The notes under the pieces are model-generated. The model did not search any database and had not been told where the DNA came from. It saw only the letters and a program-made list of their open reading frames with translations. Source: Blasia pusilla (Eukaryota). From it: a DNA stretch of 64,000 nucleotides. The DNA lies in contig CM114271.1 in NCBI GenBank assembly GCA_050084515.1, positions 39,494,001 to 39,558,000 of the forward strand, written 5' to 3'. Of the stretch, positions 1-64,000 are shown one piece after another. How positions within the stretch are numbered: position 1 is the first letter of the stretch; every line of letters begins with the position of its first letter. Position numbers and translations under genes: made by a program.

Positions 1-5
1 TGCAA

Positions 6-9
<4 letters not shown>

Positions 10-59
<50 letters not shown>
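10..59. repeat. (TA)n microsatellite
   Basis: Perfect TA dinucleotide run. Confidence 0.97.
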
Positions 60-64
<5 letters not shown>

Positions 65-2982
65 GAAGTATCATGAATCGTTGCAAAGTTTCCATGGGAG
101 AACAAGAGATTTTTAAACTCAACTTTTATTTGAGTTTGGTTCTTATCATATTTGAGTGGAGTAAAACTAGGAAGAAATTTGAAGTTTAATGAGGGTGTTA
201 ATTTGATGGAATATATCATTACAAACTAGAACACACAATAGACATTTAATGATTTTTTTGGTGGATGTAAAGATTTTGGAGAAATTTGAAGAGAAATAAA
301 TTGGAAAGAATTTTTTATGTGGTCTTCACAAAGAACATATGGGGAATCATAAAAAATTAACCAAAAATCATGGAAAGATGGCATTCCAAGACCATTAGAA
401 GAAATAGAATCAATGGGATTCTTTTGCATGAACCCATTCTTTTTCTCTTTATTTGTACAAAGAGCATACAAATAAAGAGAAAAGACCAAACCATGTTGGC
501 AACTAGCTGCATATAGACTATGAAAAATATTGAAGAGACAAGGTGAATAAAGTCATTTCATGACAAAGACATCTGTTGCTTTACAGGAGGAAAAAAATGA
601 TAAGTGATGAACACTAGGAAGAGTGGCCAAGGAGAGAATTTTTTTTTCTGAATCAAATGAAAAAAAAAATCACGTGATAAAATGAAAAAAAACACGTAGT
701 CTATAATAAGAACACTAAGATCTATGATACCTTACAATGCAGATATAAATTAGCTATCCATACCTAAATATAATTAGGTTATTTTTTTGTAATGGTAGTT
801 GTAGTCTAGCAAGAGGAGATATTGAGCCTTGGTAGAGAGGCCAAAAGTGACATCTTTGTCTCCCTTCATAACCTTTTGTGTAGAGGACATCCTCAGGGTG
901 ATTTCTTGGACTTTTCTAGGAGGTTTTTTATTAGTTAGAGCACGATCCCATGGATAGGGGTACAAGTCACCGCGATCTTCATTGTTGCGTCCAACAAAGT
1001 TTACCAATGGATAGTATGACACAACACGTTGGTCTATAGTAAATACTTTTGGTCATACCAAGTCGAGTTCATTGGGATGTTGGGCCGATTTTGCGCCCAA
1101 AAGTTTTGGGGGAAAAAAAACTGGCGACCCTCTATGGTCGCCAGTTCTTGGTGTGCATGGGATTTTCCCCTTAATGACATGTTGTTATAGTTAGGATGGC
1201 ATGTGTGAATATATCATCTTCTTGAACCCTTGGGGCTTGGAGAGGGTATATTCCAAGAGGAGGCTAAGAGAGGCTTATCTTTAAACAAATGAGCCCTCCA
1301 AGAATCCAAGCACATAATTGGGTAGTGTCGAAGATCCATAGTAGCCCTTGTGAGTCTACAAGAGTAAGGTTCGTTCCATTTTTTATTGGATAGTTAGATG
1401 CAAGTTTGAGTTGTTGGACACATGGTGGTTATCGTGTGTGGGATTACATATCACTACATAATCTACATCATTGATCACATCTACACAACAAATATCACCG
1501 ATCCTCCCAACATAGGGTAGGTTAATACGCATAAAAAAATACTCATGCATATATATCAAGATCGCACCAAAAAAATGAAGTAAAAACTTAAGGTTCATAT
1601 AGACAATTTCAGATCTTCTCTCAAAACTACATCTGCATATTAAGACATATCCATCCTTTGCTAGGAGGGAATACAAACTCTAGCGCTAAACCTCCAATGA
1701 ATTCCTAACAAGATGAGTGCTAGTAAGGCTCAACATGAGAAGGATGGCTTGTGAAAGCCATTCCTCTCACCTTTATATCCTTGGGAAAAGCCAAAAGAGT
1801 TCTTCCCCCAAAAATAACTTGCGTACACATGTTACTTGATGACTGTTGACTTGATCAATAGGTTATCGAATCATCTCACCCAAAATAGTAAAAGAGATGG
1901 TTTATCGTAAATGACCAACTTGGGATAATGGAGCTTTGTCCAAATTCATCCAACACCTTAGGATGAAGTTACGCCCAAACAACGTGCTAACTCTTTAGAC
2001 AGTTGATAAGGTAAAACTCTACTTGTTACCTAACTATAATATCATTGATGTGACATGGTGCACACCAAAAACCTAATTTTTTTCAATAGACAGGTATGCA
2101 TGGGTGATGAGATATTGGGCCCATTCATGCAATATGAATATTTTCAATGTCTAGGTAGCACGTACATATAGGCGTTGTTTTGATCTCTACTTAGAGATGG
2201 AGTTTAGGGGAGCGTTGGTACCTACTAGCATGCCATGAGGTTGTAGGTGTTGAGATGCATGGTTTTGGGTGGTTGTAGACATTAGTTAGTGGTGTTTGAG
2301 GAGCATTGATGGCTAGGGGATGAAAGAAGGCTCAATACGGTTTAGGTTTAGGTAGGCACCCAAAACTGAAGGTGGCACAAGAAATAATGATCTCCTTGCT
2401 ATATAAAATTTAGAGAGTGGAGTAGTAGGTGATTTCTTTGACGATTTTGAATCAGCCATTCAAAGTTGGGAGTGGTAGAAAAATCACATCCTTTCAAAGT
2501 TTCCAATTTGGTTCTTATGTGTGGTATTGTGGAGGTGGATGCTAGCTCTATTCTGAGCCAGGAAGTAGTTGGGGCATCTGACTTACAATGTGTCATTGTG
2601 GAATTGCCAGAATTGGACCCATTGTCAAGTGAGGCTAGGAAAAATGAGTTGTTTCCATAATCATTTTGGTTGTTTGAGCTGGTGAGGACCCATTGATGAG
2701 TCCTATTTGAGTGGCTCTTATTCTTAATGGGGGGCCAAGTATGTTAAGAAGTGTGATAGGTGTATTAGTGGAGATTTTGAGAGCCCAAGATAAGCTATGT
2801 TTGAGCATGTTGTTGGGGGCAATGTCAATGGTGTGCTGAGTGCCTCAATGTTTTCCCATGGATATGGCAACATTGGATGTAGGGCTAGTTGAGGTGGTTT
2901 GATTTGTTGTCAGACTTAGTGAGAGTTGTGGTGTGGTGGCATCATATTTTGAGTGTGTAGAAGATCCAGATCACCTCAACTA

Positions 2983-3035
2983 GCCAATGTCTCCCCACTA
3001 GAAGAGTCGCGCTCTTCTAGTGGGGAGACATTGGC
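2983..3035. repeat. Perfect 24-bp inverted repeat with 5-nt spacer
   Basis: gccaatgtctccccactagaagag / tcgcg / ctcttctagtggggagacattggc; arms are exact reverse complements. Confidence 0.95.
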
Positions 3036-5299
3036 GAAACCATCCATGTTGGTGGATTCGAGCAACATATGGCATGTAAGGGGCTCACTGGATAAGGAGT
3101 TGCCAATAAGGTTGGCGATGGAGTGTGAGCTAGCCACCCTTGGTTTTTTTCCAATATTTAGGAGTTGGATTCCAAAACCATAAGATTCTCCTTGGAGAGG
3201 ACATGATGGACCCCATAAAAAACCCCTTACAAAGGAGATGAGTTCATTAAGGAGGCCATTGGAAAGGACATGATGGAAATAGAAGCTAGAAAGGACCCCT
3301 AAAAAACCCCCTAGAAAAGAGATGAGGTTCGTAGCTGGCCACCCGCATCCCTCGTCTCCGTGAAATAGCCGTTGGCACACTTCGAGAAGGTCTAGGTTGA
3401 ATCATCGTAAAGGGGAAAGAAGAACTATTATTTCCGTTATTTTTCCCACAACCAAATATTAGAATTTGGATCCGGCGTACTAATCACAACCACATGTAAG
3501 CAGATGGAAGAAGACTTGTCAAAATTGATAACTTGATACGTTTAATAGAAGAAAACTTAGAAACTACGTCATGTTTGATTCGTTGTTTGAGTGGCTACAT
3601 TATTGTTGGAAAGTGGCCCTTCATTTCGAATTTCTTCCTTCAGTTCTCCTTTCTGAGCCAATAAGATCCTTGAAAGTCACTCTTTGAACCATCGCAATTT
3701 ACCCCGGTCTTCTCTATCGGGCCGTGGGAAAAGGGAAAAAGTGGAAAGGAGAGAAATGAAGATCGGTAAAGGTTGACTTGGACCACATGGATCGTGGGTC
3801 CTAGAGCATCCGTGGCCTCTTCAATTCGTATAAAGACCGTATGGGATACGTACGATTGTGGTCTGTCTGAACGGACCAGCGGCTACGATCGTGCGCCCTC
3901 CCGCCCTTGGCCAGTGGTAGCAAGCAAAGCAGTGCGAGTGCAACGTGGAGGTCCAGCGAGCGAGCCCCGCTCCCCAGCCCGTACAGAGGCCTACTATTTG
4001 ACAACGCAACTCAGCGCAAGGTCACGCAACGCAACTGAGCTGAGCTGAACGCCCGCGAGGTGGTCGGGCTCCCTCGCTCGCGAAGCAGCTGTATTTGTTG
4101 GGTTGGCTGGCACCCGGAGAGGGGAGAGTCGCCATCCACGGTCCGACATGCAGGTAGGTGCTTTTGGGCGTGGTCGTGCACGGGAACATGGAAGTAGTGG
4201 CGAGATATGACGATCCGAGGAGGAGGACGAGGTCGTTCGATCTGGTGCTGGAGAGACTGCGGAGGGGAGGGTTCCTCGATCACTTCCTTGTTTCTGTCCA
4301 CTACCATGCCACACTGCCACCGGCTTTGCATCGGGGAATTGATATCGGTCCCGTCGGATGACGCTAGGGCTTCGAGGATGGTGGCAGCTCGGAAGTCTAG
4401 TCAATCAGCCGCGGAGTTGGGATTTTAAACGGTGAACTTCTTAAACGCGCACGAACGTGAGGGGTGGAAAGGGCTCGCAGACATGGATCCTCTGAAGATG
4501 TAGTTTCTTATGAATGAGTCGGATCTTGCAATCGCATAAGGATCGATCTTCTACCTCTTGCTGTTTGCTATTGTATGCTTCGACTAGTCTAGATCTACGA
4601 GGTATGACGATGTGTCTCTTGTTAAAAGAGAATTTACAGTACTACTTACTGTAAGTCTTGACTGTCTAATTGCACACTGTTGCGCGATACTTTGCGGAAA
4701 GTTCACTGTTGTCACCGAACCTTCGTGGGATTCCCTAATTTTGATGCCGAATTCTTTGCGTCTTACTTGAGACGGTGCGAAACTGCGTCAATTCATTGCA
4801 GGTCTAAGCTAAGTCGAGTATGCATGATCGACATACATGTGACTCGAGCACTGTGATGTTCCTACTTTCGTTTACAATATTATGCGTCTGAGCGCTTCGA
4901 TCGCGGCGAGCAATAGGATAATCGATCGTGCGAGAAATCTAGCACTTACGGAGTCGGTCTCCGCCGAGAGTATTCAGGAATCCGATCCTTCACTTAAGGG
5001 AACTCTCTTCATTTTAAGTGGTATCCAGTGGGTCAAGGCTCGAAAATAATGGTTACAGCAACTTCCATGAGTCTCCGTTTGGCGTCTGTCATAGTTAACG
5101 TTGACGTGCTCACAGATGCGTCTGGATATATTTATGGATCTCGGAAGCTTCTGATGAAGATGGTGGTGGTTCACGCCTATGCCGCTCATCAGTTCTCTGT
5201 TGACAGTGATGAGATGTTTCCCGTTCTCCGTCGATGCTGTGAGTAGTTGATACAACACCCTCTCCTGCGCAGATGTGATGTTACGGTCCCGAGATCAAT

Positions 5300-6950
5300 T
5301 GCTAAGTTTTCGTCTGACAACCCGCATGATTATTTATCGACCACTTTGGTAATGCCCTGCACGATTTCAGTTCGTGGAGTTTAACACAGGGAAGAGTGCT
5401 CAGGTTTGAGCCGACGGGATGATGCGGATTGAGTGAGCTGAATAATTACTATCGGCGATTTTTGGAAACTTAGCCGACAGCGGCATGCAAGTTCGAGTTT
5501 CGGACGCAGGTGCTAACTCTATTAATTTCGGACGAATCTGTGGGGTGTTACGGTGACTAGAAGGGAGAAGACATTCGGCGGTGCTTGAAGGCGGAATCCG
5601 ATATGGAGAAACGAGAGAGGGTTGAGAAAACAGAATGTTGAGCACTGTCTAGTAACATCCTTAGTTTCCGTGAAGGTCTACCGACGTCCGAATCTCGTGA
5701 AGGTCTCTCCTTCACCGAGCACTCGGTGTCAGCAATGATCGTAATTACGTTCAACTTTCACGGATATGCCGATACAGTTGTTTTCTGGGAGAGTCGCAGC
5801 ATGAAGGAGCACGTGGGCCAATCTCCGAGTTCGAAGAAACCGAATGTACAATGATGTCCAGTAATGAGTACTGACCGTCTCCGACTGACTAATAACAACA
5901 TGATCCAGAAGTTCACATCGTCAAGTGATACTTATTACGATCATTAACCTATGAAGGAAACGCGAACTTGATGGGACATTGATGAAGAGTGCCTGGCTGG
6001 AGATGACGTATCTGGCTTTGATCGGAAACACGTTCAAGCTGATCCCTTTGGAATATATGCATTTGGGACGCTAGGTGCGTACTACTCTTGAGAATCACTA
6101 ATCGTCTTCGTACTTCTTGTTCTTTGAGCACCCGCGGGATTTGAACCTGGGTGTTCCAACCACTACTACGCCTTTTAGGTAACCACAGTGTCCGTGAGAC
6201 CTATCGTAGAGCCCGATTCTCATCGAGTTCGCGGAGTGAAATTTCATCTACGAAAGTGAAATGCTCGGACGTCAGCCCCCGGGCTGTGGTTGGGTTAGTG
6301 CAAGTGCTGATTATGCTGGAACTCCATTCGCTCACTTCAAATGCTCCTGTGCACTCGAAGAAGAGTCTTGGTTGTGTCTACACGGACACACGTCCAGCTG
6401 CCATGTCCGGTCGAGGGTGCTCTCTGTAAATATCTCACAAAGAACAGTCCTAAATCAATTTTTTCATTCGATCGATCATACATCGTAAAATACGCAAATT
6501 GAACAGGCCGCGTACAGAACTGATTCGTATCGACGTCGTACTTGTGCACCTCCCGGGCCGTTTTCCAGGCACTTCACCCATTTATTGTCGGTGACGCGTC
6601 CAATTGCCGTTCCCTCGCGAGAATGTTTGGAGGCACAGCCGAAGTGCAATGAATGCAGGAAAGCCTGTTGTTTGCAGGACTTGAAGTGCGTGCATCTTAA
6701 CCGCGTCCTTAGGACGATGTGTTTCGAGGAGATGCATGCAGGAAAGCCTGCTGTTTGGAGTACTTAAGGTCGTGCTTCTTAATCGCATCCTTAGGACGAT
6801 GTGTTCCGAGGAGAGAGAAGAGATTCAAGAAACGTGGGACGGAAGAAGGGCAACTCCATGAAAGATCGCGGTCAAGGCTCGGACAGTACCGGCATCCTTT
6901 GTAAAGGCTGCCGGCAGAAATGAAGATTTTCCGACGACCAGCTTTTAGGC
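5300..6950 (-). pseudogene. Highly degenerate hAT-like transposase remnant
   Basis: Fragmentary minus-strand similarity to hAT motifs (LVSPYRIPPSSTAE ~ VSPYxxxHCxAH; a segment resembling the TRWLS region near 5340-5380; Cys/His-rich segment near 6650-6900). Boundaries approximate. Confidence 0.3.
6655..6812. repeat. Two-copy tandem repeat (~83-bp unit)
   Basis: gcaggaaagcctg...ccttaggacgatgtgtt...cgaggaga occurs twice. Confidence 0.8.
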
Positions 6951-7237
6951 CCGGGGACAAAACCGGACAGGGAAGAGGTAGCGCCGGCAGGGAGCTGCCT
7001 GAAGTCTTGAACGCCGGCCAGATTGACGAAGCCGGTTGGACTTTCCCGGCAGTGTAACTGGGATGTATTCAAACTGCCAAGCATTTTCCGACCGGAGGAA
7101 GGAGGTGCCGGGGCCCGACAGGTGTCAAGAGGGTAGTGGACAAGGGGGGGAGTGTGCAGGTTCATCCAGCCGTCCCTTCTAGGGTGCGGATGATCGGAAT
7201 CATCGGACGGCAAAGTGGGAACCGGGACTTGCGAGTC

Positions 7238-7930
7238 GGGAGAGAGGGAGGCGGGGAGTAGGGTCGAGCCCGGTCGACCGTGTTAAATCTCATTTGCAAA
7301 TGAGACCGTGTTCGACTTTTGCAGCAAATTCTACTGAGCCTGCTCTCTCCTCCCTAGTTGCTCTCTGCCCGTGGCCGCGTGACTTGCATCGTGCTTTTCG
7401 TGCACCCGCTGCGTCGCTGTCGTCGCTTTGGCGCCATACCGCTCAAATCGCTCGTTGCCGCCTTGGGCGCCTAGGGATCGGACTCATCGGAGCTTCAGCC
7501 TTCTCGTTAATCTCTCAGCATTGCGGCAAAGATAGACAAGCACCCTCATCGGCTCATCCTCATCGTGCTCTCTGTCTCAGACGCTGCCACAATTCGGTGA
7601 CCTTCGGAAGTTCGGATGCTGGTACTGTCCGAGCCTTGGTCGTGAGAGAGGGAGGCAGGGGAGTAGGGGTCGAGCCCGGTCGACCGTGCTCGAGGCATTT
7701 GCCGCAATTGCAACCTTATGATGTTTTGCAGCAAATTTTGCTCTCTCCTCCTGGTCGCTCTCTCCCGGGGCGCGTGACCGCGTCTGTGCTTTCTCTTGCA
7801 GCCCCTGCTCAAATCGCTCGTCGCCGCGCTTTGGGCGCCTAGGGATCAAACTCATCGGAGCTTCAGCCTTCGTTAATCTCTCAAAGATTGCGGCAAAAGA
7901 CAAAGCACCCTCATCATTCGGTGACCTTGG
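7238..7930. repeat. Diverged direct repeat (~400-bp period), probably TE subterminal sequence
   Basis: gagagagggaggc...gggagtagggtcgagcccggtcgaccgtg...gggcgcctagggatc...ctcatcggagcttcagcc occurs at ~7240 and ~7645, with a partial third copy near 8059. Confidence 0.8.
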
Positions 7931-8699
7931 TCGATGCGGTCCGGAAGCACAACTCACCCGGCGCGAAAAAGAGAATAAAGGCCTCACCGTACCTCTTCGG
8001 CATCCTCATCGGGCTCGGACAGTAATTTTTAGAAGATTAGTTTTTTACATTTAGATCGAGGGAGTAGGGTCGATTGTGCTCGAAGCATTTTATGAGTTGC
8101 AACTCATTTTCGCTCTCTCCTCCTCGAATCTGAATGGTCGTGGCGATATTTGCTTACTCTCGCTTGTCTTGGGCGCCTTGTTGCTTGATTGCTCATTCTT
8201 ATTATATTCGCTCAATCTTTGATTGCTCTCGCTGCTCGATCGCTAATTCACGCTGCTCCATCATTTCTTGTGATTGTAAAGCTTGCCAGCCACCGCACCG
8301 TAGGTGAAAAAAAGTGGAAGAAATCGGACGAAATCGGCTGTCTCATCGACTTCCGGGAGTTGGACAGGCGAGTGTAACTCACTCGAGTCTCGACGCGCTC
8401 ATCCAAGCCTCATCCCCGCTATTAGGACTCGGTTTTGGGACTCGGGGAGAGAGTTGGGGAGACCCGCACACACTGCATTCTCCTCCTAATCGCCACTCGC
8501 TTATTTTCCTGTATTCTCTCAGGAGTTAGGGAGTTGGGGCCCGAGGGAGTAGGGGTCAGGGACTTGGGTTTTCGTTGCACTCTTGTATCTCTCTCTCTCT
8601 CGCTCTTTGTTGAAGTTTTGGGAGCCTTTCATTGGTTCTGTAACTTCTGTAAACCCTTGAAACCGTTTGAGCCTAAACCCTTTACAAAGGGTTTCAAAG

Positions 8700-11014
8700 T
8701 AGTGAACTCTCAAAGTTCCTTATGGAGGATATTTCAGCCAAGAATGCATGTAGGGGTAAGAGACAAAAATCCCTTCTTGATATGGGGTTTATTTGTTAGT
8801 GAACCAGCAGTAAAGAGAGACCAACTCATGTGAGGAGATAGATTCTCCTTCAGATCTTGCCTCTTCAAAGATTGCTTTGGAAAGACTCTTGGTATCAAGC
8901 TTTTGAATGGATTCAATTTGAGCCTCACACAGGGGGAGGGTATTCGTAAAGTGTGCAAGGACTCGGGAGGGAAATCTGTATTTGCCACATCCGGAGCCAT
9001 CAATGTGAAGATTTCTGCCTTCACAGACCATGGTAAATCCAAGGAACATAAAAGCTGGCTTGGGCTCGGTATAGTGGTAGAAAAACTCTCTGAAAGCTAT
9101 TGCAAGCACCAATAGAAGCTGTGATTTAGCGGTGCTTAATCTTTTCGAGGAGCATACTTCATGGCTAAGTATAATATTGCATTTTCCTCATTCCTGGTCT
9201 CTGTACATTACTCAAATCTGGATCTATGATGCTCACAAAATCGATGTATCAGGATGACAAGACATGTGCACATATGATAACATGTATTAGTTTGGTAATT
9301 CAAAGATTGCTTCTAGCTAGGGTTAGACTTAGTCCCTTTTACGGAATAATGGTAGATGAATCCACCGACATATCAAGAATGAGGACACCTCGTTGCCTTT
9401 GTCACTTACCTTGATGAAGGTCAAGTGTGCACCTCCTTCTTAGGATTGATCAAGGTTGAGAACAAGGATGCCGAGTCCATTTCAGATTGTTTAGTATCCT
9501 TACTTAGGGAATGGGAATTGAATTTTGAGAAGATGGTTGGTTTTGGGTCGATGGGGCCAACACTATGGTAGGTAGTAGGAATGGGGTAAGTGCCCGTTTG
9601 AAGAGGAATGTTAACCCTTACATGACAAGCGTCCATTGTGTGGCACACCGGACAAACTTAAAGCTACTCTTGCAGCTGACAAAGAGCCCAGTGCAAGGAA
9701 CTTAGTGATGAGGTTGATAACATTTTGAATTTGTTGCATTTTATTTCAAGAAGAGTTCTAAGAGGAAGTCTGGTCTCTCTTCTCTACAAGAGGAGCTACA
9801 CGATTCTAGGAAAGTCATGAAACGGTATCGAAGGTCGGATGGCTTAGCGGTGGCAAGCCATTACCTCTTTATGTGATAGTTTAGAATCGGTCATGGTCTA
9901 CTTCTCTGCTTTGTGAATCGAGGGAAGATGATGGGGTAGCTTCACATCTTCTAAAGAGGTTAAAGTCCTTCAAAATGATTTACATTTTATACTTTTCGGT
10001 GACATCCTTCATTCTATGGCAATGTTGAGCAAGTTATTCGGATGAAGTTTGTTGATATATCTAGCGTTGCTTCTATTGTTCGAGATAGCACATGTTAGAA
10101 TGAATTATGTACATGAAAGTGTAGATATGAATGCCTATCTCATTTCTCAATCTAGCGGTTTTCATCTCCTTCCGAACTATGGTCCTAGTGATGGATATAC
10201 AACGCTTGCAATCGAGAGATAAGGGTTCTTTCTTTCATTCAATCCAAATGGATAGGGATGTGACAGAAAGGATTTAGAAGAAGCTGTTTTTTCAGAGGAA
10301 TTTTTTGAGGCCATATGTGTAGCTTTGCAAGAAAGGTTTGAAGACAATAACATCATTGGAGGTTTTTTGAGGCCATATGTGTAGCTTTGCAAGAAAGGTT
10401 TGAAGACAATAACATCATTGGAGGTTTTAAGATCCTCAATCCATCCCAAATGCCTTCTACCATATCTAGTTTAAGAGATTGGGGTGTGAGAGACTTGGAA
10501 ATGTTGAGCTCTTTCTATGGACAGGAAAAAACCTTGCATGGCGGGGTGAAAAAGCCTATTCTAGATGGTGCAGACCCTAAAGAATGAATTCTTGGCCTTC
10601 AAGATTGGCCATGAGAATGGAAGGAGAAGTCCTTCAAGGACTTATGGTGTATGGTAAGTGGTAGTCCGATCCTCGAAGGCTAAGTATGCTAATCTCTGTA
10701 TTTTAGGTGATATAGCTAGAGTCCAATGTGTATCAACAAGACATCATGTGAGAGCTTTTAGCATTCAGAATGTCATTAAGAATAGGTTAAGAAATAGCTT
10801 AACCTCTTATCACTTGGAAGCTTTGCTGAGGGTTAACATGGAGGGTCCAAAGGAGAATTTTGATGTGGATAAGGTCCTCATTTCTGCTATGGACACATGG
10901 AAACAATCAAAGGAATACAGATTTGTATATGCTAATCCAGAGTTGTACATTGTTCCTCCCGTTGAACTTGAAGCTGTTGAGGAAGGTGAGCTTAACCCTG
11001 ACCTTTCATCCTAG
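8700..11014 (+). pseudogene. Frameshifted hAT (ZNF862-like) transposase
   Basis: Motifs CKDSGGKSVFATSGAINVKISAFTDH, SPFYGIMVDESTD, SVHCVAHRTNL, ARVQCVST, KNRLRNSL; collinear with the transposases at 14286-16520 and 59707-61941. Confidence 0.9.
10301..10428. repeat. 62-bp tandem duplication inside the transposase
   Basis: ttttttgaggccatatgtgtagctttgcaagaaaggtttgaagacaataacatcattggagg occurs twice. Confidence 0.92.
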
Positions 11015-11121
11015 TTTCTCTATGACTTCATTTCATTTTGCAAATGCTTTTACTAGTTATTTATTTTCTGTAGTCAAACCCCTCCTACAAAGAAAGTTCA
11101 TTTTATGAATACTCCTTGTAG

Positions 11122-11311
11122 GAAGGGTTCTTAGCACCTCGGCCCCCAACCTGGTAGGGGGAATTCTGGTTCAACTCCAGCCAGAGGTAATGAGGAGGTG
11201 AGCTGGAAGGCTAAGAAGGGTTCTTAGCACCTCTGGCCCCCAATTGGGAGGGGGAATTCTGGTTCAACTCCAGCCAGAGGTAAAAAAATGAGGAGGTGAG
11301 TTGAGAAGGCT
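11122..11311. repeat. ~95-bp tandem duplication in the hAT 3' region
   Basis: gaagggttcttagcacctc...ggggaattctggttcaactccagccagaggtaa...tgaggaggtgag...gaaggct occurs twice. Confidence 0.85.
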
Positions 11312-11779
11312 ACCGGGGACTTTCATAATAACCAGAACTAAACTGAAAGGTAGAAAATATGACAGCAAAAAACTGGCATGCCATTTCCAAGCCCATAAAA
11401 AAACTGGTGATTCAAATTACATGCAAGAAATAGCCTGAGAAGGGAAAAAATATTGGGCAAAAACCTGACAAGGTAAAAACTTTTAGGGGGTTGGCTGGGG
11501 CATATTTCAGAAAACCTAAATGATTCAAATAGTCCCGGTAAAAAACTGACATACTAAAAATAACTGTCCGAGCCCTGATCGCGGTACTGCCAGATGGTGC
11601 CCAGTCGATGATGAGTAGAAAATGAGTCTTAAATGTACTATTCACGAGGCTTGTGGTCGCGAAGACGTTTACTCGCGAACTGATCTTTAATTGTAAATCT
11701 TCACGAAATCTGTTTGACAGCGTCGGTTTGCCATTACACTGCAGCTCGCTTGCTCGCGCACTCTCCCGCTTTAGGGATG

Positions 11780-12140
11780 TGCAGCACAATCTGCAGCTCT
11801 TGAAGAAGTAACTTGTGATTGCAGATGACAAACCAATGATCAACACACAATATTTGCCGATTGTGATTCACAAACATCATATCATGACAAACAGGTCGTT
11901 CGTATTTTGTAGTTGTTCGATCCGCAAGCACTAAGCAGACACACACGTCCAGCTTGTCGATTTCACAGGAGTAAATCCACCCGCTCGATCGAATTAACAT
12001 GATCCCAAGCCTTTCGATATGACAGCGCTCTTGTCCTCGAGCTTTCAAAATGACGAGCGTCCATCAAAAGCGTCTCGCCATCTGCACCATCGCTGTCCAG
12101 ACTTATGCTGGGGGTCGATTGCCAGAGCCAATCGACCCCC
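11780..12140 (+). pseudogene. Possible older hAT transposase remnant
   Basis: Weak resemblance to LIADESTD...QLSIVI (LVIADDKPMINTQYLPIVIH) and to the xGVHCxAH region (LMLGVDCQSQ). Confidence 0.25.
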
Positions 12141-14285
12141 GACATCCCTCCATCCCTCTCGCCAGAACTCTCATCATCGAATTGCTTTATCGATCAGCGA
12201 TCAATCTCCCTAATCGCGGAACACTTGATCCCAGAAACCAAGCTCGACGTCTTTACACGACCACGACGACCGCCACAGCCTAAAACCTCCGTATCTCTCC
12301 CTCATGGCCGACGGGTCCTGCTCGCTCGAGAAAATCAGTTGCAGCACGCGATCCATCCGCAGGGAAGAAGAAACAGTTGGAAGAAACAGGATTCAGGAAG
12401 CGAAAGCGCGGCACGAGCGCAACGGCGCGTACAGGACTAAAAGTCCCACCCACCGACCTGTAGCGAGTTGGCAAGCACATACTGTACGTCGCGTCGTGGA
12501 CGAGAGCCGAACGGTCGAACTTGGTCCGAATCCCAGTACACATACGGTGAGAAAGATACTCGTGTACACATCGGAGTTGTTTTGCAGTAGCGGTATGACA
12601 TTGAGAAAGATATCGAAGGGAGGTGGCGGGCGAAAGGACAGAGACGTCATGAACTCACGTGCGCATGATTCATGTGCAGCACGGAGTGCGCCAGAGCGGT
12701 TGCCATTCGAGTGGATCGGATAAGTATGGTGATCGGGCGACTCTAGCTATGAAGTGGGGTCGTCCACGAACGGTTCCGGGAATAAATGGGATTGATGCAG
12801 GGTTGTGTGCATGTGGAGATTCTCAGACCGAGGAACTGAATGGCAGAAATGTCGGTGGGCCGCTCGCTGGTTGGGAAATACAGCAATCGATCATACACAT
12901 AGACGACCCCGGTTCGCGTTCGAGTCATCGTCGGAGATTTACACCGTAACGAGGTTCAGCGTAATTTTTGGTCAAGGTTCGGTCGAGAAGATGGCTCAAT
13001 GGCGCCGAGCTTGTCGTAGTTTCGCCCACGCCTCTTCTGAGAAATTCGTGGCTAGCGTTATCTGCCTCCTCAGATAACGCACTTCCTGGAGGAGGTAGAT
13101 AACGCGAGGCACCGATGTTCGATTTAATGTTCTCGAAGCGGTAACCTTCCGCTGTGTCACTATTGACGCTCGACTCTCACTTTAACACGTGCACTTTTAC
13201 AGGCAACGTGTCACGAGTTTCTGAATGCAGAGGTCTTACCTTTTCCCGTCGACTTTCGCTTCACACTTTACAGGTACTTTTGTTCTCCGAGATCACGCGT
13301 TCAGTGTTCCTCTCGAGGCCAAAATGAGGCTCTTTGGCAATCCTCTTCCGACGAAGTTCTGACCGGCGGGACCTACGATTGCAGCTTCCACAAGGACCGG
13401 TCTCCGGTCACCCGCCCGAGGTTATGATCAGCGATCGCCAGGTTCGCCACTGTATTGGCGACGAATAATTCAGTTGTGCGCTGTCGACCTCCAATTGGAA
13501 CTCACAGTTTAGGACACGAGACTTGGGACCAAAAGCAAATCAATGACTAATCCCCGAACCGACGCACGTGAAATTGCGCAGAATATGTACGTTTGTATCC
13601 GTAATACGTACATACACATATTCATTCCATAAGTTTGTAGGTCATCTACACCCACTCACCGCCGCCACATATTCATGCACGCACTTTGCAAAACCCCAGG
13701 CGCATAATTTCAACGGTCTCTCGAGATTCAAATAACATTCAATTCAAATGAGGAATGGGAACCAAGGTCCGGGAGATTTTTTTAATTTGTCAGTTGATTG
13801 TTGCTATTTAGACTATCATGTCGGTCGTTGCTTTTTCCTTCCTTTTTCGGTATTATTTGAAGAAGGCAGTTAAAAAATGGTTTATATTTTTCAGACGATT
13901 TTAATTCGAATTTTGTCAAAAAGAACTCATTCTGTTTATGGTACTTTGGAAATGGACCCATCTAATTTCCGGGTGTTTTATGAGACGGCTGCCAATTTCC
14001 TTATTTTCTTTCTTTCCTTCACCTTTTCTCTCTATTACTTTCACATTTTTTTCTTCTTCTTACCTTCACCTCATCATCTACCTTGTATCCTTTTACCTTG
14101 GAGCAAAACCTCCCTTCCAAAATTTGTATGAAGGAAATGTTATGTTCAACTCCTTGGCAGAAGTTGAACCTGGCCAAGCCTCCCCACCAGTTGGGAGCCA
14201 AAGATCATGCCCCTCTATAATATTTGGAGCTTCTAAGCTCCATGTGTTATAGAAGGGTTCTAAGTCCTACAAAACAAAACACACA

Positions 14286-16520
14286 TCAACCTAACAAGTC
14301 AAGAGGTGGGGCACCACATTCTGTTTCTGCTTGAGGGTTCATGTATCGATCAGGATTAGAATACAAGTACCTAAAATTAGCAGAAGTCTTCCATAATATG
14401 ACAGATTCAGACAACATGTCGTCATAGTCACTTGTAGGTCCTTCTAAAGCAATCCTTAAAACAACATCTAGATGTTTAGTACCTAGTCGATTACGAGTCT
14501 TAGTCTTAATCAATTCAGAATTGAAAAAACCCTCTCACATATGGCAGTGCTAACACATTGAACCCTTGCAACATTAGCCAAAACAAGCAAGTTAGCAAAC
14601 TTACATTGTAAAGTGGGGCTCCAACTCACCATTGCCCATAAATCTCGGAAATTACGATCTTTCCACTGGGTTGTAGCCATCAACTTGAATGACTGAAATT
14701 CTTGCTTCACAACAGCAAAATTTATGATAGAAGATTGGAGATATCCCCTAAATGGTAACTCACATCCAAAATGTGCACACAAATCTTCCAAGTCCTTACA
14801 TCCCCAACTATTTAACCCAACTTGTCGAGAGGGCATGTGCAATGGGTTCAAAATCCTCATTGCATCAATAAGATTGTTATCCCTAAATCTTTCTTCAATG
14901 CTAAAAAAACACTTTCAGCATATGACTTCTGAAATAAGAGAGTAGATTACAAATCCCTGCCTGTGCGGTCTCTCAACATTTCTATGCTATGAAACTTATT
15001 ACCCCTAATCTCGGATTGCAAACGTCTAAGATATCCATCGGGAGGACCAAAATCAGGTAGGATATGATAACCTGTTTCTTCCGAAAATTTACATGCATTC
15101 AAATCTCGACTTTCCATCACAAAATTCATGGTAATAGAAGCAATCTCAGAAGTAACAATGCTGCCAATAGTACTAACATCAACAAACTTGTATTGGAAAA
15201 TCTTGCTCAAGTTAGCAAGGTTGGAAAGAATATCAGCTAAAAAATATAACTGATAGATCATTTGGAATGATCTTAACTTGTTGTATAAATTTGAGGCATT
15301 CTTTGTCATCTTCTTCAAGGGGAAATATCCCTAAAGTATGTCAATACAGACTCAAGTGAATCACACAATGTACATACAGCTTGCCAATGTGACAACCATC
15401 TTATTTTATGATACCTCTTCATAACTCGTTGAGAGTCATTCAACTTCTCTTGAAGTAATGCTAGGTTAGCTTTCCTCTTTGATGACCTTTTGAAATACCC
15501 TGCTATGACATTCAAAATAGAATCAATTTCTATTGAAATGACTTTACAATCAGGTGCTCTTGTTGCTGTTAAAGCCGCAAGATTGGTTCTGTGCGCTATA
15601 CAATGTACAGAGAGTAGAAACAGGTTTACCTTTTGCTTCAATTGAGAAGCTACCCCAATTTGGCTACCTACCATTGTAGAGGCCCCATTTGAACCAAATC
15701 CAACCATTTTGGTATACTCTAGCCCTCCATCTTTCATAAACTCCAACAAAGTATTAGTGATAGCATTAGAACATTTAGATTCACAACGAATCAACCCTAG
15801 AAAACAACGCTCAGCTTGACCCTCTTCTATGAATGTTGCAAACACAACTAAATGCCTTGTCACCGAAATATCTGTAGATTCGTTAATCAAAATCCCAAAG
15901 AAAGGAGATGATTGAACTCTAGCTAGAGTCCTCTTCATCAAAATTTGGCTAATGAAAAAACACATATCACTACAACTCTTTTCATCTTGATAAAGGTCCC
16001 TGGTGATAGGTGCATTCACACCAAGCAACAATTTACAGAGAGTCGTGAATTTTGAGAAGGGCATGGCCATCTTTGCAAGAAAATATGCACACTTGAATAA
16101 AGTCAAGAGTGCAACCTCACAGGTCCGGTTGGATGTGGCGATGGCCTTTGCCATATATTTCTTACCTCCATTGCCTGCCCAAGCAAGATTTACATGCTCG
16201 TCCGATTTTGCATGATCTATGAATGCTGAAACTTTACAATTGATTGCACCATCCCTAGCAAATACACTCTTTCCCTTACCCTTTCTACATACATTACAAT
16301 GTATCCTCCCACTTGTTTTATCAAAGCTGATCCAATCATACATTGTATACCACACATCCTTCCAAGCTACACGATTTTTCTCAGATATGGATGGAGTGCT
16401 GCCTAACATACTCTGGTCTTCCCTCTCATCAGATGATCCCGACAAAGCTATAATATCAGGCTGTTCCTTTGGAGCCTCCTTTGAGAGCAATTCATTCATG
16501 GTTCTCTGGAATTTAGCCAT
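14286..16520 (-). pseudogene. hAT (ZNF862-like) transposase broken by frameshifts
   Basis: ORFs 15315-16664, 14947-15318, 14510-14860 and 14286-14513 are collinear with the copy 3 transposase. HCIAHRTNL, KIRWLS, VSTAICER present; DES and DGA positions read NES and NGA. Confidence 0.95.
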
Positions 16521-17339
16521 ACCAAACCCAATCCAAAGCAGGGCAAAGCTGGGGAAGTCTTGAGTCAAGAGTATACAGAGGCCGTGCGTGAGGGTATTAT
16601 GAATAGTGCTACGAGTTAGAGGTGTAGGATGCCACAATCTGAACCCACTCACATCCTCAAGCACAGGAAACTACGACTCTAAATGTCTTAAACTAATGTA
16701 GTCAAGAAGCAGCCTATGCTGCCCCAATGCACAAGTTATGAGCAACAATAGGATCTCTGATGCAGTACAACAAAAGCTACAACACTAGAGAGCAATTGAC
16801 CTCAATCGATGCCATAATCAAGCTCGACCATAGTCATCATCAAGGAGACATCTGGGTGAGGACATTCGGCCATGACTAGGGCTTTGCAACATGACACAAA
16901 GATTGCTAGCAGCGTGGTTACAAGGCCGCAAGAGATCTTGCAGCGCAAACTAGGGAACTGCAACAAGAGCAAAAGCGCTCACAAAAGCGTGGGTACAAGG
17001 CGGAAAGAGACCTATGAACGTGGCTACTAGGGTTTAGGGAATAGGACTAGGACTCCAAGAGCGAAAGCATGTCACGGAGAGTGAGAGATACAGCTATGAG
17101 TTGCAGCAGGAACGAAAGGCGGCCGAACTAAACAGGCAAGAAAAGACACATTTTGGAACCGAGGCTCTGAGTGTAGCAGCAGAGGAAACGGGGACTCAGA
17201 CATAGTACATAATAGCAAGAAAGAGCGCATCAACGAGAAAGAGCACACAATACCAGGCAAGAGCGTCCTAAGCAGGCAAGAACGCAGTGACAACCGCAAG
17301 CAAGCACAACGCACACATCTCTTGCTCTTGCTGAGTCGA

Positions 17340-17580
17340 GAATGCAATAGCGAGCAAGAGTGCAGCAGCGGGCAAGTGCGCAACAGCGATCGAAGGTGCA
17401 AGAGCGAGCAAGAGTGCAGCAATGGGAAAGAGCGCTCAGCGAGCAAGGGCGCAACAGCGATCGAAGGTGCAAGAGCGAGCAAGAGTGCAGTAACGGGCAA
17501 GAGCGCTCAGCAGGCAAGGGCGCAACCGCGGTCGAAGGTGCAAGAGCGAGCAAGAGTGCAGCAACGGGCAAGAGCGCTCA
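17340..17580. repeat. Tandem repeat (~71-bp unit, ~3 copies) in the 5' region of hAT copy 2
   Basis: tcgaaggtgcaagagcgagcaagagtgcag recurs at ~17390, ~17461 and ~17532. Confidence 0.9.
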
Positions 17581-19449
17581 ACCCAGAGCCGCGGCTTAGA
17601 GTAAAGCAGCAGTGGGCAACCTCGCACAATGAACCTGGGAGAGACATACCCCCCACCCTCTCACCCTTGTCCGCGCCTCACTCTGTAGAGTCAGTCCCAC
17701 CTTGGGTTTGCTCAGTGTCGTCGGATGAGACTCCAAAGCATCGAACGGTTCTGAAGGGGTAGGCTTAAGGTTTTAGGATGCGGCTGATTTTGGGGTTTTG
17801 TAAAACCCTATACTGTGCGGCCAGGATTTGAAAACACGTTGGAGTGCATATCCGTTCCTCCATCTACCCTCCAATCACAACTCATCAGTTTTCCGGTTGC
17901 CGCCAACTATTCGAGTAGTATTCCGTTAGCCTGGAATATAATATCGGTCAAATTCAGGTGTCTCCTCCCGTCGTAGGTGTAATTCCGGTCGAGCCTCTGC
18001 AATTCCTGCGGAGTTTCCGGCTATACTGAATCTGCTCTGCCATCTTCCAAGAACTCAGTCAAATTCGTCGGAATCTCAGCCGGCCTCTCTCGAGCAGGGA
18101 CGGAAATTCCAAAAAACTTCCGGCTACGAATACTCTAAACCCCGGATCTCCCCGTTCATTGATGGGAACCATGGCTCCGGCCTCAGAATGGGTCAAACAT
18201 GGTTTTCGTGAGAGGGGAGGAAAAGGGTGATGAGGAACCCTTTTCTAATAGTATGGGCGAGAGGGGTTTCATGAACAAACATCTCTATGATCATAACAAC
18301 TCCTTTTGGAGTTGTTATGATCTCGACACCTGTCCCTTTTAATATATTAGTTTCATTGAATTAAACTAGATGAGAAAGGAGGCTTATTTCACCCGTGCCG
18401 GGCACTCAATAGTAGGAATTATAAAAGAAGTGGACTCAAGGAGTAGAAGATGGTATGCTACACTTTCGCTCGTTGTAAGAACAGTCTGAGGAGAACTGGT
18501 ACTAAGGACCGGGTCCCATGTGGCCGAGGTCGCAAAGATTGTCCTAGATCCGTGTGATCCAACGAACTATAAAGCAAAACAAGGATGGCACTTGGACATT
18601 GTTCGTGCCACGGGAAAACAAGGCGCAAGTTTCTATGATTTCTACCCAAGGAGTAGCTGAAAACCGAGAAATTCATTTTCAGATGTATGTTACTACCCAT
18701 CTGCCGGTATAGTCGCTTCGATCATGTAGGGTTTGGATGCATGGGACCCGCTTCTAAGGTGCAATGGGCTAGGTTTTCTTTTTATCCCATATAAATATAA
18801 AAAAATGTTGTGTGAAATTTTCATTTATAAGAGAAATATGACTTCCCAACATTATCTTATGGTTTATTTTTATAGTAAATTGGATTTATATGAAATCATT
18901 ATACTTACTTCGACAAGATGACTTATAATTTTCTATGTACAAAAAATTATCTATTTCTAAGTATACATTATATATATTTGAAAGTTAGAGAAAATATCCT
19001 TTCAAAAAAATAGAAATATGAATGGAAAAAATAAGAAATGGATGGATAATACCTCTCAATTGTATATATCAAGACGTGACTTCTACATTAATTTCATCCA
19101 TATCTTTGTCGCTTGTTGTTCAACCAATTTATTCTTCAAGAATTTTATATCACGAAATCTTCTTGATGAATTCCATATAAAGTGCCAATGAGATTAGTAA
19201 TCTTGTTTCTTGTTTGTTCTATTGACCACATCACATGATAATATAAATGATATCTTCTCCCAAAAAAAGGTGATATTGCCCCACATGCACTAACCCTTTC
19301 AAAAATTAATTTAATCCATCCCTAAGCATATATTACCTTCCCAATTTGTATTCCCATGTTGCTTATAACTTTTGAGACTTGCGCATATTAAGATAATAAG
19401 AAAAATATCTTTATGGTGGTTTGAACTCTTTGTGCCTATTATATGCGAT

Positions 19450-20700
19450 CAACTATATGAAGTACTTGATAAGTGTTTCCCCATATGAAGTCATTATAGT
19501 ATTTGGTGGAGGCCCTCATATAACAAGTAGAAAAACTTATGAATTTTATTATATATAATATTCCAAAGTTCATTTTCCTTCATTTAATTGATCCTCTCCA
19601 ATAATGACTAGTTGTAATAATGCAACTAGATCCTACATATATTCCTCTAATATAATGGCCTAGAAATGTATGTATGAAATATAGGTTGGGGCATGTCAAG
19701 AAAGGCTCAAATGTGCAGACGGTGAAAATTGATGGATATCGATAACAAAATGAGGAAAGATTATTCTACACATAAATTTTTTACTAACATGATATTTTGT
19801 CTTTACGATAGTCTTATTGATGGTACCAAATGATTTTCCTATGGAGTGTTATAAGCTAAAATGATGGTGAAGACTTCACGAATTGAAGGGTGGAGCTGAT
19901 ATGAATATGAAATGCCTCTTGTCATCAACAAAGGAACTCACTATCATCCTCTTGAAGACCTAGTTGAATACTAATATCCTTGAATGTTGGATAAAATACT
20001 CCATCAATGGTTCTTACATTTTCTTAAGAAGTTGAACCTTGAACATGATATATGTACAAGTAATATCAACCAATGATGTTTTCCTTCCTTTGTAGAACAA
20101 GTAAACACATACAATAAATTTAGTAAATTAAATTCAATAAATCTCGTAATAAATAAAATGATAACATTGAAAAGATAATATTGAAAAGATAATATTTATA
20201 TGTTCTGGATATGTGAGATATAAACATCAATTCTTTTAAACACAACCATTATGCTAACATATATAAAAATATTATTTTTCTTCCTCCAATAATAGAAAGA
20301 GGGGGGAACTCTAGACTGAGGATCCACACCATCTATTGCAAACCATTCTATAAGGGTGATCTTTGTGTTTCTTCCTAGAGCCTCTTCTTAGCCCTCATGA
20401 TCATTATAATACACCACTTGTGCATCAAGAAGAGGTATTGCTAAACTCATAAATCTTGGTATTTCCTTGTACAAACTAAACGTGAATAGGCTTCAAGATG
20501 CTCCAAAAGAAGAGTGATATCTATAATAGTTATAAAAGAATGATTTTTTTTTAGTGTAGTGGGATACGAGAAAAAGGAACAAAATCATAAAAAATAAATG
20601 AGAAGAAATCCATTGTATTATCTTGCATCATTGGTGTTATAGAGTTTTATCAATAAGTATTATGTTTTTGTTTGTATTTGCAACATGGCATAAGACAAAG
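19450..20700 (-). pseudogene. Helitron RepHel remnant
   Basis: Minus-strand GSTS*ENVRTIDGVFYPTFKDISIQLGLQEDDSEF (~19930-20040) and KITLIEWFAIDGVDPQSR (~20310-20365) match conserved segments between the Helitron Rep and helicase domains. Confidence 0.65.
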
Positions 20701-20927
20701 GATACCACATCAAAGTCCTTGTACACAATTTTAAAAAATCTTAAATCATAAAGATACTATCAGTGATCTCCATGTTAATGAGGCAATCATATAGCATATA
20801 CAAAGAAGAGGATTTTATGGCAAAAACATACATACATACATACAATAAATATGTAACTTGTCGTGTGTATACACATTACTGGGCACATGTATACATCTCA
20901 CTACACTGATTTTCCCAACATGGGGGG

Positions 20928-21407
20928 GTTGGAAATGGGATTGATTGGATTTCTTGAAATGATATTTATTAACATGTTTCTTCCATGCACAAAAGATTGC
21001 ATCAGCGTACATGAACCTACTTTCACATGGTGTTTTTTCCCCTAGGTTGTGTTTTTTGTTTTTTTGTTGCCTTAAAAAAATTTTGCCCTCTTGTGATGAG
21101 TTTTTCCTATGAAGGTCTGCACGAGCAGATGTCAATTCAAAAATAATTTGGGATAAATCAAGGCCATTGTTGGAAATGGGATTGATTGGATTTCTTGAAA
21201 TGATATTTTTTAACATGTCTCTTCCATGCACAAAAGATTGCATCAGCCTACATGAACCTACTTTCACATGGTGTTTTTTCCCTAGGTTGTGTTTTTTTGC
21301 TTTTTTGTTGCCTTTAAAAATTTTTGCCCTCTTGTGATGAGTTTTTCCTATGAAGGTCTGCACGAGCAGATGTCAATTCAAAAATAATTTGGGATAAATC
21401 AAGGCCA
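20928..21407. repeat. Near-identical tandem duplication, 241-bp period
   Basis: gttggaaatgggattgattgg...gggataaatcaaggcca begins at 20928 and 21169. Confidence 0.95.
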
Positions 21408-23077
21408 GTTTTTAGTTTCAGAAGCCGTGGTAGTCGTAGACTTGCAACTTGTAAAATTAAGAACTTAACTTACAATTAGTGAATATGATATAACTCAAAA
21501 TTTCCATTTTTTTACACTCACAATCTTGTCACACTTGGCTCGTAATATGCTTGTAATGAAATCGCATTAAAGCCAATTTTGAGTTTGACTCACAAATAAC
21601 TCGAAAAACTATGAAATTATAGGTACCAAACTTATGGATGTTCTTGCTGGATCTTTGCTTGCAAGATATATAAGAGAAGGAAAAACCTTGTACCAATCAA
21701 CGGTTTGGAAGATGGGACTAGTGATTCAGAGGGAAAGCATGAGTGATATCCAACATAGGCTTTATTGATTAGTGATCAAATTTATTATACTCTCTTTCTT
21801 AACCCTAAATTTCCAAGTTTTCCGTTTCCTCTTAATTGTAGATTGGTGATGAAGTTTCCTTCATTGAGCCAAGAAATGCCCATCATGTGATTAGTTATGG
21901 GGGAGGTTTGGACTACACATCAATCTCAATCTAACATCTCTTAATTCCAATTAGTGAACAAATGACTTAATAGAGTCATATAATGACTTACCCAATCTCT
22001 CCATGATTATTTTATGACTAGCATTTGATTCATAACATGACATATATATATTCACGCAATGGAAAAATATATTATTGGAATGACTCGACGAGTAATAACC
22101 CAAAATAACTTCGAGTTAAACAATGGCTCTAAGTCATTCCGGATAAATCATGATCCGACTTAATCACAAGTCATATAATGATTACACGAGTTAAAAATTA
22201 CTAAAATTGAGTCATAACATAAGTCATAGAAATAGCTTGTCATAATGATAACGAGAATGATAATTTATGGCATTCTCCATATCAACAGATGATATGGATT
22301 TCCATGTTATTAATAATATATACAAGTATCATAAATACTTTGTCGTTTTGTCCACATCACGTGTATAATTCAAACCAATCATGAGGTATTTTTGCATGAT
22401 TGAGCATGAATTAATGACTCTAGTGAAGTGAGTAATAAAAAAATATAACTTTTCTTTTAAGAGTGATGGAGTCATTAGTCATACTCACTCATGGTTTGCA
22501 AGATATGACTGTAGGGAGTCATGGGTTCCAATTAAAAAATACCCTTTTCTTCTAAGGAAGCAATCTCAAGGATGGATGGTTAGGGATGTATGCATTGTGT
22601 CCAAAAAACACGACCCCATGGAGTTAACAAGTGGTTTGGTAGAGTACTATGTAGAGTGCAATGTAAGTCTATGGGAATGTCCTTATACCATCCATGTTGG
22701 TGAGCTTGTAGAGGTATAGGGTAGGAGATACATAATGAAAGATTCAACTCTAGGTCTTGGGATATTTGCTCTTGATAAGATAGTCCTTGACAAGGAATGT
22801 GACATCATCATAGATTTCCACTCTACTCCTCACTAGCTTACGATTAGATCTCGATCTTGAGTCTTGTGAGCGGAAGTTTTGGGTTGAGTCTCGAAGACCC
22901 AATCAATTGCGTATTTCGTAAACAAGTTAGGATTGGCGGTTAACGCTTAAATGTTCCAAGTCCCCAAACTATCTCCCTAGGAAGCCTCTTCCCCAAGTCT
23001 TGACCAATTTTCTCAAGGTACATCCTGAATGGATCCTAAGCTCGAACCTAAAACGTTAACATGACCAAACACAAAAC

Positions 23078-23200
<123 letters not shown>

Positions 23201-24399
23201 CTTAAAATCCCATGATGACTTGGGGAAGCCATGGCATATTCCATCCATCTTTACTTCCCCAAACACATCTTGGAAACTTACCTTGCATTTTTGTTCGTCT
23301 CATAGCTAGTTCCTATCTTGATTCTTGCCTTTTGGCATCTCATGGTTGTGTTAGCACCCTTTGTGTTTTGTGGCTAGTCTCATGGCATATCATCCCTCTT
23401 GACTACTTCCCTTTTTCTTGCTATTCTCCTTCGATTTGGAACTCAACTCAAAATTCTTACACAATTCTTCCATCGTCCACATTCTCGAGAGTGTCTACGT
23501 CTCTTTTCTCCTAAGGTTAGTGTCAAAGCATATGCCCATCTTGACTAGCATCAACCCTGTGATAGATTTTGCTGCCCTTTCTTGTCTTGCGAGTAGCTAG
23601 TCTAGGTTTTGACCTCATACCAAGATCTCTCTTCCTTTAAACCAAATCATGACTTGCTTCTTAGGCCCCAGAGTATCTCTTGTCTCTACACGTTGTGTGT
23701 GAGAAACTCTTATTATCAAAAATATATTCATAATGATCATGAATGATTCAGTATCATAACTAGGTACATTCAATCATTTTGGTCCAATTTTGAGGGAAAT
23801 TCCCTATGGAAGAAACCACTCGTGTTGTCCCTTATGGAGGGACGACACAAGTGGTTTTTCTTGTGATGGGATGAATGCTCGAGGATCAAGCAAGCTCTCC
23901 ACGGAGGGATGACATGGGACAATGTGGATGAGGATACTAACTATGATGGCAGATTGAATCACATCCAGGAGGCATTTGATCAATTGCTTGATGAAGACAT
24001 GGAAGATTTTCCCGATGAACATTTCTATGATATCAATGTCGACATGTGTGGAACACTTTCCCCAACTCCAGATTAGCTACCCCACAACAATTAAGCCATG
24101 AAGGTATTGTTCCAAAAGGTCAATAGCTTACCAAGTTACTACGAGGTTATATATGCATGCACTTATGACTAATACTTCTATCAAGAGCATGGATTATTCT
24201 TGACGTCTTGCCTATATTTTTGAGTCACACGTTATTAAGATGACATGTGAGGAGGTATCCCTCAAAAGACGCTTTGTCAATTATAAGTTACAACGAGTAC
24301 ATAGTCATCTTCGTTTGACTACAATAGCTTCGTTGGATATATAAGCTTTCTCTTTATGTACATTTCTAGGCGGGTCATTTCTCTAGCCCTATGTGTAAT

Positions 24400-25090
24400 C
24401 CTTCTTCATGTGACTTGCCTTACTATAGGTCCAACATATACCGTTCACATTATTGCTACTAGATCGAGACTTTGATTTAAAATATATTTACCTCTTCCCT
24501 CACTCCTACATCATGCAACAAGAGCCCTTGAGTTCCTATCCTTATTGCTCGACATCTTTCTAAACTCCTTAGAAAATAATATTGTAGTGATCTCATCTAA
24601 CTCTATCATATCATACAACAAAGTAACAACTAGGTTCTCAAAAGAACTAGGCAACAATGTCAACATAGGCAACAATAGCGACGCTTTGTCTTTATCTTCT
24701 AGTTTTTCCTCCATACTAGGCAAATCACACATGACTCGATTGAAAGTGTTCAAATGCTCCATAAAGTTTTCACTTTCTTTCATGCGCAAAGTATTGAACT
24801 TATACTTAAGTATAATGAAGTAGTCGAAGACTTCGCCATTGCTTCATAACTTTATCCACAATTTGGATAAAGAATCTTTGATGACATTATACAACACCTT
24901 TGCAAGACTCATACACACAAATTGTATTGACCGCTCTCAAATCTATGTCCTCCCATTCAAAAGCAGTCTTGTCCACGGGTTTCTCTCCAATGCCCTATGC
25001 CATCCTTGCTAGACCAGCAAGTCTCACTTTATTTGCCACAATCCAAAATTGTTGTTCCCATTGAATTTCTCCGGTTCAAACTTTGAATTG
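24400..25090 (-). pseudogene. Ty1/Copia gag remnant
   Basis: KFEPEKFNGNNNFGLWQIKV at ~25025-25085 and MKESENFMEHLNTFNRV...DKASLLL...LPSSFENLVVTLLY (Retrotran_gag_2-like). Confidence 0.85.
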
Positions 25091-25467
25091 AAAATCTTTT
25101 ATGCAATTGCAAAATTTCCTTTCCTTCAGAGGTAATATGAGATTTCATACTTCCCCTCTGGAAAGAGCTTTATTTCTTTTAGAATACTTTTCCTCAATAA
25201 CATCCCTTCATCAATTACCAACATGGATTCCTTAAAATCCATCCCATTTCATGTGAACGTCTAGATATAGATAGGCGGATGATATTCACTAGAGGGGAAA
25301 AAAATTAGAGACTCAATTGATAGAGTAATAACAAGGTAAGAATGAGTGTCTTCTTATTAATTTTAAATTATCCAATTCTAGAGATATCTTGATTCACAAA
25401 ATACATTGAAAAGTAATTTGGTGAGTTCTAAACAACTCGTATGGTTTGAGAGGACCCTCATGCATTG

Positions 25468-25605
25468 CTAATACTCTCTTTCAAGAAACTCCGCAAGCTC
25501 GACCTCCTCATCTATTCCGCTCGCATCAATTTTGGGCTTTCGCTTCTTCTTCTCCAAGATCACTTTGTACATGGGTGGTTTCCCAAGTCTTTTGAAGATT
25601 GGAGC
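25468..25605 (-). CDS. CFAP100: CFAP100 terminal exon
   Basis: cag|APIFKRLGKPPMYKVILEKKKRKPKIDASGIDEEVELAEFLEREY*. Confidence 0.85.
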   Translation of the reverse strand, partial: APIFKRLGKPPMYKVILEKKKRKPKIDASGIDEEVELAEFLEREY

Positions 25606-28600
25606 CTGCCATCAAATACTCAAATCACAAATATGTCACGACTATCACACATTCCTTCATGGTAGGCAAGTGGATCGTAACCCCTTTGTGCTTCACATTA
25701 TGGGCTTCCTTCATAGGACTTAGCATGACGCATGTTTGAATCCTCCATATTCTAACATCTATTAACAAAGGATATACTATCTTCATATTTTAAAATAAGG
25801 AATGAATGACACATGTATGCCTAAGCAATGAGACAAGTTTTTCAAGGAAGTTCAATTTGTACTACTATTAGAGAGTGATTTCTTGACTTGCAAATACCTA
25901 TAAGCTTGAGACGTATCGATGGCAATAATGCAACAAGAGAATGGTTCTCATACCACAAGCAACAAGAAAATCTTTTGGAAGGCAACAATTTTATTTTATT
26001 TTTAATTTATGTGCAGCATGATTAGATTAGTCTTGTGAGTTGTACACTAGTTTTATACATATTTGACTTCGGGAATGGCTGCTAAGGAAGAAGTAGTTTC
26101 TTTTATGAGGTAAAAAAGAAAGCCTATGTTGACAGATATGTGTTAGCATCAGGAATGGTTCATACGTGTCTTTTCTAAAATTTCTTCCAGAAAGTTTAGA
26201 AAAGACACGTATGTCATAGATGTCTTCTCTAGAGGAAAGAATTTCTTCCAGGAAGTCCAATGTTTGTGACACATGCACTCTCTTGCATGCAAGACAATCT
26301 GGTTATTGGGCCGTGATGAAGTCTCCGTCTTTTTCATCAAATCCGGCTGAATGCAACACATGAGCATGCGATACACTCCATCCTTTTCATGAAACCCGGC
26401 CAAGAGCAACACATGAGCATGCGATACTGGTGTTTAAGTGTGTAGGAGCTAGTGCAGTGAGACAGCCAAACTTGTCATCCAAAAACACCGGACAATTCTC
26501 CTGAACTGCATAGCCCACCTCCAAACGAGGCAGAGGATTGGGGATCTGTTTCATTCCCTTTTTTACACTTGGATCCATAGGAAAATGGGTTGGGAGTTTA
26601 CTTTCAGTGTGCACTTGTTGGCCTGACTCAGACTATATGTGAGTGAGGGAGTGAGTGAGGTGTTTGTGAGAAGAGTTCAAAGTTTTGGAGTATATATGCC
26701 CACCCTTGCACGCTCTAGGCTGCGAATTCGACGGGCTTCGTGCTCTTGGCGTAGCAGCTCCAGCTTCTGCTGACGTACTTTTAGTCTCCTGTCTTTCTCT
26801 CGAAGTCTCTCCTGCTGCTCCACATATTCATCTGGTATGTGATCCACACAAACCAGATTCTCTTCAAGTTTGGCCTGTGCAGATGCAAATGATTACTTCA
26901 CAGGAATATGAAACGTCTATCTGCCCATTTCTTAATTGATCACATGTTAAGAATTTCATTTCTATCAGGATTGGGATCTCTATCGTGCTTTCGTTTCAGT
27001 CATAGAACATGGATGGAGTGTAGAGTCATGTTCAAGGGACACGTAATTAGACAGGAAAATTAGATAAAATCTAAATGGTCCTGAAAAGAACACAACCATG
27101 AAGTACCTCAATGTTCGTAAGCAACTGAATTGGGCTCAGAGAAGCATCACTGTCTAGCCCGACTCTTGCGTAAGTCTCCACAACCTTTTTTGTCAATTGC
27201 TCCAGAGAAATCTCGTGCTTTTTGTCGTCAATATTCAAGCTGGTCTTGGACTGCATTAACCGCTGCCTGTCGTCTTCGTTCTTCACAGCAACCTCAATTG
27301 CCTATTGGCATTGGTGATGGGATACTTAGAGATCGATATCTGTTATGTGTCTTTTCAATCTATAACTCAGATCGAGAACTCTAATGAATCACGCTTAGCC
27401 CATAAACTTTTAGAACATTAAAAAAATAAAAATCCTATGAAGGAAATCAGACCCAGGGCACCAAGGAGTCACTCTCAGCATGTAAAATGAAGAGTCGCAT
27501 CATAAAAAGTTCTTAGTTTGCAGCCTTTTGGAGCCTTTAGGGGATTTCCCTCCTGTCTGTTGTGTTGTGTTTGGAACATTTGTGTGCTCTAGTATCCCGA
27601 GCATCAAAGAACACCATTAAGCACAGTTTCATTTCACGTGCCATGCCTGCAGCTGTGTTCGCAAGCCTGCTATTCTGGCATCATTCTTGGCTTGCGCTTC
27701 ACGAAACTTCGTCTTGAGGACTTCCAAGGCGCCCTCAACATCCTGGCTCTGCTGCATGAGAGCTAGATTCTCCACTTCGAGATCACTGAATATTTCGAGC
27801 AGCTGTACCATCGCTGCCAACAAACTGTCAGTTATCCAGAGATCATACGACAAGAATCCCTCAGAAGTCTCCACGAGGCCAATCTGCTTCAAACCTGCCG
27901 CACTGTTAAGTTTGTACTCGTTGTGTTCTCCATCCAAGTAGTGAATCCTACTCTCGTAGAGATAGGTTTATCGTTCAGTTTTGTTTCCAAAGAGTTCAGA
28001 AAATGCTCAGGATTAAGTACAGGAAGTTGAAAAGAAGTCATGAGTGCGGTATGCCAAAAGCACCTGGCGGGGTTGTTGAAAATACATGGTCTCTTCCACT
28101 TCTACCTCATCATCAATGTCATCCCCAGGGGCTGTGGGTAGTGGCTGGTCACCTGTTCACAAGTTCATCTCTGCTGAGTTTATGAGTTTCTTTTGACATG
28201 GACGAGAGGCTGGAGTTTAGCTTGATTGTTCTCCACCTTTCCATAATGTTATATAAGATGTTCCTCAAGTACAATCGGGTTTCTTCAGAAGAATCACCTA
28301 TCTTTCACCCTCTGAAATGGAACATTGCATTAACCTCATTGTCTCACCATGAGTACAAGATATGCTGAGTTAAACTTCACAGATGCAGAGGATGGTAATT
28401 GGCGTGACAAGCCTTCATTCCCTAGAGTGCTGTCCGAAAATTTCCATAAGATCACTTTTGATTTTACGTGCATCTAATTGCAATTTGGAATATAACAATT
28501 TCTCAGAAGATTAGAGGTGATCAGCATGAATCAGCTTCACCCACCATGAAACTTGCTTTTCTCACTGGAGACTGAAGAATTTTCTGGACTCTTGGTTGGG

Positions 28601-31600
28601 TGTATGGCTTTCTCTGCCTCCATCTCTTGTGCCTTCTTCAGTGCTTGCTCTTCAAACCACTCTTTTGGCGTCAACTTGATCAAAAAGTCCTTGTACTTCT
28701 TGCAGTCATCTAGTTGCTCTGCGAACTGTGAAGCAAGTGGGATTCTTACTCAGCTACTTCAAACATTTATCAGCTTCTTCTTACAAAGCAAAAAGACTTG
28801 GAGAGAGCTTTAGGTTCCAGTTACCACCTTATTTGAGAAGGGAGTCTAAGAAAAAACTTATTCTCTACCCACAGGAATGAGTCCCATACATGTGGGACAA
28901 ACCAAATCTCCAAGTCATCACAATAACTTCTACACAACCCAGCAAAACGAGATAGAAAAAGAAAAACTTTCTCAGGTCCAGAGATACGAAATTTGACCAT
29001 TTAAAAGAGTGGAAAATCCTTCTCCACAGGATACATCGGTAAGCATTTTAACCTGCTGCTCAAGTTCAACAATGTAGGGTTGACCTACCTTATTAAGATC
29101 ACTGTTGATGGTAGCAATTTGACTGTTCAACTTTTTTATCTCAATAATCTGCAAGTCCACTGTCATTTGTTTCAGGCAATGTCTTTTAAGTCTCTTGGAA
29201 ATTCCTTTCACATACTGACAACTTGATCTACAGACCTTAAAAAATAACAATTGCTTTAGCTTACACTTCACAATATGACGCTTGAAAGCCTTAAGTGTAC
29301 CTACTTAATCACATTGGAATCATACTACGAAGGATTATGTTGCAACTCATTCTTATTTGAAACTCGGTGAAATCAAGGGCACAAATTAGTCTACTCTTGA
29401 TTTTGCTCATAAATCTTCAGTACTTGATCAGACCAATTGTGCATGGATTCAGATTACTATGATGAACCTTATCTTGCCTCCGCTTGGTTTCCTGTTCAGC
29501 TATCTTGACAGCCTCTTGTACCTGATTTTCAGATTGTACCCCTTATTTAACTTTGGTCAAAGCACAAGCACGATCGTTCAGAAATATACCAATTAAGAAG
29601 TATAACAGCCTGGCGGGGATCAATGCTCAAGAGAAGAATTCACAGTTACACCAAAGTTTGCATGGTTAAAGGCAAGAGTATGCAAGTCTTAAAACGCCCA
29701 ATTGATGACCAGCATCAACTCCACAAGTTTGATGCCCAAATATGGTTGTTCATCACAGGAGCACTATGTTCTATGGGGAGCTGTAGAAACAAGTCTTAAA
29801 ATTTGCAGTCAATTGCATACAATCAGGGAACCCATTATGCTACTAGAAATCACTTCAACAGGACTGTTATGCAGGATAAACCAACCAATACTCTTATATC
29901 AAGCAGATCCCACAATCAATTTCAAGTATTCAGTCTTCACAGATAAACACCCATCTTCACCTGCACTTGAATGAACGTAATCTGCTCTATGTTTTGGCGA
30001 TAGGGTTTCACTCTTAAAGTTTGCAAGAATATAAACTCTCTTGAATACAAAGCGGCAAAATTTCCCTGCTTTGAAAACATTTACTAATAACACTTGGAAG
30101 TATCCTCAAGTGGGTTTTTGGCAGGATACCATAGCATCATTCTTCTTCAAGAAATCATCAAATTGGAGACTATCCTCCTCAAGCAGACGCTCACTTTTTT
30201 TAATAGCCTGCAATTATTCAAGGCCATAAATTAAACCTACTCTGCTCACCCGCAGATCATGCACGGATTCCCTGCCTCTGAAATTAGCCGATTCAGCTGA
30301 AGGTAGATATCTTATACCGAGGTGATCACAAATTCCTTTCATCGGAGAATTGGTATGCACTGTCCCAAAATGGCAACATTATCCATACAGTTCAGTTGCG
30401 GTAAAACTGTGATACCATACTTCATGTCTCTTCTTACACTCTTCCTAATTTTCAATCGGTTCTAAATAGTAGCCATCAGCTTTTCTGACCCAAAGCACAA
30501 AACAGAAAGTGGAGACCCATAGTGTGAAGGTGGAATCAAACCAATGTTTGTGCTTTCAGATTCTTGAGCAAGGCGCGGGGCAACACTGATATATGAAATT
30601 CTCCCTCTTAGAATATTTCTTGAACCAAGACGGACACCATCGTAAATCTTGTATTTTTATCATCATAATTTTTCTCTTCCTCTCAGTATTTGATGAATTA
30701 AGATGCACAACATCATGAGTTGTAGTTGAAACAAACGTGGTAGATAGATGACTTTGAATCCTTGCTGGTGGAAAGGACCAATGACTTAAAAGGGATTAGA
30801 ATAAAACCTCTTCCCGCTGATAAATACGGTCTTGAAGCTTACGAATCTCAGAGCGCCTAGTATCCAAACTCATTTGAACTAAGAAGATTTCTCTTTTTTT
30901 TGCAATAAATTCTTGTATAGTTTCCTGTATGAATTGACGTTAGACCATGTGAGAGAACTTGCTTGGTTGCTTGGTACATTGTGAGGGACGACTACATTAA
31001 CTAAGCCACTGAATGCATGGTTTTGGTAGTTGACATTGACTGTATGAACTTTACGGCTTGAAAGATTGCCAAGAGTCTCCATGTAAATATTAATGTGACT
31101 GAACCACTTACATCATCTCTCTGGTAAAATGTAGTCTGAAGAAGTGGTCTGGGTGCGGTCTTGTTTAGCGCCAGGAGCATATTTTCCCACTCTTTGTTTA
31201 ATTCCCTAAGAATCTGCACCACTTACTAAACAATGACAAGAAGTTATCAAGCGCAAAAGACGTATGAAAATAGTTACAATCTCTAGGACTAAATGCTTGT
31301 GTTTAAGTTCAAAGAAGATAACTATATGGGAATGCACTTTCTTAAATATAGCTTGGATGTGCCTTGTTCTCAATTCCAATTGTTCTCAATTCCAAGACTA
31401 AATTAATAGACGGCATCTCTGTCACTCCAACTAAAGATGCACAGAACGCTTCAGAAACGAGTGACTTAAAACCTGCGGTAATCTCCATAAGCCTTGTTCA
31501 TAGTGTCATACCACTCTTAGCTTTTCTGATCCAACTGCTGCACCCATTCTCGAGGCAAAAGTTGTCTTCTCTCTAACTGACCACACTGCCTGCTCCCTCC

Positions 31601-34600
31601 TCTCTTTTTTTTCCCTCTTCCTCTGAAGGTCTCTGATACGAAAAACCTTGTCATCTTCTGGCATGACGAAGGGTTCCTTCGCCCACTCCCTGTGGATGTA
31701 ACAGGCTGAGAATCTTCAAAATCCTCCACATAAGCTGTTGGTCCACAATGATTTCTCAAGAGAATTTTATTGAGGCCATGTAAATTGAGGAAGAGCTTTC
31801 ACATTCATATCCTTATGTGGTACCAAAGAACGGGATTGGACCAACCTGCCAACTGATTTTGCTGTCTCCAAGCGAAGTTTACCACAAGCTCTTCTAGATT
31901 GTGAGGTTTCATCTCAACATACACCCACAACCCTTTCAGCATTAGAATGTCCATCATGGTTCTGGACCATTCTCTATAGTTCCCACCATCTAACTTCTCT
32001 ACACTGCTGAAATCACTAAGGAGAAGGGTTTGGGGTGGGCCCATAACCTGAGAATATGATTGACCAGCAGAAGTATCTCCTTGTACAAAGTCAGAGCTAG
32101 CATCAGCTAGACCATCCATGATTTCAGCTTGTACACAATCAGCAAATCAGTTCCTATCTCTATTGCCAAATCAGAGCCCTACCATGATGTGACTCTTCTT
32201 ACTATCTAAGAGATACTAAGAAGGATTCTACTCAGCCACACCTTGCACTCACACTACAGGTCCTCACATGTCACCAGCTCAGAGATCAGACATGGCTCAC
32301 CATTGAGCACAAACAATCTCCATCAGCATACTAGACAAAACAACCTGCCTTCCAGTGAGGCTCTAGCAAGCACAGCAATTAGTCTCAATCTCCTCTTCCT
32401 ACTCTCTGATCACTCTGCAGCAGGACCAAGAGCCTCAGGAGTCCTCACCAAAACTGTGCATGCTGTAGAATTGACTTCTGCTCTCTAAACAGAGACATTA
32501 CATACATCAGGGTGAGCACTTCTGGCCCTTAGATCTTCTTGAACAGATCCATACCCTAAATAACAGATGGTGGCTAACCCTAACTCGAGAATTGCCCTAA
32601 TTCAAGGTTACCCTAAAAGATAGAGGAACACTAAGTTATCTCTAGCTAACTAAATTAGTATCCAACTAAGTTAGTATCTGACTAACCAATTTTAGAGCAT
32701 GACTAAACTAGATATTAACAAATTTCAACACTCCCTCTTAATGAGAGTTTAGAGTAATGCCCATCATAGATATACACTTTCTATGTTTGTCCTGTGACAG
32801 AGGTTTGGTCAGGACATCAGCTGCCATATTCTCTGTTGGACAGTAAACCAAGGAGATTTCTCTTCCTATCATTTCTCTTACAAAGTGATGTTTGATGTCT
32901 ATGTGTTTTGTTCTAGGATGATGAACAGGATTTTTGCTTAATGCAATACTTCCTTTGTTGTCAACCTGTAGGGATGTAGGAGTCATCTGTTCATATCCAA
33001 GATCATTCAATAAGCTCCTTAACCAGATCACCTCCTGAGCAGCAAGAGAAAGCGCCATGTACTCTGCCTCAGTTGTAGAGAGTGCAACAGTTCTTTGTTT
33101 CTTACTGCACCAGCTGATCACCCCTCCACTTAACAAGAAGACATATCCACTTGTTGATCTTCTTTCATCAGTATCATCTCCCCAACTTGCATCTGAAAAC
33201 CCTTCCAAGATTGGTCCATTTTCTTGATGCCTGTATTCCAAGTATGTTCTTGTTGTGCCACGCAAATATCTGAGTACTCTCTTCAGACATTTCCAATGTT
33301 CTATTGTAGGTTTGCTGGTGTACCTGGCTAAGACACCAACTGGGTATGCTAAGTCTGCTCTGGTACAGACCATAGCAAACATCAATGACCCTACAGCACT
33401 TTAATATAGTGCTTGCAAATTGTCAACCTTTTCAGTTGAAATTCCCATATCTTTGCTGAGTTTGCAGCCAGGATCTAGGGGTGTTGATACAGGCTTACAA
33501 TCTTGCATGTTGTACCTGATCAAGATACTCTCTATATACTTTTCTTGACTCAATCGTATCCAGCTCTCTTCCCGATTTCTCTCAATCTGAATCCCCAATA
33601 GCCACTTTGCTGGACCCAGATCAACCATCTCAAAGTTGCGACAGAGGTCTTTCTTCACTCTCTTTACAGTGTCTAAGCTCCCTCCTAGCATCAGAAGATC
33701 ATCAACATACAATGCTATGTACATAGTGGAGTCTAAGGAGTACACTCCTTGATCTGCATTGCTACGTTGGAATCCTTTCCTGATCAGGTAAGCATCCATC
33801 TTCTCATACCAGCATCTAGGTGCTTGCTTTAGGCCATAAAGGGCTTTCTTCAAGAGACACACCTTGCCTGGATGAGTATAACCATCTGGTACCTCCATGT
33901 AGATCTCCTCTTTCAGTTCTCCATTTAAGAATGCAGTCTTCACATCCATCTGTTCCACCTCCCAATTATGTTGAGCTGCTAATGCCAAGAGAACTCTAAT
34001 GGATCCATACCTTGCAACAGGAGCAAAGGTCTCCTGATAGTCTAAACCAGCCTCCTGATTGAAGCCTTTTGCAACCAGACGTGCCTTGTACTTCAAGATC
34101 TCATTCTTTGGTCCCCTTTTTATTCTGAAGACCCATTTGCAACCAATGGTCTTTCTACCAGGTGGCAAATCTACAAACTCCCATGTCTCATTTTTCTCTA
34201 ATGAGATCTTTTCTTCTGCCACAGCCTGCTCCCACTGTTTGAATCATTCCTGCTCATAGCCTCACTCAAAGAGTTGGGCTCTACAACTCCTTCTTCAATA
34301 GAATGAGCTTCGTTTATCCCCAACCTTTCTACAGGTTTGAAATTCTTCCAGATCTCCTTTGCTCTGAGATCTCCTTGATCACTCCCTCTGTGGACTCATG
34401 TGCCTCTAGAACTTGCTTGGCTGCACTTCTCCTTTGGTACACCTTCATAGGCTGATCATTTTCAACATGATCTTCCTCTCTTACACCTTGGGTGCAAGTA
34501 TCTAATCCTCCACTACATTCTGCAAGTGTATCCTTTGATACTTCCTCCTTATCAGCATCTTGATGTGAGTTCGACACTACAGGGATGTTTACAGGAGTGA

Positions 34601-37600
34601 CAACAGAAGTGATTACTGGCATCACTCTGGTGACCATTGACTCTTTGTGCTCAGAGTCTTTCCAAAACTCTTCTCATCAAAAGTCACATCATTGCTTTGA
34701 ATTGCCTTGCAGGTTCTAGGATTATACAACATGTATCCTTTCAGCCCTTCTTCATACCCAACAAATATGTACTTGTCAGCCTTTGCATCTAGTTTCCTCC
34801 TTTGTGTATCAGGGGTGAGGGCATAGCCAACACAACCAAACACTTTCAATCTAGAAATGTCAGGTTTCTTACCAGACCAGCACTCTTCTGGAGTTACATT
34901 CTTCAAGGCCGCTGTGGGACTGATGTTCCTCAGATAATTCGCTGTCATGATAGCTGCTCCCCAGAATTCTTGACCAAGCTTGGCATGTTGCAACATGCTC
35001 AAGGCTTTCTCTTGCAAGGTTCTATTCAGCCTTTCAGCTACTCCATTTTGGTGGGGGCTGTCACGTGCCGTAACATCTTTTAATATCCCCTTGGCTGAGA
35101 GATATGCTTGAAAGTCTTTACTTGCATATTCTCCTCCTCCATCAGACCTAAGTCTCTTCACTCTTCGTTCAACTTGCCTCTCTGTCATGTTGACAAAGAT
35201 AACAAATTTCTCTAGAACTTGAGCCTTGCTGCTTATCAGGTACACAAAGCTCTTTCTACTCTTGTCGTCCACAAATGACACAAAATAGCGTGCTCCTCCT
35301 AGTGACTTTACAGGCATTGGTCCACACACATCAGAGTGAATCAGGTCCAATAATCTTTCAGACCTGTTAAGTGACCTTCTGGGAGCGGGTGACTTGTGAG
35401 CTTTCCTTGCACACAAGCCTCACAGAACTCAAGCTTCTGTGACTTCTCAATCTCCACACCACATGACATTCCTTGCAGAGCTCGAATGCTGTGTTCCGAT
35501 AGGTGCCCCAATCTGCAATGCCACAGATTCAGCAAGCTCCTATTCTCAGTGAGATTTACCTGCTCCTCTGGATCACATTCCAGCAGTTTGAACAAATTTC
35601 CTTGTACCACTCCTCGGCACAAGACTTTCCCATTTCTTTCAAGTGTGCAAGTCTGGTTTGAGTTCCAGAAGTGCACATCAATTCCTGCCTCCAATAATTT
35701 CTTAACTGACAACAGATTTTTATGTAATCTGCAACATATAACACTCCATGCAGCTGCCATTTCATCAATTTGCTTCATCAGCACTGAAGAAAATAGAAAC
35801 TGAGCCAACCCCTCCCACAGGACTTAACAATCCAGAAGCACTTCTCACGTGATGATTACTTGCTGGTTTTAGGTCTGAGAACAACTCCTCTTGATAACAG
35901 ACATGTGATGTTGCACCGAGTCCACCCACCATCCACTGCTCCTCTTGAGATCTTTCTCACACGAGGCCATCATGAAAGAACAGCAACTTTCATCAGATGT
36001 GTATTCAGTAGTCATCACTCCAGCAACCTTTGCCTTATCCTTCTCCCTGTAGGAGTACTTTGCTTCTCCATCAACTTCTCTTGATTCTTGACTGCAGATC
36101 CACTCCTTTTAACTTTCTCTCCCCTTTTCAACTTCTTTGGACAATTGCGAGCAAGATGTCCCTTCTCTGCACAAATGTAACAAGTTCTGGTCTCTTTCCA
36201 CTTCCTATCCCTGTTGAGCATGACTGTTTCTTCCACAATCACCTCTCGCTTCTGATCATATCTCAGGAGCTTGTTGGTCACAGATTCCCATGTAAGCAAA
36301 TCTGCCTCCCAGGTTTCAAAGATTGTAACCATTGTATCAAATCGAGGAGGTAAGGAGGATAGCAACAGGGCTACCTTCCATATAGGAATCAGTTCCTGTC
36401 CAACTGCTTTCACTTCTGCAAAAGTTGACTCCATTTTGGCAATGTGAGCTGCAACTCTATCTGTGTCAGCCATCCTTGTCCAGCTCAATGTCTTCCATCT
36501 TTGCATAGCTAGAGTCAAAGCTGACTCCTTGTTCAAACTCTTCAGCTTGGACCAGATCTCCCAAGCATTGCTTATACCATCCACCAACTCCCTCATAGAG
36601 GAGTTCAGGGTCTGTTTGAGTAAGATAGCTGCCAACTGATTTTGCTGTCTCCAAGCGAAGTTTACCACAAGCTCTTCTAGATTGTGAGGTTTCATCTCAA
36701 CATACACCCACAACCCTTTCAGCATTAGAATGTCCATCATGGTTCTGGACCATTCTCTATAGTTCCCACCATCTAACTTCTCTACACTGCTGAAATCACT
36801 AAGGAGAAGGGTTTGGGGTGGGCCCATAACCTGAGAATATGATTGACCAGCAGAAGTATCTCCTTGTACAAAGTCAGAGCTAGCATCAGCTAGACCATCC
36901 ATGATTTCAGCTTGTACACAATCAGCAAATCAGTTCCTATCTCTATTGCCAAATCAGAGCCCTACCATGATGTGACTCTTCTTACTATCTAAGAGATACT
37001 AAGAAGGATTCTACTCAGCCACACCTTGCACTCACACTACAGGTCCTCACATGTCACCAGCTCAGAGATCAGACATGGCTCACCATTGAGCACAAACAAT
37101 CTCCATCAGCATACTAGACAAAACAACCTGCCTTCCAGTGAGGCTCTAGCAAGCACAGCAATTAGTCTCAATCTCCTCTTCCTACTCTCTGATCACTCTG
37201 CAGCAGGACCAAGAGCCTCAGGAGTCCTCACCAAAACTGTGCATGCTGTAGAATTGACTTCTGCTCTCTAAACAGAGACATTACATACATCAGGGTGAGC
37301 ACTTCTGGCCCTTAGATCTTCTTGAACAGATCCATACCCTAAATAACAGATGGTGGCTAACCCTAACTCGAGAATTGCCCTAATTCAAGGTTACCCTAAA
37401 AGATAGAGGAACACTAAGTTATCTCTAGCTAACTAAATTAGTATCCAACTAAGTTAGTATCTGACTAACCAATTTTAGAGCATGACTAAACTAGATATTA
37501 ACAAATTTCAACAGATGTAACAGGCTGAGAATCTTCAAAATCCTCCACATAAGCTGTTGGTCCACAATGATTTCTCAAGACAATTTTATTGAGGCCATGT

Positions 37601-39239
37601 AAATTGAGGAAGAGCTTTCACATTCATATCCTTATGTGGTACCAAAGAACGGGATTGGACCATGATCACAACAACTTGTCAAGGATTGCTTCTGGAAACT
37701 GTTTCTCGGTCACATACATGATGACTCTCATCAAAGAAGTAGATTATTTCCAACCCGTGAATGGATCAACTTGTACGCGTAGATGTAGATTCAAACCACA
37801 AGAAGCTTCACGGATGTGGAAAGGGAAAGGCAGACCTGCAAACGTCATCCTTTTCCCAATCTTCCGGTTCCACAGGCTTCTGTATTTCCACATCCTCGTG
37901 TAACTCTTGGACTTCTTCTGACATATACTCGAGTTCCTCTTCCAGGAGACTCTGGTGAGTCCAAAGTACAATGTTCAGTGAGAAACCCATCACTTTAAGT
38001 TCCTTGATAGAAGCCTTGCAAGAAATGCATTTGGGACACAATCACGAGATGGTGATTGAACACATTCATTGGACAGTGATCCTGCAAACTAACAATGAGG
38101 ACAGGGAGATGCAGAGCTTCAACAAGTATCAATAAGTTCAACTGTTCCAAAGTGTTGTATTTATTTGGTCTGTGACTTTCATTAACACCCGGAAAAAATC
38201 ACCAGACATCAAAGTCTATGTACTTGAGTGTGCTAATGTCTATGAGCCTGCACTGGGGGCATATAAATATAAGTGTATACAAATTTCTCGAGGCTCGGAA
38301 ATCCAGCCATTCCAAATTCTTCTCTTTTCACATTCCCTGGGTAGAGGAAGTGCCAAAGTCGGACTCCTCAGAAAAACTGTCTATCACTTAGCAAACATGA
38401 CGAGTAGATCAGCTGCAGGCTTCTTACGAGTTTGATCACAATTCAAGAGGCTAAAAGTTGAGACTTACATTGATGGAACCCCGCAGATAAGAACCCACAG
38501 AGGATTTTCGTGGTTCCGAAGCAACATCGAATGAATCTGGGACCTGCATTAATTAAGACCCACATTCACCAGAGTATTAATGTGGCTCTGCAGATCATTC
38601 CAGGCGAAAGGGGTTGGCAAGCTGCTTCATGGAACACAAATAGATAGCCTGTTACTAATCTCACTATATTTTGAAGTCTTTTCAAAAGCCAATGAAATGG
38701 ACCCAGCAACATTAGACAGAACGCAGACAAGGTAGGCTGTCTCCTCCAAACCCTAAACTTTCTCCTCGTCAGGCAAACTGTAAAGCTGACATACCCCTCT
38801 AGTATTCTCAAGCGAGAAATATTTGACGCAGCGAAACGAGAACTCAAGTTTGAGCACATTGTTATTACGACACCGACATATACCCTCAAGTACAGCTCAA
38901 GTACTACTCCTTCAGACAGTAGATGCCATATCACAAAAGACAAAGGTAGTATGGTCATACTACCTTCAGGAATGAGGCATCAGGAGCAAGCGCTCTGAGA
39001 AAAGCATCTGCTTGGCTGTCAGTTCGTGCCCTGATCAAAGCATCCGCCTCACTGACAGTGCGAGTTTTGAAAAATATATCCGTCTGGCTGGGACTTCTCA
39101 AGGAGATCCCTCTGAGTGGAACTGGAGGTGTGCTTTCGTCCCGTGCAGTGGCAGTTGTTGGTGTCGTAGTCATTGCTGTGACGTCAACAACTGCTCCTAC
39201 ACCGGAGCCCACATCGTCTTTCGTTGCTGCTGTGGTCAT
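25468..39239 (-). CDS. CFAP100: CFAP100/CCDC37-family (DUF4200) cilia- and flagella-associated coiled-coil protein, multi-exon gene span; 5' end uncertain
   Basis: Ten phase-compatible exons spell EFIAKKREIFLVQMSLDTRRSEIRKL..AIKKSERLLEEDSLQFDDFLKKND..VQEAVKIAEQETK..IEIKKLN..EQLDDCKKYKDFLIKLTPKEWF..MYFQQPRQLLEIFSDLEVENL..APIFKRLGKP, recognised as FAP100-like. Confidence 0.88.
26704..26874 (-). CDS. CFAP100: CFAP100 exon
   Basis: cag|AKLEENLVCVDHIPDEYVEQQERLREKDRRLKVRQQKL...SLERAR|gt; 171 nt. Confidence 0.88.
27107..27301 (-). CDS. CFAP100: CFAP100 exon
   Basis: tag|AIEVAVKNEDDRQR...LEQLTKKVVETYARVG...LSPIQLLTNIE|gt; 195 nt. Confidence 0.88.
27647..27802 (-). CDS. CFAP100: CFAP100 exon (donor is either GC after 27647 or GT after 27638)
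   Basis: cag|LLEIFSDLEVENLALMQQSQDVEGALEVLKTKF...RTQLQ. Confidence 0.85.
28064..28152 (-). CDS. CFAP100: CFAP100 exon (alternative acceptor at 28131)
   Basis: ...PGDDIDDEVEVEETMYFQQPRQ|gt; phase-1 start is compatible with the upstream exon. Confidence 0.75.
28545..28725 (-). CDS. CFAP100: CFAP100 exon
   Basis: cag|FAEQLDDCKKYKDFLIKLTPKEWFEEQALKK...KFH g|gt. Confidence 0.85.
29089..29148 (-). CDS. CFAP100: CFAP100 exon
   Basis: cag|IIEIKKLNSQIATINSDLNK|gtagg. Confidence 0.88.
29468..29521 (-). CDS. CFAP100: CFAP100 exon
   Basis: cag|VQEAVKIAEQETKRRQDK|gt. Confidence 0.88.
30130..30207 (-). CDS. CFAP100: CFAP100 exon
   Basis: cag|AIKKSERLLEEDSLQFDDFLKKNDAM|gt. Confidence 0.9.
30808..30924 (-). 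CDS. CFAP100: CFAP100 exon (start of DUF4200)
   Basis: cag|ETIQEFIAKKREIFLVQMSLDTRRSEIRKLQDRIYQREE|gt. Confidence 0.9.
31695..31843. repeat. 149-bp flank duplication, left copy (right copy 37514-37662)
   Basis: gatgtaacaggctgag...gggattggacca is present on both sides of the Copia insertion, with one mismatch seen. Confidence 0.95.
32049..32730 (-). repeat. Copia 3' LTR
   Basis: Copy of 36832-37513 (offset 4783); preceded on the minus strand by PPT agagggag (32731-32738). Confidence 0.93.
32738..36902 (-). pseudogene. Copia gag-pol (gag, zinc knuckle, protease, GAG-pre-integrase, integrase, RT, RNase H) with a few breaks
   Basis: CYICAEKGHLARNC; WHCRLGH; LIHSDVCGP...RSDGGGEY...NGVAERLNRTL; YKARLVAKG, QMDVKTAFLNG, LYVDDLL; FSDASWG, STTEAEY, RTKHIDIKHHF. 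Confidence 0.96.
36817..36831 (-). other. Primer binding site complementary to the internal (anticodon-arm) half of tRNAi-Met
   Basis: Minus strand ...tctCA|GGTTATGGGCCCACC is complementary to GGUGGGCCCAUAACC of plant initiator tRNA. Confidence 0.85.
36832..37513 (-). repeat. Copia 5' LTR
   Basis: Minus strand TGTTGAAAT...TTCTCA, directly followed by the PBS. Confidence 0.93.
37514..37662. repeat. 149-bp flank duplication, right copy
   Basis: Matches 31695-31843 and abuts the LTR end exactly. Confidence 0.95.
38964..39239 (-). CDS. Candidate first coding exon of CFAP100
   Basis: ATG at 39239, open frame MTTAATKDD...LRSPSQTDIFFKTR...ASFLK|gta; the phase-0 donor fits the 30924 acceptor. Homology is weak. 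Confidence 0.4.
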
Positions 39240-39882
39240 ATTTGTATCCCCTACCGAACTTGCAGCCAAACTTTCCTTTCACGCACCTACTTCGCAGTTG
39301 ATGAAGTCCAAGGATGGGGCACCCAATGTCGGCGAGTAGCAATTGTCACCCACATTTGTCGTATCGTGATCAAATATTTGTGACCAATTTCGTGTGTGAA
39401 GACTAGTATCAAATTGTGAAGTCATTGCACTTCTTTGCGCGCTCTCCTCCAACGAAGTTAGATATTCAAGCCTCAATTAGGCTCAATGCAAAGTGAGCAC
39501 AATTGTACCCCTTGAAGCTCCATGGGTCTCCATGAGAAATGGACTCAACTCATCCATTTCCTGCTATTTGATATGGGCTCATCCCAAACGCACAGCGCAA
39601 ATTAACAAAACGTATAAGTCAGCTATCTCCTGCCAAAACAACCTTCAGCAACTCTGCCCATGGCCCACCTCACCTTTGGGGCAATGATGCAGAAACCTTG
39701 GCAAGCACATATCATCACTTCCTTGCCAATCTTTTGGCAGATGCAAGGTTAGAAATTGCACGTTACAGGAGAACAAGAACGGTGCACCGAATTAGAGCGT
39801 AGTGGGTGGCAATCGACGTCCACAATGACAGTTACAAAGATAGTAGGAACCGCATTCCTCATCTGTCGCGTGGATGCAATTC

Positions 39883-39926
39883 CATCCATCCATCCATCCA
39901 TCCATCCATCAATCAATCAATCAATC
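39883..39926. repeat. Compound (CCAT)n(CAAT)n microsatellite
   Basis: ccatccatccatcc...caatcaatcaatc. Confidence 0.85.
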
Positions 39927-42900
39927 TCAACATCTGCTTTCAGCGACCTTCTTGACACCTATGCTCTCGGGGCATAACTATTATATCAAACCCTGCAAGT
40001 TTCAGAGGGTTAACAACCGTGCGAGAAAGAACCCATGTCGCCGAGCTCCACAGGCCCAATTCACAACGGAAAGGTTGTGAATTACTTACTGTTTTTCTCT
40101 TTGATGGGTTCCCTCTCCCATCCTCTTCCATTCATCTAGGAAGTGGCTCAGGGTCAGATTCTGCGACAGCAGTACTACCTCCTGCAAGAACACTAAGCCA
40201 CATTACTGTTCCTCGACTTGAAGGGTTTTCTTTGATAGTTTCTCCTTCTCTGAATCTCTGCCCCATCACATTCCTAAAATCCAAGAACTGGTCCCATGAC
40301 AGATCGTCGTGTGACAGAGTACTACCTCCGCGGGAATTACGGAATCGCTCACTGACCTTTCTTACTAATCCTAATATCGCAGAAAGTCACCCGCAAAGAA
40401 ATTCAAAGAAGTTGACGCTGCAGTTTGACCCTTCCTGGAACCTGGGACAGCTATGACTATCCGAGCCCCCGAAGTGCTGCATTGCTTGGAACTAACCAGT
40501 GTGCGGAATTTTAAAGTAACAATTAGTATTTAAAGTTAAAAAATTGTTTACGGTCCCAAATATATATTTTAAATATATATTAGAACGAGGTCACAACCAG
40601 CCCCCACGTTTGATTTTAAAAATATAATTGATTTGTATTTTTAGTAATTTTTCAATGTATATTATAATTGGCGGAGTGGTTTTGACATGACGACACCACC
40701 ATAGCATGACGTGTGTCATCATTAAATCGACACGTATTTCAGGAGGGGGCGTATATGAAGGGCGTGTTCACATTTCGGGAGGGGGGAGGGGGGAGTATAT
40801 GCACACGACCGTGCATCGCACCGTCCTTCACGGCACTAACTAGTACTTTTAGAAATGTAAAGCACCTGCCACTCTACTTTGGCAGGGTTTAGGGGATGGG
40901 GATTTCCACCCCCATGGGATGGCCGCACACTAGTTAATCTAACTACAAATAAATCTAAATAAAAGATTCAAATTTTTCTAAGGTAGGCCATAAATTAAGT
41001 TTAGAATAACAAGAAACAAGTATGCGGCCCATGGTTTGATGTATGCAGTAATGGATGTTTGCGACAACTATTTAGAGGTTGTCGATAGCAAAACTGGCTC
41101 TAAAGTGGTTTTGGCCTGCCACGATGTATCTGACAGCGGTTTGGATCCTGTCGATAGTGGAAACTATGTGTAAACCGGTTTGGACGCGTGGTGATTCTTA
41201 AACTAGTTTGGAACCGTCGTGATCAAAAACTGGATGTAGTGGCTAAGAGACATGTAATCGGGGAACTAGAACGCTTTGTCGAAAATGTGTGATAAACCAT
41301 CCACGGATTTTTCGAGCTGGGCATATGAGATTTGGAAAAAATTAGCTCTGGTTGGTTAATGAAGTAGATATAGCACTGAGTAGGAGTCGTATATATTGAG
41401 TAACTCACACCCGTGATGTACATGTAGATTTGCAAGCATCAAGATGTGTGATTAGAAGGCGTTCAATGATAATTTCAGTACAAAAGTATTCCTTCTTAAA
41501 AATGAGTGTGAATTTGACTATCACAATAGTGGAAGTTTTCCTTTTTAAGAACGAGTGTGAATTGTCATTTCTGGAGGCAATGGAATAGCAGATAGTAAAT
41601 TGGTTACAAATATATGCAACGACCGAACACAATGAGTGATACAGGTCTAAATACATAACTGAATGATTACCCACTTCTTTTGCATCTTAACAAGATTCTG
41701 AACATAAATAAAATAGTGGTGAGCAGTTGTTTCTTTGGAGATGAAGGTCGACGGTGGGACAACTAACTGTGCAAATAGGTAATTACCTTTCAAAGGTGTA
41801 TAAGTTTAATAAGGTGTACCAAGAAAGTAATAGCAATTAAAAAGAGGAGCAACTGATTCTTACAGTGACATTGTGGATGGAGAGGTTTTGCTAGTATTCA
41901 CAAACTGTTGTAATAAGTACATTAGAGAGCAAAAGTGAACACAAACAATAGTTGTGATGTGGAAGATACAAACACGTAATAAGAGTATGGCAATCATATA
42001 AATGTTATGCAACAAACAAGAAACAGAGCAGAAAGAATGTAAACAACAGTTGGTCATTGCGGAACAACTACAAGAGAGGTGTGATAACGGAAATTGCCAC
42101 ACACACACGACAAATGACATGTAGAAATGACACAGGTAGGACTAAAAAGATGTGGTAAAAATTCACGTGGCCTCATGATATTGATTAGTAGTAGAGTTGT
42201 TACAGGAGCCACATACTGAAGTTCAAATGTAAACACAAGAATGAATGAAGAACTCATTTGGCTACTTAAGAACGACCTTCACACAAATGGTACCTATGAT
42301 GGTATCAGCACAATTCCAATCATAGAGGAGCTGTAAAAATGATACATTGGGCAATACCAAATCACACTATAAACAGTGAGTAGTGTCTAATGCACATCTA
42401 TCAACTACTTTGTGAAGCACAAAGCTTGCAAAGCAACAACTTGTCCGTGTAGTTCATTGTCTTCTCCGTACTTACTAGAAAAAAGCTGCAAAAGCTCGGA
42501 TACACTAATGCGAATCGCTCTAACCTATTTTTCAAGATTAGGAATTCTATCACAATTATGGTTATCATCTCCTGCAACAGAATTCATGATGGTGCGCAAA
42601 ATATCATTGTGCCCATCACTCTCATCTAGTTTATCCTACACAATGTCTATGGTTTTGAGAGCTTCAAATAGGCTGATAGGTATAGTGTTGTTGCAATAGA
42701 TTGGATCCCCCATACTTGGCAGCTCAATCTTTGTGTTGTACGACCAATGCCTCTTGCAACGCTTGTTGGACATAGCATCATTATTTGAAGCAGGTGTCCT
42801 ATATGTACTCTCGTTATGCTCGTCACCTGAATTGGCACCCAACAACAAAAACACAGAAATAGAGGATGGAATGGAATGCAAATTCTTAATGAGCTTAGTT

Positions 42901-44149
42901 GCTACCACTAGGGCTCTTCAAAGAAGGCTGGTAACTAGTAGTAATAGAAATAGATCTATGAACTTGTAAATTACTATATTAGCCGATATGTTATAGCCAC
43001 TTGTGAATTCAGAACACAATGATAAAGCACAATAGAAAGCAAACCTTGGGCTAATACAAGTAGACATAAGTAACAGATTTCTTTATTAAGCAAATGACAA
43101 CCGGTAGATTCGCCTATATGAAAATATATGTGCACTCCATCTGCAAGTTGCAATATACAACCAACAGAGGAACAAGAGGTTAAATACTCCTGAAGAAGCA
43201 ATGTATTGAGAACAACACTTTGAAAGAAATGTGTACAAACGATGGAATCATGTACATTGTATATGTTTTGAAAATTTCTTTTACACATTCTCAAAACCAA
43301 TAAAATTGTTAAGTATATCAGGTAGAGAAGACTTTTTCTCTACCAAGGCTAGAAAACTATTATGAAAATGTGGCCATAGTGATGGAATATTGCCACTGGT
43401 ATTGTTCCACATACGAACACTTGGCAAAAACAACGCTGCAAACAATCATTAATCAGTACTAATCCGGGAATATTAGAAATACTTGAAGCAGAGTATATAA
43501 ACACCAAACGATGAAACATAGATGATAACACTTACATGTCGCCCTGCAGGTGTTAGATGCATTTCCTTTTCTTGGGTCTTGGAACTGATCCGCCTTAATA
43601 CCGCTTGTCAACCTTGCAAAGTGGGCTATAACTTGCTGGCGTGTGAGCTCGGCCTCATTGAAATCAATTCCTTTAAGAGCCATCACTTCTTTCTGAATTC
43701 CTGTAGAAAATAATTTGGTAGGTAAGCATACATATTTTAAGGGAAAAGAAGCCTAAATAACTGAGAATTAGTCCAAAATTGACAAAGCCTTGGGATCATA
43801 TTTACCTATTGCTGGGGGTTGCTTCCTCAACTCGCAAAATGATGTAACCCATGCCTTACGCTGATCTATCATGCGACTCAGTTTCTCGGCTTGTAATACC
43901 ATCATACCAGTACGAAGAATTGAGGCCTAAACTATTTGCGTATCTGAGTTGGGCATCGGTTGGTGGAACAATCTGAATGTTTGGTTCGTCGGCGAGTGTA
44001 GGGAGGAGTCCAAAATCATCTTTGCAAAGTCCAAATAGGACTTAGGTACCTGGACATATGGTTGTTAGTTTGGCATACCACAATTTAAAGTAGAAATGGT
44101 TGGGCGAAAAGTTTTTGACAAACCTGAGTAGTGCGATTGGCTTTTAATA

Positions 44150-45990
44150 TCAATGTTGGACGTAAGCAAAACTTTACATCCAATAGCTAAATACTAGAGT
44201 TTATGAAAATGATGATCAGATATCCACTCATTGAATTGGGGTTCAGGGGGAGCATCAGTTGAAACATGGAATGGAAAGATCTTAACTACACCAAATAACC
44301 GGCGTAACGCAACAATATTGAATAGTTTCACAATTGCACGGTGTGTACAAATCACATGGGCAGAATCATCTATGTAATCCATAGTTGTGTCTTCATTGAC
44401 AAAGGAGTTTCCAAGGCAGTTGTCTATTTGTTGTTGTATAGGACACACACACTTCTTATGTAAGATAAAACCCCAAAAATTTAGGATCATTGGAGTATTT
44501 AATAGCGGTTTGCAATGTAAATTTATTGTTGTTGGCAAAGAATGGTGAAGAAGATAAGTGGCAGAAAGAACAGATTGGCTGAACATTATGACGACAAACA
44601 TGAGGAAGTTGACATAAATCTCCTAGCAAAATGACAAGTTTAGTTGAGAAAGGATCTAATGTTGTTGAGGGACACACTTGGTGTAACCTCATAGTAACTA
44701 TCTGTAGGAGACGCGGCGTAAGCTTGGAGCATTAATCAATCACTATCACTTTTGCCTCTTTCAGACGCATGTAGTGATTTGAACCTATCTGCATTGTAGC
44801 TAGGTCTTCCTTTATAGGTATACCAAACGTAGAGTGCACGGTCATAGCATTTCTATGCAGGCGCACGATAGCAATTCCAGTAGCTGCAGTGAAAAGTGTG
44901 GGAATAGACTGAGCTGACCAAAATGTTTCCATGAATTTAATAAAAAAAAATTTACCACAACCAGGTGGCCTAGTGATCAACACAAGGCCCGAAGAAAGAG
45001 TCCAGATTTTGGGAAACAGTTCTACTTGCTCTGTGTTCAATATATCTAGGCGAACACTTGTTGACTGGTTGTCTAATCCAGAAGCGTTTGGTAGGGTGTT
45101 AGGTTGCTCTACAACATTAATAAATGAATCTACAGACAGGTCAAAGCAAATGTGTGGTGCAAGCACATCTAATGTTTTAGAGACGATTTTGCTAGTGTGG
45201 ACTTGGATCCACAAGTTTACAACATTACGTTCTTGGATTTCATCAACGATACAGGAATAAATTTGAATATACCCCTATGAATACATTCATGCAAATATGT
45301 CCATGTAGGTGAGCTTACTGACAATATCTCAGATTCAGATCGGAAGGAGATATTCTTCAAAAGCACTTTGTAAAAAAATTCGTCCCACTAATGCAACACA
45401 TGATATTCACTAAACCAAACAAGCATGTCTATTGTGTACACTGAGTTACCCACCGCATCAACACCAACAAGACTAGTAGAAGAGCATGTGTTTAGCCTAG
45501 AAACTTCATATTGGCTCCAATATTGAGTAAATGTTAAGTGAGATAAGCATTGAGGATGACTGCAGTATAGCGCAATAGGATGTATGCAAACAATTGATGC
45601 ATTTTTGTACAATATAGTGCGCAAATGTGGTGGACTAAAATCCATATATTCAACTGATTGTGATCTAGTAATAATTGGGATCTTGAGAGCTGTTTGTTAG
45701 TGCTGCTTCTGTAGAAGAAATAAAACTATTAAGAACTAGCCCAGATATTGGATGTAATCTTGTCATGTCCAAACTCTCAAGGCCAAGATACTTGGCACTT
45801 CTTGTATTAATGTTGAGTGCGCCATGTGGCTCACATTTTAAGGCATATTTCAGTAGATAAAACGACCATTGTACGTTTGTGACATGCTATAAATTCATGT
45901 GGGCACCCTTCCACAACAAGATAGTTGGGTGATATGGTATGACATTCCTATGCAGTTCACTCCGTCTGTATATGAATTTGACGACATCTT
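44150..45990 (-). pseudogene. Helitron RepHel remnant (Rep C-terminus + PIF1 helicase)
   Basis: RNVIPYHPTILLWKGAHMNL...YLLKYALK (~45835-45960); LNTEQ, LITRPPGCGKF (Walker A), AATGIA, TVHSTFGIP, VIVID (Walker B), LLGDLCQLP, VICTHRAIVKLFN. Confidence 0.85.
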
Positions 45991-46119
45991 CAGAAAGGGT
46001 GGCACATGTAGCCATGCTCCTCGACTATCAAGTGGTAGAAAGTTGTTGATAATGTACATAATACGAGAGGAGAAGACAAACATGGAAATTGTAAGGGAGT
46101 TGGGGGAAGAAGTGCTGCA

Positions 46120-46436
46120 TGTCATGACCATTCGGATTATGTCGTAGAGTATAGTGCTGGTAGAGGCCATTCCTTATGTAGGACCGTAGTGGCTTGGTAG
46201 AGATGCGGTTCCATACATAGGGTTGGGGGTTACTCACTTGGGCTTGCCCTCAAAGAACAGTCAGTTCTTTGAGTTGAGCCTGTTGCGTTGGGAGTTAGCC
46301 TTGGTAGTGAGTAGAGCTCTTGGCTATGGTGTTTCCCGCAAGCTTCGACCTAGATTCTCCCATCGTGGAGTGGGTTTGGCTCGATTGTATGTGATTATAA
46401 ACGTGTTTTATGACAGTAGGTCTTTCACGGATTTCA
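46120..46436 (+). repeat. Gypsy terminal repeat segment A1
   Basis: Matches 55045-55416 apart from a ~55-bp indel. Confidence 0.93.
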
Positions 46437-47816
46437 CTCAAAGAACTGGAGTAGATCGATGGTAGCTTCGATTATAGATGAGTAGGATCTGGTTAGGGCT
46501 GATTGTGTACTCAGCCGTGGATGTTCGCGGCTTGTTGCCTATGTTGGAGGTGTGAATCAGGTGCGTGGTTGGTTGGGAAAGAAGCGCCTTGCTGAGAGCT
46601 TTCCAACGCGCTGTAGATCGCCGGATTTCGTCAAGGGAGTTGGAAGTTATCAAGCATTGAAGATTCTGGTTCGTGTTCGACAGTTTTCTGATGTGGAGAG
46701 CTTGGAGTGCGGAAGCTCTGTTGAAGTTCATCCAGATCGGCTCAAGGTCTGGCTATGGTGGACAGCGGATCGGAGGGGCTGGTTGGTTGGTGACTCGTTC
46801 ATTGTTGGAGACGCCTATTCCGTTGGGGGCGCCCTGGTTGGACCTCTCTCCATAGCGAAGCATGGCGAACGGGGCATGTCTCGGCGTTTCGAGGCTTTGA
46901 GGCAACTCGTGGTAGCTCGGGGCGAGTGGGCGTGAGAGGCGGAGTAAGGAGCAAGCAAGCAAGCTTGCTTGCTTAGGCGTGAGGCAATTTTTGCAGGATT
47001 TGGGATTTGAGTTTTGCATAACTGGTCACCCATCTTTGGGCTATTCTGCCCGGAGGACGCTTAACTGCCGAGTTCTTAACTATGCCAGTGTACAGACTGT
47101 TGTAGCTCATTTGGTGTTGTTCGTAGATGTGTTAGGCGCTTTATGCATCTCAGGTTTTTGGTTGATGTACCTCTAGTGCATAGTACGGTGTAGCCTCTCC
47201 ATGCAGGTGGTATTTTTGGTCTTTTTGGCGTTCGACTAGCATGTCATCGACCATGGCGCGGAGTAGCTATTGCGTTAGAATTGTGTGGTGGGTTTTGTGG
47301 ATTCAGAGGGCACCACGTTTGGTGGATTGTGTTACCTTGATTTCCATTTGCGATTGGAGGGTTGTCGTTGGATTTCCTGTGTTTGGATCCCCTCCATCGT
47401 GCTTCTTGCTTGCGCGCCCATTGTTAGGGTTGACGCTGATTTCCAGAGTAGTGTTACTCTTGTGTGCTACCGGTAGTGAGGCTGGAGGGATGACGAGTAG
47501 ATTGTGGGAGACTTCTTGTGGTGATGACAAGTTAGGTTGCCTACACCCATAGCTAGTAGAGCTAGAATCGTATAGCGACATCGACGCGTCACTTGGTAAT
47601 TTGGTGGTGGTGCGGCATCGGCGTTGGTCATCACGGAGGCTGTCGGGTGGTACGGTTGGGGACCGTGGTGCGGACAGTGGTGGTTTCACACGGAGTGGAT
47701 TTAGGTATCGGCTACCTTTTCCACTTCCGACGGTTGATGAAGAGGAGGACGAGGGTGTTCCAAACACCGAGTCTTCTACGTTGTTATCGAGTGTTGCAGC
47801 TCCATTGATTTGGGAC

Positions 47817-48913
47817 ATGGACGGTGGATATGGGGCCATGAAGGGCCCACGACGATACTCGGGTGCAGTGGGTACCATTGAGTTGGAGGACTTCATGCAA
47901 AAGTTTGATACATGGTGTGATATGCAGATGTTGCAGAACGCCACGTTGTTTACACCCTTCTTGGCTTGGAAGGGGTTGTTTCAGCACTTGGAAGGACCAC
48001 CCATCGATGATTACCATGAGTTTAGGAAGGACCATGTTGCTGAGATTGAGGCATGGAGACAATATTGGTCTCCAGGCTATGTGTCTATCACCCATGGTGG
48101 TATTGGTAGTAGTGCTCCTACTATGCCAGCCAGCCCGATGTTGAGTGGTACGAGTACGAGCCGGAGTGGGGGTACCAGTGGAGGTACTAGTGGGGGTACT
48201 AACTAGTGGAGGTACTAGTGCCCCACCATCGTTTAGCCCGGTTGCAGAGTTCTTCAAGAGGTTGAAGAAGAACTATCAAGGAGTGAAGACGGAGAAGTTG
48301 AGGAATCTTCAGGACTTTGAGCGAAAAGACTGGTGAGAGTCTTCGTGAGGCATACACGCAGCGTATGCGACGCTTGATTTCGATTACCAGGGTGTGACCG
48401 AGGATCATGCGATCGATTTTTGGTATGGGATCTTGGACAGAGATTTGCGCCGTAGGGTGCGTGATGCTACTCTTATGAGTGATGATTCACCCACATTGAC
48501 CCATGTGTTTGCTCTATCTGAGAAGATTGAGCTTAACATGGTGAAGGAGAGAGTTGTGACATCCGCATTCAGTAGGGATACAACTACTACTTCTCGTGTT
48601 CAGCCGCCCACCTCACAATCTCGTAGTAGTGGTGGTGGTAGTAGTAGTGGGAGTCGTGGGGGGTACACGCGACCTCAGTCAAGTCCTAGAGGGACATTTG
48701 TGCAGAGACCATTGCCTTCATTTGCTGCCCATAATAAGGGGACAGTCATGTTGGACATGTGGAGGTGATCATGTTAGGAAGTTTTGTCCCCAAGAGGATG
48801 GGAGACGGACTTTGGAGGATGGGCCTCAGTGGGCCCCAACTCAGTGTGATCATTGCGGGAGACTAGGTCATCCTCGAGAGCGTTGCTTTGATCTTCATCC
48901 AGAGTTGAGATAA
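47817..48913 (+). pseudogene. Gypsy gag with two zinc knuckles (frameshifted)
   Basis: GPRRYSGAVGTIELEDFMQKFDTWC...; CWTCGGDHVRKFC and CDHCGRLGHPRERC. Confidence 0.8.
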
Positions 48914-49699
48914 GGCCGTGGCCGTGGTGGAGTAGCTCCGAGAGGCCGAGGTGGTAGAGGTGGACCAGTGGTTGGAGAGCCTACGGTGGCTACCCCTACC
49001 ACTACGACAGAGTCAGCTATGGCTGCCAGGATTGAGCGATTGGGAGAGAGTTGGCTACTATGGGGTATCCAAAGATAGATCAGTTCGGGAGCGGGGCTTC
49101 CACCTCTTATGGAGGGATGATCTCTCTTATATGACGAAAAGACAAAGACTGAGGTTGAGGCATCGGTGTGAATTCTGAGAGGAGCCACTCGAGCGTCGAG
49201 CCACGTGGTGCTCTTGGGAGTTGGACCCACAGAGGGGTGAGGCTAGGAGGCGGGCTAGGCTTCCCAAGTCATTCTTGTTGTCCGAGGTGCTTAGGACTCC
49301 ATCCATGGTTCCTCACGCGAGCCTATTGAGCCAGCAGTGGGGATCGAGGCATCTACATCGCGTGTAGTAGACACGGATGCAACATCCAATGCAAGATGCG
49401 GATGGCAACCGGTGTTGGGATCCCCATTGTTTTCGCCACACGGAGCGATGGCTTTAGGAGTTGACTTAGCTCTGTATTTGATTAGCGACCACGTTGTGTG
49501 AACGTGGGGTGTTATTCTTGCTACACGTGTTGAGGTGGATGAGGGTGTTGCGGTGGAGCGACCCTCTATGTCGGGAGTAGCATTGAGTACCGGTGCTACT
49601 GGCAGCAAAGAAAGGCGAAGATGGATGCATTACCAACCCGGCCACCATTGATCGTGAGAGGCTTACACTGGTGTATGTATGTTGGACAACCGGAGTGGG

Positions 49700-50100
49700 A
49701 TCTTCCGATTGGTGAGTCCTACAGACAGGTGTATAGACCAGATAGAGTCTTGTTAGACTCGGTGCCCAACCTTTAATTTGATGTTGGGAAAGGCGGCATG
49801 TATTGGTTTGGATATTCGGAGGTCGAGCTTGAGCCTTGCCCATTCCAGATTCAAACATCACTTGGAGGAGCCAACGATAGGTCTCAATTCATGACACGGG
49901 AGAAGTTTTCATGCTGTTGAGACCAGATCATGCGACCGATAGCTCCCGTTGGGAGTATCTACGGTAGTCACATCATCGAGTCGTATGATGTACTAGTTGG
50001 AGGAGCGATGATTGTACCCGATGGGTTTTCAGATGGATTCTCGGATGAGGCGTCTTATAGACCAGGTTGGCAGTCCGGGATGGACGTATGAGCCAAGTTC
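49700..50100 (+). pseudogene. Aspartic protease remnant
   Basis: agagtcttgttagactc-ggtgcccaacct reads RVLLDS(G)AQP with a 1-nt deletion at ~49760. Confidence 0.65.
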
Positions 50101-50469
50101 TGTGAGATTTATTTCGGGGCTCGACCAGAGGGTCTTCCCAACAAAGTGTTAGCATCTGTGGTCTGGTTTTAGTGGAGTAGTCACTTGGCCAGGAGACTTT
50201 TTGGAGGGTAATGTTTACGCTATGGATTCTCCTGCCCATGAGGAGGTAGAGGAGGTCCCTATTTTTGCAGCAAATGGCATCCTCATCGTTGGATGTGCCA
50301 CTTTGGAGTTCAGCGGTGCACTACGGCAGAGGCGTCGCCTAGTGCAGAGGCTTGGTGTGAGGTCGTTATACCTCACGAGGAAGAGGACGCCCACGGCGAA
50401 CTCCTACTACTGGCCCAGATTGGGTTATCCCCTTTGGATACTACACCCATTGTATGGCGATATCCGGAG

Positions 50470-51410
50470 GGCATTTGTGTGTTAGATCTCTTTGGTGGGA
50501 TTAGCAATGGTTTGGCGGCGATGTGCAGGCGGTATTCTGTCATGGAGATACGTGTATGTGGAGCAAGATGAGACGGCCGAGAGTCTCATCCCGACATATT
50601 GGTCGATTGATGCGGAGATATCTGAGTTGTTGCCGCCATCGCTATTTGTGGGTACTGGCGTGCTTTACCATCACACATTGCATTGTTAGAAGCGCAGGAC
50701 CTTGAGAGGGTTGGTCTGTGGATTTGGTGATTTTTGGATGGCCATGTCGTGAGTCATACAAGTCTTTGGTCGTGGTGAGGGATTACATGACCCTAGGTCT
50801 CGATTGTTTTGGGAGATGTTACGGGTGTTACGACATCTTTAGGTTCATCAGGCACGTGCTCTAGCTTACATTCTGGAGAATGTTCCATTGTTGGGTGACA
50901 CTCGGACCCGGATAATGGCGAGTGTTCATGAGGTGCGGTCTTGGATTGGACCAGCGGTGTTGTTGGATGCAGCACGAGTTGGCTCGCGTGCACATCGTCC
51001 ACGCTTGTGGTGGACAAACTTGTTGCCTAGGGAGGTTCTACGTCGAGCATATGATGCAGTGCAGCGGGATCCTCGCCTTACAATGGATAGTATCTTGGAT
51101 ACTGGGCGACTTTCTCAAGTGGTGAGGGTTATTGATCGGTCACCCATGGCAGTGGTGAACCATGTGGGCCAGCCTAGGATGGCACTACCCACATTTGTGA
51201 GTTTTCAGCGTCACATGCCTCGAGGAAGGTGGTCCGGGGCTTGTATGGGGATTCTCATGTGCGGGGATTGGTGGAGCCTAACGCTGATGAGAGAGAGCGT
51301 GCGATGGGATTTACTACTGGTGTGACAGCGGTTGCTTCTATTTCTAAGGCTTCATGACTTCATGTGTTGGGTCAAGCCATGGACCTGAATTTTTTGACTT
51401 GGATTTTGAG
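50470..51410 (+). pseudogene. DNMT3-like C5 cytosine DNA methyltransferase domain within Gypsy pol (frameshifted in this sequence)
   Basis: Motifs in canonical order: I VLDLFGGISNG (50479), II YVYVEQD (~50550), IV VDLVIFGWPC (50718-50747), DPRSRLFWEMLRVL, VI YILENVP (~50876), VIII DAARVGSRAHRPRLWWTNL, IX EPNADERERAMGF (~51273), X LGQAMD (~51367). Confidence 0.9.
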
Positions 51411-51779
51411 TCTTGGTATGGCCGAGCAGCGTCGACTTCGGACTATGTCTGTGGGTCTTCCACCCCTTGTAATGAGCTCGATGGCTACTGGGGACGGTAG
51501 AGGCATCGGGAAGCGAGGAGAGTAGTATTTTGCATCCTTGGAGTAAATGGGATGTAATGGTTGGGCATGTGGAGTTGGTTGCTCATCTTTGGTGGAGGAG
51601 TTATTTGCTCGGATGATGGTGTAGCTAAGGGTGTATCATCTTGTGAGGGGGTTGCGAGCGACCAATGGCATAAATCCTCTTCCTCTAGTATGCTAGTGGA
51701 GGAGACTTGGGAGCCATTACTTGGGCCCAAGCTTACGGGAGGTGAGAAACGACGCTGACACGGTTCCTACGTGCTTATA

Positions 51780-53130
51780 GGAGTTGTTTTGCCTTTAGCA
51801 TGAAGGAGTTGGGTTCTCTGGTTGGACCCGGTATAATGGATTGATTTGGCTAGTGATACGCCAATCTTCCGTCGTCCCTACCAATATAGTGATATGGAGA
51901 GGGACCTGATTCAGAGTAGGACGTTGGACCTTTGGAGGCTGGATTAGTGGAGTTGTCGCATGGAGAGTATGCATCGCCCTTTGTCATGCTCGCTAAAAAG
52001 GATATGCATGGCAACTACACGGATAGGCGGATGTGTGGAGATTACCGCCCTATCAATCGGCAAACCAAGGCCGATAGGTATGCCATGTCTACACCGAGGA
52101 GATCTTTGATGTGGTGGGACAGCAAAGATTTTCAGATACTTTGGATCTTGGCAGGATACCATCAATTGCCGATTCAGAGAGTGACAAGGCCAAGACAAAG
52201 ATTTTGGGGTGTCAACTCTCATGGCAAGGATTGTTTGTACCGGTGGAAATTCTTACCCTTTGGGTTGAAGAATGCACCTGCCGAGTTTCAAAGAGTGATG
52301 GGCGGGATCCTAGCGAGGGTTGGATTTTGTTCGGTGTTACATTGATGATATCTTGGTGTTGAGAACACGGTGGAGGAGCATCGATACATTTGCAGATGGT
52401 GTTTGAGTGGTTGAAAGCTCATGGTCTACGTTTGCATCCGGAAAGTGTAAGTTCTTCCATGAGGATGTTGAGTACTTGGGTCATGTGATCTATCCAGGTG
52501 GTTTGGGAGTTCAAAGCAAGCAAAGGTGGAGGCTATTGCACTTATTCCGTCCGGTAGATGTGAGTAGAGTTCGAGCATTCATAGGATTGGCGAACTACTA
52601 TCGGAGGTATGTGAAGGATTTAGTGCTATGGCAAAGCCTTTGAACCAATTGCTGAAATCAGATCAAGAGTGGCATCGGGAGATGATCAGAGAGAGCTTTG
52701 GGGAGCTTAAGGCCAGTTGGTGGCGGCGCCTATCTTGAGGAGACCTATCGAGGGCGCCCATTTCGATTACACTCGATTGGAGTAGGTTGGGACTTGGAGC
52801 GGTGTTGACACAACATGATGATGAGCACATGGAGTTTGTGGTGGCCTATGCAAGTCGTTCGAATAATGCAACGGAGTCGCGCTATAGTTCATATGAGGGA
52901 GAGTGCTTGGCAAGAGTATGGGTTGTGGCACACTTTAGGTGTTACTTGTTTGGCACACGATTTACCCTTGTTATTTCGATCACCACCCGCTCAAGTGGTT
53001 GATGGAGTCGGACAAGCTTACGGGGAAGCTTGCACGGTGGGCTCTTATCTTACAAGAGTATGACTTCCGGGTGGTACATAGACCTGGAGTTGCCAACCTT
53101 GATCTTCGATGGGTTGAGTAGGAACCCATG
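51780..53130 (+). pseudogene. Gypsy reverse transcriptase and RNase H (frameshifted)
   Basis: RMCGDYRPIN, GYHQL, LPFGLKNAPAEFQRVM, YIDDILV (~52338), YLGHVI, RAFIGLANYYRRY; GLGAVLTQ, VAYASRS, YSSYEGECLA, DHHPLKWL, KLARWALILQEYDF. Confidence 0.95.
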
Positions 53131-53499
53131 TACTAGCCAAGAGGATATAAGCGGGGCTAGATGGCATGGCGAGGTTGATGAGGAGATGGTGCCAGGTTGG
53201 CATGCATCCGCCTTTTATGTTGGTTAGGGTGGACTCTAGTATGGAGGACCACATGATATCTTACTCTAGTCGAGGGTAGATGGCGGCCTTGGATCCTTAG
53301 GTTGGAGATGGTTATACGGATCAGCGTGATATTCATGATGATGCGTTGGTGTTGGAGTTCCTACGGACCAGTAGGGTGCCAGGCATAGTGAGTGCCAAGG
53401 AGCGAGACCGTGTTCTTCAACGTGCTAAGAGGTATCGATTGGAGGGAACACATATTCTCCGCATGTGGGAGGATGGTAGAGTACGAGTAGTGCCACATT

Positions 53500-54300
53500 T
53501 GGCTCAGAGAGAGCGCATTGTGCGACATGCCCATGAGGAGTTGGAACATTTTGGGGTAAAGCGTACGTATAGCTTACTCCTTGGCCAGTATTGGTGGCGT
53601 GGCATGCATACTCAGTCAGCAGATTGGTGTCACGTTGTATGGTTTGTGACCGGGTGAGGGCATCATTTAATGCCCCTACACCACAATTACACCCCTTGCC
53701 TATTATAGGGTTGGGTTACCGTTGGAGTGTGGACTTTGCGGGACCGTTACCATTGACTGTACGACATCATCGATATGTGTTGGTGATGGTGGAGCACTTC
53801 TCCAAGTGGATTGAGTTGGTGGCATTACCGGACAAGGCAAGTGAGGGAACGGCGTATGCGTTTCTGGATAGAGTGCTTAGTCATTTTGGTGCACCGGTGA
53901 AGTCTTGACCGACCAGGGTACAAAGTTTCAGGGTGAGTTTCGTCTTGTGTGATAAGGCATTGATTGATCATCGGACCACGTCTTGAGATCATCCCAGGCG
54001 GATGGTTTGGGTGGCGTGTGGTTCGAGGCGGTGAAGAGGGCATTGCGCAAGTATGGCCTCTGAAGGGACATCTTGGAGACTAGGATATTCGATTTGCCAT
54101 GGTTAGCCATAGGGTATAGGTTCGATCGCCAAGCATCCTTGGCTTCCTTCTCACCTTATTTTTCATTATACGGCGAGATCCGGACTTGCCAAAGCAATTT
54201 GTCGGGAGTCTAGTGAGGTGGTGGACCTTGATGACCCCAGAGATGTGGATGAGGGTGTGTTCTCTCGTAGGCGGAGCTCTTTCGGAGAGTTATGCCAATG
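53500..54300 (+). pseudogene. Gypsy integrase (HHCC + catalytic core)
   Basis: HAHEELEHFGVKRT...CMVC; RWSVDFAGPLP, YVLVMVEHFSKW, LTDQG. Confidence 0.92.
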
Positions 54301-54627
54301 GCCTTTGAGAATCTTGCCATTGCTCAACACAGGGATACGTTGCGGTATGCAACCATTCGGGTGGAGGTTATCGACCATCGATTCAGAGGTTCCATGTGGG
54401 GACTATGTCTATTTATTTGCGCAGATTGCCCCGACAATGTTGGATGTGACGGCAGCCGCACTATTTTACGAAAGTGCGTGAGGTGTTAGCTTCGGAGTTC
54501 TCATGTTGGAGGGTCGTGATGGAGTTATTTGGAAGGACCATGTGCGTAATTGTGCGCCATGTCATCTTCCAAATGTGGATGGTGTCTTGTTGATCCAAGC
54601 TTAGCCATGATACGTGCTAGCTTGAGG

Positions 54628-54769
54628 TGCATGTTGTGTGGGTCTGCGGGTAACGCGGCCCGTATGTTGGTGTGTGATCGGTGTTCTAGGGGTTGGCACA
54701 TGATGTGTTTGACTCCACGTTTGGATGTTGTTCCTCTTTGGAAGGTGGGTTTGTCCTCGATGTACTTAG
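54628..54769 (+). pseudogene. PHD finger at the pol C-terminus
   Basis: CMLC...MLVCDRCSRGWHMMCLTPRLDVVP../WVCPRCT* gives C4HC3 spacing with one frameshift near 54740. Confidence 0.9.
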
Positions 54770-54938
54770 GAGAAGTAGATGACTTGATCTTTGCATGATA
54801 TGGATTACAGATGTGCGACTAATGATGGGGCAACCTAGCACCCGGCCTTCGATTCGGGCACCCAAGAAGGTGTATAGCATGTAGTAGATGTATAGGCTAC
54901 CGGGAGTTAGAGGACCTAACCGCTTGATTAGGGGGCGA

Positions 54939-55522
54939 GTTGTGGTACACTTGCGTTTGTGGATACTCGTCTATGTTATGTATGTATGTGAGTATGGTAT
55001 GTCGATGTATGTTGTATGACGATGGGGATTCGTGACGGACAATTTGTCATGACCATACGGATTATGTCGAGAGTATAGTCTTTGGTAGAGGCCATTCCTT
55101 ATGTAGGACCGTAGTGGCTTGGTAGAGATGCGGTTCCATACATAGGGTTGGGGGTTACTCACTTGGGGGTGACTTTCCCAGTAGGGCTACCAACCGCTCT
55201 TAGGTTGGAGGATATAAGGTGGCTTGCCCTCAAAGAACAGTCAGTTCTTTGAGTTGAGCCTGTTGCGTTGGGAGTTAGCCTTGGTAGTGAGTAGAGCTCT
55301 TGGCTATGGTGTTTCCCGCAAGCTTCGACCTAGATTTTCCCATCGTGGAGTGGGTTTGGCTCGATTGTATGTGATTGTAAACGTGTTTTATGACAGTAGG
55401 TCTTTCACGGATTTCAGTTGTGGTACACTTGCGTTTGTGGATACTCTCGTCTGTGTTATGTATGTATGTGAGTATGGTATGTCAGCGATGTATATTGTAT
55501 GACGATGGGGATTCGCACGACA
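54939..55522 (+). repeat. Gypsy 3' terminal repeats B1 (54939-55041), A2 (55045-55416), B2 (55417-55522)
   Basis: gttgtggtacacttgcgtttgtggatact...gacgatggggattcg..gaca occurs both before and after the second A copy. Confidence 0.92.
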
Positions 55523-56600
55523 TGCACCGTTGGAAGATTGACCGAATCTAAACTTCTATTGAGATGATTCCGTGTGTCTCCAAGATGTACAGAACCTTAG
55601 AGAAGATATAGCAATGGAATCTTGGCTTCGACATTCAAATGAAAATCAGAGCATTGCAAATTATGTGCAATTATACCTAGAGGAAGTGTTCTTTTACCAG
55701 GCTTACAAAAGCAAGGAGTGTCAATTCATATTAGGATTCTGGTTTGAATGGATATGCTTGATGTTAGTTGAGCATGGAAATGGGAACATAATTTGCATGG
55801 ACTCGACATTTGGGACAAACAAGAACAAGGTAAATTCTGCAGGACCTCTCTATGGATCATAGGGGGTGGTCAGGGAGGGAATGTGTTACAATATTGAAGT
55901 CGCAATGTTGTTGATAATTATATCTGGAAATTTGGTACTGTCAATGTCTAATGTTGCAATTGTATTGTGCGTTAAGTTTCCGTTGTGCACCGTCATGGTA
56001 TATGATAAGTTCCACAAAGGGATCCCTGTAGCTAGGGTTTTGAAAAACTCATGCAAAGAGGTGGACATCGCCAATTAAGTGGTTAGAAGAAGGTTGCAAT
56101 TAGTGGGCATAAACAGTCATGCAATGAATGGAACCTGGAGTTGGATGTTCCATCAGTGCCAAGTTGCATAATGACAGACTACTCATTGGCAGAAATAAAT
56201 GCACTCATGTGAGTAAGCTCTGCAGTTTCCACTTGTGAGTATGATGATACATGATGCCTTACTAGACTTTGTAATTGTGTGTGGTTTGCAAAATTTGACA
56301 CAATGTGCATTCTGCCGTGAGCAAGCAAGTATTTAACAAAATCTCGATCATCCTCTACTTGTGGCATGTCCGCCACGATTGGCACAAGCATTTAAGAACA
56401 AAAATCTTGGATTACGCATAACGATGTGAGATTAGCACAAGGTTGGGAAAGATCATGTACACAAAGCCAACTTCGAATGAAGTACTTTCTCATGGCCGGG
56501 ATGTGGGCATGGCTCCATTGGCTTCAACATTAAAATCCTTGGAGGCTCTCTATGTTGACTTCTCTTCGAGACAAACTTTCTGCACTCTTCCCTCCAATAT
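55523..56600 (+). pseudogene. Mutator (MULE) transposase remnant interrupted by the Gypsy insertion
   Basis: IICMDSTFGTNK, FPLCTVMVYDKFHKGIPVA and LWHVRHDWHKHL are MULE DDE-domain motifs; the sequence probably continues left of the Gypsy at ~46040-46119. Confidence 0.8.
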
Positions 56601-58198
56601 ATTTGGAACTGACATTCATTTGCATTGCCTTGGGCATAATGCAAAAGCGTTTAACTATGTATTTCGTGGTGGCTTCCATGGTTGCATGTGGACAAAGTCC
56701 GTGTCCGTGCATCACTCTTGAAAGGGCGATGTATTCCATATAGCAATTTCAATATTCCATCATCGACAATGGCATTGGTGAAAAGACAATCAACGGCAGG
56801 AATTATATATGACGTCTATAATTAGAATACTCTACATGTGATTGCTCTTGGAGTTCGAAGGGAAACATATGTAAACATCAGCTTTCATGACTAGAAAAAT
56901 AGGAAATGGTGATGTTGGACAAATACAAAACCCTGGTGTTGGACAAAAAATTATCACAAGCCATGGCAGCATGGTGAGCAATTGGCCGGAAAATTGTACA
57001 TAGGTCGTGCAAGTCCTTTGCAGAATACAATAGCATCTTAGTCGCTTGTCATGACCCCTTCTGAGTGCTTCGATATTCTTGGACACAGCGACAAGTTCAG
57101 ATACAGGTTCCTTTTCAAGAATGGAAGTAACATCGTCTCCTTTAGAGGCTACGACATCAAACAACGCTAGGTCTTGTGTGACACGGACTGTACATAAGAG
57201 GGTGTTGTATAGATTAGAGATCTAGATACATAAATTCCTATGATAGTAACCATCGTTCTCGGCGCTCTACACCAAAAAAATATCACCTTCCCGAGGATCA
57301 AGGCAATATGTTCCTTTTTTCCAAGCTATGTAGTTCTCGTAGTCTGCGGGGAGTTTAAATGGACGCTTACGACGAAAGTTCGTCCGAGTTGAATGGATTC
57401 CTGAACTGTCAGAGTTCGCATTCTTAAGTTTGTCCATCGGTGTCACTTCACTAGGCGCTTGGTCCATCGTAGGGCGCACAAGGGATATAGAACACCACAT
57501 AAATACAATTAATAACCCAAAACACATAATCCGAACAAGGAGGTAACCTCAACTATCAACTACTCCGAGGTGAAGATATGGTGTGAAGAATGAGGCAACA
57601 ATCTGAGATACGAAACATACAAAGCGCAAGGACATAGAAGGAGATGAAAACAGACAAAACGAAGCACAAATAAACCAAACTAAACTGCATCTAAACGAAC
57701 CTCTGCCAGCGTTCCTCCGCTCGTCCCACCGCTCCACCTCGCGTAGCTCGGATAAACAGCAAGAGACGACGAGGAAACTCACGCTAGAATCACTCCACCT
57801 CGACCATCCCGCAACTTGGATAAACAAGGAATGGATATACCGCAGGAAACAAAGATGAAATGGCCAAAACGGAGCAAATGGGCCTTCGAACTGCCTATAA
57901 AAAGTCAAGGCGTCTTTTAGGCATCCCGCCTAAAACAGGAAAAATTAGGCCGGACCGCAAAAATGCCCGCATTTCATATTCAAAAGCCTCCATGATGCCG
58001 CGGTTGGCATGACCATGTACTATCCCAGGCTATGGCATCATATGCCCGCCATCCCATTCTAAGACCATTCTATGATTCCATGATTGCATCATGGCGACGG
58101 CCATCGGTCCATGGAGAATGCCATGGTTCTGCATCGCATGCAGGACCATGGCGTATTCAACCATGGTTCTGCGTTGCATCGGGACCAGGAATCCGTAA

Positions 58199-58319
58199 GG
58201 ATGGAGAGGATATCCGTCACTGGACGGAGCTATCCCGGGCTGGACACCCGAACCCGTTTGCGCAAGGATGGAGAGGATATGCGTCACTAGACGGAGCTAT
58301 CCAGGGCTGGACACCCGAA
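58199..58319. repeat. 67-bp tandem repeat whose second unit is split by hAT copy 3 (resumes 62621-62644)
   Basis: ggatggagaggatat.cgtcact.gacggagctatcc.gggctggacacccgaa|cccgtttgcgcaagga. Confidence 0.9.
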
Positions 58320-61300
58320 CAATGAACGGGGAGATCCGGGGTTGTGAGTAATGCGAAGGGTCCGAGGGGCCCTTCGGTGGGGTGGAGACCCCACCGCATG
58401 CAAACCAGGCCTCATTCGTGGCCTTTCACTTCCGACTCCCATGACCCAAGTGACTCCAAAGTGTTGCAGCGTTGCTGTTCCATGCCCAAGCTCTGGTTCT
58501 CTATCATTCTCATTTTCGTTTCCTGTGCGACTTCGGAGTCTCGACGCCTCATTTTCGATTCCTGTGCGACTTGAGTCTCTACGCCTCATTTCTTGACTAT
58601 ACTATTCAGTTTGGACTCAGGGTGACGAGCTCTGCTGAAGCTTTTTTTCTCATTTTCTCGGATTGAGGAGTCTCTCGAGCTTGCCTCATGCTCGAAGTGT
58701 TGAGCATGCTTACTCTCGTGGAGCCCAGACAATGGAGTCCATAGACTCGGGCATCCAGCTTGTCTTTGTTGTCTACATTTTGCTTTAGTCTAGGGTCGTG
58801 CCACTTTTGTCTTTCATTGTATTGCCGATGATTTTCTCAAGTAGAGGGACTTCTGTCTTGCAGGGATGCTCATCTTTGTGCTCTTTGTTTCATTTTTCTT
58901 GCATTGTGGCTACTACTCTCTTGCGGCTTTCTCCTCGAGTCTCGTTTGTAGCTTTTGGCTTGCTGTCACTACGGTCCCTCTGTCCCTATCCCACGCGGGA
59001 TTCTGTTGCTTTCATCTTTAGATTCTCGCGTTTGGGGACTTCGGTTTTGCAGGGAGGCTCATTTTCCTGCTCTTCGCTTTGTGTATCTTGCATTGTGTGG
59101 CTACTATCGTCCGGCAACTATCTTGCATTGTGCATATTTTTACTCGAGTCTCTTTTGCAGCTTCTGTCTTTTGTTGTAATTGCGTCCCTCTCCCATACGG
59201 TCACCGCGTTTGTCACTGTCCGTGTATCAGGTCCGTATCAGGTTGGTTTGATTCACTTCATTTTTCTCATCGTCTCTATCTTGCAGATGTGCGATCACAC
59301 AATGGCATCTCTATCTTGCCGCCAACTGCTCATGCGTCTCTATCTGGCTGCCGAGTGCTCATGATCGTAACATTGCTGCCACATTCTCAAGTAGAACTTG
59401 CGATGGCAATTACTCAGCTTTGAGTGTGGCACTTCAGCCGCACCTTTCCCTTGAACCCCTACGGCATCCGATCTTGCAGCTTTTGCTGCTCTGGTCTATG
59501 CCTCACAAGAGCCTGGGTTCCAAGCTTCTGAAATTTCCATGTGTTAGTCCGAAGCTCCTGATGAAATTTCCTTGTGTTAGTCCGAAGCTTCTGATTTACT
59601 TGTATTAAACTCAATTCCCCTCTGGTAGTCTTGTGAGTCGCTTTTCTAAGCTAGTAGAAGGAGATTAGAACTCCCTGTATATAAGAACTTCATTTTTGTA
59701 GTTCTCATGGCCAAACGCCAGAGAACAATGAATGAACTGTTATTCAAGGAGGTTCCCAAGGAACAACGTGACATCATAGCTCTCTCTGGATCATCTGATG
59801 AGAGGGATGACCAAAGCATATTAGGCAGCAATGGATCGATTCCTGAGAAGAATCGTGTAGCTTGGAAAGACGTGTGGTATACTATGTACGATTGGATAAG
59901 TTTTGATCCAGAAAGTGGGAGGATTCATTGTAATGTTTGTAGGAAAGGTAAAGGCAAGAGTGTATTTGCTAGGGATGGTGCTATCAATTGTAAGGTATCG
60001 GCATTCACAGATCATGCAAAGTCAAACGAACACATAAAACTTTCTTGGGCCGCCCATGGAGGTAAGAAGTCTATGGCTAAGGCCATAGCTACATCCAACC
60101 GAACATGTGAGGTTGCTTTGCTGACTTTATTCAGGTCTGCATACTTTCTTGCAAAGGAGGCCTTGCCTTTTTCAAAATTCAAGTCTCTCTGTAAGTTGTT
60201 GCTTGCTGTGAATGCACCTATCACTAGAGACTTGTATCAGCATGAGAAAAGTTATAGTGAGATGTGTTTCTTCATAATCCAAGTTTTGATGAAGAAGACT
60301 CTAGCTAGAGTTCAGGCCTCTCCTTTCTTTGGGATCATGATCGACTAATCTACAGATATATCTGTGACAGGTCATTTAGTGGTATTTGCAACTTTCATTG
60401 AAGAGGGTCAAGCCGAGTGTTGTTTTCTAGGCTTGCTTCATTGTGAATCCAAATGCTCAAATGCTATCACTAACATTCTGTTGGAGTTCATCAAAGATGG
60501 AGGACTAGAACATTAAAAAATGGTAGCATTTGGATCCGATGGTGCCTCTACAATGGTTGGGAGGCAAACCGGGGTTGCTTCACAATTGAAGCAAAAGGTG
60601 AGCCCATATTTTCTTTCGGTGCATTGTGTAGCCCATAGGACGAACCTTGCAGCTTTGACAGCTGCAAGAGCACCTCATTGCAAGGGAATTTTGATAGAAA
60701 TCGATTCTATTCTGAACGCTGTAGCAGGATTTTTCAAAAGGTCTTCCAAGAGGAAAGCCAACTTAGCATCACTTCAAGAAAAGTTGAATGACTCTCAACG
60801 AGTCATGAAGAGGTATTATAAGATCAGATGGTTGAGCCGGTGGCAAGCTGTATGTACTTTGTGTGATTCATTGGAGTCTGTATTGACATATTTTAGGGAT
60901 ATTCCTTTGTCTGAAGATGATGGGAATGCCTCAAATTTATACAACAAGCTAAGATCATTCCAAATGATCTATCAGTTATATTTTCTTGCTGATATTCTTT
61001 CTAGCCTTGCTAACTTGAGTAAAATCTTTCAGTACAAGTTTGTCGATGTTAGCACTATTGGTAGCATTGTTAGCTCTGAGATAGCTTCTATTACCATGAA
61101 TTATGTCCTAGAAAGTCAAGATTTGAATGCATCTACTTTTTCGGAAGAAACAGGTTATCATATCCCACCTGATTTTGGACCCCGTGATGGATATCTAAGA
61201 CGTTTACAGTCTGAAATTAGGGGTAGTAAGTTTCATAGCATTGATATGTTGAGAGACCGCACCGGGAGAGATCTAGAAGCTGCTCTTTTACTTCAAAAGA

Positions 61301-62620
61301 CATATGCTGAAAGTGTATGTTCAGCTTTGCAAGATCGGTTCAGGGATAACAATCTGATTGGTGCAATGAAAATTTTGAACCCTTTACACATGCCCTCCCG
61401 ACAAGTTGGGTTAAGCAGTTGGGGGTGTAAGGACTTGGAAGACTTGTGTGGACATTTTGGATGTGAGTTACCATTGAGGGGAAACTTACAACCATTTGTT
61501 ATAAACCCGGCTGCTGTCAAACAAGAATTTCAATCCTTCAAGTTGATGGCTACTACAGAGTGGAAAGATCGCAATTTCAGGGATCTATGGGCAATGGTGA
61601 GTTGGAGCCCAACTTTACAATGTAAGTTTGCTAATTTGCTTGTCTTGGCAAATGTTGCAAGGGTGCAATGTGTTAGCACTGCCATATGTGAGAGGGCTTT
61701 CTCAATTCAGAATATGTTAAAGACCAAGTCACGTAATAGATTATCTACTAAGCATCTAGATGCTGTTTTGAGGATTGCTCTAGAGGGACCTGTAGATGAC
61801 TTTGATGACATGTTGGCCGACTCTGTAATTTTGTGGAAAACTTTTGCACATTTCAGATACCTGTATGCTAATCCTGATAGGTACATGAATTCTGAAGCTG
61901 ACGTGCAGTTTGATGCCCCATCCCTAGACATGTCCACTTGAAGTGAGTTTGTTTTGTAGGATGTAGAGCCCCTCTAGAATACTTTGGAGCTTTGGATCTC
62001 CCACTATTGTAGAGGGGCAAGATCCTTGGTTCCCAAGTGGTTGGGGAGCATGGCCAGGTTCAACTCCTGCCAAGGATGCAATAGAGTCCACTAGGGGTCC
62101 AAGGAACTGTCTTTCTTCCTTTCTTGCATTAAGCAAAGAAGAGATAGGGAGGAGGGATCTTAGGGACAAGTCATGCTGCTATGATGCTTTCTTGCAACAC
62201 CATGGGCCACTACAGCATGGGCCACTACATAGATGTGAAGGACAAAAATCCTTCCTTTGGCGTTTGGCCATGAGAACTACAAAATTTGTTCTCTTAACTC
62301 CTTCCACACCATAGTGTTTGTGCACAACGAAAAACAAAGGAAGCGGAGAAAAAATCCATGCCCTATCCCCTATCAGAATGAGGCTTGTAAATTTACGGGC
62401 ACAAGTTAAAGCTGCAGGAAATTTTATGCCTCCCGAAGAATGAAGGGGAAATGGCTAACAGAAATTGAAAACAACCAGAAAAATAATCGTCCCACATTTT
62501 GAATTTCGGATCTGAACCGAGTGCTAAAAATAACCCCAATTTTGTTTGGCGTGACGAATTTTTCAAGACCCTAAAATACTTCTACTAAGTCGAATGTTTA
62601 AAAAAACTCCCCGGACCTTG
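58320..62620 (+). mobile_element. hAT DNA transposon (copy 3), complete, with 8-bp TSD
   Basis: TSD CACCCGAA at 58312-58319 and 62621-62628; ends caatgaacggggag... and ...ctccccggaccttg. Confidence 0.96.
59707..61941 (+). pseudogene. hAT (ZNF862-like) transposase, single frame with two premature stops
   Basis: 744-codon frame with TAA at 60346 and 60514; CNVC..H..H finger, GIMID*STD, GSDGAS, HCVAHRTNL, IRWLSR, VSTAICERAFS. Confidence 0.95.
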
Positions 62621-64000
62621 CACCCGAACCCGTTTGCGCAAGGAGGGTCACTTGGCGAAATTAATGCCGGGGCTGTGGTTTTTGACGCGAGGCCAGAGCG
62701 CCTGCCTGCATAGCAGCACGCCATTATTTTGGAGTCTGGATAGCCCTGACGCCCTAGATTGACGCCCCTACGACCGGCTTTCAGACAAGAACTGTTGTCT
62801 ACTGGATAAGAGTGCAGGAGTGAAGAGTCCGCGTCTGCTCTGAGTGCTCAGTGCATTGAGTATTTGAGCAGGTGAGAAACAGTGTGCGTGTTTTAGGGTT
62901 AGGAAAGTGCGTCGGTGTGGTTACGGTGGAACCGATGGATTAAGGATTTTGTGGATGAGCGAGCCCTAGAGCTGTGGGTTTGCAGATGAAGTCCTCGTGC
63001 AACTGGTTTACGATCAGTTCCTGGTGCGTGTGCTGATCCGAGTCCCTGGGATGCGTTGCTAGCAGTTACCTTCTGGTGAGCGACTGGATCCGTTGGCCAT
63101 TTATCGTGTGACGTTTGTGTTTTTGCCGGAATTCTGTGATGTGATGTGTTGCGATGCAAGCTCTGGGGAGGTTTTGTATTTTAGCTTCGCGTTCTAGTGA
63201 GGTGAAGGATTGTAGGCAAAGAGCTGAGGTGATCAAAAGCCGAGTGAAGCTGTTTGTATCCGAGCTTCCGTGCGACAATCTGGTAAGTGGGAGCTGGGAA
63301 CGATGGATCGTGGATGATTCCACTGCAACCCTGTTGTGGCTGCATGAAATCGTGTAGGAAGAGACGAGAGATCTCGTGCTCCTGTGGCGGTGCTAAAAGT
63401 GATGGTGGCGTACAAACGGAAGACGTGTTTCGTATTTCTTATGCAAGGGCTGCTAAGAGGAGCAGGCGTGGTGTTTAAATTATCAAGCCGGTTGTATGAG
63501 GCTGCCTGTTTTATGGATCTCTGCTCTTCCATATCAGAGTGGAGATTAACCCTTGAGAGACGATCGGTGCCATCAGTAGTAAGCTTGCAAGGGAGAGCAC
63601 GGATATGAACATGGACGGTCCGATGGATCGGCCACCGAATCCCTTGAATGCGGAAGGTTCTGTTCTACTTGTGTCCTAAGCGCAAGCTAGATTTCTAGAT
63701 TTGTGAGTACCATGGTAGGACTAGGGAGTGTCTTCTGTTTTGCTGATCACGTACATGACAAACTCACCATATCCACTGTGAATACTTTGGCTTATTCTCT
63801 GGTGAAAAGAATTTGGCTGGATCGTTAGGATACTGGCAGATTCCAAGTCGAGCAACCCCAAGGACGGAAACTGTGATTAGACCCCGATTCTCATGCTACT
63901 TGAATTCTCACTTTCACAATCTTACCCATCTGACACCCTCATTCGTCCCTCGCTCATGAGATTTAAATGGAATTTGGTTCACTCTAGCCAAGAGATGCGA

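Follow-up and report, generated by a model that had tools for sequence, protein, structure and literature searches.

The window, a 64-kb stretch of Blasia pusilla DNA, contains at positions 46120-55522 an element that its sequence and homologues identify as a degenerate LTR retrotransposon of the Gypsy-DNMT3 type, a lineage present in streptophytes. Its terminal repeats are split, in the order A1 - internal region - B1 - ATT - A2 - B2 (BLAST and direct reading). This arrangement is genuine and was inserted as such, and it is probably a trait of the lineage. The reading we favour, with some reserve, is that of a Gypsy-DNMT3 copy with lineage-typical split repeats which would have been inserted via cleavage of a circle. 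Split repeats in DNMT-carrying Gypsy elements are a kind already in print. New here are an LTR defined as B+A by replication signals, element ends at an internal CA-NN-TG palindrome, and an A2/B2 junction resembling that of a blunt circle.

Repeat arrangement and insertion ends

The sequence-only reading had described a 5' end with only segment A, a 3' end with a polypurine tract followed by B1, A2 and B2, and integrated ends TGTC..GACA with a target-site duplication. Alignments and junctions bore out this description, with TGCA at both flanks. The repeat features are as follows.

46116..46119, + strand: TGCA, left flank repeat, putative target-site duplication (read directly)
46120..46436, + strand: A1, first letters TGTCATG, last letters GATTTCA (BLAST, alignment)
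54939..55041, + strand: B1, start 54938/9, first letters GTTGTGG, last letters GGACA (BLAST, direct reading)
55042..55044, + strand: ATT spacer within the B1/A2 junction, GACA-ATT-TGTC (direct reading)
55045..55416, + strand: A2, full-length A (alignment, direct reading)
55417..55522, + strand: B2, start 55416/7 (alignment, direct reading)
55523..55526, + strand: TGCA, right flank repeat (read directly)

Junctions were read directly as TGCA/TGTCATG (left flank to A1 start), GGACA-ATT-TGTCATG (B1 to A2), GATTTCA/GTTGTGG (A2 to B2) and CACGACA/TGCA (B2 end to right flank). The element thus ends in TGTC...GACA, i.e. ends of the TG...CA type. The target-site duplication call concerns 4 nt at a single site; for one site, 46116-46119 would match 55523-55526 by chance with a probability of 1/256. 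As inverted repeats, A-start and B-end (TGTCaTG/TGTCgTG) match more closely than B-start and A-end, which have only TG/CA in common. Two complete direct LTRs of the canonical kind are not present: the 5' end is without B, and the 3' A has an additional B after it.

A1 and A2 aligned with a BLAST E-value of 1.6e-116 and differ by five substitutions, two 1-nt indels and one indel of approximately 55 nt (about 55168-55222, A2 only). The segment missing from A1 includes the TATA box and is present in A2 and in a contig of public run X15. An alignment of B1 and B2 over 100 columns shows 93% identity (E 9e-38). Two substitutions, two indels (2 and 3 nt) and the last 7 to 9 nt separate them, but the GACA end is shared. 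Local alignment detected no remnant of B left of A1 or after A1 and none of A right of B2 or before B1 (scores 16-24; shuffled sequences averaged 17-20 and reached at most 26-30; positive control 162). No further copies of A, B or the internal region were found within the 64-kb window, and the structure is known from one copy with flanks. A domain scan across the insertion site gave no domain in the right flank. A PIF1 helicase lies further left of the element and was the only domain that the scan gave on that side.

Coding content of the internal region

The internal region encodes a frame-broken Ty3/Gypsy pol, on the + strand only, with reverse transcriptase (RT), RNase H, an H2C2 plus DDE integrase and a PHD finger. 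The order of the coding features is gag, C5 DNA methyltransferase, RT, RNase H, DDE integrase, PHD finger.

47817..49300, + strand: gag-like region, frame-broken (colinear with N-terminal parts of Marchantia P0013 and Sphagnum P0045)
50242..51325, + strand: C5 cytosine DNA methyltransferase, DNMT3-like, in two frames (homologues, alignment motifs)
51920..52650, + strand: reverse transcriptase (RVT_1), frame-broken (Pfam, tblastn)
52739..53215, + strand: RNase H (RT_RNaseH, E 8.6e-18; RT_RNaseH_2) (Pfam, tblastn)
53502..53896, + strand: integrase, H2C2 and rve in different frames (Pfam; K. nitens P0079, 55%)
53502..53633, + strand: Integrase_H2C2 zinc domain, E 5.6e-9 (Pfam)
53717..53896, + strand: DDE core rve (Pfam)
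54628..54726, + strand: PHD finger at the C-terminal end of pol, E 3.6e-8 (Pfam)

The DNA methyltransferase domain upstream of RT had been overlooked in the first reading. Its assignment is based on homologues, since Pfam gave nothing on the window's own DNMT pieces, nor on the gag pieces. The DNMT ORF had 50 homologues at E<=1e-3, several of them single proteins that combine PF00145 with RT and RNase H, and homologues of ORF 50843-51325 carry PF00145 at 62-83% identity. The motif I region was located in ORF 50242-50571 and the ENV and RxRxWW motifs in ORF 50843-51325; the PCQ catalytic motif is not kept in the window copy. The direct PDB match to DNMT3A was weak (E about 1). No tyrosine recombinase (Phage_integrase) was detected in six frames of the element or among the 15 relatives scanned, and no Pfam family was found on the - strand.

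Replication signals and definition of the LTR

The following signals were located.

46249..46274, + strand: 10-bp hairpin, arms 46249-46258 and 46264-46273 (direct reading, complement search)
46436..46448, + strand: candidate primer-binding site adjoining A1, 13-nt perfect complement of 46262-46274 (complement search)
54930..54938, + strand: polypurine tract AGGGGGCGA, adjoining B1 (read directly)

The sequence-only reading had noted that no recognisable tRNA primer-binding site follows A. This holds for the tRNA type: none was recognised in the element, and ARAGORN returned 0 tRNA genes in the window for comparison. What adjoins A1 is a candidate 13-nt self-primer site. The candidate self-primer is 46262-46274, the 3' arm of the A1 hairpin; a complement of at least 11 nt occurred in 7 of 5000 shuffles of A1. 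A2 carries its own copy of the self-primer (55242-55254), with TATAAG (55213-55218) 29 nt upstream of it.

The polypurine tract adjoins B1, the candidate primer site adjoins A1 and the TATA box precedes the primer; as read from the sequence, these signals indicate that the LTR at the level of replication is B+A. The inserted ends sit at a CA-NN-TG palindrome within this B+A LTR. At the A2/B2 boundary (TTTCA/GTTGTGG), the last base before the primer site is joined to the first base after the polypurine tract, and by its sequence the boundary looks like a blunt two-LTR circle junction. The sequence-only reading had proposed that the layout is what a two-LTR circle with LTR = B+A would give on opening at one internal B/A site. 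The fit is exact, and the polypurine tract, candidate primer site and TATA box independently point to an LTR of B+A. An LTR of A+B can be discarded: A2 is not preceded by a polypurine tract, B is not followed by a primer-like site, and the window copy has neither a B/internal nor an internal/A junction.

Family copies in public runs

B-end was joined to A-start in contigs of all four public runs analysed. The usual B/A spacer is GC (depth 455 in X3, 56 in X7 and 26 in X15); X1 has AC and two variants. The GC spacer, present in most other family copies, gives the 10-bp palindrome GACAGCTGTC. Ordinary B+A LTRs would lead one to expect a family-wide B/A junction just as much. The X15 contig that passes through A continues 10 nt back into B with no break at A-start, which is the expectation for an ordinary B+A LTR; low-depth flank branches may have been dropped. 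The contigs are blind to the frequency of A-end joined to B relative to A-end joined to the internal region, and to whether copies start at A and end at B.

Across the element, contig depths add up to thousands, whereas the outer flank bins of X3 have 3-6. Depth in contigs does not translate into copy number, and the A:B:internal depth ratio is expected to be 2:2:1 under both models. The G-rich, A-poor + strand prompted a comparison for A-to-G hypermutation, which was rejected (A>G at 87 and G>A at 64 places in X1). The + strand skew is a family trait, because differences from other copies run in both directions.

Relatives of the element

Protein matches identified relatives in Marchantia, Sphagnum, Calypogeia and Riccia at 62-83% identity, and among named relatives, bryophyte proteins come closest to the window copy (62-80%). 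A partial protein of Klebsormidium nitens, P0079, shares with the window element the domain order DNMT, RT, RNase H, integrase and matches the DNMT profile with an E-value of 1.5e-50. Compared with the window pieces, its identities were 38% for DNMT (E 2e-24), 37% for RT (E 1e-20) and 55% for integrase (E 3e-33). A PHD finger follows the integrase in the window element, whereas none was found in the partial protein P0079.

The sequence-only reading had taken split repeats to be foreign to Gypsy elements with a DDE integrase. This is out of date: the legend to Fig. 4c of de Mendoza et al. 2018 (PMC5890265) gives the repeats of KnitGypsy-Dnmt3 of K. nitens as arranged as in DIRS, A-coding-B-A-B, and this family, like the window element, has a Dnmt3-type methyltransferase as part of its Gypsy polyprotein. 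The K. nitens sequence compared here was protein P0079, presumably a member of this family. The available sections of PMC5890265 offer no junction sequences, primer sites, mechanism or explanation for the layout. Within the reach of our searches, no follow-up of the 2018 algal repeat layout was found, and the literature searched included no paper on bryophyte members of Gypsy-DNMT3.

Viral contigs searched with the RT piece and with the DNMT alignment gave no confirmed relative, and genome contigs searched with the DNMT alignment gave none. A metagenome search with the hairpin pattern returned five loci, all of them chance matches of the palindromic pattern by BLAST.

Alternative explanations

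The layout could be peculiar to this copy, in a family that otherwise carries ordinary B+A LTRs at both ends: a two-LTR circle would have been opened by accident at the internal palindrome and then inserted. The polypurine tract, primer site and TATA geometry point to B+A LTRs that themselves end in TG...CA, the B/A junction is abundant in four of four runs, the X15 contig is unbroken at A-start, and only a single flanked copy was observed. We nevertheless consider such a one-off unlikely. A distant colinear relative (37-55% identity) belongs to a family published with A-coding-B-A-B, and two independent accidents are improbable; the inverted repeat, moreover, is better at A-start/B-end than at B-start/A-end. 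The lineage-trait reading is preferred because the family of this colinear K. nitens relative was published with that layout, and the earlier suggestion of a family with split repeats is favoured on the same grounds.

Ectopic recombination, deletion or duplication after insertion, or an assembly artefact, could be suspected in a family of very high copy number, such families being prone to misassembly and recombination, and another LTR element in the window likewise has an odd repeat layout. Against this, both breakpoints fall at the same B/A point, exact to the base; the TG...CA inverted-repeat ends have matching TGCA flanks; zero remnants of A or B occur at other positions; and an identical layout has been published for a relative (PMC5890265). 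The substitutions and indels that distinguish A1 from A2 and B1 from B2 also mark them as separate genomic sequences rather than one sequence written twice. We therefore regard rearrangement or artefact as very improbable. Nested insertion and unequal crossing-over were rejected, as neither puts flank/A and B/flank at the same LTR point with a target-site duplication.

Equally small is the probability that we assign to true DIRS/Ngaro movement, in which a tyrosine recombinase acting in trans would recombine the circle at the B/A site. The repeat layout is indeed that of PAT/Ngaro, as given for Symbiodinium DIRS elements (PMC5890265, Fig. 1e legend), but neither strand of the window element nor the 15 relatives scanned contained a tyrosine recombinase domain, and the lineage retains an H2C2 and DDE integrase. 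The TG...CA ends carry a 4-nt flank duplication, and tyrosine-recombinase elements are not known to make such duplications.

Proposed circle route

Under the favoured reading of insertion via a circle, the TATA box in A would direct transcription from a start approximately 30 nt further downstream. With its first 12 nt or so, the RNA would fold back to pair with the site that immediately follows A and so prime reverse transcription in the manner of Tf1, and the polypurine tract before B would prime the plus strand, giving a DNA product with B+A LTRs. Blunt ligation of the two ends would then yield a two-LTR circle and create the A/B junction. One LTR of this circle would be cut by the DDE integrase at the CA-NN-TG palindrome where B meets A, and the resulting A-internal-B-A-B molecule would be inserted through its TGTC...GACA ends with a 4-bp duplication. 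Such a copy should still be able to give full-length RNA, because the 5' A brings its own TATA box and A2 gives the 3' repeat. The start site, self-priming and circle passage are each inferred.

Comparison with known systems

The direct-repeat order A1, internal, B1-A2-B2 is common to the window element and to PAT/Ngaro elements (DIRS order). Unlike PAT/Ngaro, the window element has a DDE integrase, a polypurine tract, TG...CA ends and a 4-nt flank duplication, with no tyrosine recombinase.

Self-priming Ty3/Gypsy elements (Tf1/sushi, plant Tcn1) have the order RT, RNase H, integrase and no tRNA primer site, as in the window element. The Tf1 primer is its first 11 nt. The likeness extends to the predicted 5' end of the window element's RNA, which is complementary to a site just after U5. 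PMC6317226 (available sections) reports a prediction of self-priming in Tcn1 elements of mosses and club mosses. Tf1/sushi-Tcn1 elements have two complete LTRs, unlike the window element.

Available sections of PMC1180852 and PMC1905944 describe cleavage by PFV and HIV-1 integrases of the palindromic LTR-LTR junction of two-LTR circles; as in the proposed route, a CA-NN-TG palindrome in circular DNA is the substrate of a DDE integrase, with processed linear ends. The retroviral palindrome is itself the site of ligation, so that cutting it restores a normal genome; in the window element the palindrome lies inside the LTR, and the putative A/B ligation junction is retained. In IS3/IS30-type circles, abutted inverted ends 2-3 bp apart are the active substrate of a DDE transposase. 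These are bacterial DNA transposons without reverse transcription, and the likeness to the window element is an analogy only.

Implications

Two-LTR circles are conventionally regarded as dead ends, and split direct repeats as markers of tyrosine-recombinase retroelements. The window element is an integrase-bearing Gypsy with split repeats, in which candidate primer sites, promoter and junctions are readable to the base and fit a single simple circle route. Protein matches place the lineage in liverworts and mosses, for which good assemblies exist. Under the circle route, with the cut at either palindrome, one would expect A-B-A-internal-B, A-internal-B and solo A-B units as well, all with a target-site duplication.

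We advance only tentatively the broader proposition that the whole green-lineage Gypsy-DNMT3 clade always inserts a circularly permuted genome, via a two-LTR circle opened inside the LTR. If true, the two-LTR circle would be an obligatory intermediate, and an integrase element would have converged on the DIRS/Ngaro repeat design.

Repeat layout of the element

The element at 46120-55522 (+ strand) carries two pairs of direct repeats in the order A1-internal-B1-A2-B2. The sequence-only reading had proposed this arrangement, and the repeats match at the positions it gave.

46120-46436, + strand, A1, direct-repeat match to A2
55045-55416, + strand, A2, direct-repeat match to A1
54939-55041, + strand, B1, direct-repeat match to B2
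55417-55522, + strand, B2, direct-repeat match to B1
Left-end junction (read directly; slashes mark boundaries), TGCA/TGTCATG
B1-A2 junction (read directly), GGACA-ATT-TGTCATG
A2-B2 junction (read directly), GATTTCA/GTTGTGG
Right-end junction (read directly), CACGACA/TGCA

Between A1 and A2 there are 5 substitutions and two 1-nt indels, and A2 alone has a further segment of approximately 55 nt. B1 and B2 are 93% identical over 100 columns; their final 7-9 nt are unlike, with the GACA end common to both. Repeat remnants were sought by local alignment against shuffles (positive control score, 162). Scores fell inside the shuffle range for B left of A1 or after A1, and for A right of B2 or before B1. 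No further copy of the element was found elsewhere in the 64-kb window. The TGCA flank repeat is compatible with staggered cleavage by a DDE integrase. Very likely the element belongs to the Gypsy-DNMT3 type and its A-internal-B-A-B insertion is real.

Coding content and base composition

Pfam matches on the + strand were RVT_1, RT_RNaseH, Integrase_H2C2, rve and a PHD finger; the - strand gave none. An extra domain between gag and RT, missed in the sequence-only reading, is a DNMT (ORF 50843-51325). This ORF has 50 homologues at E<=1e-3, the better ones 62-83% identical. Many contain PF00145 (C5 cytosine methylase), and some combine PF00145, RT and RNase H within a single protein. Methyltransferase motifs of the usual kind are visible in the aligned relatives; the window DNMT keeps ENV and RxRxWW, not PCQ. 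Its closest solved structures are DNMT3A, weakly (E about 1). No protein match was found in 46449-47816, approximately 1.4 kb from the primer site to the first gag-like match. The window copy is decayed, since its reading frame changes many times against intact relatives; at least 2 frame breaks are private to it relative to contigs of public runs.

The + strand of the element comprises G 31%, C 19%, A 21% and T 29%, and AA reaches 0.6 of its expected frequency; outside it, the window is G 21%, C 21% and A 29%. Hypermutation of the window copy was rejected as the source of this skew because differences from other copies go both ways, and the G-rich, C- and A-poor + strand is thus a family trait. 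CpG stands at 0.75 of expectation inside the element and 0.59 outside, consistent with a CG-methylated genome.

Relatives and published precedent

Named relatives were found in Marchantia polymorpha, Sphagnum species, Calypogeia fissa and Riccia sorocarpa. Profile searching added a Klebsormidium nitens protein, P0079 (E 1.5e-50), and one Cymbomonas protein. In P0079 the domains run DNMT, RT, RNase H, H2C2, rve, and the protein is colinear with the window pieces (identity: DNMT 38%, RT 37%, integrase 55%). Four environmental relatives (P0071, P0075, P0078, P0086) share a second architecture: the DNMT sits after RNase H and before integrase, and a PHD finger is C-terminal, whereas in the window element the DNMT lies upstream of RT. 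Three scans of viral and genome contig collections returned no relatives, and a metagenome scan with a DNA pattern from the element returned chance matches only.

Gypsy elements of K. nitens that have Dnmt3 in Pol were described by de Mendoza et al. 2018 (PMC5890265), where the DIRS layout is spelled A-coding region-B-A-B and the K. nitens Gypsy-Dnmt3 repeats are presented as DIRS-like (Fig. 4c legend). Split repeats in a Gypsy element with an integrase are therefore not new as a kind, and the sequence-only reading relied on an outdated premise in taking such repeats to rule out Gypsy. In the available text of PMC5890265 no mechanism is given for the split repeats, and the available peer-review file is silent too. 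In the literature searched, 'KnitGypsy' occurred in PMC5890265 only, 'Gypsy-DNMT3' in that paper and one 2026 preprint merely citing it; no paper on bryophyte members was found.

Replication signals

54930-54938, + strand, polypurine tract (PPT) AGGGGGCGA, adjoining B1, read directly
46436-46448, + strand, candidate primer-binding site, 13 nt, starting at the last base of A1

As the PPT adjoins B1, plus-strand DNA should begin at B. The candidate primer site is perfectly complementary to 46262-46274 inside A (13 nt); shuffling A1 5000 times gave a complement of at least 11 nt in 7 cases. The inner segment is also the 3' arm of a local 10-bp hairpin. In A2, TATAAG (55213-55218) lies 29 nt upstream of the candidate self-primer copy (55242-55254). 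RNA starting approximately 30 nt downstream of the TATA box would complement the site after A with its first 12 nt or so, and its 5' end could then self-prime reverse transcription there. This matches the self-priming design of Tf1. The moss and club-moss Tcn1 clade is likewise predicted to self-prime (PMC6317226).

Judged from these sequence signals, the PPT, candidate primer site and TATA box together define a putative replication-level LTR of B + spacer + A, with outer ends GT-TG...CA. A1 of the window copy is without the approximately 55-nt segment carrying the TATA box; a contig from public run X15 contains it, so its absence from A1 is a deletion.

Family copies in public runs

Part of the window is contained in 16 runs from 9 studies; four of these runs (X1, X3, X7, X15) were compared, all as contigs. 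In X3, contig depth summed over the element was in the thousands, and the outer flank bins stood at 3.2 and 5.6; this points to a high-copy family, although contig depth is not copy number. The B-end was joined to the A-start in 4/4 runs. This junction had a GC spacer at depth 455 in X3, 56 in X7 and 26 in X15; X1 had an AC spacer (6.7) and two longer variants. Junction evidence comprised 15 of 29 joints, 12 of 28 between-joint letter rows and 24 of 2990 loose ends; these are uninformative on how often the A-end joins B and on other copies starting at A.

Lineage trait or single event

The split layout is probably typical of the lineage, judging mainly by the K. nitens layout and the inverted repeats. 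A one-off accident within a family of ordinary LTRs is rather unlikely. The B-A junction is shown to be a family feature, and an ordinary B+A LTR would give it equally in all four runs. The X15 contig through A extends 10 nt back into B, unbroken at the A-start; this leans towards ordinary LTRs there, unless the assembler dropped single-copy flank branches. Against an accident stand the split repeats published for the family of the colinear K. nitens relative (PMC5890265) and the inverted repeat, which is better at A-start/B-end (TGTCaTG / TGTCgTG) than at B-start/A-end, where only TG/CA are in common.

Later rearrangement or misassembly as the source of the layout is very improbable. A tyrosine recombinase acting in trans is just as hard to credit; Pfam found none encoded in any frame of the element.

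Neighbouring elements

31695-37662, - strand, Copia-type element with gag, integrase and RVT_2 at 32738-36929
15315-16670, - strand, hAT-type transposase remnant
59650-61941, + strand, hAT-type transposase remnant
43000-45300, - strand, PIF1-like helicase, about 0.8 kb left of the element, probably from a Helitron

The two hAT remnants have zf-C17orf113, DUF4371 and hAT dimerisation domains among them. The Copia-type element has an outer 149-nt repeat (P; 31695-31843 and 37514-37662, 99%) enclosing an 885-nt repeat (X; 31846-32730 and 36629-37513, 100% identity) that takes in the gag ORF start. Its + strand order of P, X, internal, X, P is unlike two plain LTRs and unlike A...B-A-B; template switching, partial tandem duplication or misassembly could each account for it.

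Possible route of insertion

The inserted copy ends at a point between B and A, not at the B+A LTR ends. At the A2-B2 junction the base that immediately precedes the primer site is followed directly by the one that comes next after the PPT, with no loss or gain, as would be expected if linear DNA of full length had been ligated blunt into a two-LTR circle. Linear DNA with B+A LTRs would give a circle with an A-B junction; integrase would cut it at the internal CA-NN-TG palindrome, and opening at the B-A site of one LTR would yield A-internal-B-A-B. Most other family copies have a GC spacer rather than ATT, giving GACAGCTGTC, a perfect 10-bp CA-NN-TG palindrome. The enzymology has precedent, as PFV and HIV-1 integrases are described as cleaving such palindromes at circle LTR-LTR junctions (PMC1180852, PMC1905944). 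The sequence-only reading had suggested a two-LTR circle opened at B-A; the layout matches, and junction anatomy with biochemical precedent makes the circle route a tentative proposal.

A difficulty for the circle model is that cleavage at the other palindrome, or at both, should also produce A-B-A-internal-B, A-internal-B and solo A-B insertions. Of all the possible forms, only A-internal-B-A-B would yield RNA with a 3' repeat, which could be the reason that it is the form of full copies.

Follow-up and report, generated by a model that had tools for sequence, protein, structure and literature searches.

A DNMT3-like C5 cytosine methyltransferase (DNMT) domain is carried by a Ty3/Gypsy-like retrotransposon in the 64,000-nucleotide stretch of Blasia pusilla DNA analyzed here (hereafter the window), and comparison with related copies showed it to be an integral, collinear, and selectively maintained part of a whole retrotransposon family. 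A preliminary description of this DNA had proposed a Gypsy-type retrotransposon bearing such an enzyme, and the proposal is borne out as a feature of the family, which has Gypsy reverse transcriptase (RT) and RNase H domains together with a DDE integrase (IN). The window copy itself is, to judge from its reading frame, a pseudogene which cannot make the enzyme. DNA methylation is the main weapon of the host against transposons, and a transposon with its own de novo methyltransferase inverts these roles; with a high-copy family of bryophyte type, the phenomenon extends to land plants.

Anatomy and termini of the element

We have very little doubt that positions 46120–55522 of the window (forward strand) hold one decayed insertion, 9.4 kb in length, of a Ty3/Gypsy-like retrotransposon of bryophyte type (Table 1). 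The Gypsy gene order gag-PR-RT-RNaseH-IN (PR, protease) was read from matches to PF00078, PF17917/PF17919, PF17921, and PF00665 in the intact relative L062, and the same order is found as remnants in the window, where the RT piece at 51920–52342 (PF00078, E 4.4e-6, 27 bits; cut-off 29.6) and the integrase remnant (PF00665, E 3e-7, 31.1 bits; cut-off 32.6) score below the Pfam cut-offs. Asp_protease_2 on the intact ORF1 of L062 likewise stayed below its cut-off of 24.3 (E 0.0002, 22.4 bits). The PHD finger exceeded the PF00628 cut-off of 24 both on window positions 54550–54795 (33.7 bits) and in the intact ORF2 of L062 (residues 990–1034, 40.6 bits); it may be of the type that reads unmodified H3K4. 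Neither this finger nor the non-classical termini had been mentioned in the preliminary description. The gag-pol of the window copy has ~73 frameshifts and 12 stops by frameshift-aware alignment. A Copia element, also present in the window, keeps ORFs of 220–304 amino acids (aa).

Table 1. Features of the retrotransposon copy and of its methyltransferase domain, in window positions.
Feature	Positions	Strand	Remarks
5' target-site duplication TGCA	46116–46119	+	identical 4 bases 3' of the element at 55523–55526
Repeat A1, 5' LTR-like, TG...CA	46120–46436	+	96–99% identity to 55045–55416, in two blocks
PBS-like site CTCAAAGAACTG	46437–46448	+	complement of CAGTTCTTTGAG at 46262–46273, inside A
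gag remnant	47817–48900	+	tblastn and frameshift-aware alignment to Marchantia P0013
CCHC knuckle of gag remnant	48845–48886	+	
Aspartic protease active-site region (LLD-GAQ), frameshift-split	49732–49798	+	aligned to P0013 residues 630–650
DNMT3-like C5 cytosine methyltransferase domain, pseudogenised	50464–51411	+	
Motif I LDLFGGISNG	50482–50511	+	
Motif II YVYVEQ(DE)	50543–50566	+	
Motif IV FGWPC	50721–50750	+	
Motif VI ILENVP	50864–50887	+	
Motif VIII RAHRPRLWWTN	50981–51019	+	
Motif IX ERERAMGF	51283–51312	+	
Motif X LGQAMDLN	51364–51396	+	
ORF1 end; place of the in-frame stop of the family, lost in the window copy	51636–51660	+	
Reverse transcriptase remnant	52019–52490	+	mapped from RVT_1 match in L062 ORF2
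RNase H remnant	52676–53061	+	PF17917 and PF17919, E 2.9e-20 on 52739–52999
Integrase remnant, H2C2 zinc domain and DDE core	53499–53995	+	PF17921, E 1.7e-10
PHD finger, C-terminus of integrase ORF	54628–54763	+	PF00628
Repeat B1	54938–55041	+	93% identical to 55416–55515
Repeat A2, 3' LTR-like	55045–55416	+	alignment to A1
Repeat B2, true 3' end (...CACGACA)	55416–55522	+	
3' target-site duplication TGCA	55523–55526	+	

The termini are split direct repeats of the form A...B-A-B, not two equal LTRs. Integrated copies begin where A begins and finish where B finishes (TGTCATG...CA(C/T)GACA), though the PBS-like site adjoins A1 at its end and a polypurine run, AGGGGGCG, directly precedes B1. The 3' order B-A-B was also found in L015, L039, L041, L056, L066, and L075, and 4-bp target duplications flank all four copies examined (TGCA in the window, AAGG in L066, CATA in L075, and TCTC in L041). 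In a multiple alignment with four other copies, A1 is without a 53-nt segment bearing a TATA-like box, which A2 has; between the repeats, small gaps number 2 over 124 aligned columns in the A pair and 5 over 100 in the B pair. In its repeat plan, A1...B1-A2-B2, the element resembles Ngaro and PAT of the DIRS order. Elements of that type rely on a tyrosine recombinase and are not known to generate target duplications, whereas the element described here has a DDE integrase (PF00665, PF17921), TG...CA ends, and 4-bp duplications. The site inside A to which the PBS-like site is complementary lies ~30 nt downstream of the TATA-like box. Both the window and L066 show a perfect 12-nt complement, the two differing by a single compensatory change (G:C vs A:T), and the first 11 nt of the PBS-like site are conserved in all five copies compared, which suggests self-priming from this site.

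Relatives, copy number, and layout of the reading frames

Window positions 48221–55057 aligned with the copy L006 as one block of 7054 columns at 78.2% identity, and L066, L041, L075, and other metagenome copies show a similar collinearity with the window. A relative is encoded in 107 of the 241 candidate stretches from metagenome contigs, and annotated proteins with the same domain were found in Marchantia polymorpha, Calypogeia fissa, Riccia sorocarpa, and Sphagnum species. Among the Marchantia proteins, P0014 reads PR-DNMT-RT-RNaseH-IN within one model, and P0013 (1278 aa) reads gag-PR-DNMT and terminates after the DNMT. The other copies carry the DNMT at the same place and without separate insertion boundaries; with the PF00145 matches of intact family members (see below), neither of the refuting conditions set in the preliminary description overturns the proposal. 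The family is very abundant and high-copy in the host; 201,643 contigs of run X1 lie on the element at a likeness of at least 92%, 64,563 of them at 99% or more.

Most of the relatives fetched are dead, an ORF of at least 400 aa being present in only 9 of 80 metagenome loci; natural intact copies (L062, L060, and Marchantia P0013) were used in place of a family consensus. In L062, ORF1 (976–5082) and ORF2 (5086–8226) are in the same frame, and L060 and L034 are alike. As read from such intact relatives, the DNMT was shown to be the C-terminal domain of ORF1 (gag-protease-DNMT), and ORF2 (RT-RNaseH-integrase-PHD) to be parted from it by a conserved in-frame stop followed by CAR. The preliminary description had placed the domain inside pol. 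It does lie between the protease and the RT on the same strand (Table 1), but in the intact relatives it belongs to the C-terminal part of ORF1, before the conserved stop, and not to pol.

Of 48 occurrences of a W[ED]P..GPK motif, 47 have the stop (TAG or TAA, then CAR) at a fixed distance upstream, the window being the one exception, and contigs of the runs X10 and X13 diverge from the window at 51656, where they read TAGCAGCCAATGG. These two runs are among four that are presumed to be RNA, no run being recorded as such, and their contigs lie over several stretches of the element, 50622–51151 and 50933–51343 among them; as contigs reveal neither strand nor level, they were not counted as expression. 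Self-priming is known from Tf1-type elements, a leaky stop between gag and pol from MLV, and the read-through context UAG CAR YYA from TMV. The element resembles Tf1 and MLV in the 11–12 nt after A1 that are complementary to a site inside A and in the TAG or TAA followed by CAR at the ORF1/ORF2 border, but differs from the TMV context, most copies having CAA CCC 3' of the ORF1 stop and only 5 of 48 the full CAR-YYA.

In a related clade from green algae, the domains are arranged as RT-RNaseH-DNMT-IN-PHD. Across mosses and liverworts, the identity of the DNMT is ~77–79%, for which we considered a horizontal transfer of the element between the two groups; with a dN/dS of 0.1–0.2, and depending on the rates in bryophytes, vertical descent may also account for this identity.

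The methyltransferase domain: affinity, catalytic residues, and selection

By frameshift-aware alignment, window positions 50300–51560 cover every residue of the intact 368-aa relative P0004 (368/368, at 50338–51430), with 263 of 360 aligned residues identical (73%). All of the conserved C5-MTase motifs, placed by alignment to Marchantia P0013 (Table 1), are there in linear order, including the catalytic Cys and Glu, much as the preliminary description had them at 50470–51410. The DNMT of the window copy is interrupted by 11 frameshifts and two in-frame stops (50840 and 51355). With its open piece 50843–51322 (160 codons) as the query, 50 of 1349 candidate proteins matched at E ≤ 0.001, the top one with 83% identity (E 9.7e-57), a resemblance well past what chance would give. 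In Pfam, none of the ten open pieces of the window copy searched one by one matched a DNMT at E ≤ 0.01, and the longest read-through, 50762–51322 (TAG as X), reached 14.2 bits with PF00145. The window copy stays below the cut-off of 22 because its frame is broken; the intact relatives score 35.1–51.1 bits, so that the PF00145 check suggested earlier is positive for the relatives but not for the window copy.

Searched against PDB sequences, the family profile matched DNMT3A (5.2e-22), DNMT3B (8.3e-19), and DNMT3C (1.8e-18) best, followed by DRM (9.5e-16 to 1e-13), HhaI (2.3e-7), and DNMT2 (5.7e-7), and DNMT1 was absent among the matches at E ≤ 0.01. An AlphaFold2 model of the domain (pLDDT 91.7) was compared by Foldseek, and the matches listed (ranks 1–49) were all DNMT3A/3B/3C, with E from 5.3e-19 and a target-normalised TM of 0.41–0.84 (0.77–0.84 for catalytic-domain chains). 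The DNMT of the family was thereby shown to be closest to DNMT3A/B/C by sequence profile and predicted fold, which substantiates the DNMT3 resemblance noted from the motifs. An ESM Atlas look-up returned generic C5-methylase clusters only. A homodimer prediction, made without alignment and without controls, scored 0.00, which is no evidence either way.

DRM enzymes, although next-best among the PDB matches, have circularly permuted motifs and match only over profile positions 57–186; the motif order in the family, as aligned, was shown to be linear and not rearranged as in DRM. With the host DNMT3 enzymes (animal DNMT3A/3B/3C; plant PpDNMT3b and MpDNMT3b), as described in PMC6453930 and bioRxiv 10.1101/2021.02.12.428880, the domain shares the linear motifs I–X and a short target-recognition region. 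The identity to human DNMT3 enzymes in structural alignment is only 20–23%, and the DNMT of the element differs from host DNMT3 in lying within a retrotransposon ORF after gag and protease, without ADD or PWWP, neither of which was found by Pfam in ORF1 of P0013 or L062. The PHD finger of the element is on a different protein from the DNMT, at the C-terminus of the integrase and not in the DNMT ORF.

Among 249 full-length domains, the Cys of motif IV is kept in 247, the Glu of ENV in 248, the two Arg residues of motif VIII in 245 and 247, and the second Gly of motif I in all 249, which points to catalytic competence being kept in the family. EC replaces the canonical PC of motif IV in 109 of the 249 domains, in the wider clade; the bryophyte family keeps PC. 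Our tree was restricted to transposon-borne DNMT domains and is unrooted, a quick build with SH-aLRT support. The dN/dS of the DNMT, a check proposed in the preliminary description, is 0.09–0.25 overall and argues for purifying selection on the domain. For the DNMT core, it is 0.117 for L062/L064 (dS 0.27), 0.107 for L060/L062, 0.246 for window/L004, and 0.184 for window/L006; L004 and L006, which are almost identical, gave 0.84 when compared with each other, as expected after insertion, and ORF2 of L062/L060 gave 0.059 for comparison.

Known systems and possible functions

The phenomenon is in print, within the literature searched, for dinoflagellates, one charophyte alga, and the EpiLTRs of Cymbomonas and Euglena. 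The nearest of these in kind is KnitGypsy-Dnmt3 of Klebsormidium nitens, described by de Mendoza et al. (2018; PMC5890265) as an LTR/Gypsy pol whose polyprotein includes a DNMT3-related domain, intronless and non-rearranged, with Ka/Ks < 0.2 (0.09–0.25 here) and, in the legend of Fig. 4c, with repeats as in a DIRS element but domains of Gypsy, which in spirit resembles A...B-A-B. The family described here would be a new member of a kind already known, differing in hosts of land-plant (bryophyte) type; this comparison is with the description in PMC5890265, not with the sequence. No Klebsormidium protein was among the homologues found in searches bounded in length and relying on shared words only, a result which does not speak for their absence. 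Other retrotransposons described with a C5-MTase are SymbioDIRS-Dnmt3 and SymbioLINE-Dnmt, both of dinoflagellates, and the EpiLTRs, all of other retrotransposon classes or domain plans than the element (PMC5890265; bioRxiv 10.64898/2026.05.21.726589); in the account of the EpiLTRs, pol carries at its 3' end a DNMT, sister to DNMT4, in addition to a DAM domain and a chromodomain (bioRxiv 10.64898/2026.05.21.726589). Chromoviruses and PHD-bearing retrotransposons, as presented in PMC6673714, which cites Kapitonov and Jurka (2003) and Perez-Alegre et al. (2005), have a histone-reader at the C-terminal end of the integrase ORF, like our element, in which, by contrast, the reader is a PHD finger combined with a DNMT. 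A retrotransposon-borne DNMT3-like family of land plants was not described in the literature searched, just as the preliminary description knew of no characterised one; the supplements of PMC5890265 and PMC12344493, outside the scope of that search, may list bryophyte or other streptophyte transposon DNMTs.

We consider self-methylation, joined to the anatomy of the family, to be the best explanation; taken as a whole we hold it to be rather probable, and the self-methylation mechanism alone is a tentative proposal with somewhat less than an even chance. ORF1 would be the more abundant product, ORF2 being translated only when the stop is now and then read through. The DNMT would enter the virus-like particle within the Gag-protease precursor, be freed by the protease of the element, and methylate de novo either the fresh cDNA or the newly inserted copy along with its surroundings, with the outcome that every new copy would arrive with 5mC already on it. 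The PHD finger on the integrase may steer integration to a particular histone-H3 tail state, a role which has been put forward in the literature for the PHD fingers of retrotransposons and which would be analogous to that of the chromovirus chromodomain. For reasoning about such functions the family has a cleaner design, the DNMT being with Gag and not with RT/IN, and the PHD reader on the integrase. That retrotransposons with a DNMT may methylate their own cDNA is suggested in PMC5890265, where the DIRS type is the most explicit case; there, SymbioDIRS-Dnmt3 is reported to induce CG methylation in yeast, and the other DNMTs tested are given with "lack of activity," the K. nitens insert (Knit) being named in the legend of Fig. 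5. As a point against self-methylation, the observed/expected ratio of CpG is 0.75 in the element and 0.58–0.64 elsewhere in the window, which gives no indication of heavier CpG decay in the element than in this background.

An active enzyme might instead work in trans on host DNA or competing transposons and not on its own cDNA; it might, for instance, silence rivals or reshape the methylome of its host, as argued for Symbiodinium. The retained catalytic residues and the purifying selection would be explained just as well in this way, and cis and trans action accord with the data alike. At the very high copy number in the host, even a low output per copy could matter, the placement in ORF1 means that the DNMT would be in excess over RT and IN, and effects on the host epigenome are discussed in PMC5890265. 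The fusion to Gag and protease would favor confinement in particles, and the methylome of Klebsormidium is described as plant-like, without the derived features of Symbiodinium (PMC5890265); we regard action in trans as rather unlikely. Methylation of RNA, whether genomic RNA of the element or host RNA, would suit an enzyme made together with Gag, the RNA-packaging protein, and RNA methylation is raised in PMC5890265 for a LINE-borne DNMT that showed no activity on DNA in yeast. In both sequence and fold, the domain comes nearest to the structures of DNA enzymes (DNMT3A/B/C), and the tRNA enzyme DNMT2 matched 15 orders of magnitude worse, which makes this reading very unlikely. Retrotransposons profit from evading silencing, and a non-catalytic partner like DNMT3L, or a decoy which binds or blocks the host DNMT3 machinery, would also be in keeping with the EC found for PC in 109 of the 249 domains of the wider clade. 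A decoy is expected to lose the Cys of motif IV, the Glu of ENV, the arginines of motif VIII, and the SAM-binding glycine, all near-invariant here, and PC is retained in the bryophyte family, so that we give the decoy only a slim chance.

The frame breaks could be an artefact of assembly, such as a consensus blended from near-identical copies, with the real copy at this locus intact or nearly so. About one frameshift per 100 bp is high beside A repeats that are 96–99% identical, very many near-identical copies could confuse polishing, and a contig of run X10 over 50622–51151 differs from the window by four gaps where the window has four frameshifts. Small gaps distinguish the A and B repeats too, which places indels also at neutral sites; the Copia ORFs of 220–304 aa in the same window indicate an assembly that is not riddled with indels everywhere, most of the independent metagenome copies are broken as well, and the 53-nt segment with the TATA-like box is missing from A1. 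We therefore hold such an artefact to be improbable. For the notion that the motifs arose by chance, or that a fragment of a host DNMT was captured once by a single copy, nothing is left after testing, although the window pieces alone miss Pfam. Chance resemblance is ruled out by the match at E 9.7e-57 to PF00145-bearing proteins, and a one-off capture is refuted by the protein matches, the 107 metagenome stretches, and the collinear full-length relatives; the domain is present in annotated proteins of four bryophyte genera, and the order PR-DNMT-RT was read in Marchantia and in metagenome copies, so the probability of this notion is negligible.

A wider picture, which we think doubtful, is that of an ancient Gypsy-like lineage across green plants with a "writer plus reader" kit for chromatin, made up of the DNMT3-type methyltransferase and the PHD finger. 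Such a lineage would lead from chlorophytes (RT-RNaseH-DNMT-IN-PHD) to bryophytes (PR-DNMT-stop-RT...IN-PHD), its A...B-A-B ends might come from an unusual replication intermediate, e.g., a circle re-opened at a palindromic B/A junction, and in bryophytes, with their very high copy numbers of the family, the transposon-encoded enzyme might lay down a measurable share of the 5mC of the host.

For self-methylation as for the other functions, the genetic model Marchantia polymorpha, in which annotated but uncharacterised copies occur, can serve to test activity, read-through, targeting, and effects on the methylome. Many bryophyte gene models annotated as "DNA (cytosine-5)-methyltransferase" are transposon ORFs.

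The methyltransferase domain and its decay

A single retrotransposon lies on the forward strand at about 46.1-55.5 kb of the window, and three-frame translation and a frameshift-aware alignment to P0004, an intact 368-aa relative, place a DNMT3-like C5-methyltransferase (DNMT) region at 50338-51430. The alignment covers the relative from end to end (368 residues), and 263 of the 360 aligned positions are identical. The C5-methyltransferase motifs reported in the preliminary description are all present in canonical order (I LDLFGGIS, II YVEQDE, IV FGWPC, VI ILENVP, VIII RAHRPRLWWTN, IX ERERAMGF, and X LGQAMDLN), and the coordinates it assigned to the domain, 50470-51410, proved accurate. We judge this match to be beyond chance, since the open piece at 50843-51322 (160 codons) alone reaches E 9.7e-57 and 83% identity with its best match; of 1349 candidate proteins, 50 matched this piece at E<=0.001, the majority of them with PF00145. 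No further copy was found within the window, where tblastn with two Marchantia proteins returned this one only.

The window copy is a pseudogene. Aligned to P0004, its DNMT contains 11 frameshifts and 2 in-frame stops; alignment counts are 39 frameshifts and 5 stops for gag-protease-DNMT and 34 and 7 for RT-RNaseH-IN-PHD, and the longest sense-strand open frame overlapping 44000-58000, the interval containing the element, has 217 codons. Because the reading frame is broken by these frameshifts and stops, the separate pieces fall below the PF00145 threshold in Pfam. The PF00145 search proposed as a check finds the intact relatives (35.1-51.1 bits against a cut-off of 22) but not the window copy, for which even the most favourable read-through, one TAG being set to X, scores only 14.2 bits.

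Terminal repeat A2 includes 53 nt (55168-55220), among them a TATA-like box (GATATAAGG), that A1 lacks at 46242, which makes a deletion in the 5' promoter of this copy probable; the terminal repeats also diverge through small indels. An assembly artefact is an unlikely rival explanation of the frame breaks, which we read as mostly genuine decay given these indels, the lost 53 nt, and the Copia-type element at 32738-36929 (-; gag, integrase, RVT_2), whose ORFs of 220-304 aa are far longer than those of the Gypsy copy. The window is crowded with transposons, and its ORFs of at least 220 aa include no obvious host gene. A pair of adjacent direct repeats, each of 60 nt and sharing 93% identity, lies at 58194-58320.

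Features of the element, its relatives, and the remaining window (window coordinates unless a locus is named)
Feature	Position	Strand	Remark
DNMT domain	50464-51411	+	motif positions by alignment
PHD finger	54628-54763		integrase C-terminus; PF00628, 33.7 bits
Repeat A1	46120-46436
Repeat B1	54938-55041
Repeat A2	55045-55416
Repeat B2	55416-55522
Conserved stop, L062	5083-5085		metagenome locus
Conserved stop, L060	4661-4663		metagenome locus
Conserved stop, L034	4509-4511		metagenome locus
Conserved stop, L004	1470-1472		metagenome locus
Conserved stop, L006	11336-11338		metagenome locus
Two transposase-like ORFs (hAT-like or zf-C17orf113/DUF4371) and a remnant of a PIF1-type helicase	15315-16670, 59650-61941, 44194-45274	-, +, -	helicase remnant Helitron-like

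A DNMT3-like family in bryophytes

The resemblance to DNMT3 proposed in the preliminary description was borne out by two comparisons. A family profile of 13 members, searched against all PDB sequences, ranked DNMT3A (5.2e-22), DNMT3B (8.3e-19), and DNMT3C (1.8e-18) first, followed by DRM (9.5e-16 to 1e-13, N-terminal motifs only), whose motif order differs from the linear order of the family DNMT, and lower down by HhaI (2.3e-7) and DNMT2 (5.7e-7). An AlphaFold2 model of P0004 (50-sequence alignment, mean pLDDT 91.7) retrieved DNMT3A, 3B, or 3C throughout the Foldseek matches listed against PDB (ranks 1-49), with a best E of 5.3e-19 and a target-normalised TM of 0.41-0.84 (0.77-0.84 for catalytic-domain chains). 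The family DNMT may accordingly be called DNMT3-like in the sense of its best matches.

In metagenome contigs, 241 candidate stretches were detected, of which 107 encode a relative; 80 loci were retained. Window 48221-55057 aligns with locus L006 in a single block (7054 columns, 78.2% identity), and several full-length loci align along the entire interior of the element, the DNMT segment having no boundaries of its own. One-off capture of the domain, the alternative raised in the preliminary description, is rejected on the 107 relatives and these collinear full-length alignments, and the DNMT is a feature of the family. Bryophytes supply the closest relatives that bear a species name: Marchantia polymorpha (many gene models), Calypogeia fissa, Riccia sorocarpa, and several Sphagnum species. 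The Marchantia protein P0014 reads protease-DNMT-RT-RNaseH-IN in one gene model, and P0013 is gag-protease-DNMT, ending after the DNMT.

The family is very large and extremely repetitive in organism A, the coded host (window 46000-55650 against sequencing runs X1 and X9): 201,643 contigs of X1 match the element at >=92% likeness, 64,563 of them at >=99%. The majority of present-day copies are dead, as only 9 of the 80 loci hold any ORF of at least 400 aa. Four "air metagenome" runs share small fractions of the element's words. The sense strand of the family (window 46120-55522; L006, L066, L075) is G+T-rich and C-poor, with a GC skew of +0.25 and an AT skew of -0.11 to -0.14, and the remainder of the window is unskewed.

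Transposon-borne DNMTs were described for Symbiodinium and Klebsormidium nitens (PMC5890265), a text in which Marchantia, liverwort, and Sphagnum do not occur. Later papers mention "streptophytes (Gypsy-DNMT3)" in the passages citing that work, and the Marchantia methylation papers list only enzymes of the host. The preliminary description knew of no characterised land-plant family, and our full-text literature search, supplements and subscription journals aside, likewise found no description in any land plant. We regard the family as a new member, from land plants, of the Gypsy-DNMT3 kind already known, viewed here through a dead copy.

Against 1.84 billion representative proteins, the family profile gave 13,921 matches at E<=0.001 (2,654 at 1e-10; 422 at 1e-30), with many long polyproteins among the best 150 of the 13,921, and named-protein searches added Closterium, Cymbomonas, Haematococcus, Chromochloris, and Monoraphidium. 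Two architectures were seen: gag-PR-DNMT-RT-RNaseH-IN(-PHD), shared by the bryophyte family with some environmental sequences, and RT-RNaseH-DNMT-IN-PHD in chlorophytes. The latter is that of a green-algal sister clade (P0312-P0315, P0282, P0296, P0179; Cymbomonas, Haematococcus, Chromochloris), with a DNMT of the same type between RNaseH and integrase and a terminal PHD, for which no description was found in the literature searched. A quick, unrooted maximum-likelihood tree of 77 of 249 domains (all named rows, all DNMT-before-RT rows, the locus translations, and a random 30 + 15 of the rest; 172 left out) separates the two architectures by a branch supported at SH-aLRT 100, and requires 3 architecture-label changes, some of which rest on short proteins labelled by regular expression.

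Reading frames and termini

In the intact locus L062, ORF1 (976-5082, 1369 aa) encodes protease and DNMT, and ORF2 (5086-8226), in the same frame after a single stop codon, encodes RT, RNaseH, integrase, and a PHD finger; L060 and L034 share this layout. The preliminary description had placed the DNMT inside pol: it does lie upstream of RT on the same element, but in these three loci it ends the gag-protease ORF1 before the stop. An in-frame stop followed by CAA or CAG at a fixed distance upstream of a W[ED]P..GPK motif was found in 47 of 48 occurrences (TAG CAA CCC in 29, TAA CAA CCC in 12, others in 6), the sole exception being the window copy, which has lost it at about 51656. Contigs of sequencing runs X10 and X13 diverge from the window at 51656, reading TAGCAGCC..., so other host copies retain the stop. 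Judged from these frames, the gag-protease ORF has the DNMT as its C-terminal domain; with the stop behind this domain, more DNMT would be produced than RT and IN. Gag-pol systems with leaky stops are known, and by analogy we infer that the ORF1 stop may be passed by read-through.

The PHD finger of L062 occupies ORF2 residues 990-1034, and the solved fingers closest to it are those of CHD4, PHF12, PHF21A, KDM5, KAT6A, ATXR5, UHRF1, DPF3, and AIRE. Most of these read the H3 tail with unmethylated K4, and such relatives point, as a lead, to a putative reading of unmethylated H3K4.

The element ends not in a pair of equal LTRs but in split direct repeats, A1 ... B1-A2-B2. The A ... B-A-B plan also occurs in L066, L041, L075, and L056, six loci (L015, L039, L041, L056, L066, L075) have B-A-B as their 3' order, and a search of all loci with a 5' A match showed no B preceding that A. 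In each of the 4 copies examined, a target duplication of 4 bp lies outside the A1 start and the B2 end; the element has inverted termini (TGTCATG...CA(C/T)GACA). A PBS-like site adjoins the A1 end and a polypurine run the B1 start, from which classical reverse transcription predicts B-A...B-A, contrary to the integrated form A...B-A-B. The B/A junction is palindromic, and a hypothetical circle re-opened there would yield the observed ends. DIRS-like repeats with Gypsy domains in the Klebsormidium element, judged from the legend to Fig. 4c of de Mendoza et al. 2018 (PMC5890265), may be the same peculiarity.

The 12 nt directly after A1 (46437-46448) are the perfect complement of 46262-46273 within A; the first 11-12 nt after A1 complement a site in A ~30 nt 3' of a TATA-like box, and in this pairing the window and L066 (1846-1857) differ by one compensatory change. 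The arrangement resembles self-priming, of the type used by Tf1, more than a site for a tRNA primer.

Selection and possible function

Of 249 full-length DNMT domains, 247 retain the catalytic Cys and 248 the ENV Glu; the two arginines of motif VIII are present in 245 and 247, and every domain has the second glycine of motif I. Nei-Gojobori dN/dS for the DNMT core, many deeper pairs being saturated, was 0.117 for L062/L064 (dS 0.27), 0.107 for L060/L062, and 0.086 for L060/L064, and the window's open piece gave 0.246 against L004 and 0.184 against L006. The near-identical pair L004/L006 gave 0.84, as expected from post-insertion decay. RT-RNaseH-IN of L062/L060 had a value of 0.059; across the DNMT part, sliding windows ranged over 0.08-0.14. 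Outside the near-identical pair, the dN/dS check suggested in the preliminary description (0.086-0.246), together with the near-invariant catalytic residues, shows that the domain evolved under purifying selection, somewhat weaker than that on RT and IN. Against this stands the predominance of dead copies among the 80 loci.

We propose that the DNMT would be an active de novo cytosine-5 DNA methyltransferase, produced together with Gag and protease, packaged, and released within the particle. It would act on DNA just synthesised from the element, or on the fresh insertion, and the PHD finger would guide integrase. Rival readings are an action in trans, on the genome of the host, methylation of RNA, and a role as a non-catalytic decoy. 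The computed evidence fits action in cis and in trans alike. The observation of the preliminary description is confirmed, and its interpretation is partly supported, the supported part being a DNMT3-like domain carried as a family feature. The split termini, the ORF1 stop, and the PHD finger are anatomical features of the family that merit follow-up.

In 109 of the 249 transposon DNMT domains (P0255, P0282, P0317, and others), the Pro-Cys of motif IV is replaced by Glu-Cys (GWECQ) with the Cys intact, and Glu-Cys in this motif is unusual among C5-methyltransferases.

Follow-up and report, generated by a model that had tools for sequence, protein, structure and literature searches.

Organization of the element and state of the copy

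The window, a 64,000-nucleotide stretch of the Blasia pusilla genome, contains a C4HC3 PHD finger at 54628..54769 on the forward strand; this finger terminates the integrase of a Ty3/gypsy LTR retrotransposon. The element extends over 46120-55416 and, according to tblastn with parts of an intact relative (L003) and to Pfam, has the domain order gag, protease (PR), DNMT3-like methylase, reverse transcriptase (RT), RNase H (RH), integrase (IN) and PHD. Its features are as follows.

46120..46436 (+): 5' LTR, which begins TG and ends CA (blastn against the 3' LTR)
47553..48913 (+): gag-like region, weak, with two CCHC-like motifs near 48780-48900 (alignment to L003 ORF1)
49738..50001 (+): aspartic protease remnant (tblastn with the protease part of L003 ORF1)
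50398..51432 (+): DNMT3-like cytosine-5 DNA methyltransferase domain, in several frames (motifs, phmmer, tblastn)
51938..52523 (+): reverse transcriptase (sub-threshold Pfam RVT_1, tblastn extent)
52739..53118 (+): RNase H (Pfam RT_RNaseH on two ORF pieces)
53301..53995 (+): integrase, H2C2 zinc domain and catalytic core (Pfam, tblastn)
54094..54612 (+): C-terminal part of the integrase, interrupted by many frame breaks (aligned to P0021 and P0015 with frameshifts allowed)
54628..54769 (+): PHD finger, C4HC3 (PF00628, homologues, frameshift-aware alignment)
54770..55044 (+): 3' untranslated part, purine-rich immediately ahead of the LTR (sequence)
55045..55416 (+): 3' LTR, with ~53 extra bases (55168-55220) relative to the 5' LTR (blastn)
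55416..55515 (+): unexplained repeat of 54938-55032 (93%) that adjoins the 3' LTR (self-blastn)

In blastn, the two LTRs align over 46120-46242 and 55045-55167 (96%, two gaps), and over 46241-46436 and 55221-55416 (99%); they flank the internal order PR-RT-RNase H-IN that defines a Ty3/gypsy element. The purine-rich run that precedes the 3' LTR is a putative polypurine tract. No target-site duplication is seen at the LTR ends, the bases to the left of 46120 and to the right of 55416 being different; the 3' flank is a copy of 54938-55032, and, therefore, the 3' end may be rearranged.

Within the gag-like region, the frameshift-aware alignment to L003 ORF1 begins at 47727 and is of low similarity, the two CCHC-like motifs are read in the ORF at 48560-48913, and there is no Pfam match at E≤0.1. 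The protease parts of L003 and of a second intact relative, L001, give weak matches to Asp_protease_2 (22.4 and 22.0 bits, respectively, below the cut-off of 24.3). RVT_1 is matched by 51920-52342 (E = 4.4e-6; 27 bits, below the cut-off of 29.6), RT_RNaseH by two ORF pieces (2.9e-20 and 7.3e-7), and the integrase by both Integrase_H2C2 (1.7e-10) and rve (3e-7; 31.1 bits, below the cut-off of 32.6), with tblastn placing the IN core at 53460-53995. The Chromo family is absent from the Pfam matches of 67 window ORFs and of 56 scanned relatives. A homology search with the broken ORF at 54113-54478, confined to longer proteins, gave 211 candidates, none of them at E≤1e-3; this is because the piece is too broken, and is not a sign of isolation.

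The DNMT motifs are distributed over three frames: FGG (motif I), PC (IV), ENV (VI), RPR (VIII) and ERERAMGF...GQAMD. A phmmer search with 50843-51322 finds 445 proteins at E≤1e-3, and tblastn with P0030 gives 64% identity over 130 aa of this region; the window's own broken pieces have no match to Pfam DNA_methylase at E≤0.1. Among the relatives, the cytosine-5 methyltransferase family PF00145 is matched in ORF1 of L003 (1.8e-13), in ORF1 of L001 and in P0189. The L003 domain has motifs I, IV (Pro-Cys-Gln), VI (Glu-Asn-Val) and VIII, and is a predicted enzyme. Its best matches in the PDB are DNMT3A/3B/3C (E about 2e-7), with weaker ones to HaeIII (7.5e-5), HhaI (3.7e-4) and plant DRM (7e-3). 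Among solved structures, the DNMT of the element, thus, appears closest to DNMT3A/3B/3C, and the term DNMT3-like refers to this best match and not to a tree. In both the window and the intact relatives, the methyltransferase domain lies inside the gag-pol coding region, which is the hallmark of a DNMT-bearing Gypsy element.

The PHD (from 54619) directly adjoins the C-terminal part of the integrase (54094-54612), and in tblastn pol ends with it. Zinc ligands 1-6 (Cys-x2-Cys, Cys-x2-Cys and His-x2-Cys; 54628-54708) share one frame, namely that starting at 54400. Ligands 7-8 (Cys-x2-Cys; 54752-54763) are in a different frame, and are followed by Thr and a stop (54767-54769), such that a frame break near 54739 splits the finger between ligands 6 and 7. 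An earlier note, made from the sequence alone, had described a C4HC3 PHD that ends pol: the finger is present where the note had put it, but it is split by this frame break, which the note had bridged silently with '..'. The PF00628 profile, against which the note had proposed to compare the finger, is matched by the ORF at 54550-54795 with an E value of 3.6e-8 (33.7 bits; cut-off 24), although this ORF covers only profile positions 1-33 of 47, whereas intact relatives match over the full length (positions 1-47). As a protein query, the same 82-aa ORF finds 27 homologues (E 3e-18 to 7e-8; identity 58-83%), 26 of which carry a precomputed PHD domain. Those that are named come from Marchantia polymorpha (8), Sphagnum fallax (2) and Calypogeia fissa (1), and three of the 27 (P0012, P0015 and P0021) have rve and PHD within one ORF.

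There is practically no probability that the finger arose by chance, was captured as a host exon or belongs to a neighbouring transposon instead of to pol: the frame break inside the PHD is the one point in its favour, whereas the Pfam score exceeds the cut-off, the PHD is continuous with the integrase in hundreds of relatives, and it sits between the two LTRs. These origins are refuted by the PF00628 match, the 27 homologues, the IN-PHD relatives and the intact ORFs.

Over 53603-54766, the frameshift-aware alignment shows the copy to be 85% identical to P0021 at the amino-acid level, and crosses 16 frame breaks and two stops. As read, the copy appears dead, and the PHD protein would not be encodable from it. 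We take seriously, while inclining against it, the explanation that the frame breaks are assembly errors in a very high-copy repeat, and that the copy is less broken than it reads. This would account for 16 breaks with only two stops in the IN-PHD region of the window, as against 0-1 breaks and 0-11 stops in 19 related metagenome-contig loci; in addition, the LTRs are 96-99% alike, and only 62% of the sampled words of the stretch are present in the best-matching sequencing run. However, for 5 of the 16 breaks an indel variant is listed no more than 3 bases away, and at each of these five the window is backed by the bulk of the X1 depth (87-99%), in a comparison that drew on contigs, which drop rare variants. 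Moreover, an indel error of ~1% would not be expected to leave a pair of 885-base repeats at 100% identity elsewhere in the window, or an open hAT ORF of 474 aa, and many of the private differences from the majority of copies are G-to-A or C-to-T, which fits real decay. The frame breaks have no obvious link to homopolymers.

The earlier note had placed the copy in a MULE remnant within a TE nest. The neighbourhood is indeed TE-rich, with flanking Pfam matches to a PIF1-like helicase (44735-45274, minus strand) and a hAT transposase (59650-61938), and to no other families. The MULE remnant was not found: MULE, MuDR and SWIM families are absent from the flank ORFs scanned, namely 50 of the 66 of ≥70 aa in 38000-46119 and 55417-64000, and all 97 of 35-69 aa in 43300-46119 and 55417-59600.

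The integrase–PHD fusion and its association with the methyltransferase

An IN-PHD query is matched by 311 longer proteins. The arrangement is preserved in intact relatives: P0189 has DNMT-RT-RH-IN-PHD in a single ORF of 1516 aa, and L003 and L001 have gag-PR-DNMT in ORF1, followed by RT-RH-IN-PHD in ORF2. That the PHD might lie out of frame with the integrase, a weakness that the earlier note had foreseen for its own proposal, does not apply to these relatives: the two are in frame in P0012, P0015, P0021, P0189, and ORF2 of both L001 and L003. In-frame IN-PHD occurs in proteins of bryophytes and of green algae as well as on metagenome contigs, and the family is a large one that extends over both of these groups. 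In 70 of 71 assessable loci (a count that, like the 30 of 30 loci given below, takes in L070, which was settled by a separate check), the PHD follows the IN C-terminal region, in agreement with the earlier placing of the finger directly after the integrase, where chromoviruses carry a chromodomain.

The PHD evolves under purifying selection. The full C4HC3 set is found in 176 of 189 PHD segments from relatives, one spacing being common to 140 of these 176, and an alignment of 16 relatives shows little or no variation at the zinc ligands or at the Trp that precedes the last Cys pair. Between L001 and L003, dN/dS is 0.047 for the PHD, 0.027 for IN, 0.033 for RT and 0.185 for the DNMT.

The co-occurrence of PHD and methyltransferase, which the earlier note had expected across the family, is borne out. 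The PHD is present in 21 of the 22 integrase-bearing proteins among 32 DNMT matches scanned with Pfam, in 28 of 30 DNMT-selected relatives that reach the integrase C-terminus (local phmmer), and in all 30 assessable DNA loci with a DNMT. One DNMT-RT-RH-IN protein, P0087, is without the PHD; in the P0259/L058 group the PHD is kept and a DNMT is not detected. The position of the DNMT varies: it lies before RT in 26 loci and between RNase H and IN in 9, and the algal type has the order DNMT-IN-PHD. In the window subfamily, RT, RNase H and IN stand between the DNMT and the PHD; additionally, L001 and L003 have an in-frame stop (TAG) after the DNMT, ahead of RT-RH-IN-PHD. A stop-codon readthrough motif between DNMT and RT is seen in 2 of 27 sequences (the 26 loci and the window), and is absent in the window. 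Given its constant place after IN, the two positions of the DNMT and the existence of members with no detected DNMT, the PHD is tied to the integrase rather than to the DNMT.

It may be added that the near-constant co-occurrence (28/30 and 30/30) also fits a joint function of the two domains, and counts against a view of the PHD solely as a tether, and that the algal DNMT-IN-PHD order, in which the domains may escape protease cleavage and stay joined, counts against separate products.

The candidate histone state and the proposed role of the PHD

When two family PHDs were compared with the PDB using phmmer, the best matches were CHD4 PHD1/2, PHF12 and PHF21A (E 1e-12; 51 bits for PHF21A), followed by KDM5A/B and Lid PHD1, ATXR5, DPF3, KAT6A, UHRF1 and AIRE; ING, BPTF and TAF3 fingers are not among the 60 matches listed in either search. 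The fingers of CHD4, PHF12, PHF21A, KDM5 PHD1, ATXR5, UHRF1 and AIRE are readers of unmethylated H3K4 or of the unmodified H3 N-terminus, and the family shares with fingers solved in complex with H3 peptides the motif Pro-x-Gly-x-Trp-x-Cys-Pro-x-Cys at the last Cys pair. Readers of H3K4me3 have a cage Trp two places before the zinc-binding His; in the family, this place is occupied by Gly in 165 of 176 segments, and an aromatic residue is found one place before the His in 167 of 176. Since the solved relatives read unmodified H3, and there is no aromatic residue two places before the His, H3K4me0 is the most likely preferred state, albeit that a class assignment from the best phmmer match is a weak predictor of PHD specificity. 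In PHF21A and AIRE, an acidic residue just before the first Cys contacts unmethylated K4; this residue is not conserved in the family PHDs, where the commonest pairs before Cys1 are LA, LP and LR, and, therefore, the methyl-state preference is uncertain.

We propose, by analogy with chromoviruses, that the PHD is a chromatin tether of the integration complex that binds the H3 tail, and that the DNMT is a separate product; taken as a whole, we consider this to be the best explanation, with a probability of roughly 0.6. The PHD would bind the N-terminal H3 tail on nucleosomes, and this binding would bias the landing sites of new copies, as the C-terminal chromodomain does in chromoviruses; the preferred state would most likely be H3 unmethylated at K4, that is, chromatin away from active promoters. 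The DNMT would work as a separate product, being encoded far upstream of the PHD and, in L001 and L003, ahead of the in-frame stop; for DNMT-bearing retrotransposons, methylation of their own DNA is a published proposal. According to the accessible portions of the respective papers, chromodomains direct chromovirus integration (PMC6673714), and the PHD of ING2, when fused to the integrase-binding domain of LEDGF, redirected HIV-1 integration (PMC8149907).

It is quite improbable that the PHD is not a histone reader, and instead binds nucleic acid, the element's Gag or some chromatin or import factor of the host, or acts as a zinc module that stabilizes the C-terminus of the integrase. Some PHD-like folds do have non-histone partners, and the lack of a conserved acidic residue before Cys1 would be consistent with this; nevertheless, the motif at the last Cys pair and the overall pattern closely match those of H3-peptide fingers (PHF21A and CHD4), and a conserved target, H3 for example, would be in keeping with the strong purifying selection seen from green algae to bryophytes.

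A direct link between the two domains, in which the PHD senses H3K4me0 and directs or licenses the DNMT3-like enzyme of the element as a mobile counterpart of the ADD-methyltransferase, seems to us unlikely, and we judge in the same way its consequence, namely that methylation of new copies, or of their surroundings, would be confined to suitable chromatin. In DNMT3A/3L, the ADD domain, which senses unmethylated H3K4, is adjacent to the catalytic domain in one polypeptide and regulates catalysis. No such adjacency of reader and catalytic domain is seen in the elements, where IN lies between them in both orders; the ADD family is not among the Pfam matches of the window ORFs or of the scanned relatives, and the families matched by the finger (PHD, PHDvar_NSD, PHD_NSD and similar) are those of a canonical PHD. 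The very frequent association of PHD and DNMT (21/22, 28/30 and 30/30 loci), the closeness of the latter to DNMT3A/B/C among solved structures, the reading of unmodified H3K4 by the nearest solved relatives of the PHD, and the algal DNMT-IN-PHD order, which would permit one mature protein, all favour such a link. Set against this are the RT, RNase H and IN that intervene in the window subfamily, joined in L001 and L003 by the in-frame TAG, the constant place of the PHD after IN when the DNMT occupies two different places, the PHD-bearing members with no detected DNMT, and a dN/dS for the DNMT that is four times that of the PHD. The ADD/DNMT3-like module advanced in the earlier note, thus, stands as regards co-occurrence, the DNMT3-like enzyme and the reader class, but not as regards its architecture: the idea is weaker because the PHD, a canonical finger and not an ADD, is joined to IN and not to the DNMT, and is retained in relatives with no detected DNMT. 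The DNMT and IN-PHD could still meet in trans, in the particle or the integration complex, and, therefore, the direct link is only weakened.

A broader extension of the tether proposal is tentative, and we regard it as doubtful: that, in this Ty3/gypsy clade, a two-part kit of an H3K4me0-type PHD on the integrase and a DNMT3-type enzyme recreates the logic of ADD-DNMT3, by steering the element into H3K4-unmethylated chromatin and methylating its own DNA at or after integration. The algal DNMT-IN-PHD protein could couple both activities, and the two DNMT positions would reflect relocation, or a second capture, on a PHD-bearing backbone. If the PHD does read unmethylated H3K4, the family would offer a natural system in which to ask whether the choice of insertion site is linked to self-methylation, and how the specificity of the reader influences TE accumulation in early land plants.

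Comparison with known systems

DNMT3-bearing Gypsy elements and PHD-bearing retrotransposons have each been published, and their pairing appears in no text searched: for an element with both an integrase–PHD fusion and a DNMT, the literature searched gave no description, only general statements on PHDs in transposons. The family unites a domain of chromatin-reader type and a DNMT in one element and has retained the pair in very diverse green organisms, with selection on the reader domain no looser than on the enzymes; transposons so equipped illustrate the ways in which mobile DNA deals with silencing by the host. On a practical level, integrase–PHD fragments of Marchantia are annotated as hypothetical 'PHD-type domain' proteins, and surveys of readers should treat these as transposon remnants.

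The accessible text of PMC5890265 (de Mendoza et al. 2018) describes KnitGypsy-Dnmt3 of Klebsormidium nitens as an LTR Gypsy element with an unrearranged DNMT3-type enzyme in its Pol polyprotein. It resembles the elements described here in having a methyltransferase, DNMT3-like in the present case, inside a streptophyte Gypsy Pol, and purifying selection acts on the DNMT in both cases (Ka/Ks <0.2 in KnitGypsy-Dnmt3, according to the same portion of that paper; 0.185 for L001 versus L003). The present elements differ in being bryophyte-like or green-algal, and they carry an integrase–PHD fusion, which the Klebsormidium elements may or may not share: the words 'PHD', 'chromodomain' and 'Marchantia' are absent from the text of that paper, and 'PHD', 'PF00628' and 'KnitGypsy' are absent from one of its supplements.

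Chromoviruses, in the available parts of PMC6673714 and 10.64898/2026.05.21.726589, are Ty3/gypsy elements whose integrase carries a C-terminal chromodomain. They, too, have a domain of histone-reader type at the very end of the integrase, with a proposed role in targeting by chromatin state; the present elements carry a PHD and not a chromodomain, and, in place of H3K9me, the likely mark would be the N-terminus of H3 or the state of K4. [quoted passage not shown] As here, the PHD is an accessory domain, but these elements belong to other classes or carry it at other positions (inside the RT or endonuclease in Chlamys), and the same portions do not mention a DNMT in the same element.

The EpiLTRs are, in the accessible text of 10.64898/2026.05.21.726589, LTR retrotransposons in which a chromodomain is accompanied by an adenine methylase and by a DNMT placed as sister to DNMT4. 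They share with the present family the combination of a histone-reader-type domain and one or more DNA methyltransferases in one element, an 'epigenetic toolkit'; the combination here is a PHD with a DNMT3-like enzyme, and in that text 'PHD' occurs only as the academic degree.

Of the cellular fingers, those of PHF21A/BHC80, CHD4, PHF12, KDM5 PHD1, ATXR5 and AIRE have the same C4HC3 pattern (E down to 1e-12), but belong to host chromatin proteins, and their acidic residues before Cys1 are not kept in the element PHD. Animal DNMT3 carries an ADD domain, as stated in the available part of PMC12344493. Cellular DNMT3 and the present elements, thus, each combine a zinc finger that reads the H3 tail, or in the elements would do so, with a DNMT3 or DNMT3-like catalytic domain in one genetic unit, whereas the PHD of the element is canonical and resides on the integrase, with RT, RNase H and IN lying between it and the DNMT. 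If this PHD reads unmethylated H3K4, the element would be responding to the cue that the de novo methylase of the cell itself uses.

Organization of the element and its surroundings

This retrotransposon appears to be a bryophyte-type representative of the Gypsy elements that carry a DNMT3-like methyltransferase. Direct repeats at 46120–46436 and 55045–55416, 96–99% alike and with TG...CA ends, enclose a unit of 9.3 kb, the 3′ LTR being longer than the 5′ copy by about 53 bases; no target-site duplication was seen at the LTR ends. A rearrangement seems to have affected the 3′ end of the insertion: directly past the 3′ LTR, 55416–55515 is a second copy (93%) of some 95 bases from the 3′ untranslated part (54938–55032).

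Among 67 plus-strand ORF pieces between the two LTRs, Pfam matched RT_RNaseH, Integrase_H2C2 and PHD, with RVT_1 and rve both just under their cut-offs. Motifs of a cytosine-5 DNA methyltransferase (DNMT) are scattered over several frames in a three-frame reading of 50150–51950, and the piece 50843–51322 retrieved 445 proteins at E ≤ 1e-3 in a phmmer search of 1.8 billion representatives. The domain order was obtained by tblastn with parts of one intact relative, and it places the DNMT between the LTRs, bearing out the proposal of an earlier note that a methyltransferase belongs to the same element.

Features of the element and its flanks (domains by tblastn)
44735–45274, minus strand, PIF1-like helicase remnant (flank)
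49738–50001, protease (PR)
50398–51432, DNMT
51938–52523, reverse transcriptase (RT)
52742–53082, RNase H (RH)
53460–53995, integrase (IN)
54094–54612, C-terminal part of the integrase
from 54619, PHD finger
59650–61938, hAT transposase (flank)

The same note had set this copy within a MULE remnant; the flanks contain the helicase remnant and the hAT transposase, and Pfam scans of their ORFs found no MULE family, so that this placement was not confirmed. The hAT-type transposon is present as two inverted copies, 14151–16520 and 59707–62076, 83% alike, the right-hand one encoding a hAT dimerisation domain in an open ORF of 474 aa, which follows a C17orf113-type zinc finger ORF. A separate element at 31695–37662 has terminal direct repeats of about 1 kb, in which 885 bases are 100% identical (31846–32730 = 36629–37513) and another 149 bases match at 99%; it gives a weak integrase-like match on the minus strand (35332–34856) and is probably an LTR element from a different family, inserted very recently.

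The PHD finger and the condition of this copy

The PHD finger in the window is real and its ligand set is complete, but it is split. From 54628, a single frame encodes Cys-x2-Cys, an 11-residue loop, Cys-x2-Cys, four residues and His-x2-Cys ending at 54708; Trp-x-Cys-Pro-x-Cys, a Thr and a stop follow in a different frame at 54746–54769. Pfam recognizes ORF 54550–54795 as a PHD finger (PF00628; E 3.6e-8, 33.7 bits against a cut-off of 24), which confirms the finger that had been noted after the integrase at 54628–54769; the match covers only profile positions 1–33 of 47 because of the frame break, placed near 54739 by frameshift-aware alignment to intact relatives. Directly ahead of the finger, the C-terminal part of the integrase contains a conserved Asn-Cys-Ala-Pro-Cys-His-Leu-Pro stretch (54530–54570), whose Cys and His residues are invariant or nearly so in the 16 relatives of alignment A1; it might be a piece of another small metal site, or an N-terminal extension of the PHD finger.

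Aligned to the intact locus L003, the coding part is 48% identical in amino acids and is interrupted by 61 frame breaks and 14 stops, the counts being rough within the poorly conserved gag. The IN-PHD part (53603–54766) is 85% identical to the homologous protein P0021, with 16 frame breaks and 2 stops, whereas 19 related loci have 0–1 frame breaks and 0–11 stops over this part, hence the suspicion of assembly error. When contigs from four public runs were aligned to the 1.5-kb stretch 53300–54800, 41,812 contig pieces of one run (X1) matched at 90% likeness or above, and the family is therefore extremely abundant in the source organism, whichever cause of the breaks holds. Indel variants lie at or within 3 bases of only five of the 16 breaks, and at each of these the window's reading is shared by most of the X1 depth. 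The perfectly identical 885-base repeat pair and the open hAT reading frame elsewhere in the window count for real breaks. We put the odds at about two to one that the breaks are real, in which case this copy has decayed in an unusual way, with many indels, and may belong to a defective lineage that was amplified; otherwise they are assembly errors left over in a repeat of very high copy number. Where the window alone departs from most copies in run X1, many of the changes are G-to-A or C-to-T.

Relatives and the placing of PHD and DNMT

The 82-aa PHD ORF finds 27 longer proteins (E 3e-18 to 7e-8), with Marchantia polymorpha (8), Sphagnum fallax (2) and Calypogeia fissa (1) named among the sources; three carry the integrase core and the PHD finger in one ORF that terminates a few residues past the last Cys. 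The IN-PHD query finds 311; the named algal sources among the best 120 are Haematococcus, Pleodorina, Tetrabaena, Volvox and Chromochloris, and one match of these 120 is a complete ORF in a transcriptome assembly. Metagenome contigs yielded 391 confirmed places when scanned, and the best 80 are loci L001–L080. L003 and L001, both intact and 78% alike in DNA, read gag-PR-DNMT (1369 and 728+ aa), one in-frame TAG and RT-RH-IN-PHD (1047 aa), and P0189 holds DNMT-RT-RH-IN-PHD within a single 1516-aa ORF. In these three and in the three single-ORF proteins the finger is in frame with the integrase, in keeping with its reading as the end of pol.

The TAG (L003:5083–5091, L001:4661–4669) is followed by CAG TTA in one locus and CAA TCA in the other. 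Both fit CARYYA, which after a stop codon is a readthrough signal of plant viruses; if the TAG is read through, the element would produce more gag-PR-DNMT than RT-RH-IN-PHD. Of 27 sequences compared, namely the window and 26 loci, only two have a TAG with such a motif; the corresponding position of the window, 51650–51670, lacks it. As to annotation, integrase-PHD fragments of Marchantia (among P0001–P0020) are hypothetical 'PHD-type domain' proteins, and P0018 (MARPO_0060s0038), an IN-PHD piece joined to DNMT-like pieces, looks like a chimeric gene model drawn across remnants of transposons. P0260 carries the label of a Spirochaetia metagenome bin, but most likely is a misbinned eukaryotic sequence.

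The co-occurrence of PHD finger and methyltransferase that the earlier note envisaged holds across the family. In a Pfam scan of 32 long DNMT matches, 22 have an integrase and 21 of these a PHD finger after it. Local phmmer with parts of L003 on the 150 best DNMT matches, selected without regard to PHD, found the finger in 28 of the 30 that reach the IN C-terminal region (P0087 and P0176 lack it). Of the best 80 loci, some of which may be one sequence from different samples, 71 could be assessed for the finger's position, and it comes after the IN C-terminal part in 70 (the exception is L047; L070, missed by the distance rule of locus scoring, is counted through its Pfam match); DNMT and PHD share a locus in all 30 assessable cases.

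Within this one integrase-PHD family the DNMT takes two positions: ahead of RT in the window and 26 loci, or, in nine loci and most of the long, algal-type proteins, after RNase H and ahead of IN. In this second type a tail of median 274 aa extends beyond the PHD finger. Among algal-type sequences, a PTM/DIR17-like Tudor domain follows the finger in P0148, and a G-patch lies between DNMT and IN in P0128, P0142 and L067:6118–11835. A FastTree of the IN-PHD part (91 rows, midpoint root only) comprised all rows with DNMT before RT or without DNMT between RNase H and IN, plus a random 45 of the 89 rows with DNMT just before IN, 28 unclassified rows being omitted; the DNMT-before-RT type and ORF2-like rows form one clade of 38 (SH-like support 93). 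A small group around P0259 and L058 has the PHD finger, but no DNMT could be detected in it, whether in the stretch ahead of RT (at most 629 aa) or in the interval from RNase H to IN.

Class and likely role of the PHD finger

All eight zinc ligands are kept in 176 of 189 PHD segments, with identical spacing in 140 of the 176, and the 16 aligned relatives show little or no variation at the ligands or at the Trp ahead of the final Cys pair. Between L001 and L003, dN/dS is 0.047 for PHD, 0.027 for IN, 0.033 for RT and RNase H and 0.185 for DNMT, all rough values, as dS is near saturation. The DNMT of L003 best matches the solved structures of DNMT3A/3B/3C (E about 2e-7), with HaeIII, HhaI and plant DRM behind. 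For the PHD fingers of L003 and one Marchantia protein, the best structure matches are CHD4 PHD1/2, PHF12, PHF21A, KDM5A/B, Lid PHD1, ATXR5, DPF3, KAT6A, UHRF1 and AIRE, fingers that we take to read the unmodified H3 N-terminus or unmethylated K4. The H3K4me3 readers ING, BPTF and TAF3 are absent from the 60 structure matches listed in either search. Where cage-type readers carry a Trp, two residues ahead of the zinc-binding His, 165 of the 176 segments have Gly. An acidic residue before the first Cys, a feature of PHF21A and AIRE, is not conserved in the element fingers, which counts against simple K4me0 reading.

Since the PHD finger is fixed at the end of the integrase while the DNMT moves, and is kept where DNMT is undetected, the best-supported reading, inferred from this arrangement, is that it serves integration; the finger would act as a tether between the integration complex and the tail of H3. 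The earlier note had instead suggested that the finger, as histone reader, and the DNMT, as writer, act as one ADD/DNMT3-like module. The two are indeed almost always found together, and in the algal type they flank the integrase; in the subfamily of the window, however, a long part of the polyprotein lies between them, and a stop codon separates them in L001 and L003, which makes joint action the less likely reading.

Gypsy elements with DNMT3 are described from Klebsormidium in PMC5890265. A 2026 preprint (10.64898/2026.05.21.726589) names them streptophyte 'Gypsy-DNMT3' and introduces, as a novel toolkit, retrotransposons that combine a chromodomain with two methylases. PMC6673714, PMC8557442 and 10.1101/2021.11.30.470311 treat the PHD fingers of retrotransposons in general terms. 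We found no statement of an integrase-PHD fusion in the DNMT3-bearing Gypsy lineage in the full texts searched; it may be drawn, unnamed, in figures or supplements. As far as we have read, then, this fusion is a conserved feature of that lineage that has apparently gone unremarked in published text. The proposed tether would have its parallel in the chromodomain of chromoviruses (PMC6673714), and an engineered precedent in the PHD finger that, fused to an integrase-binding domain, redirected HIV-1 integration (PMC8149907).
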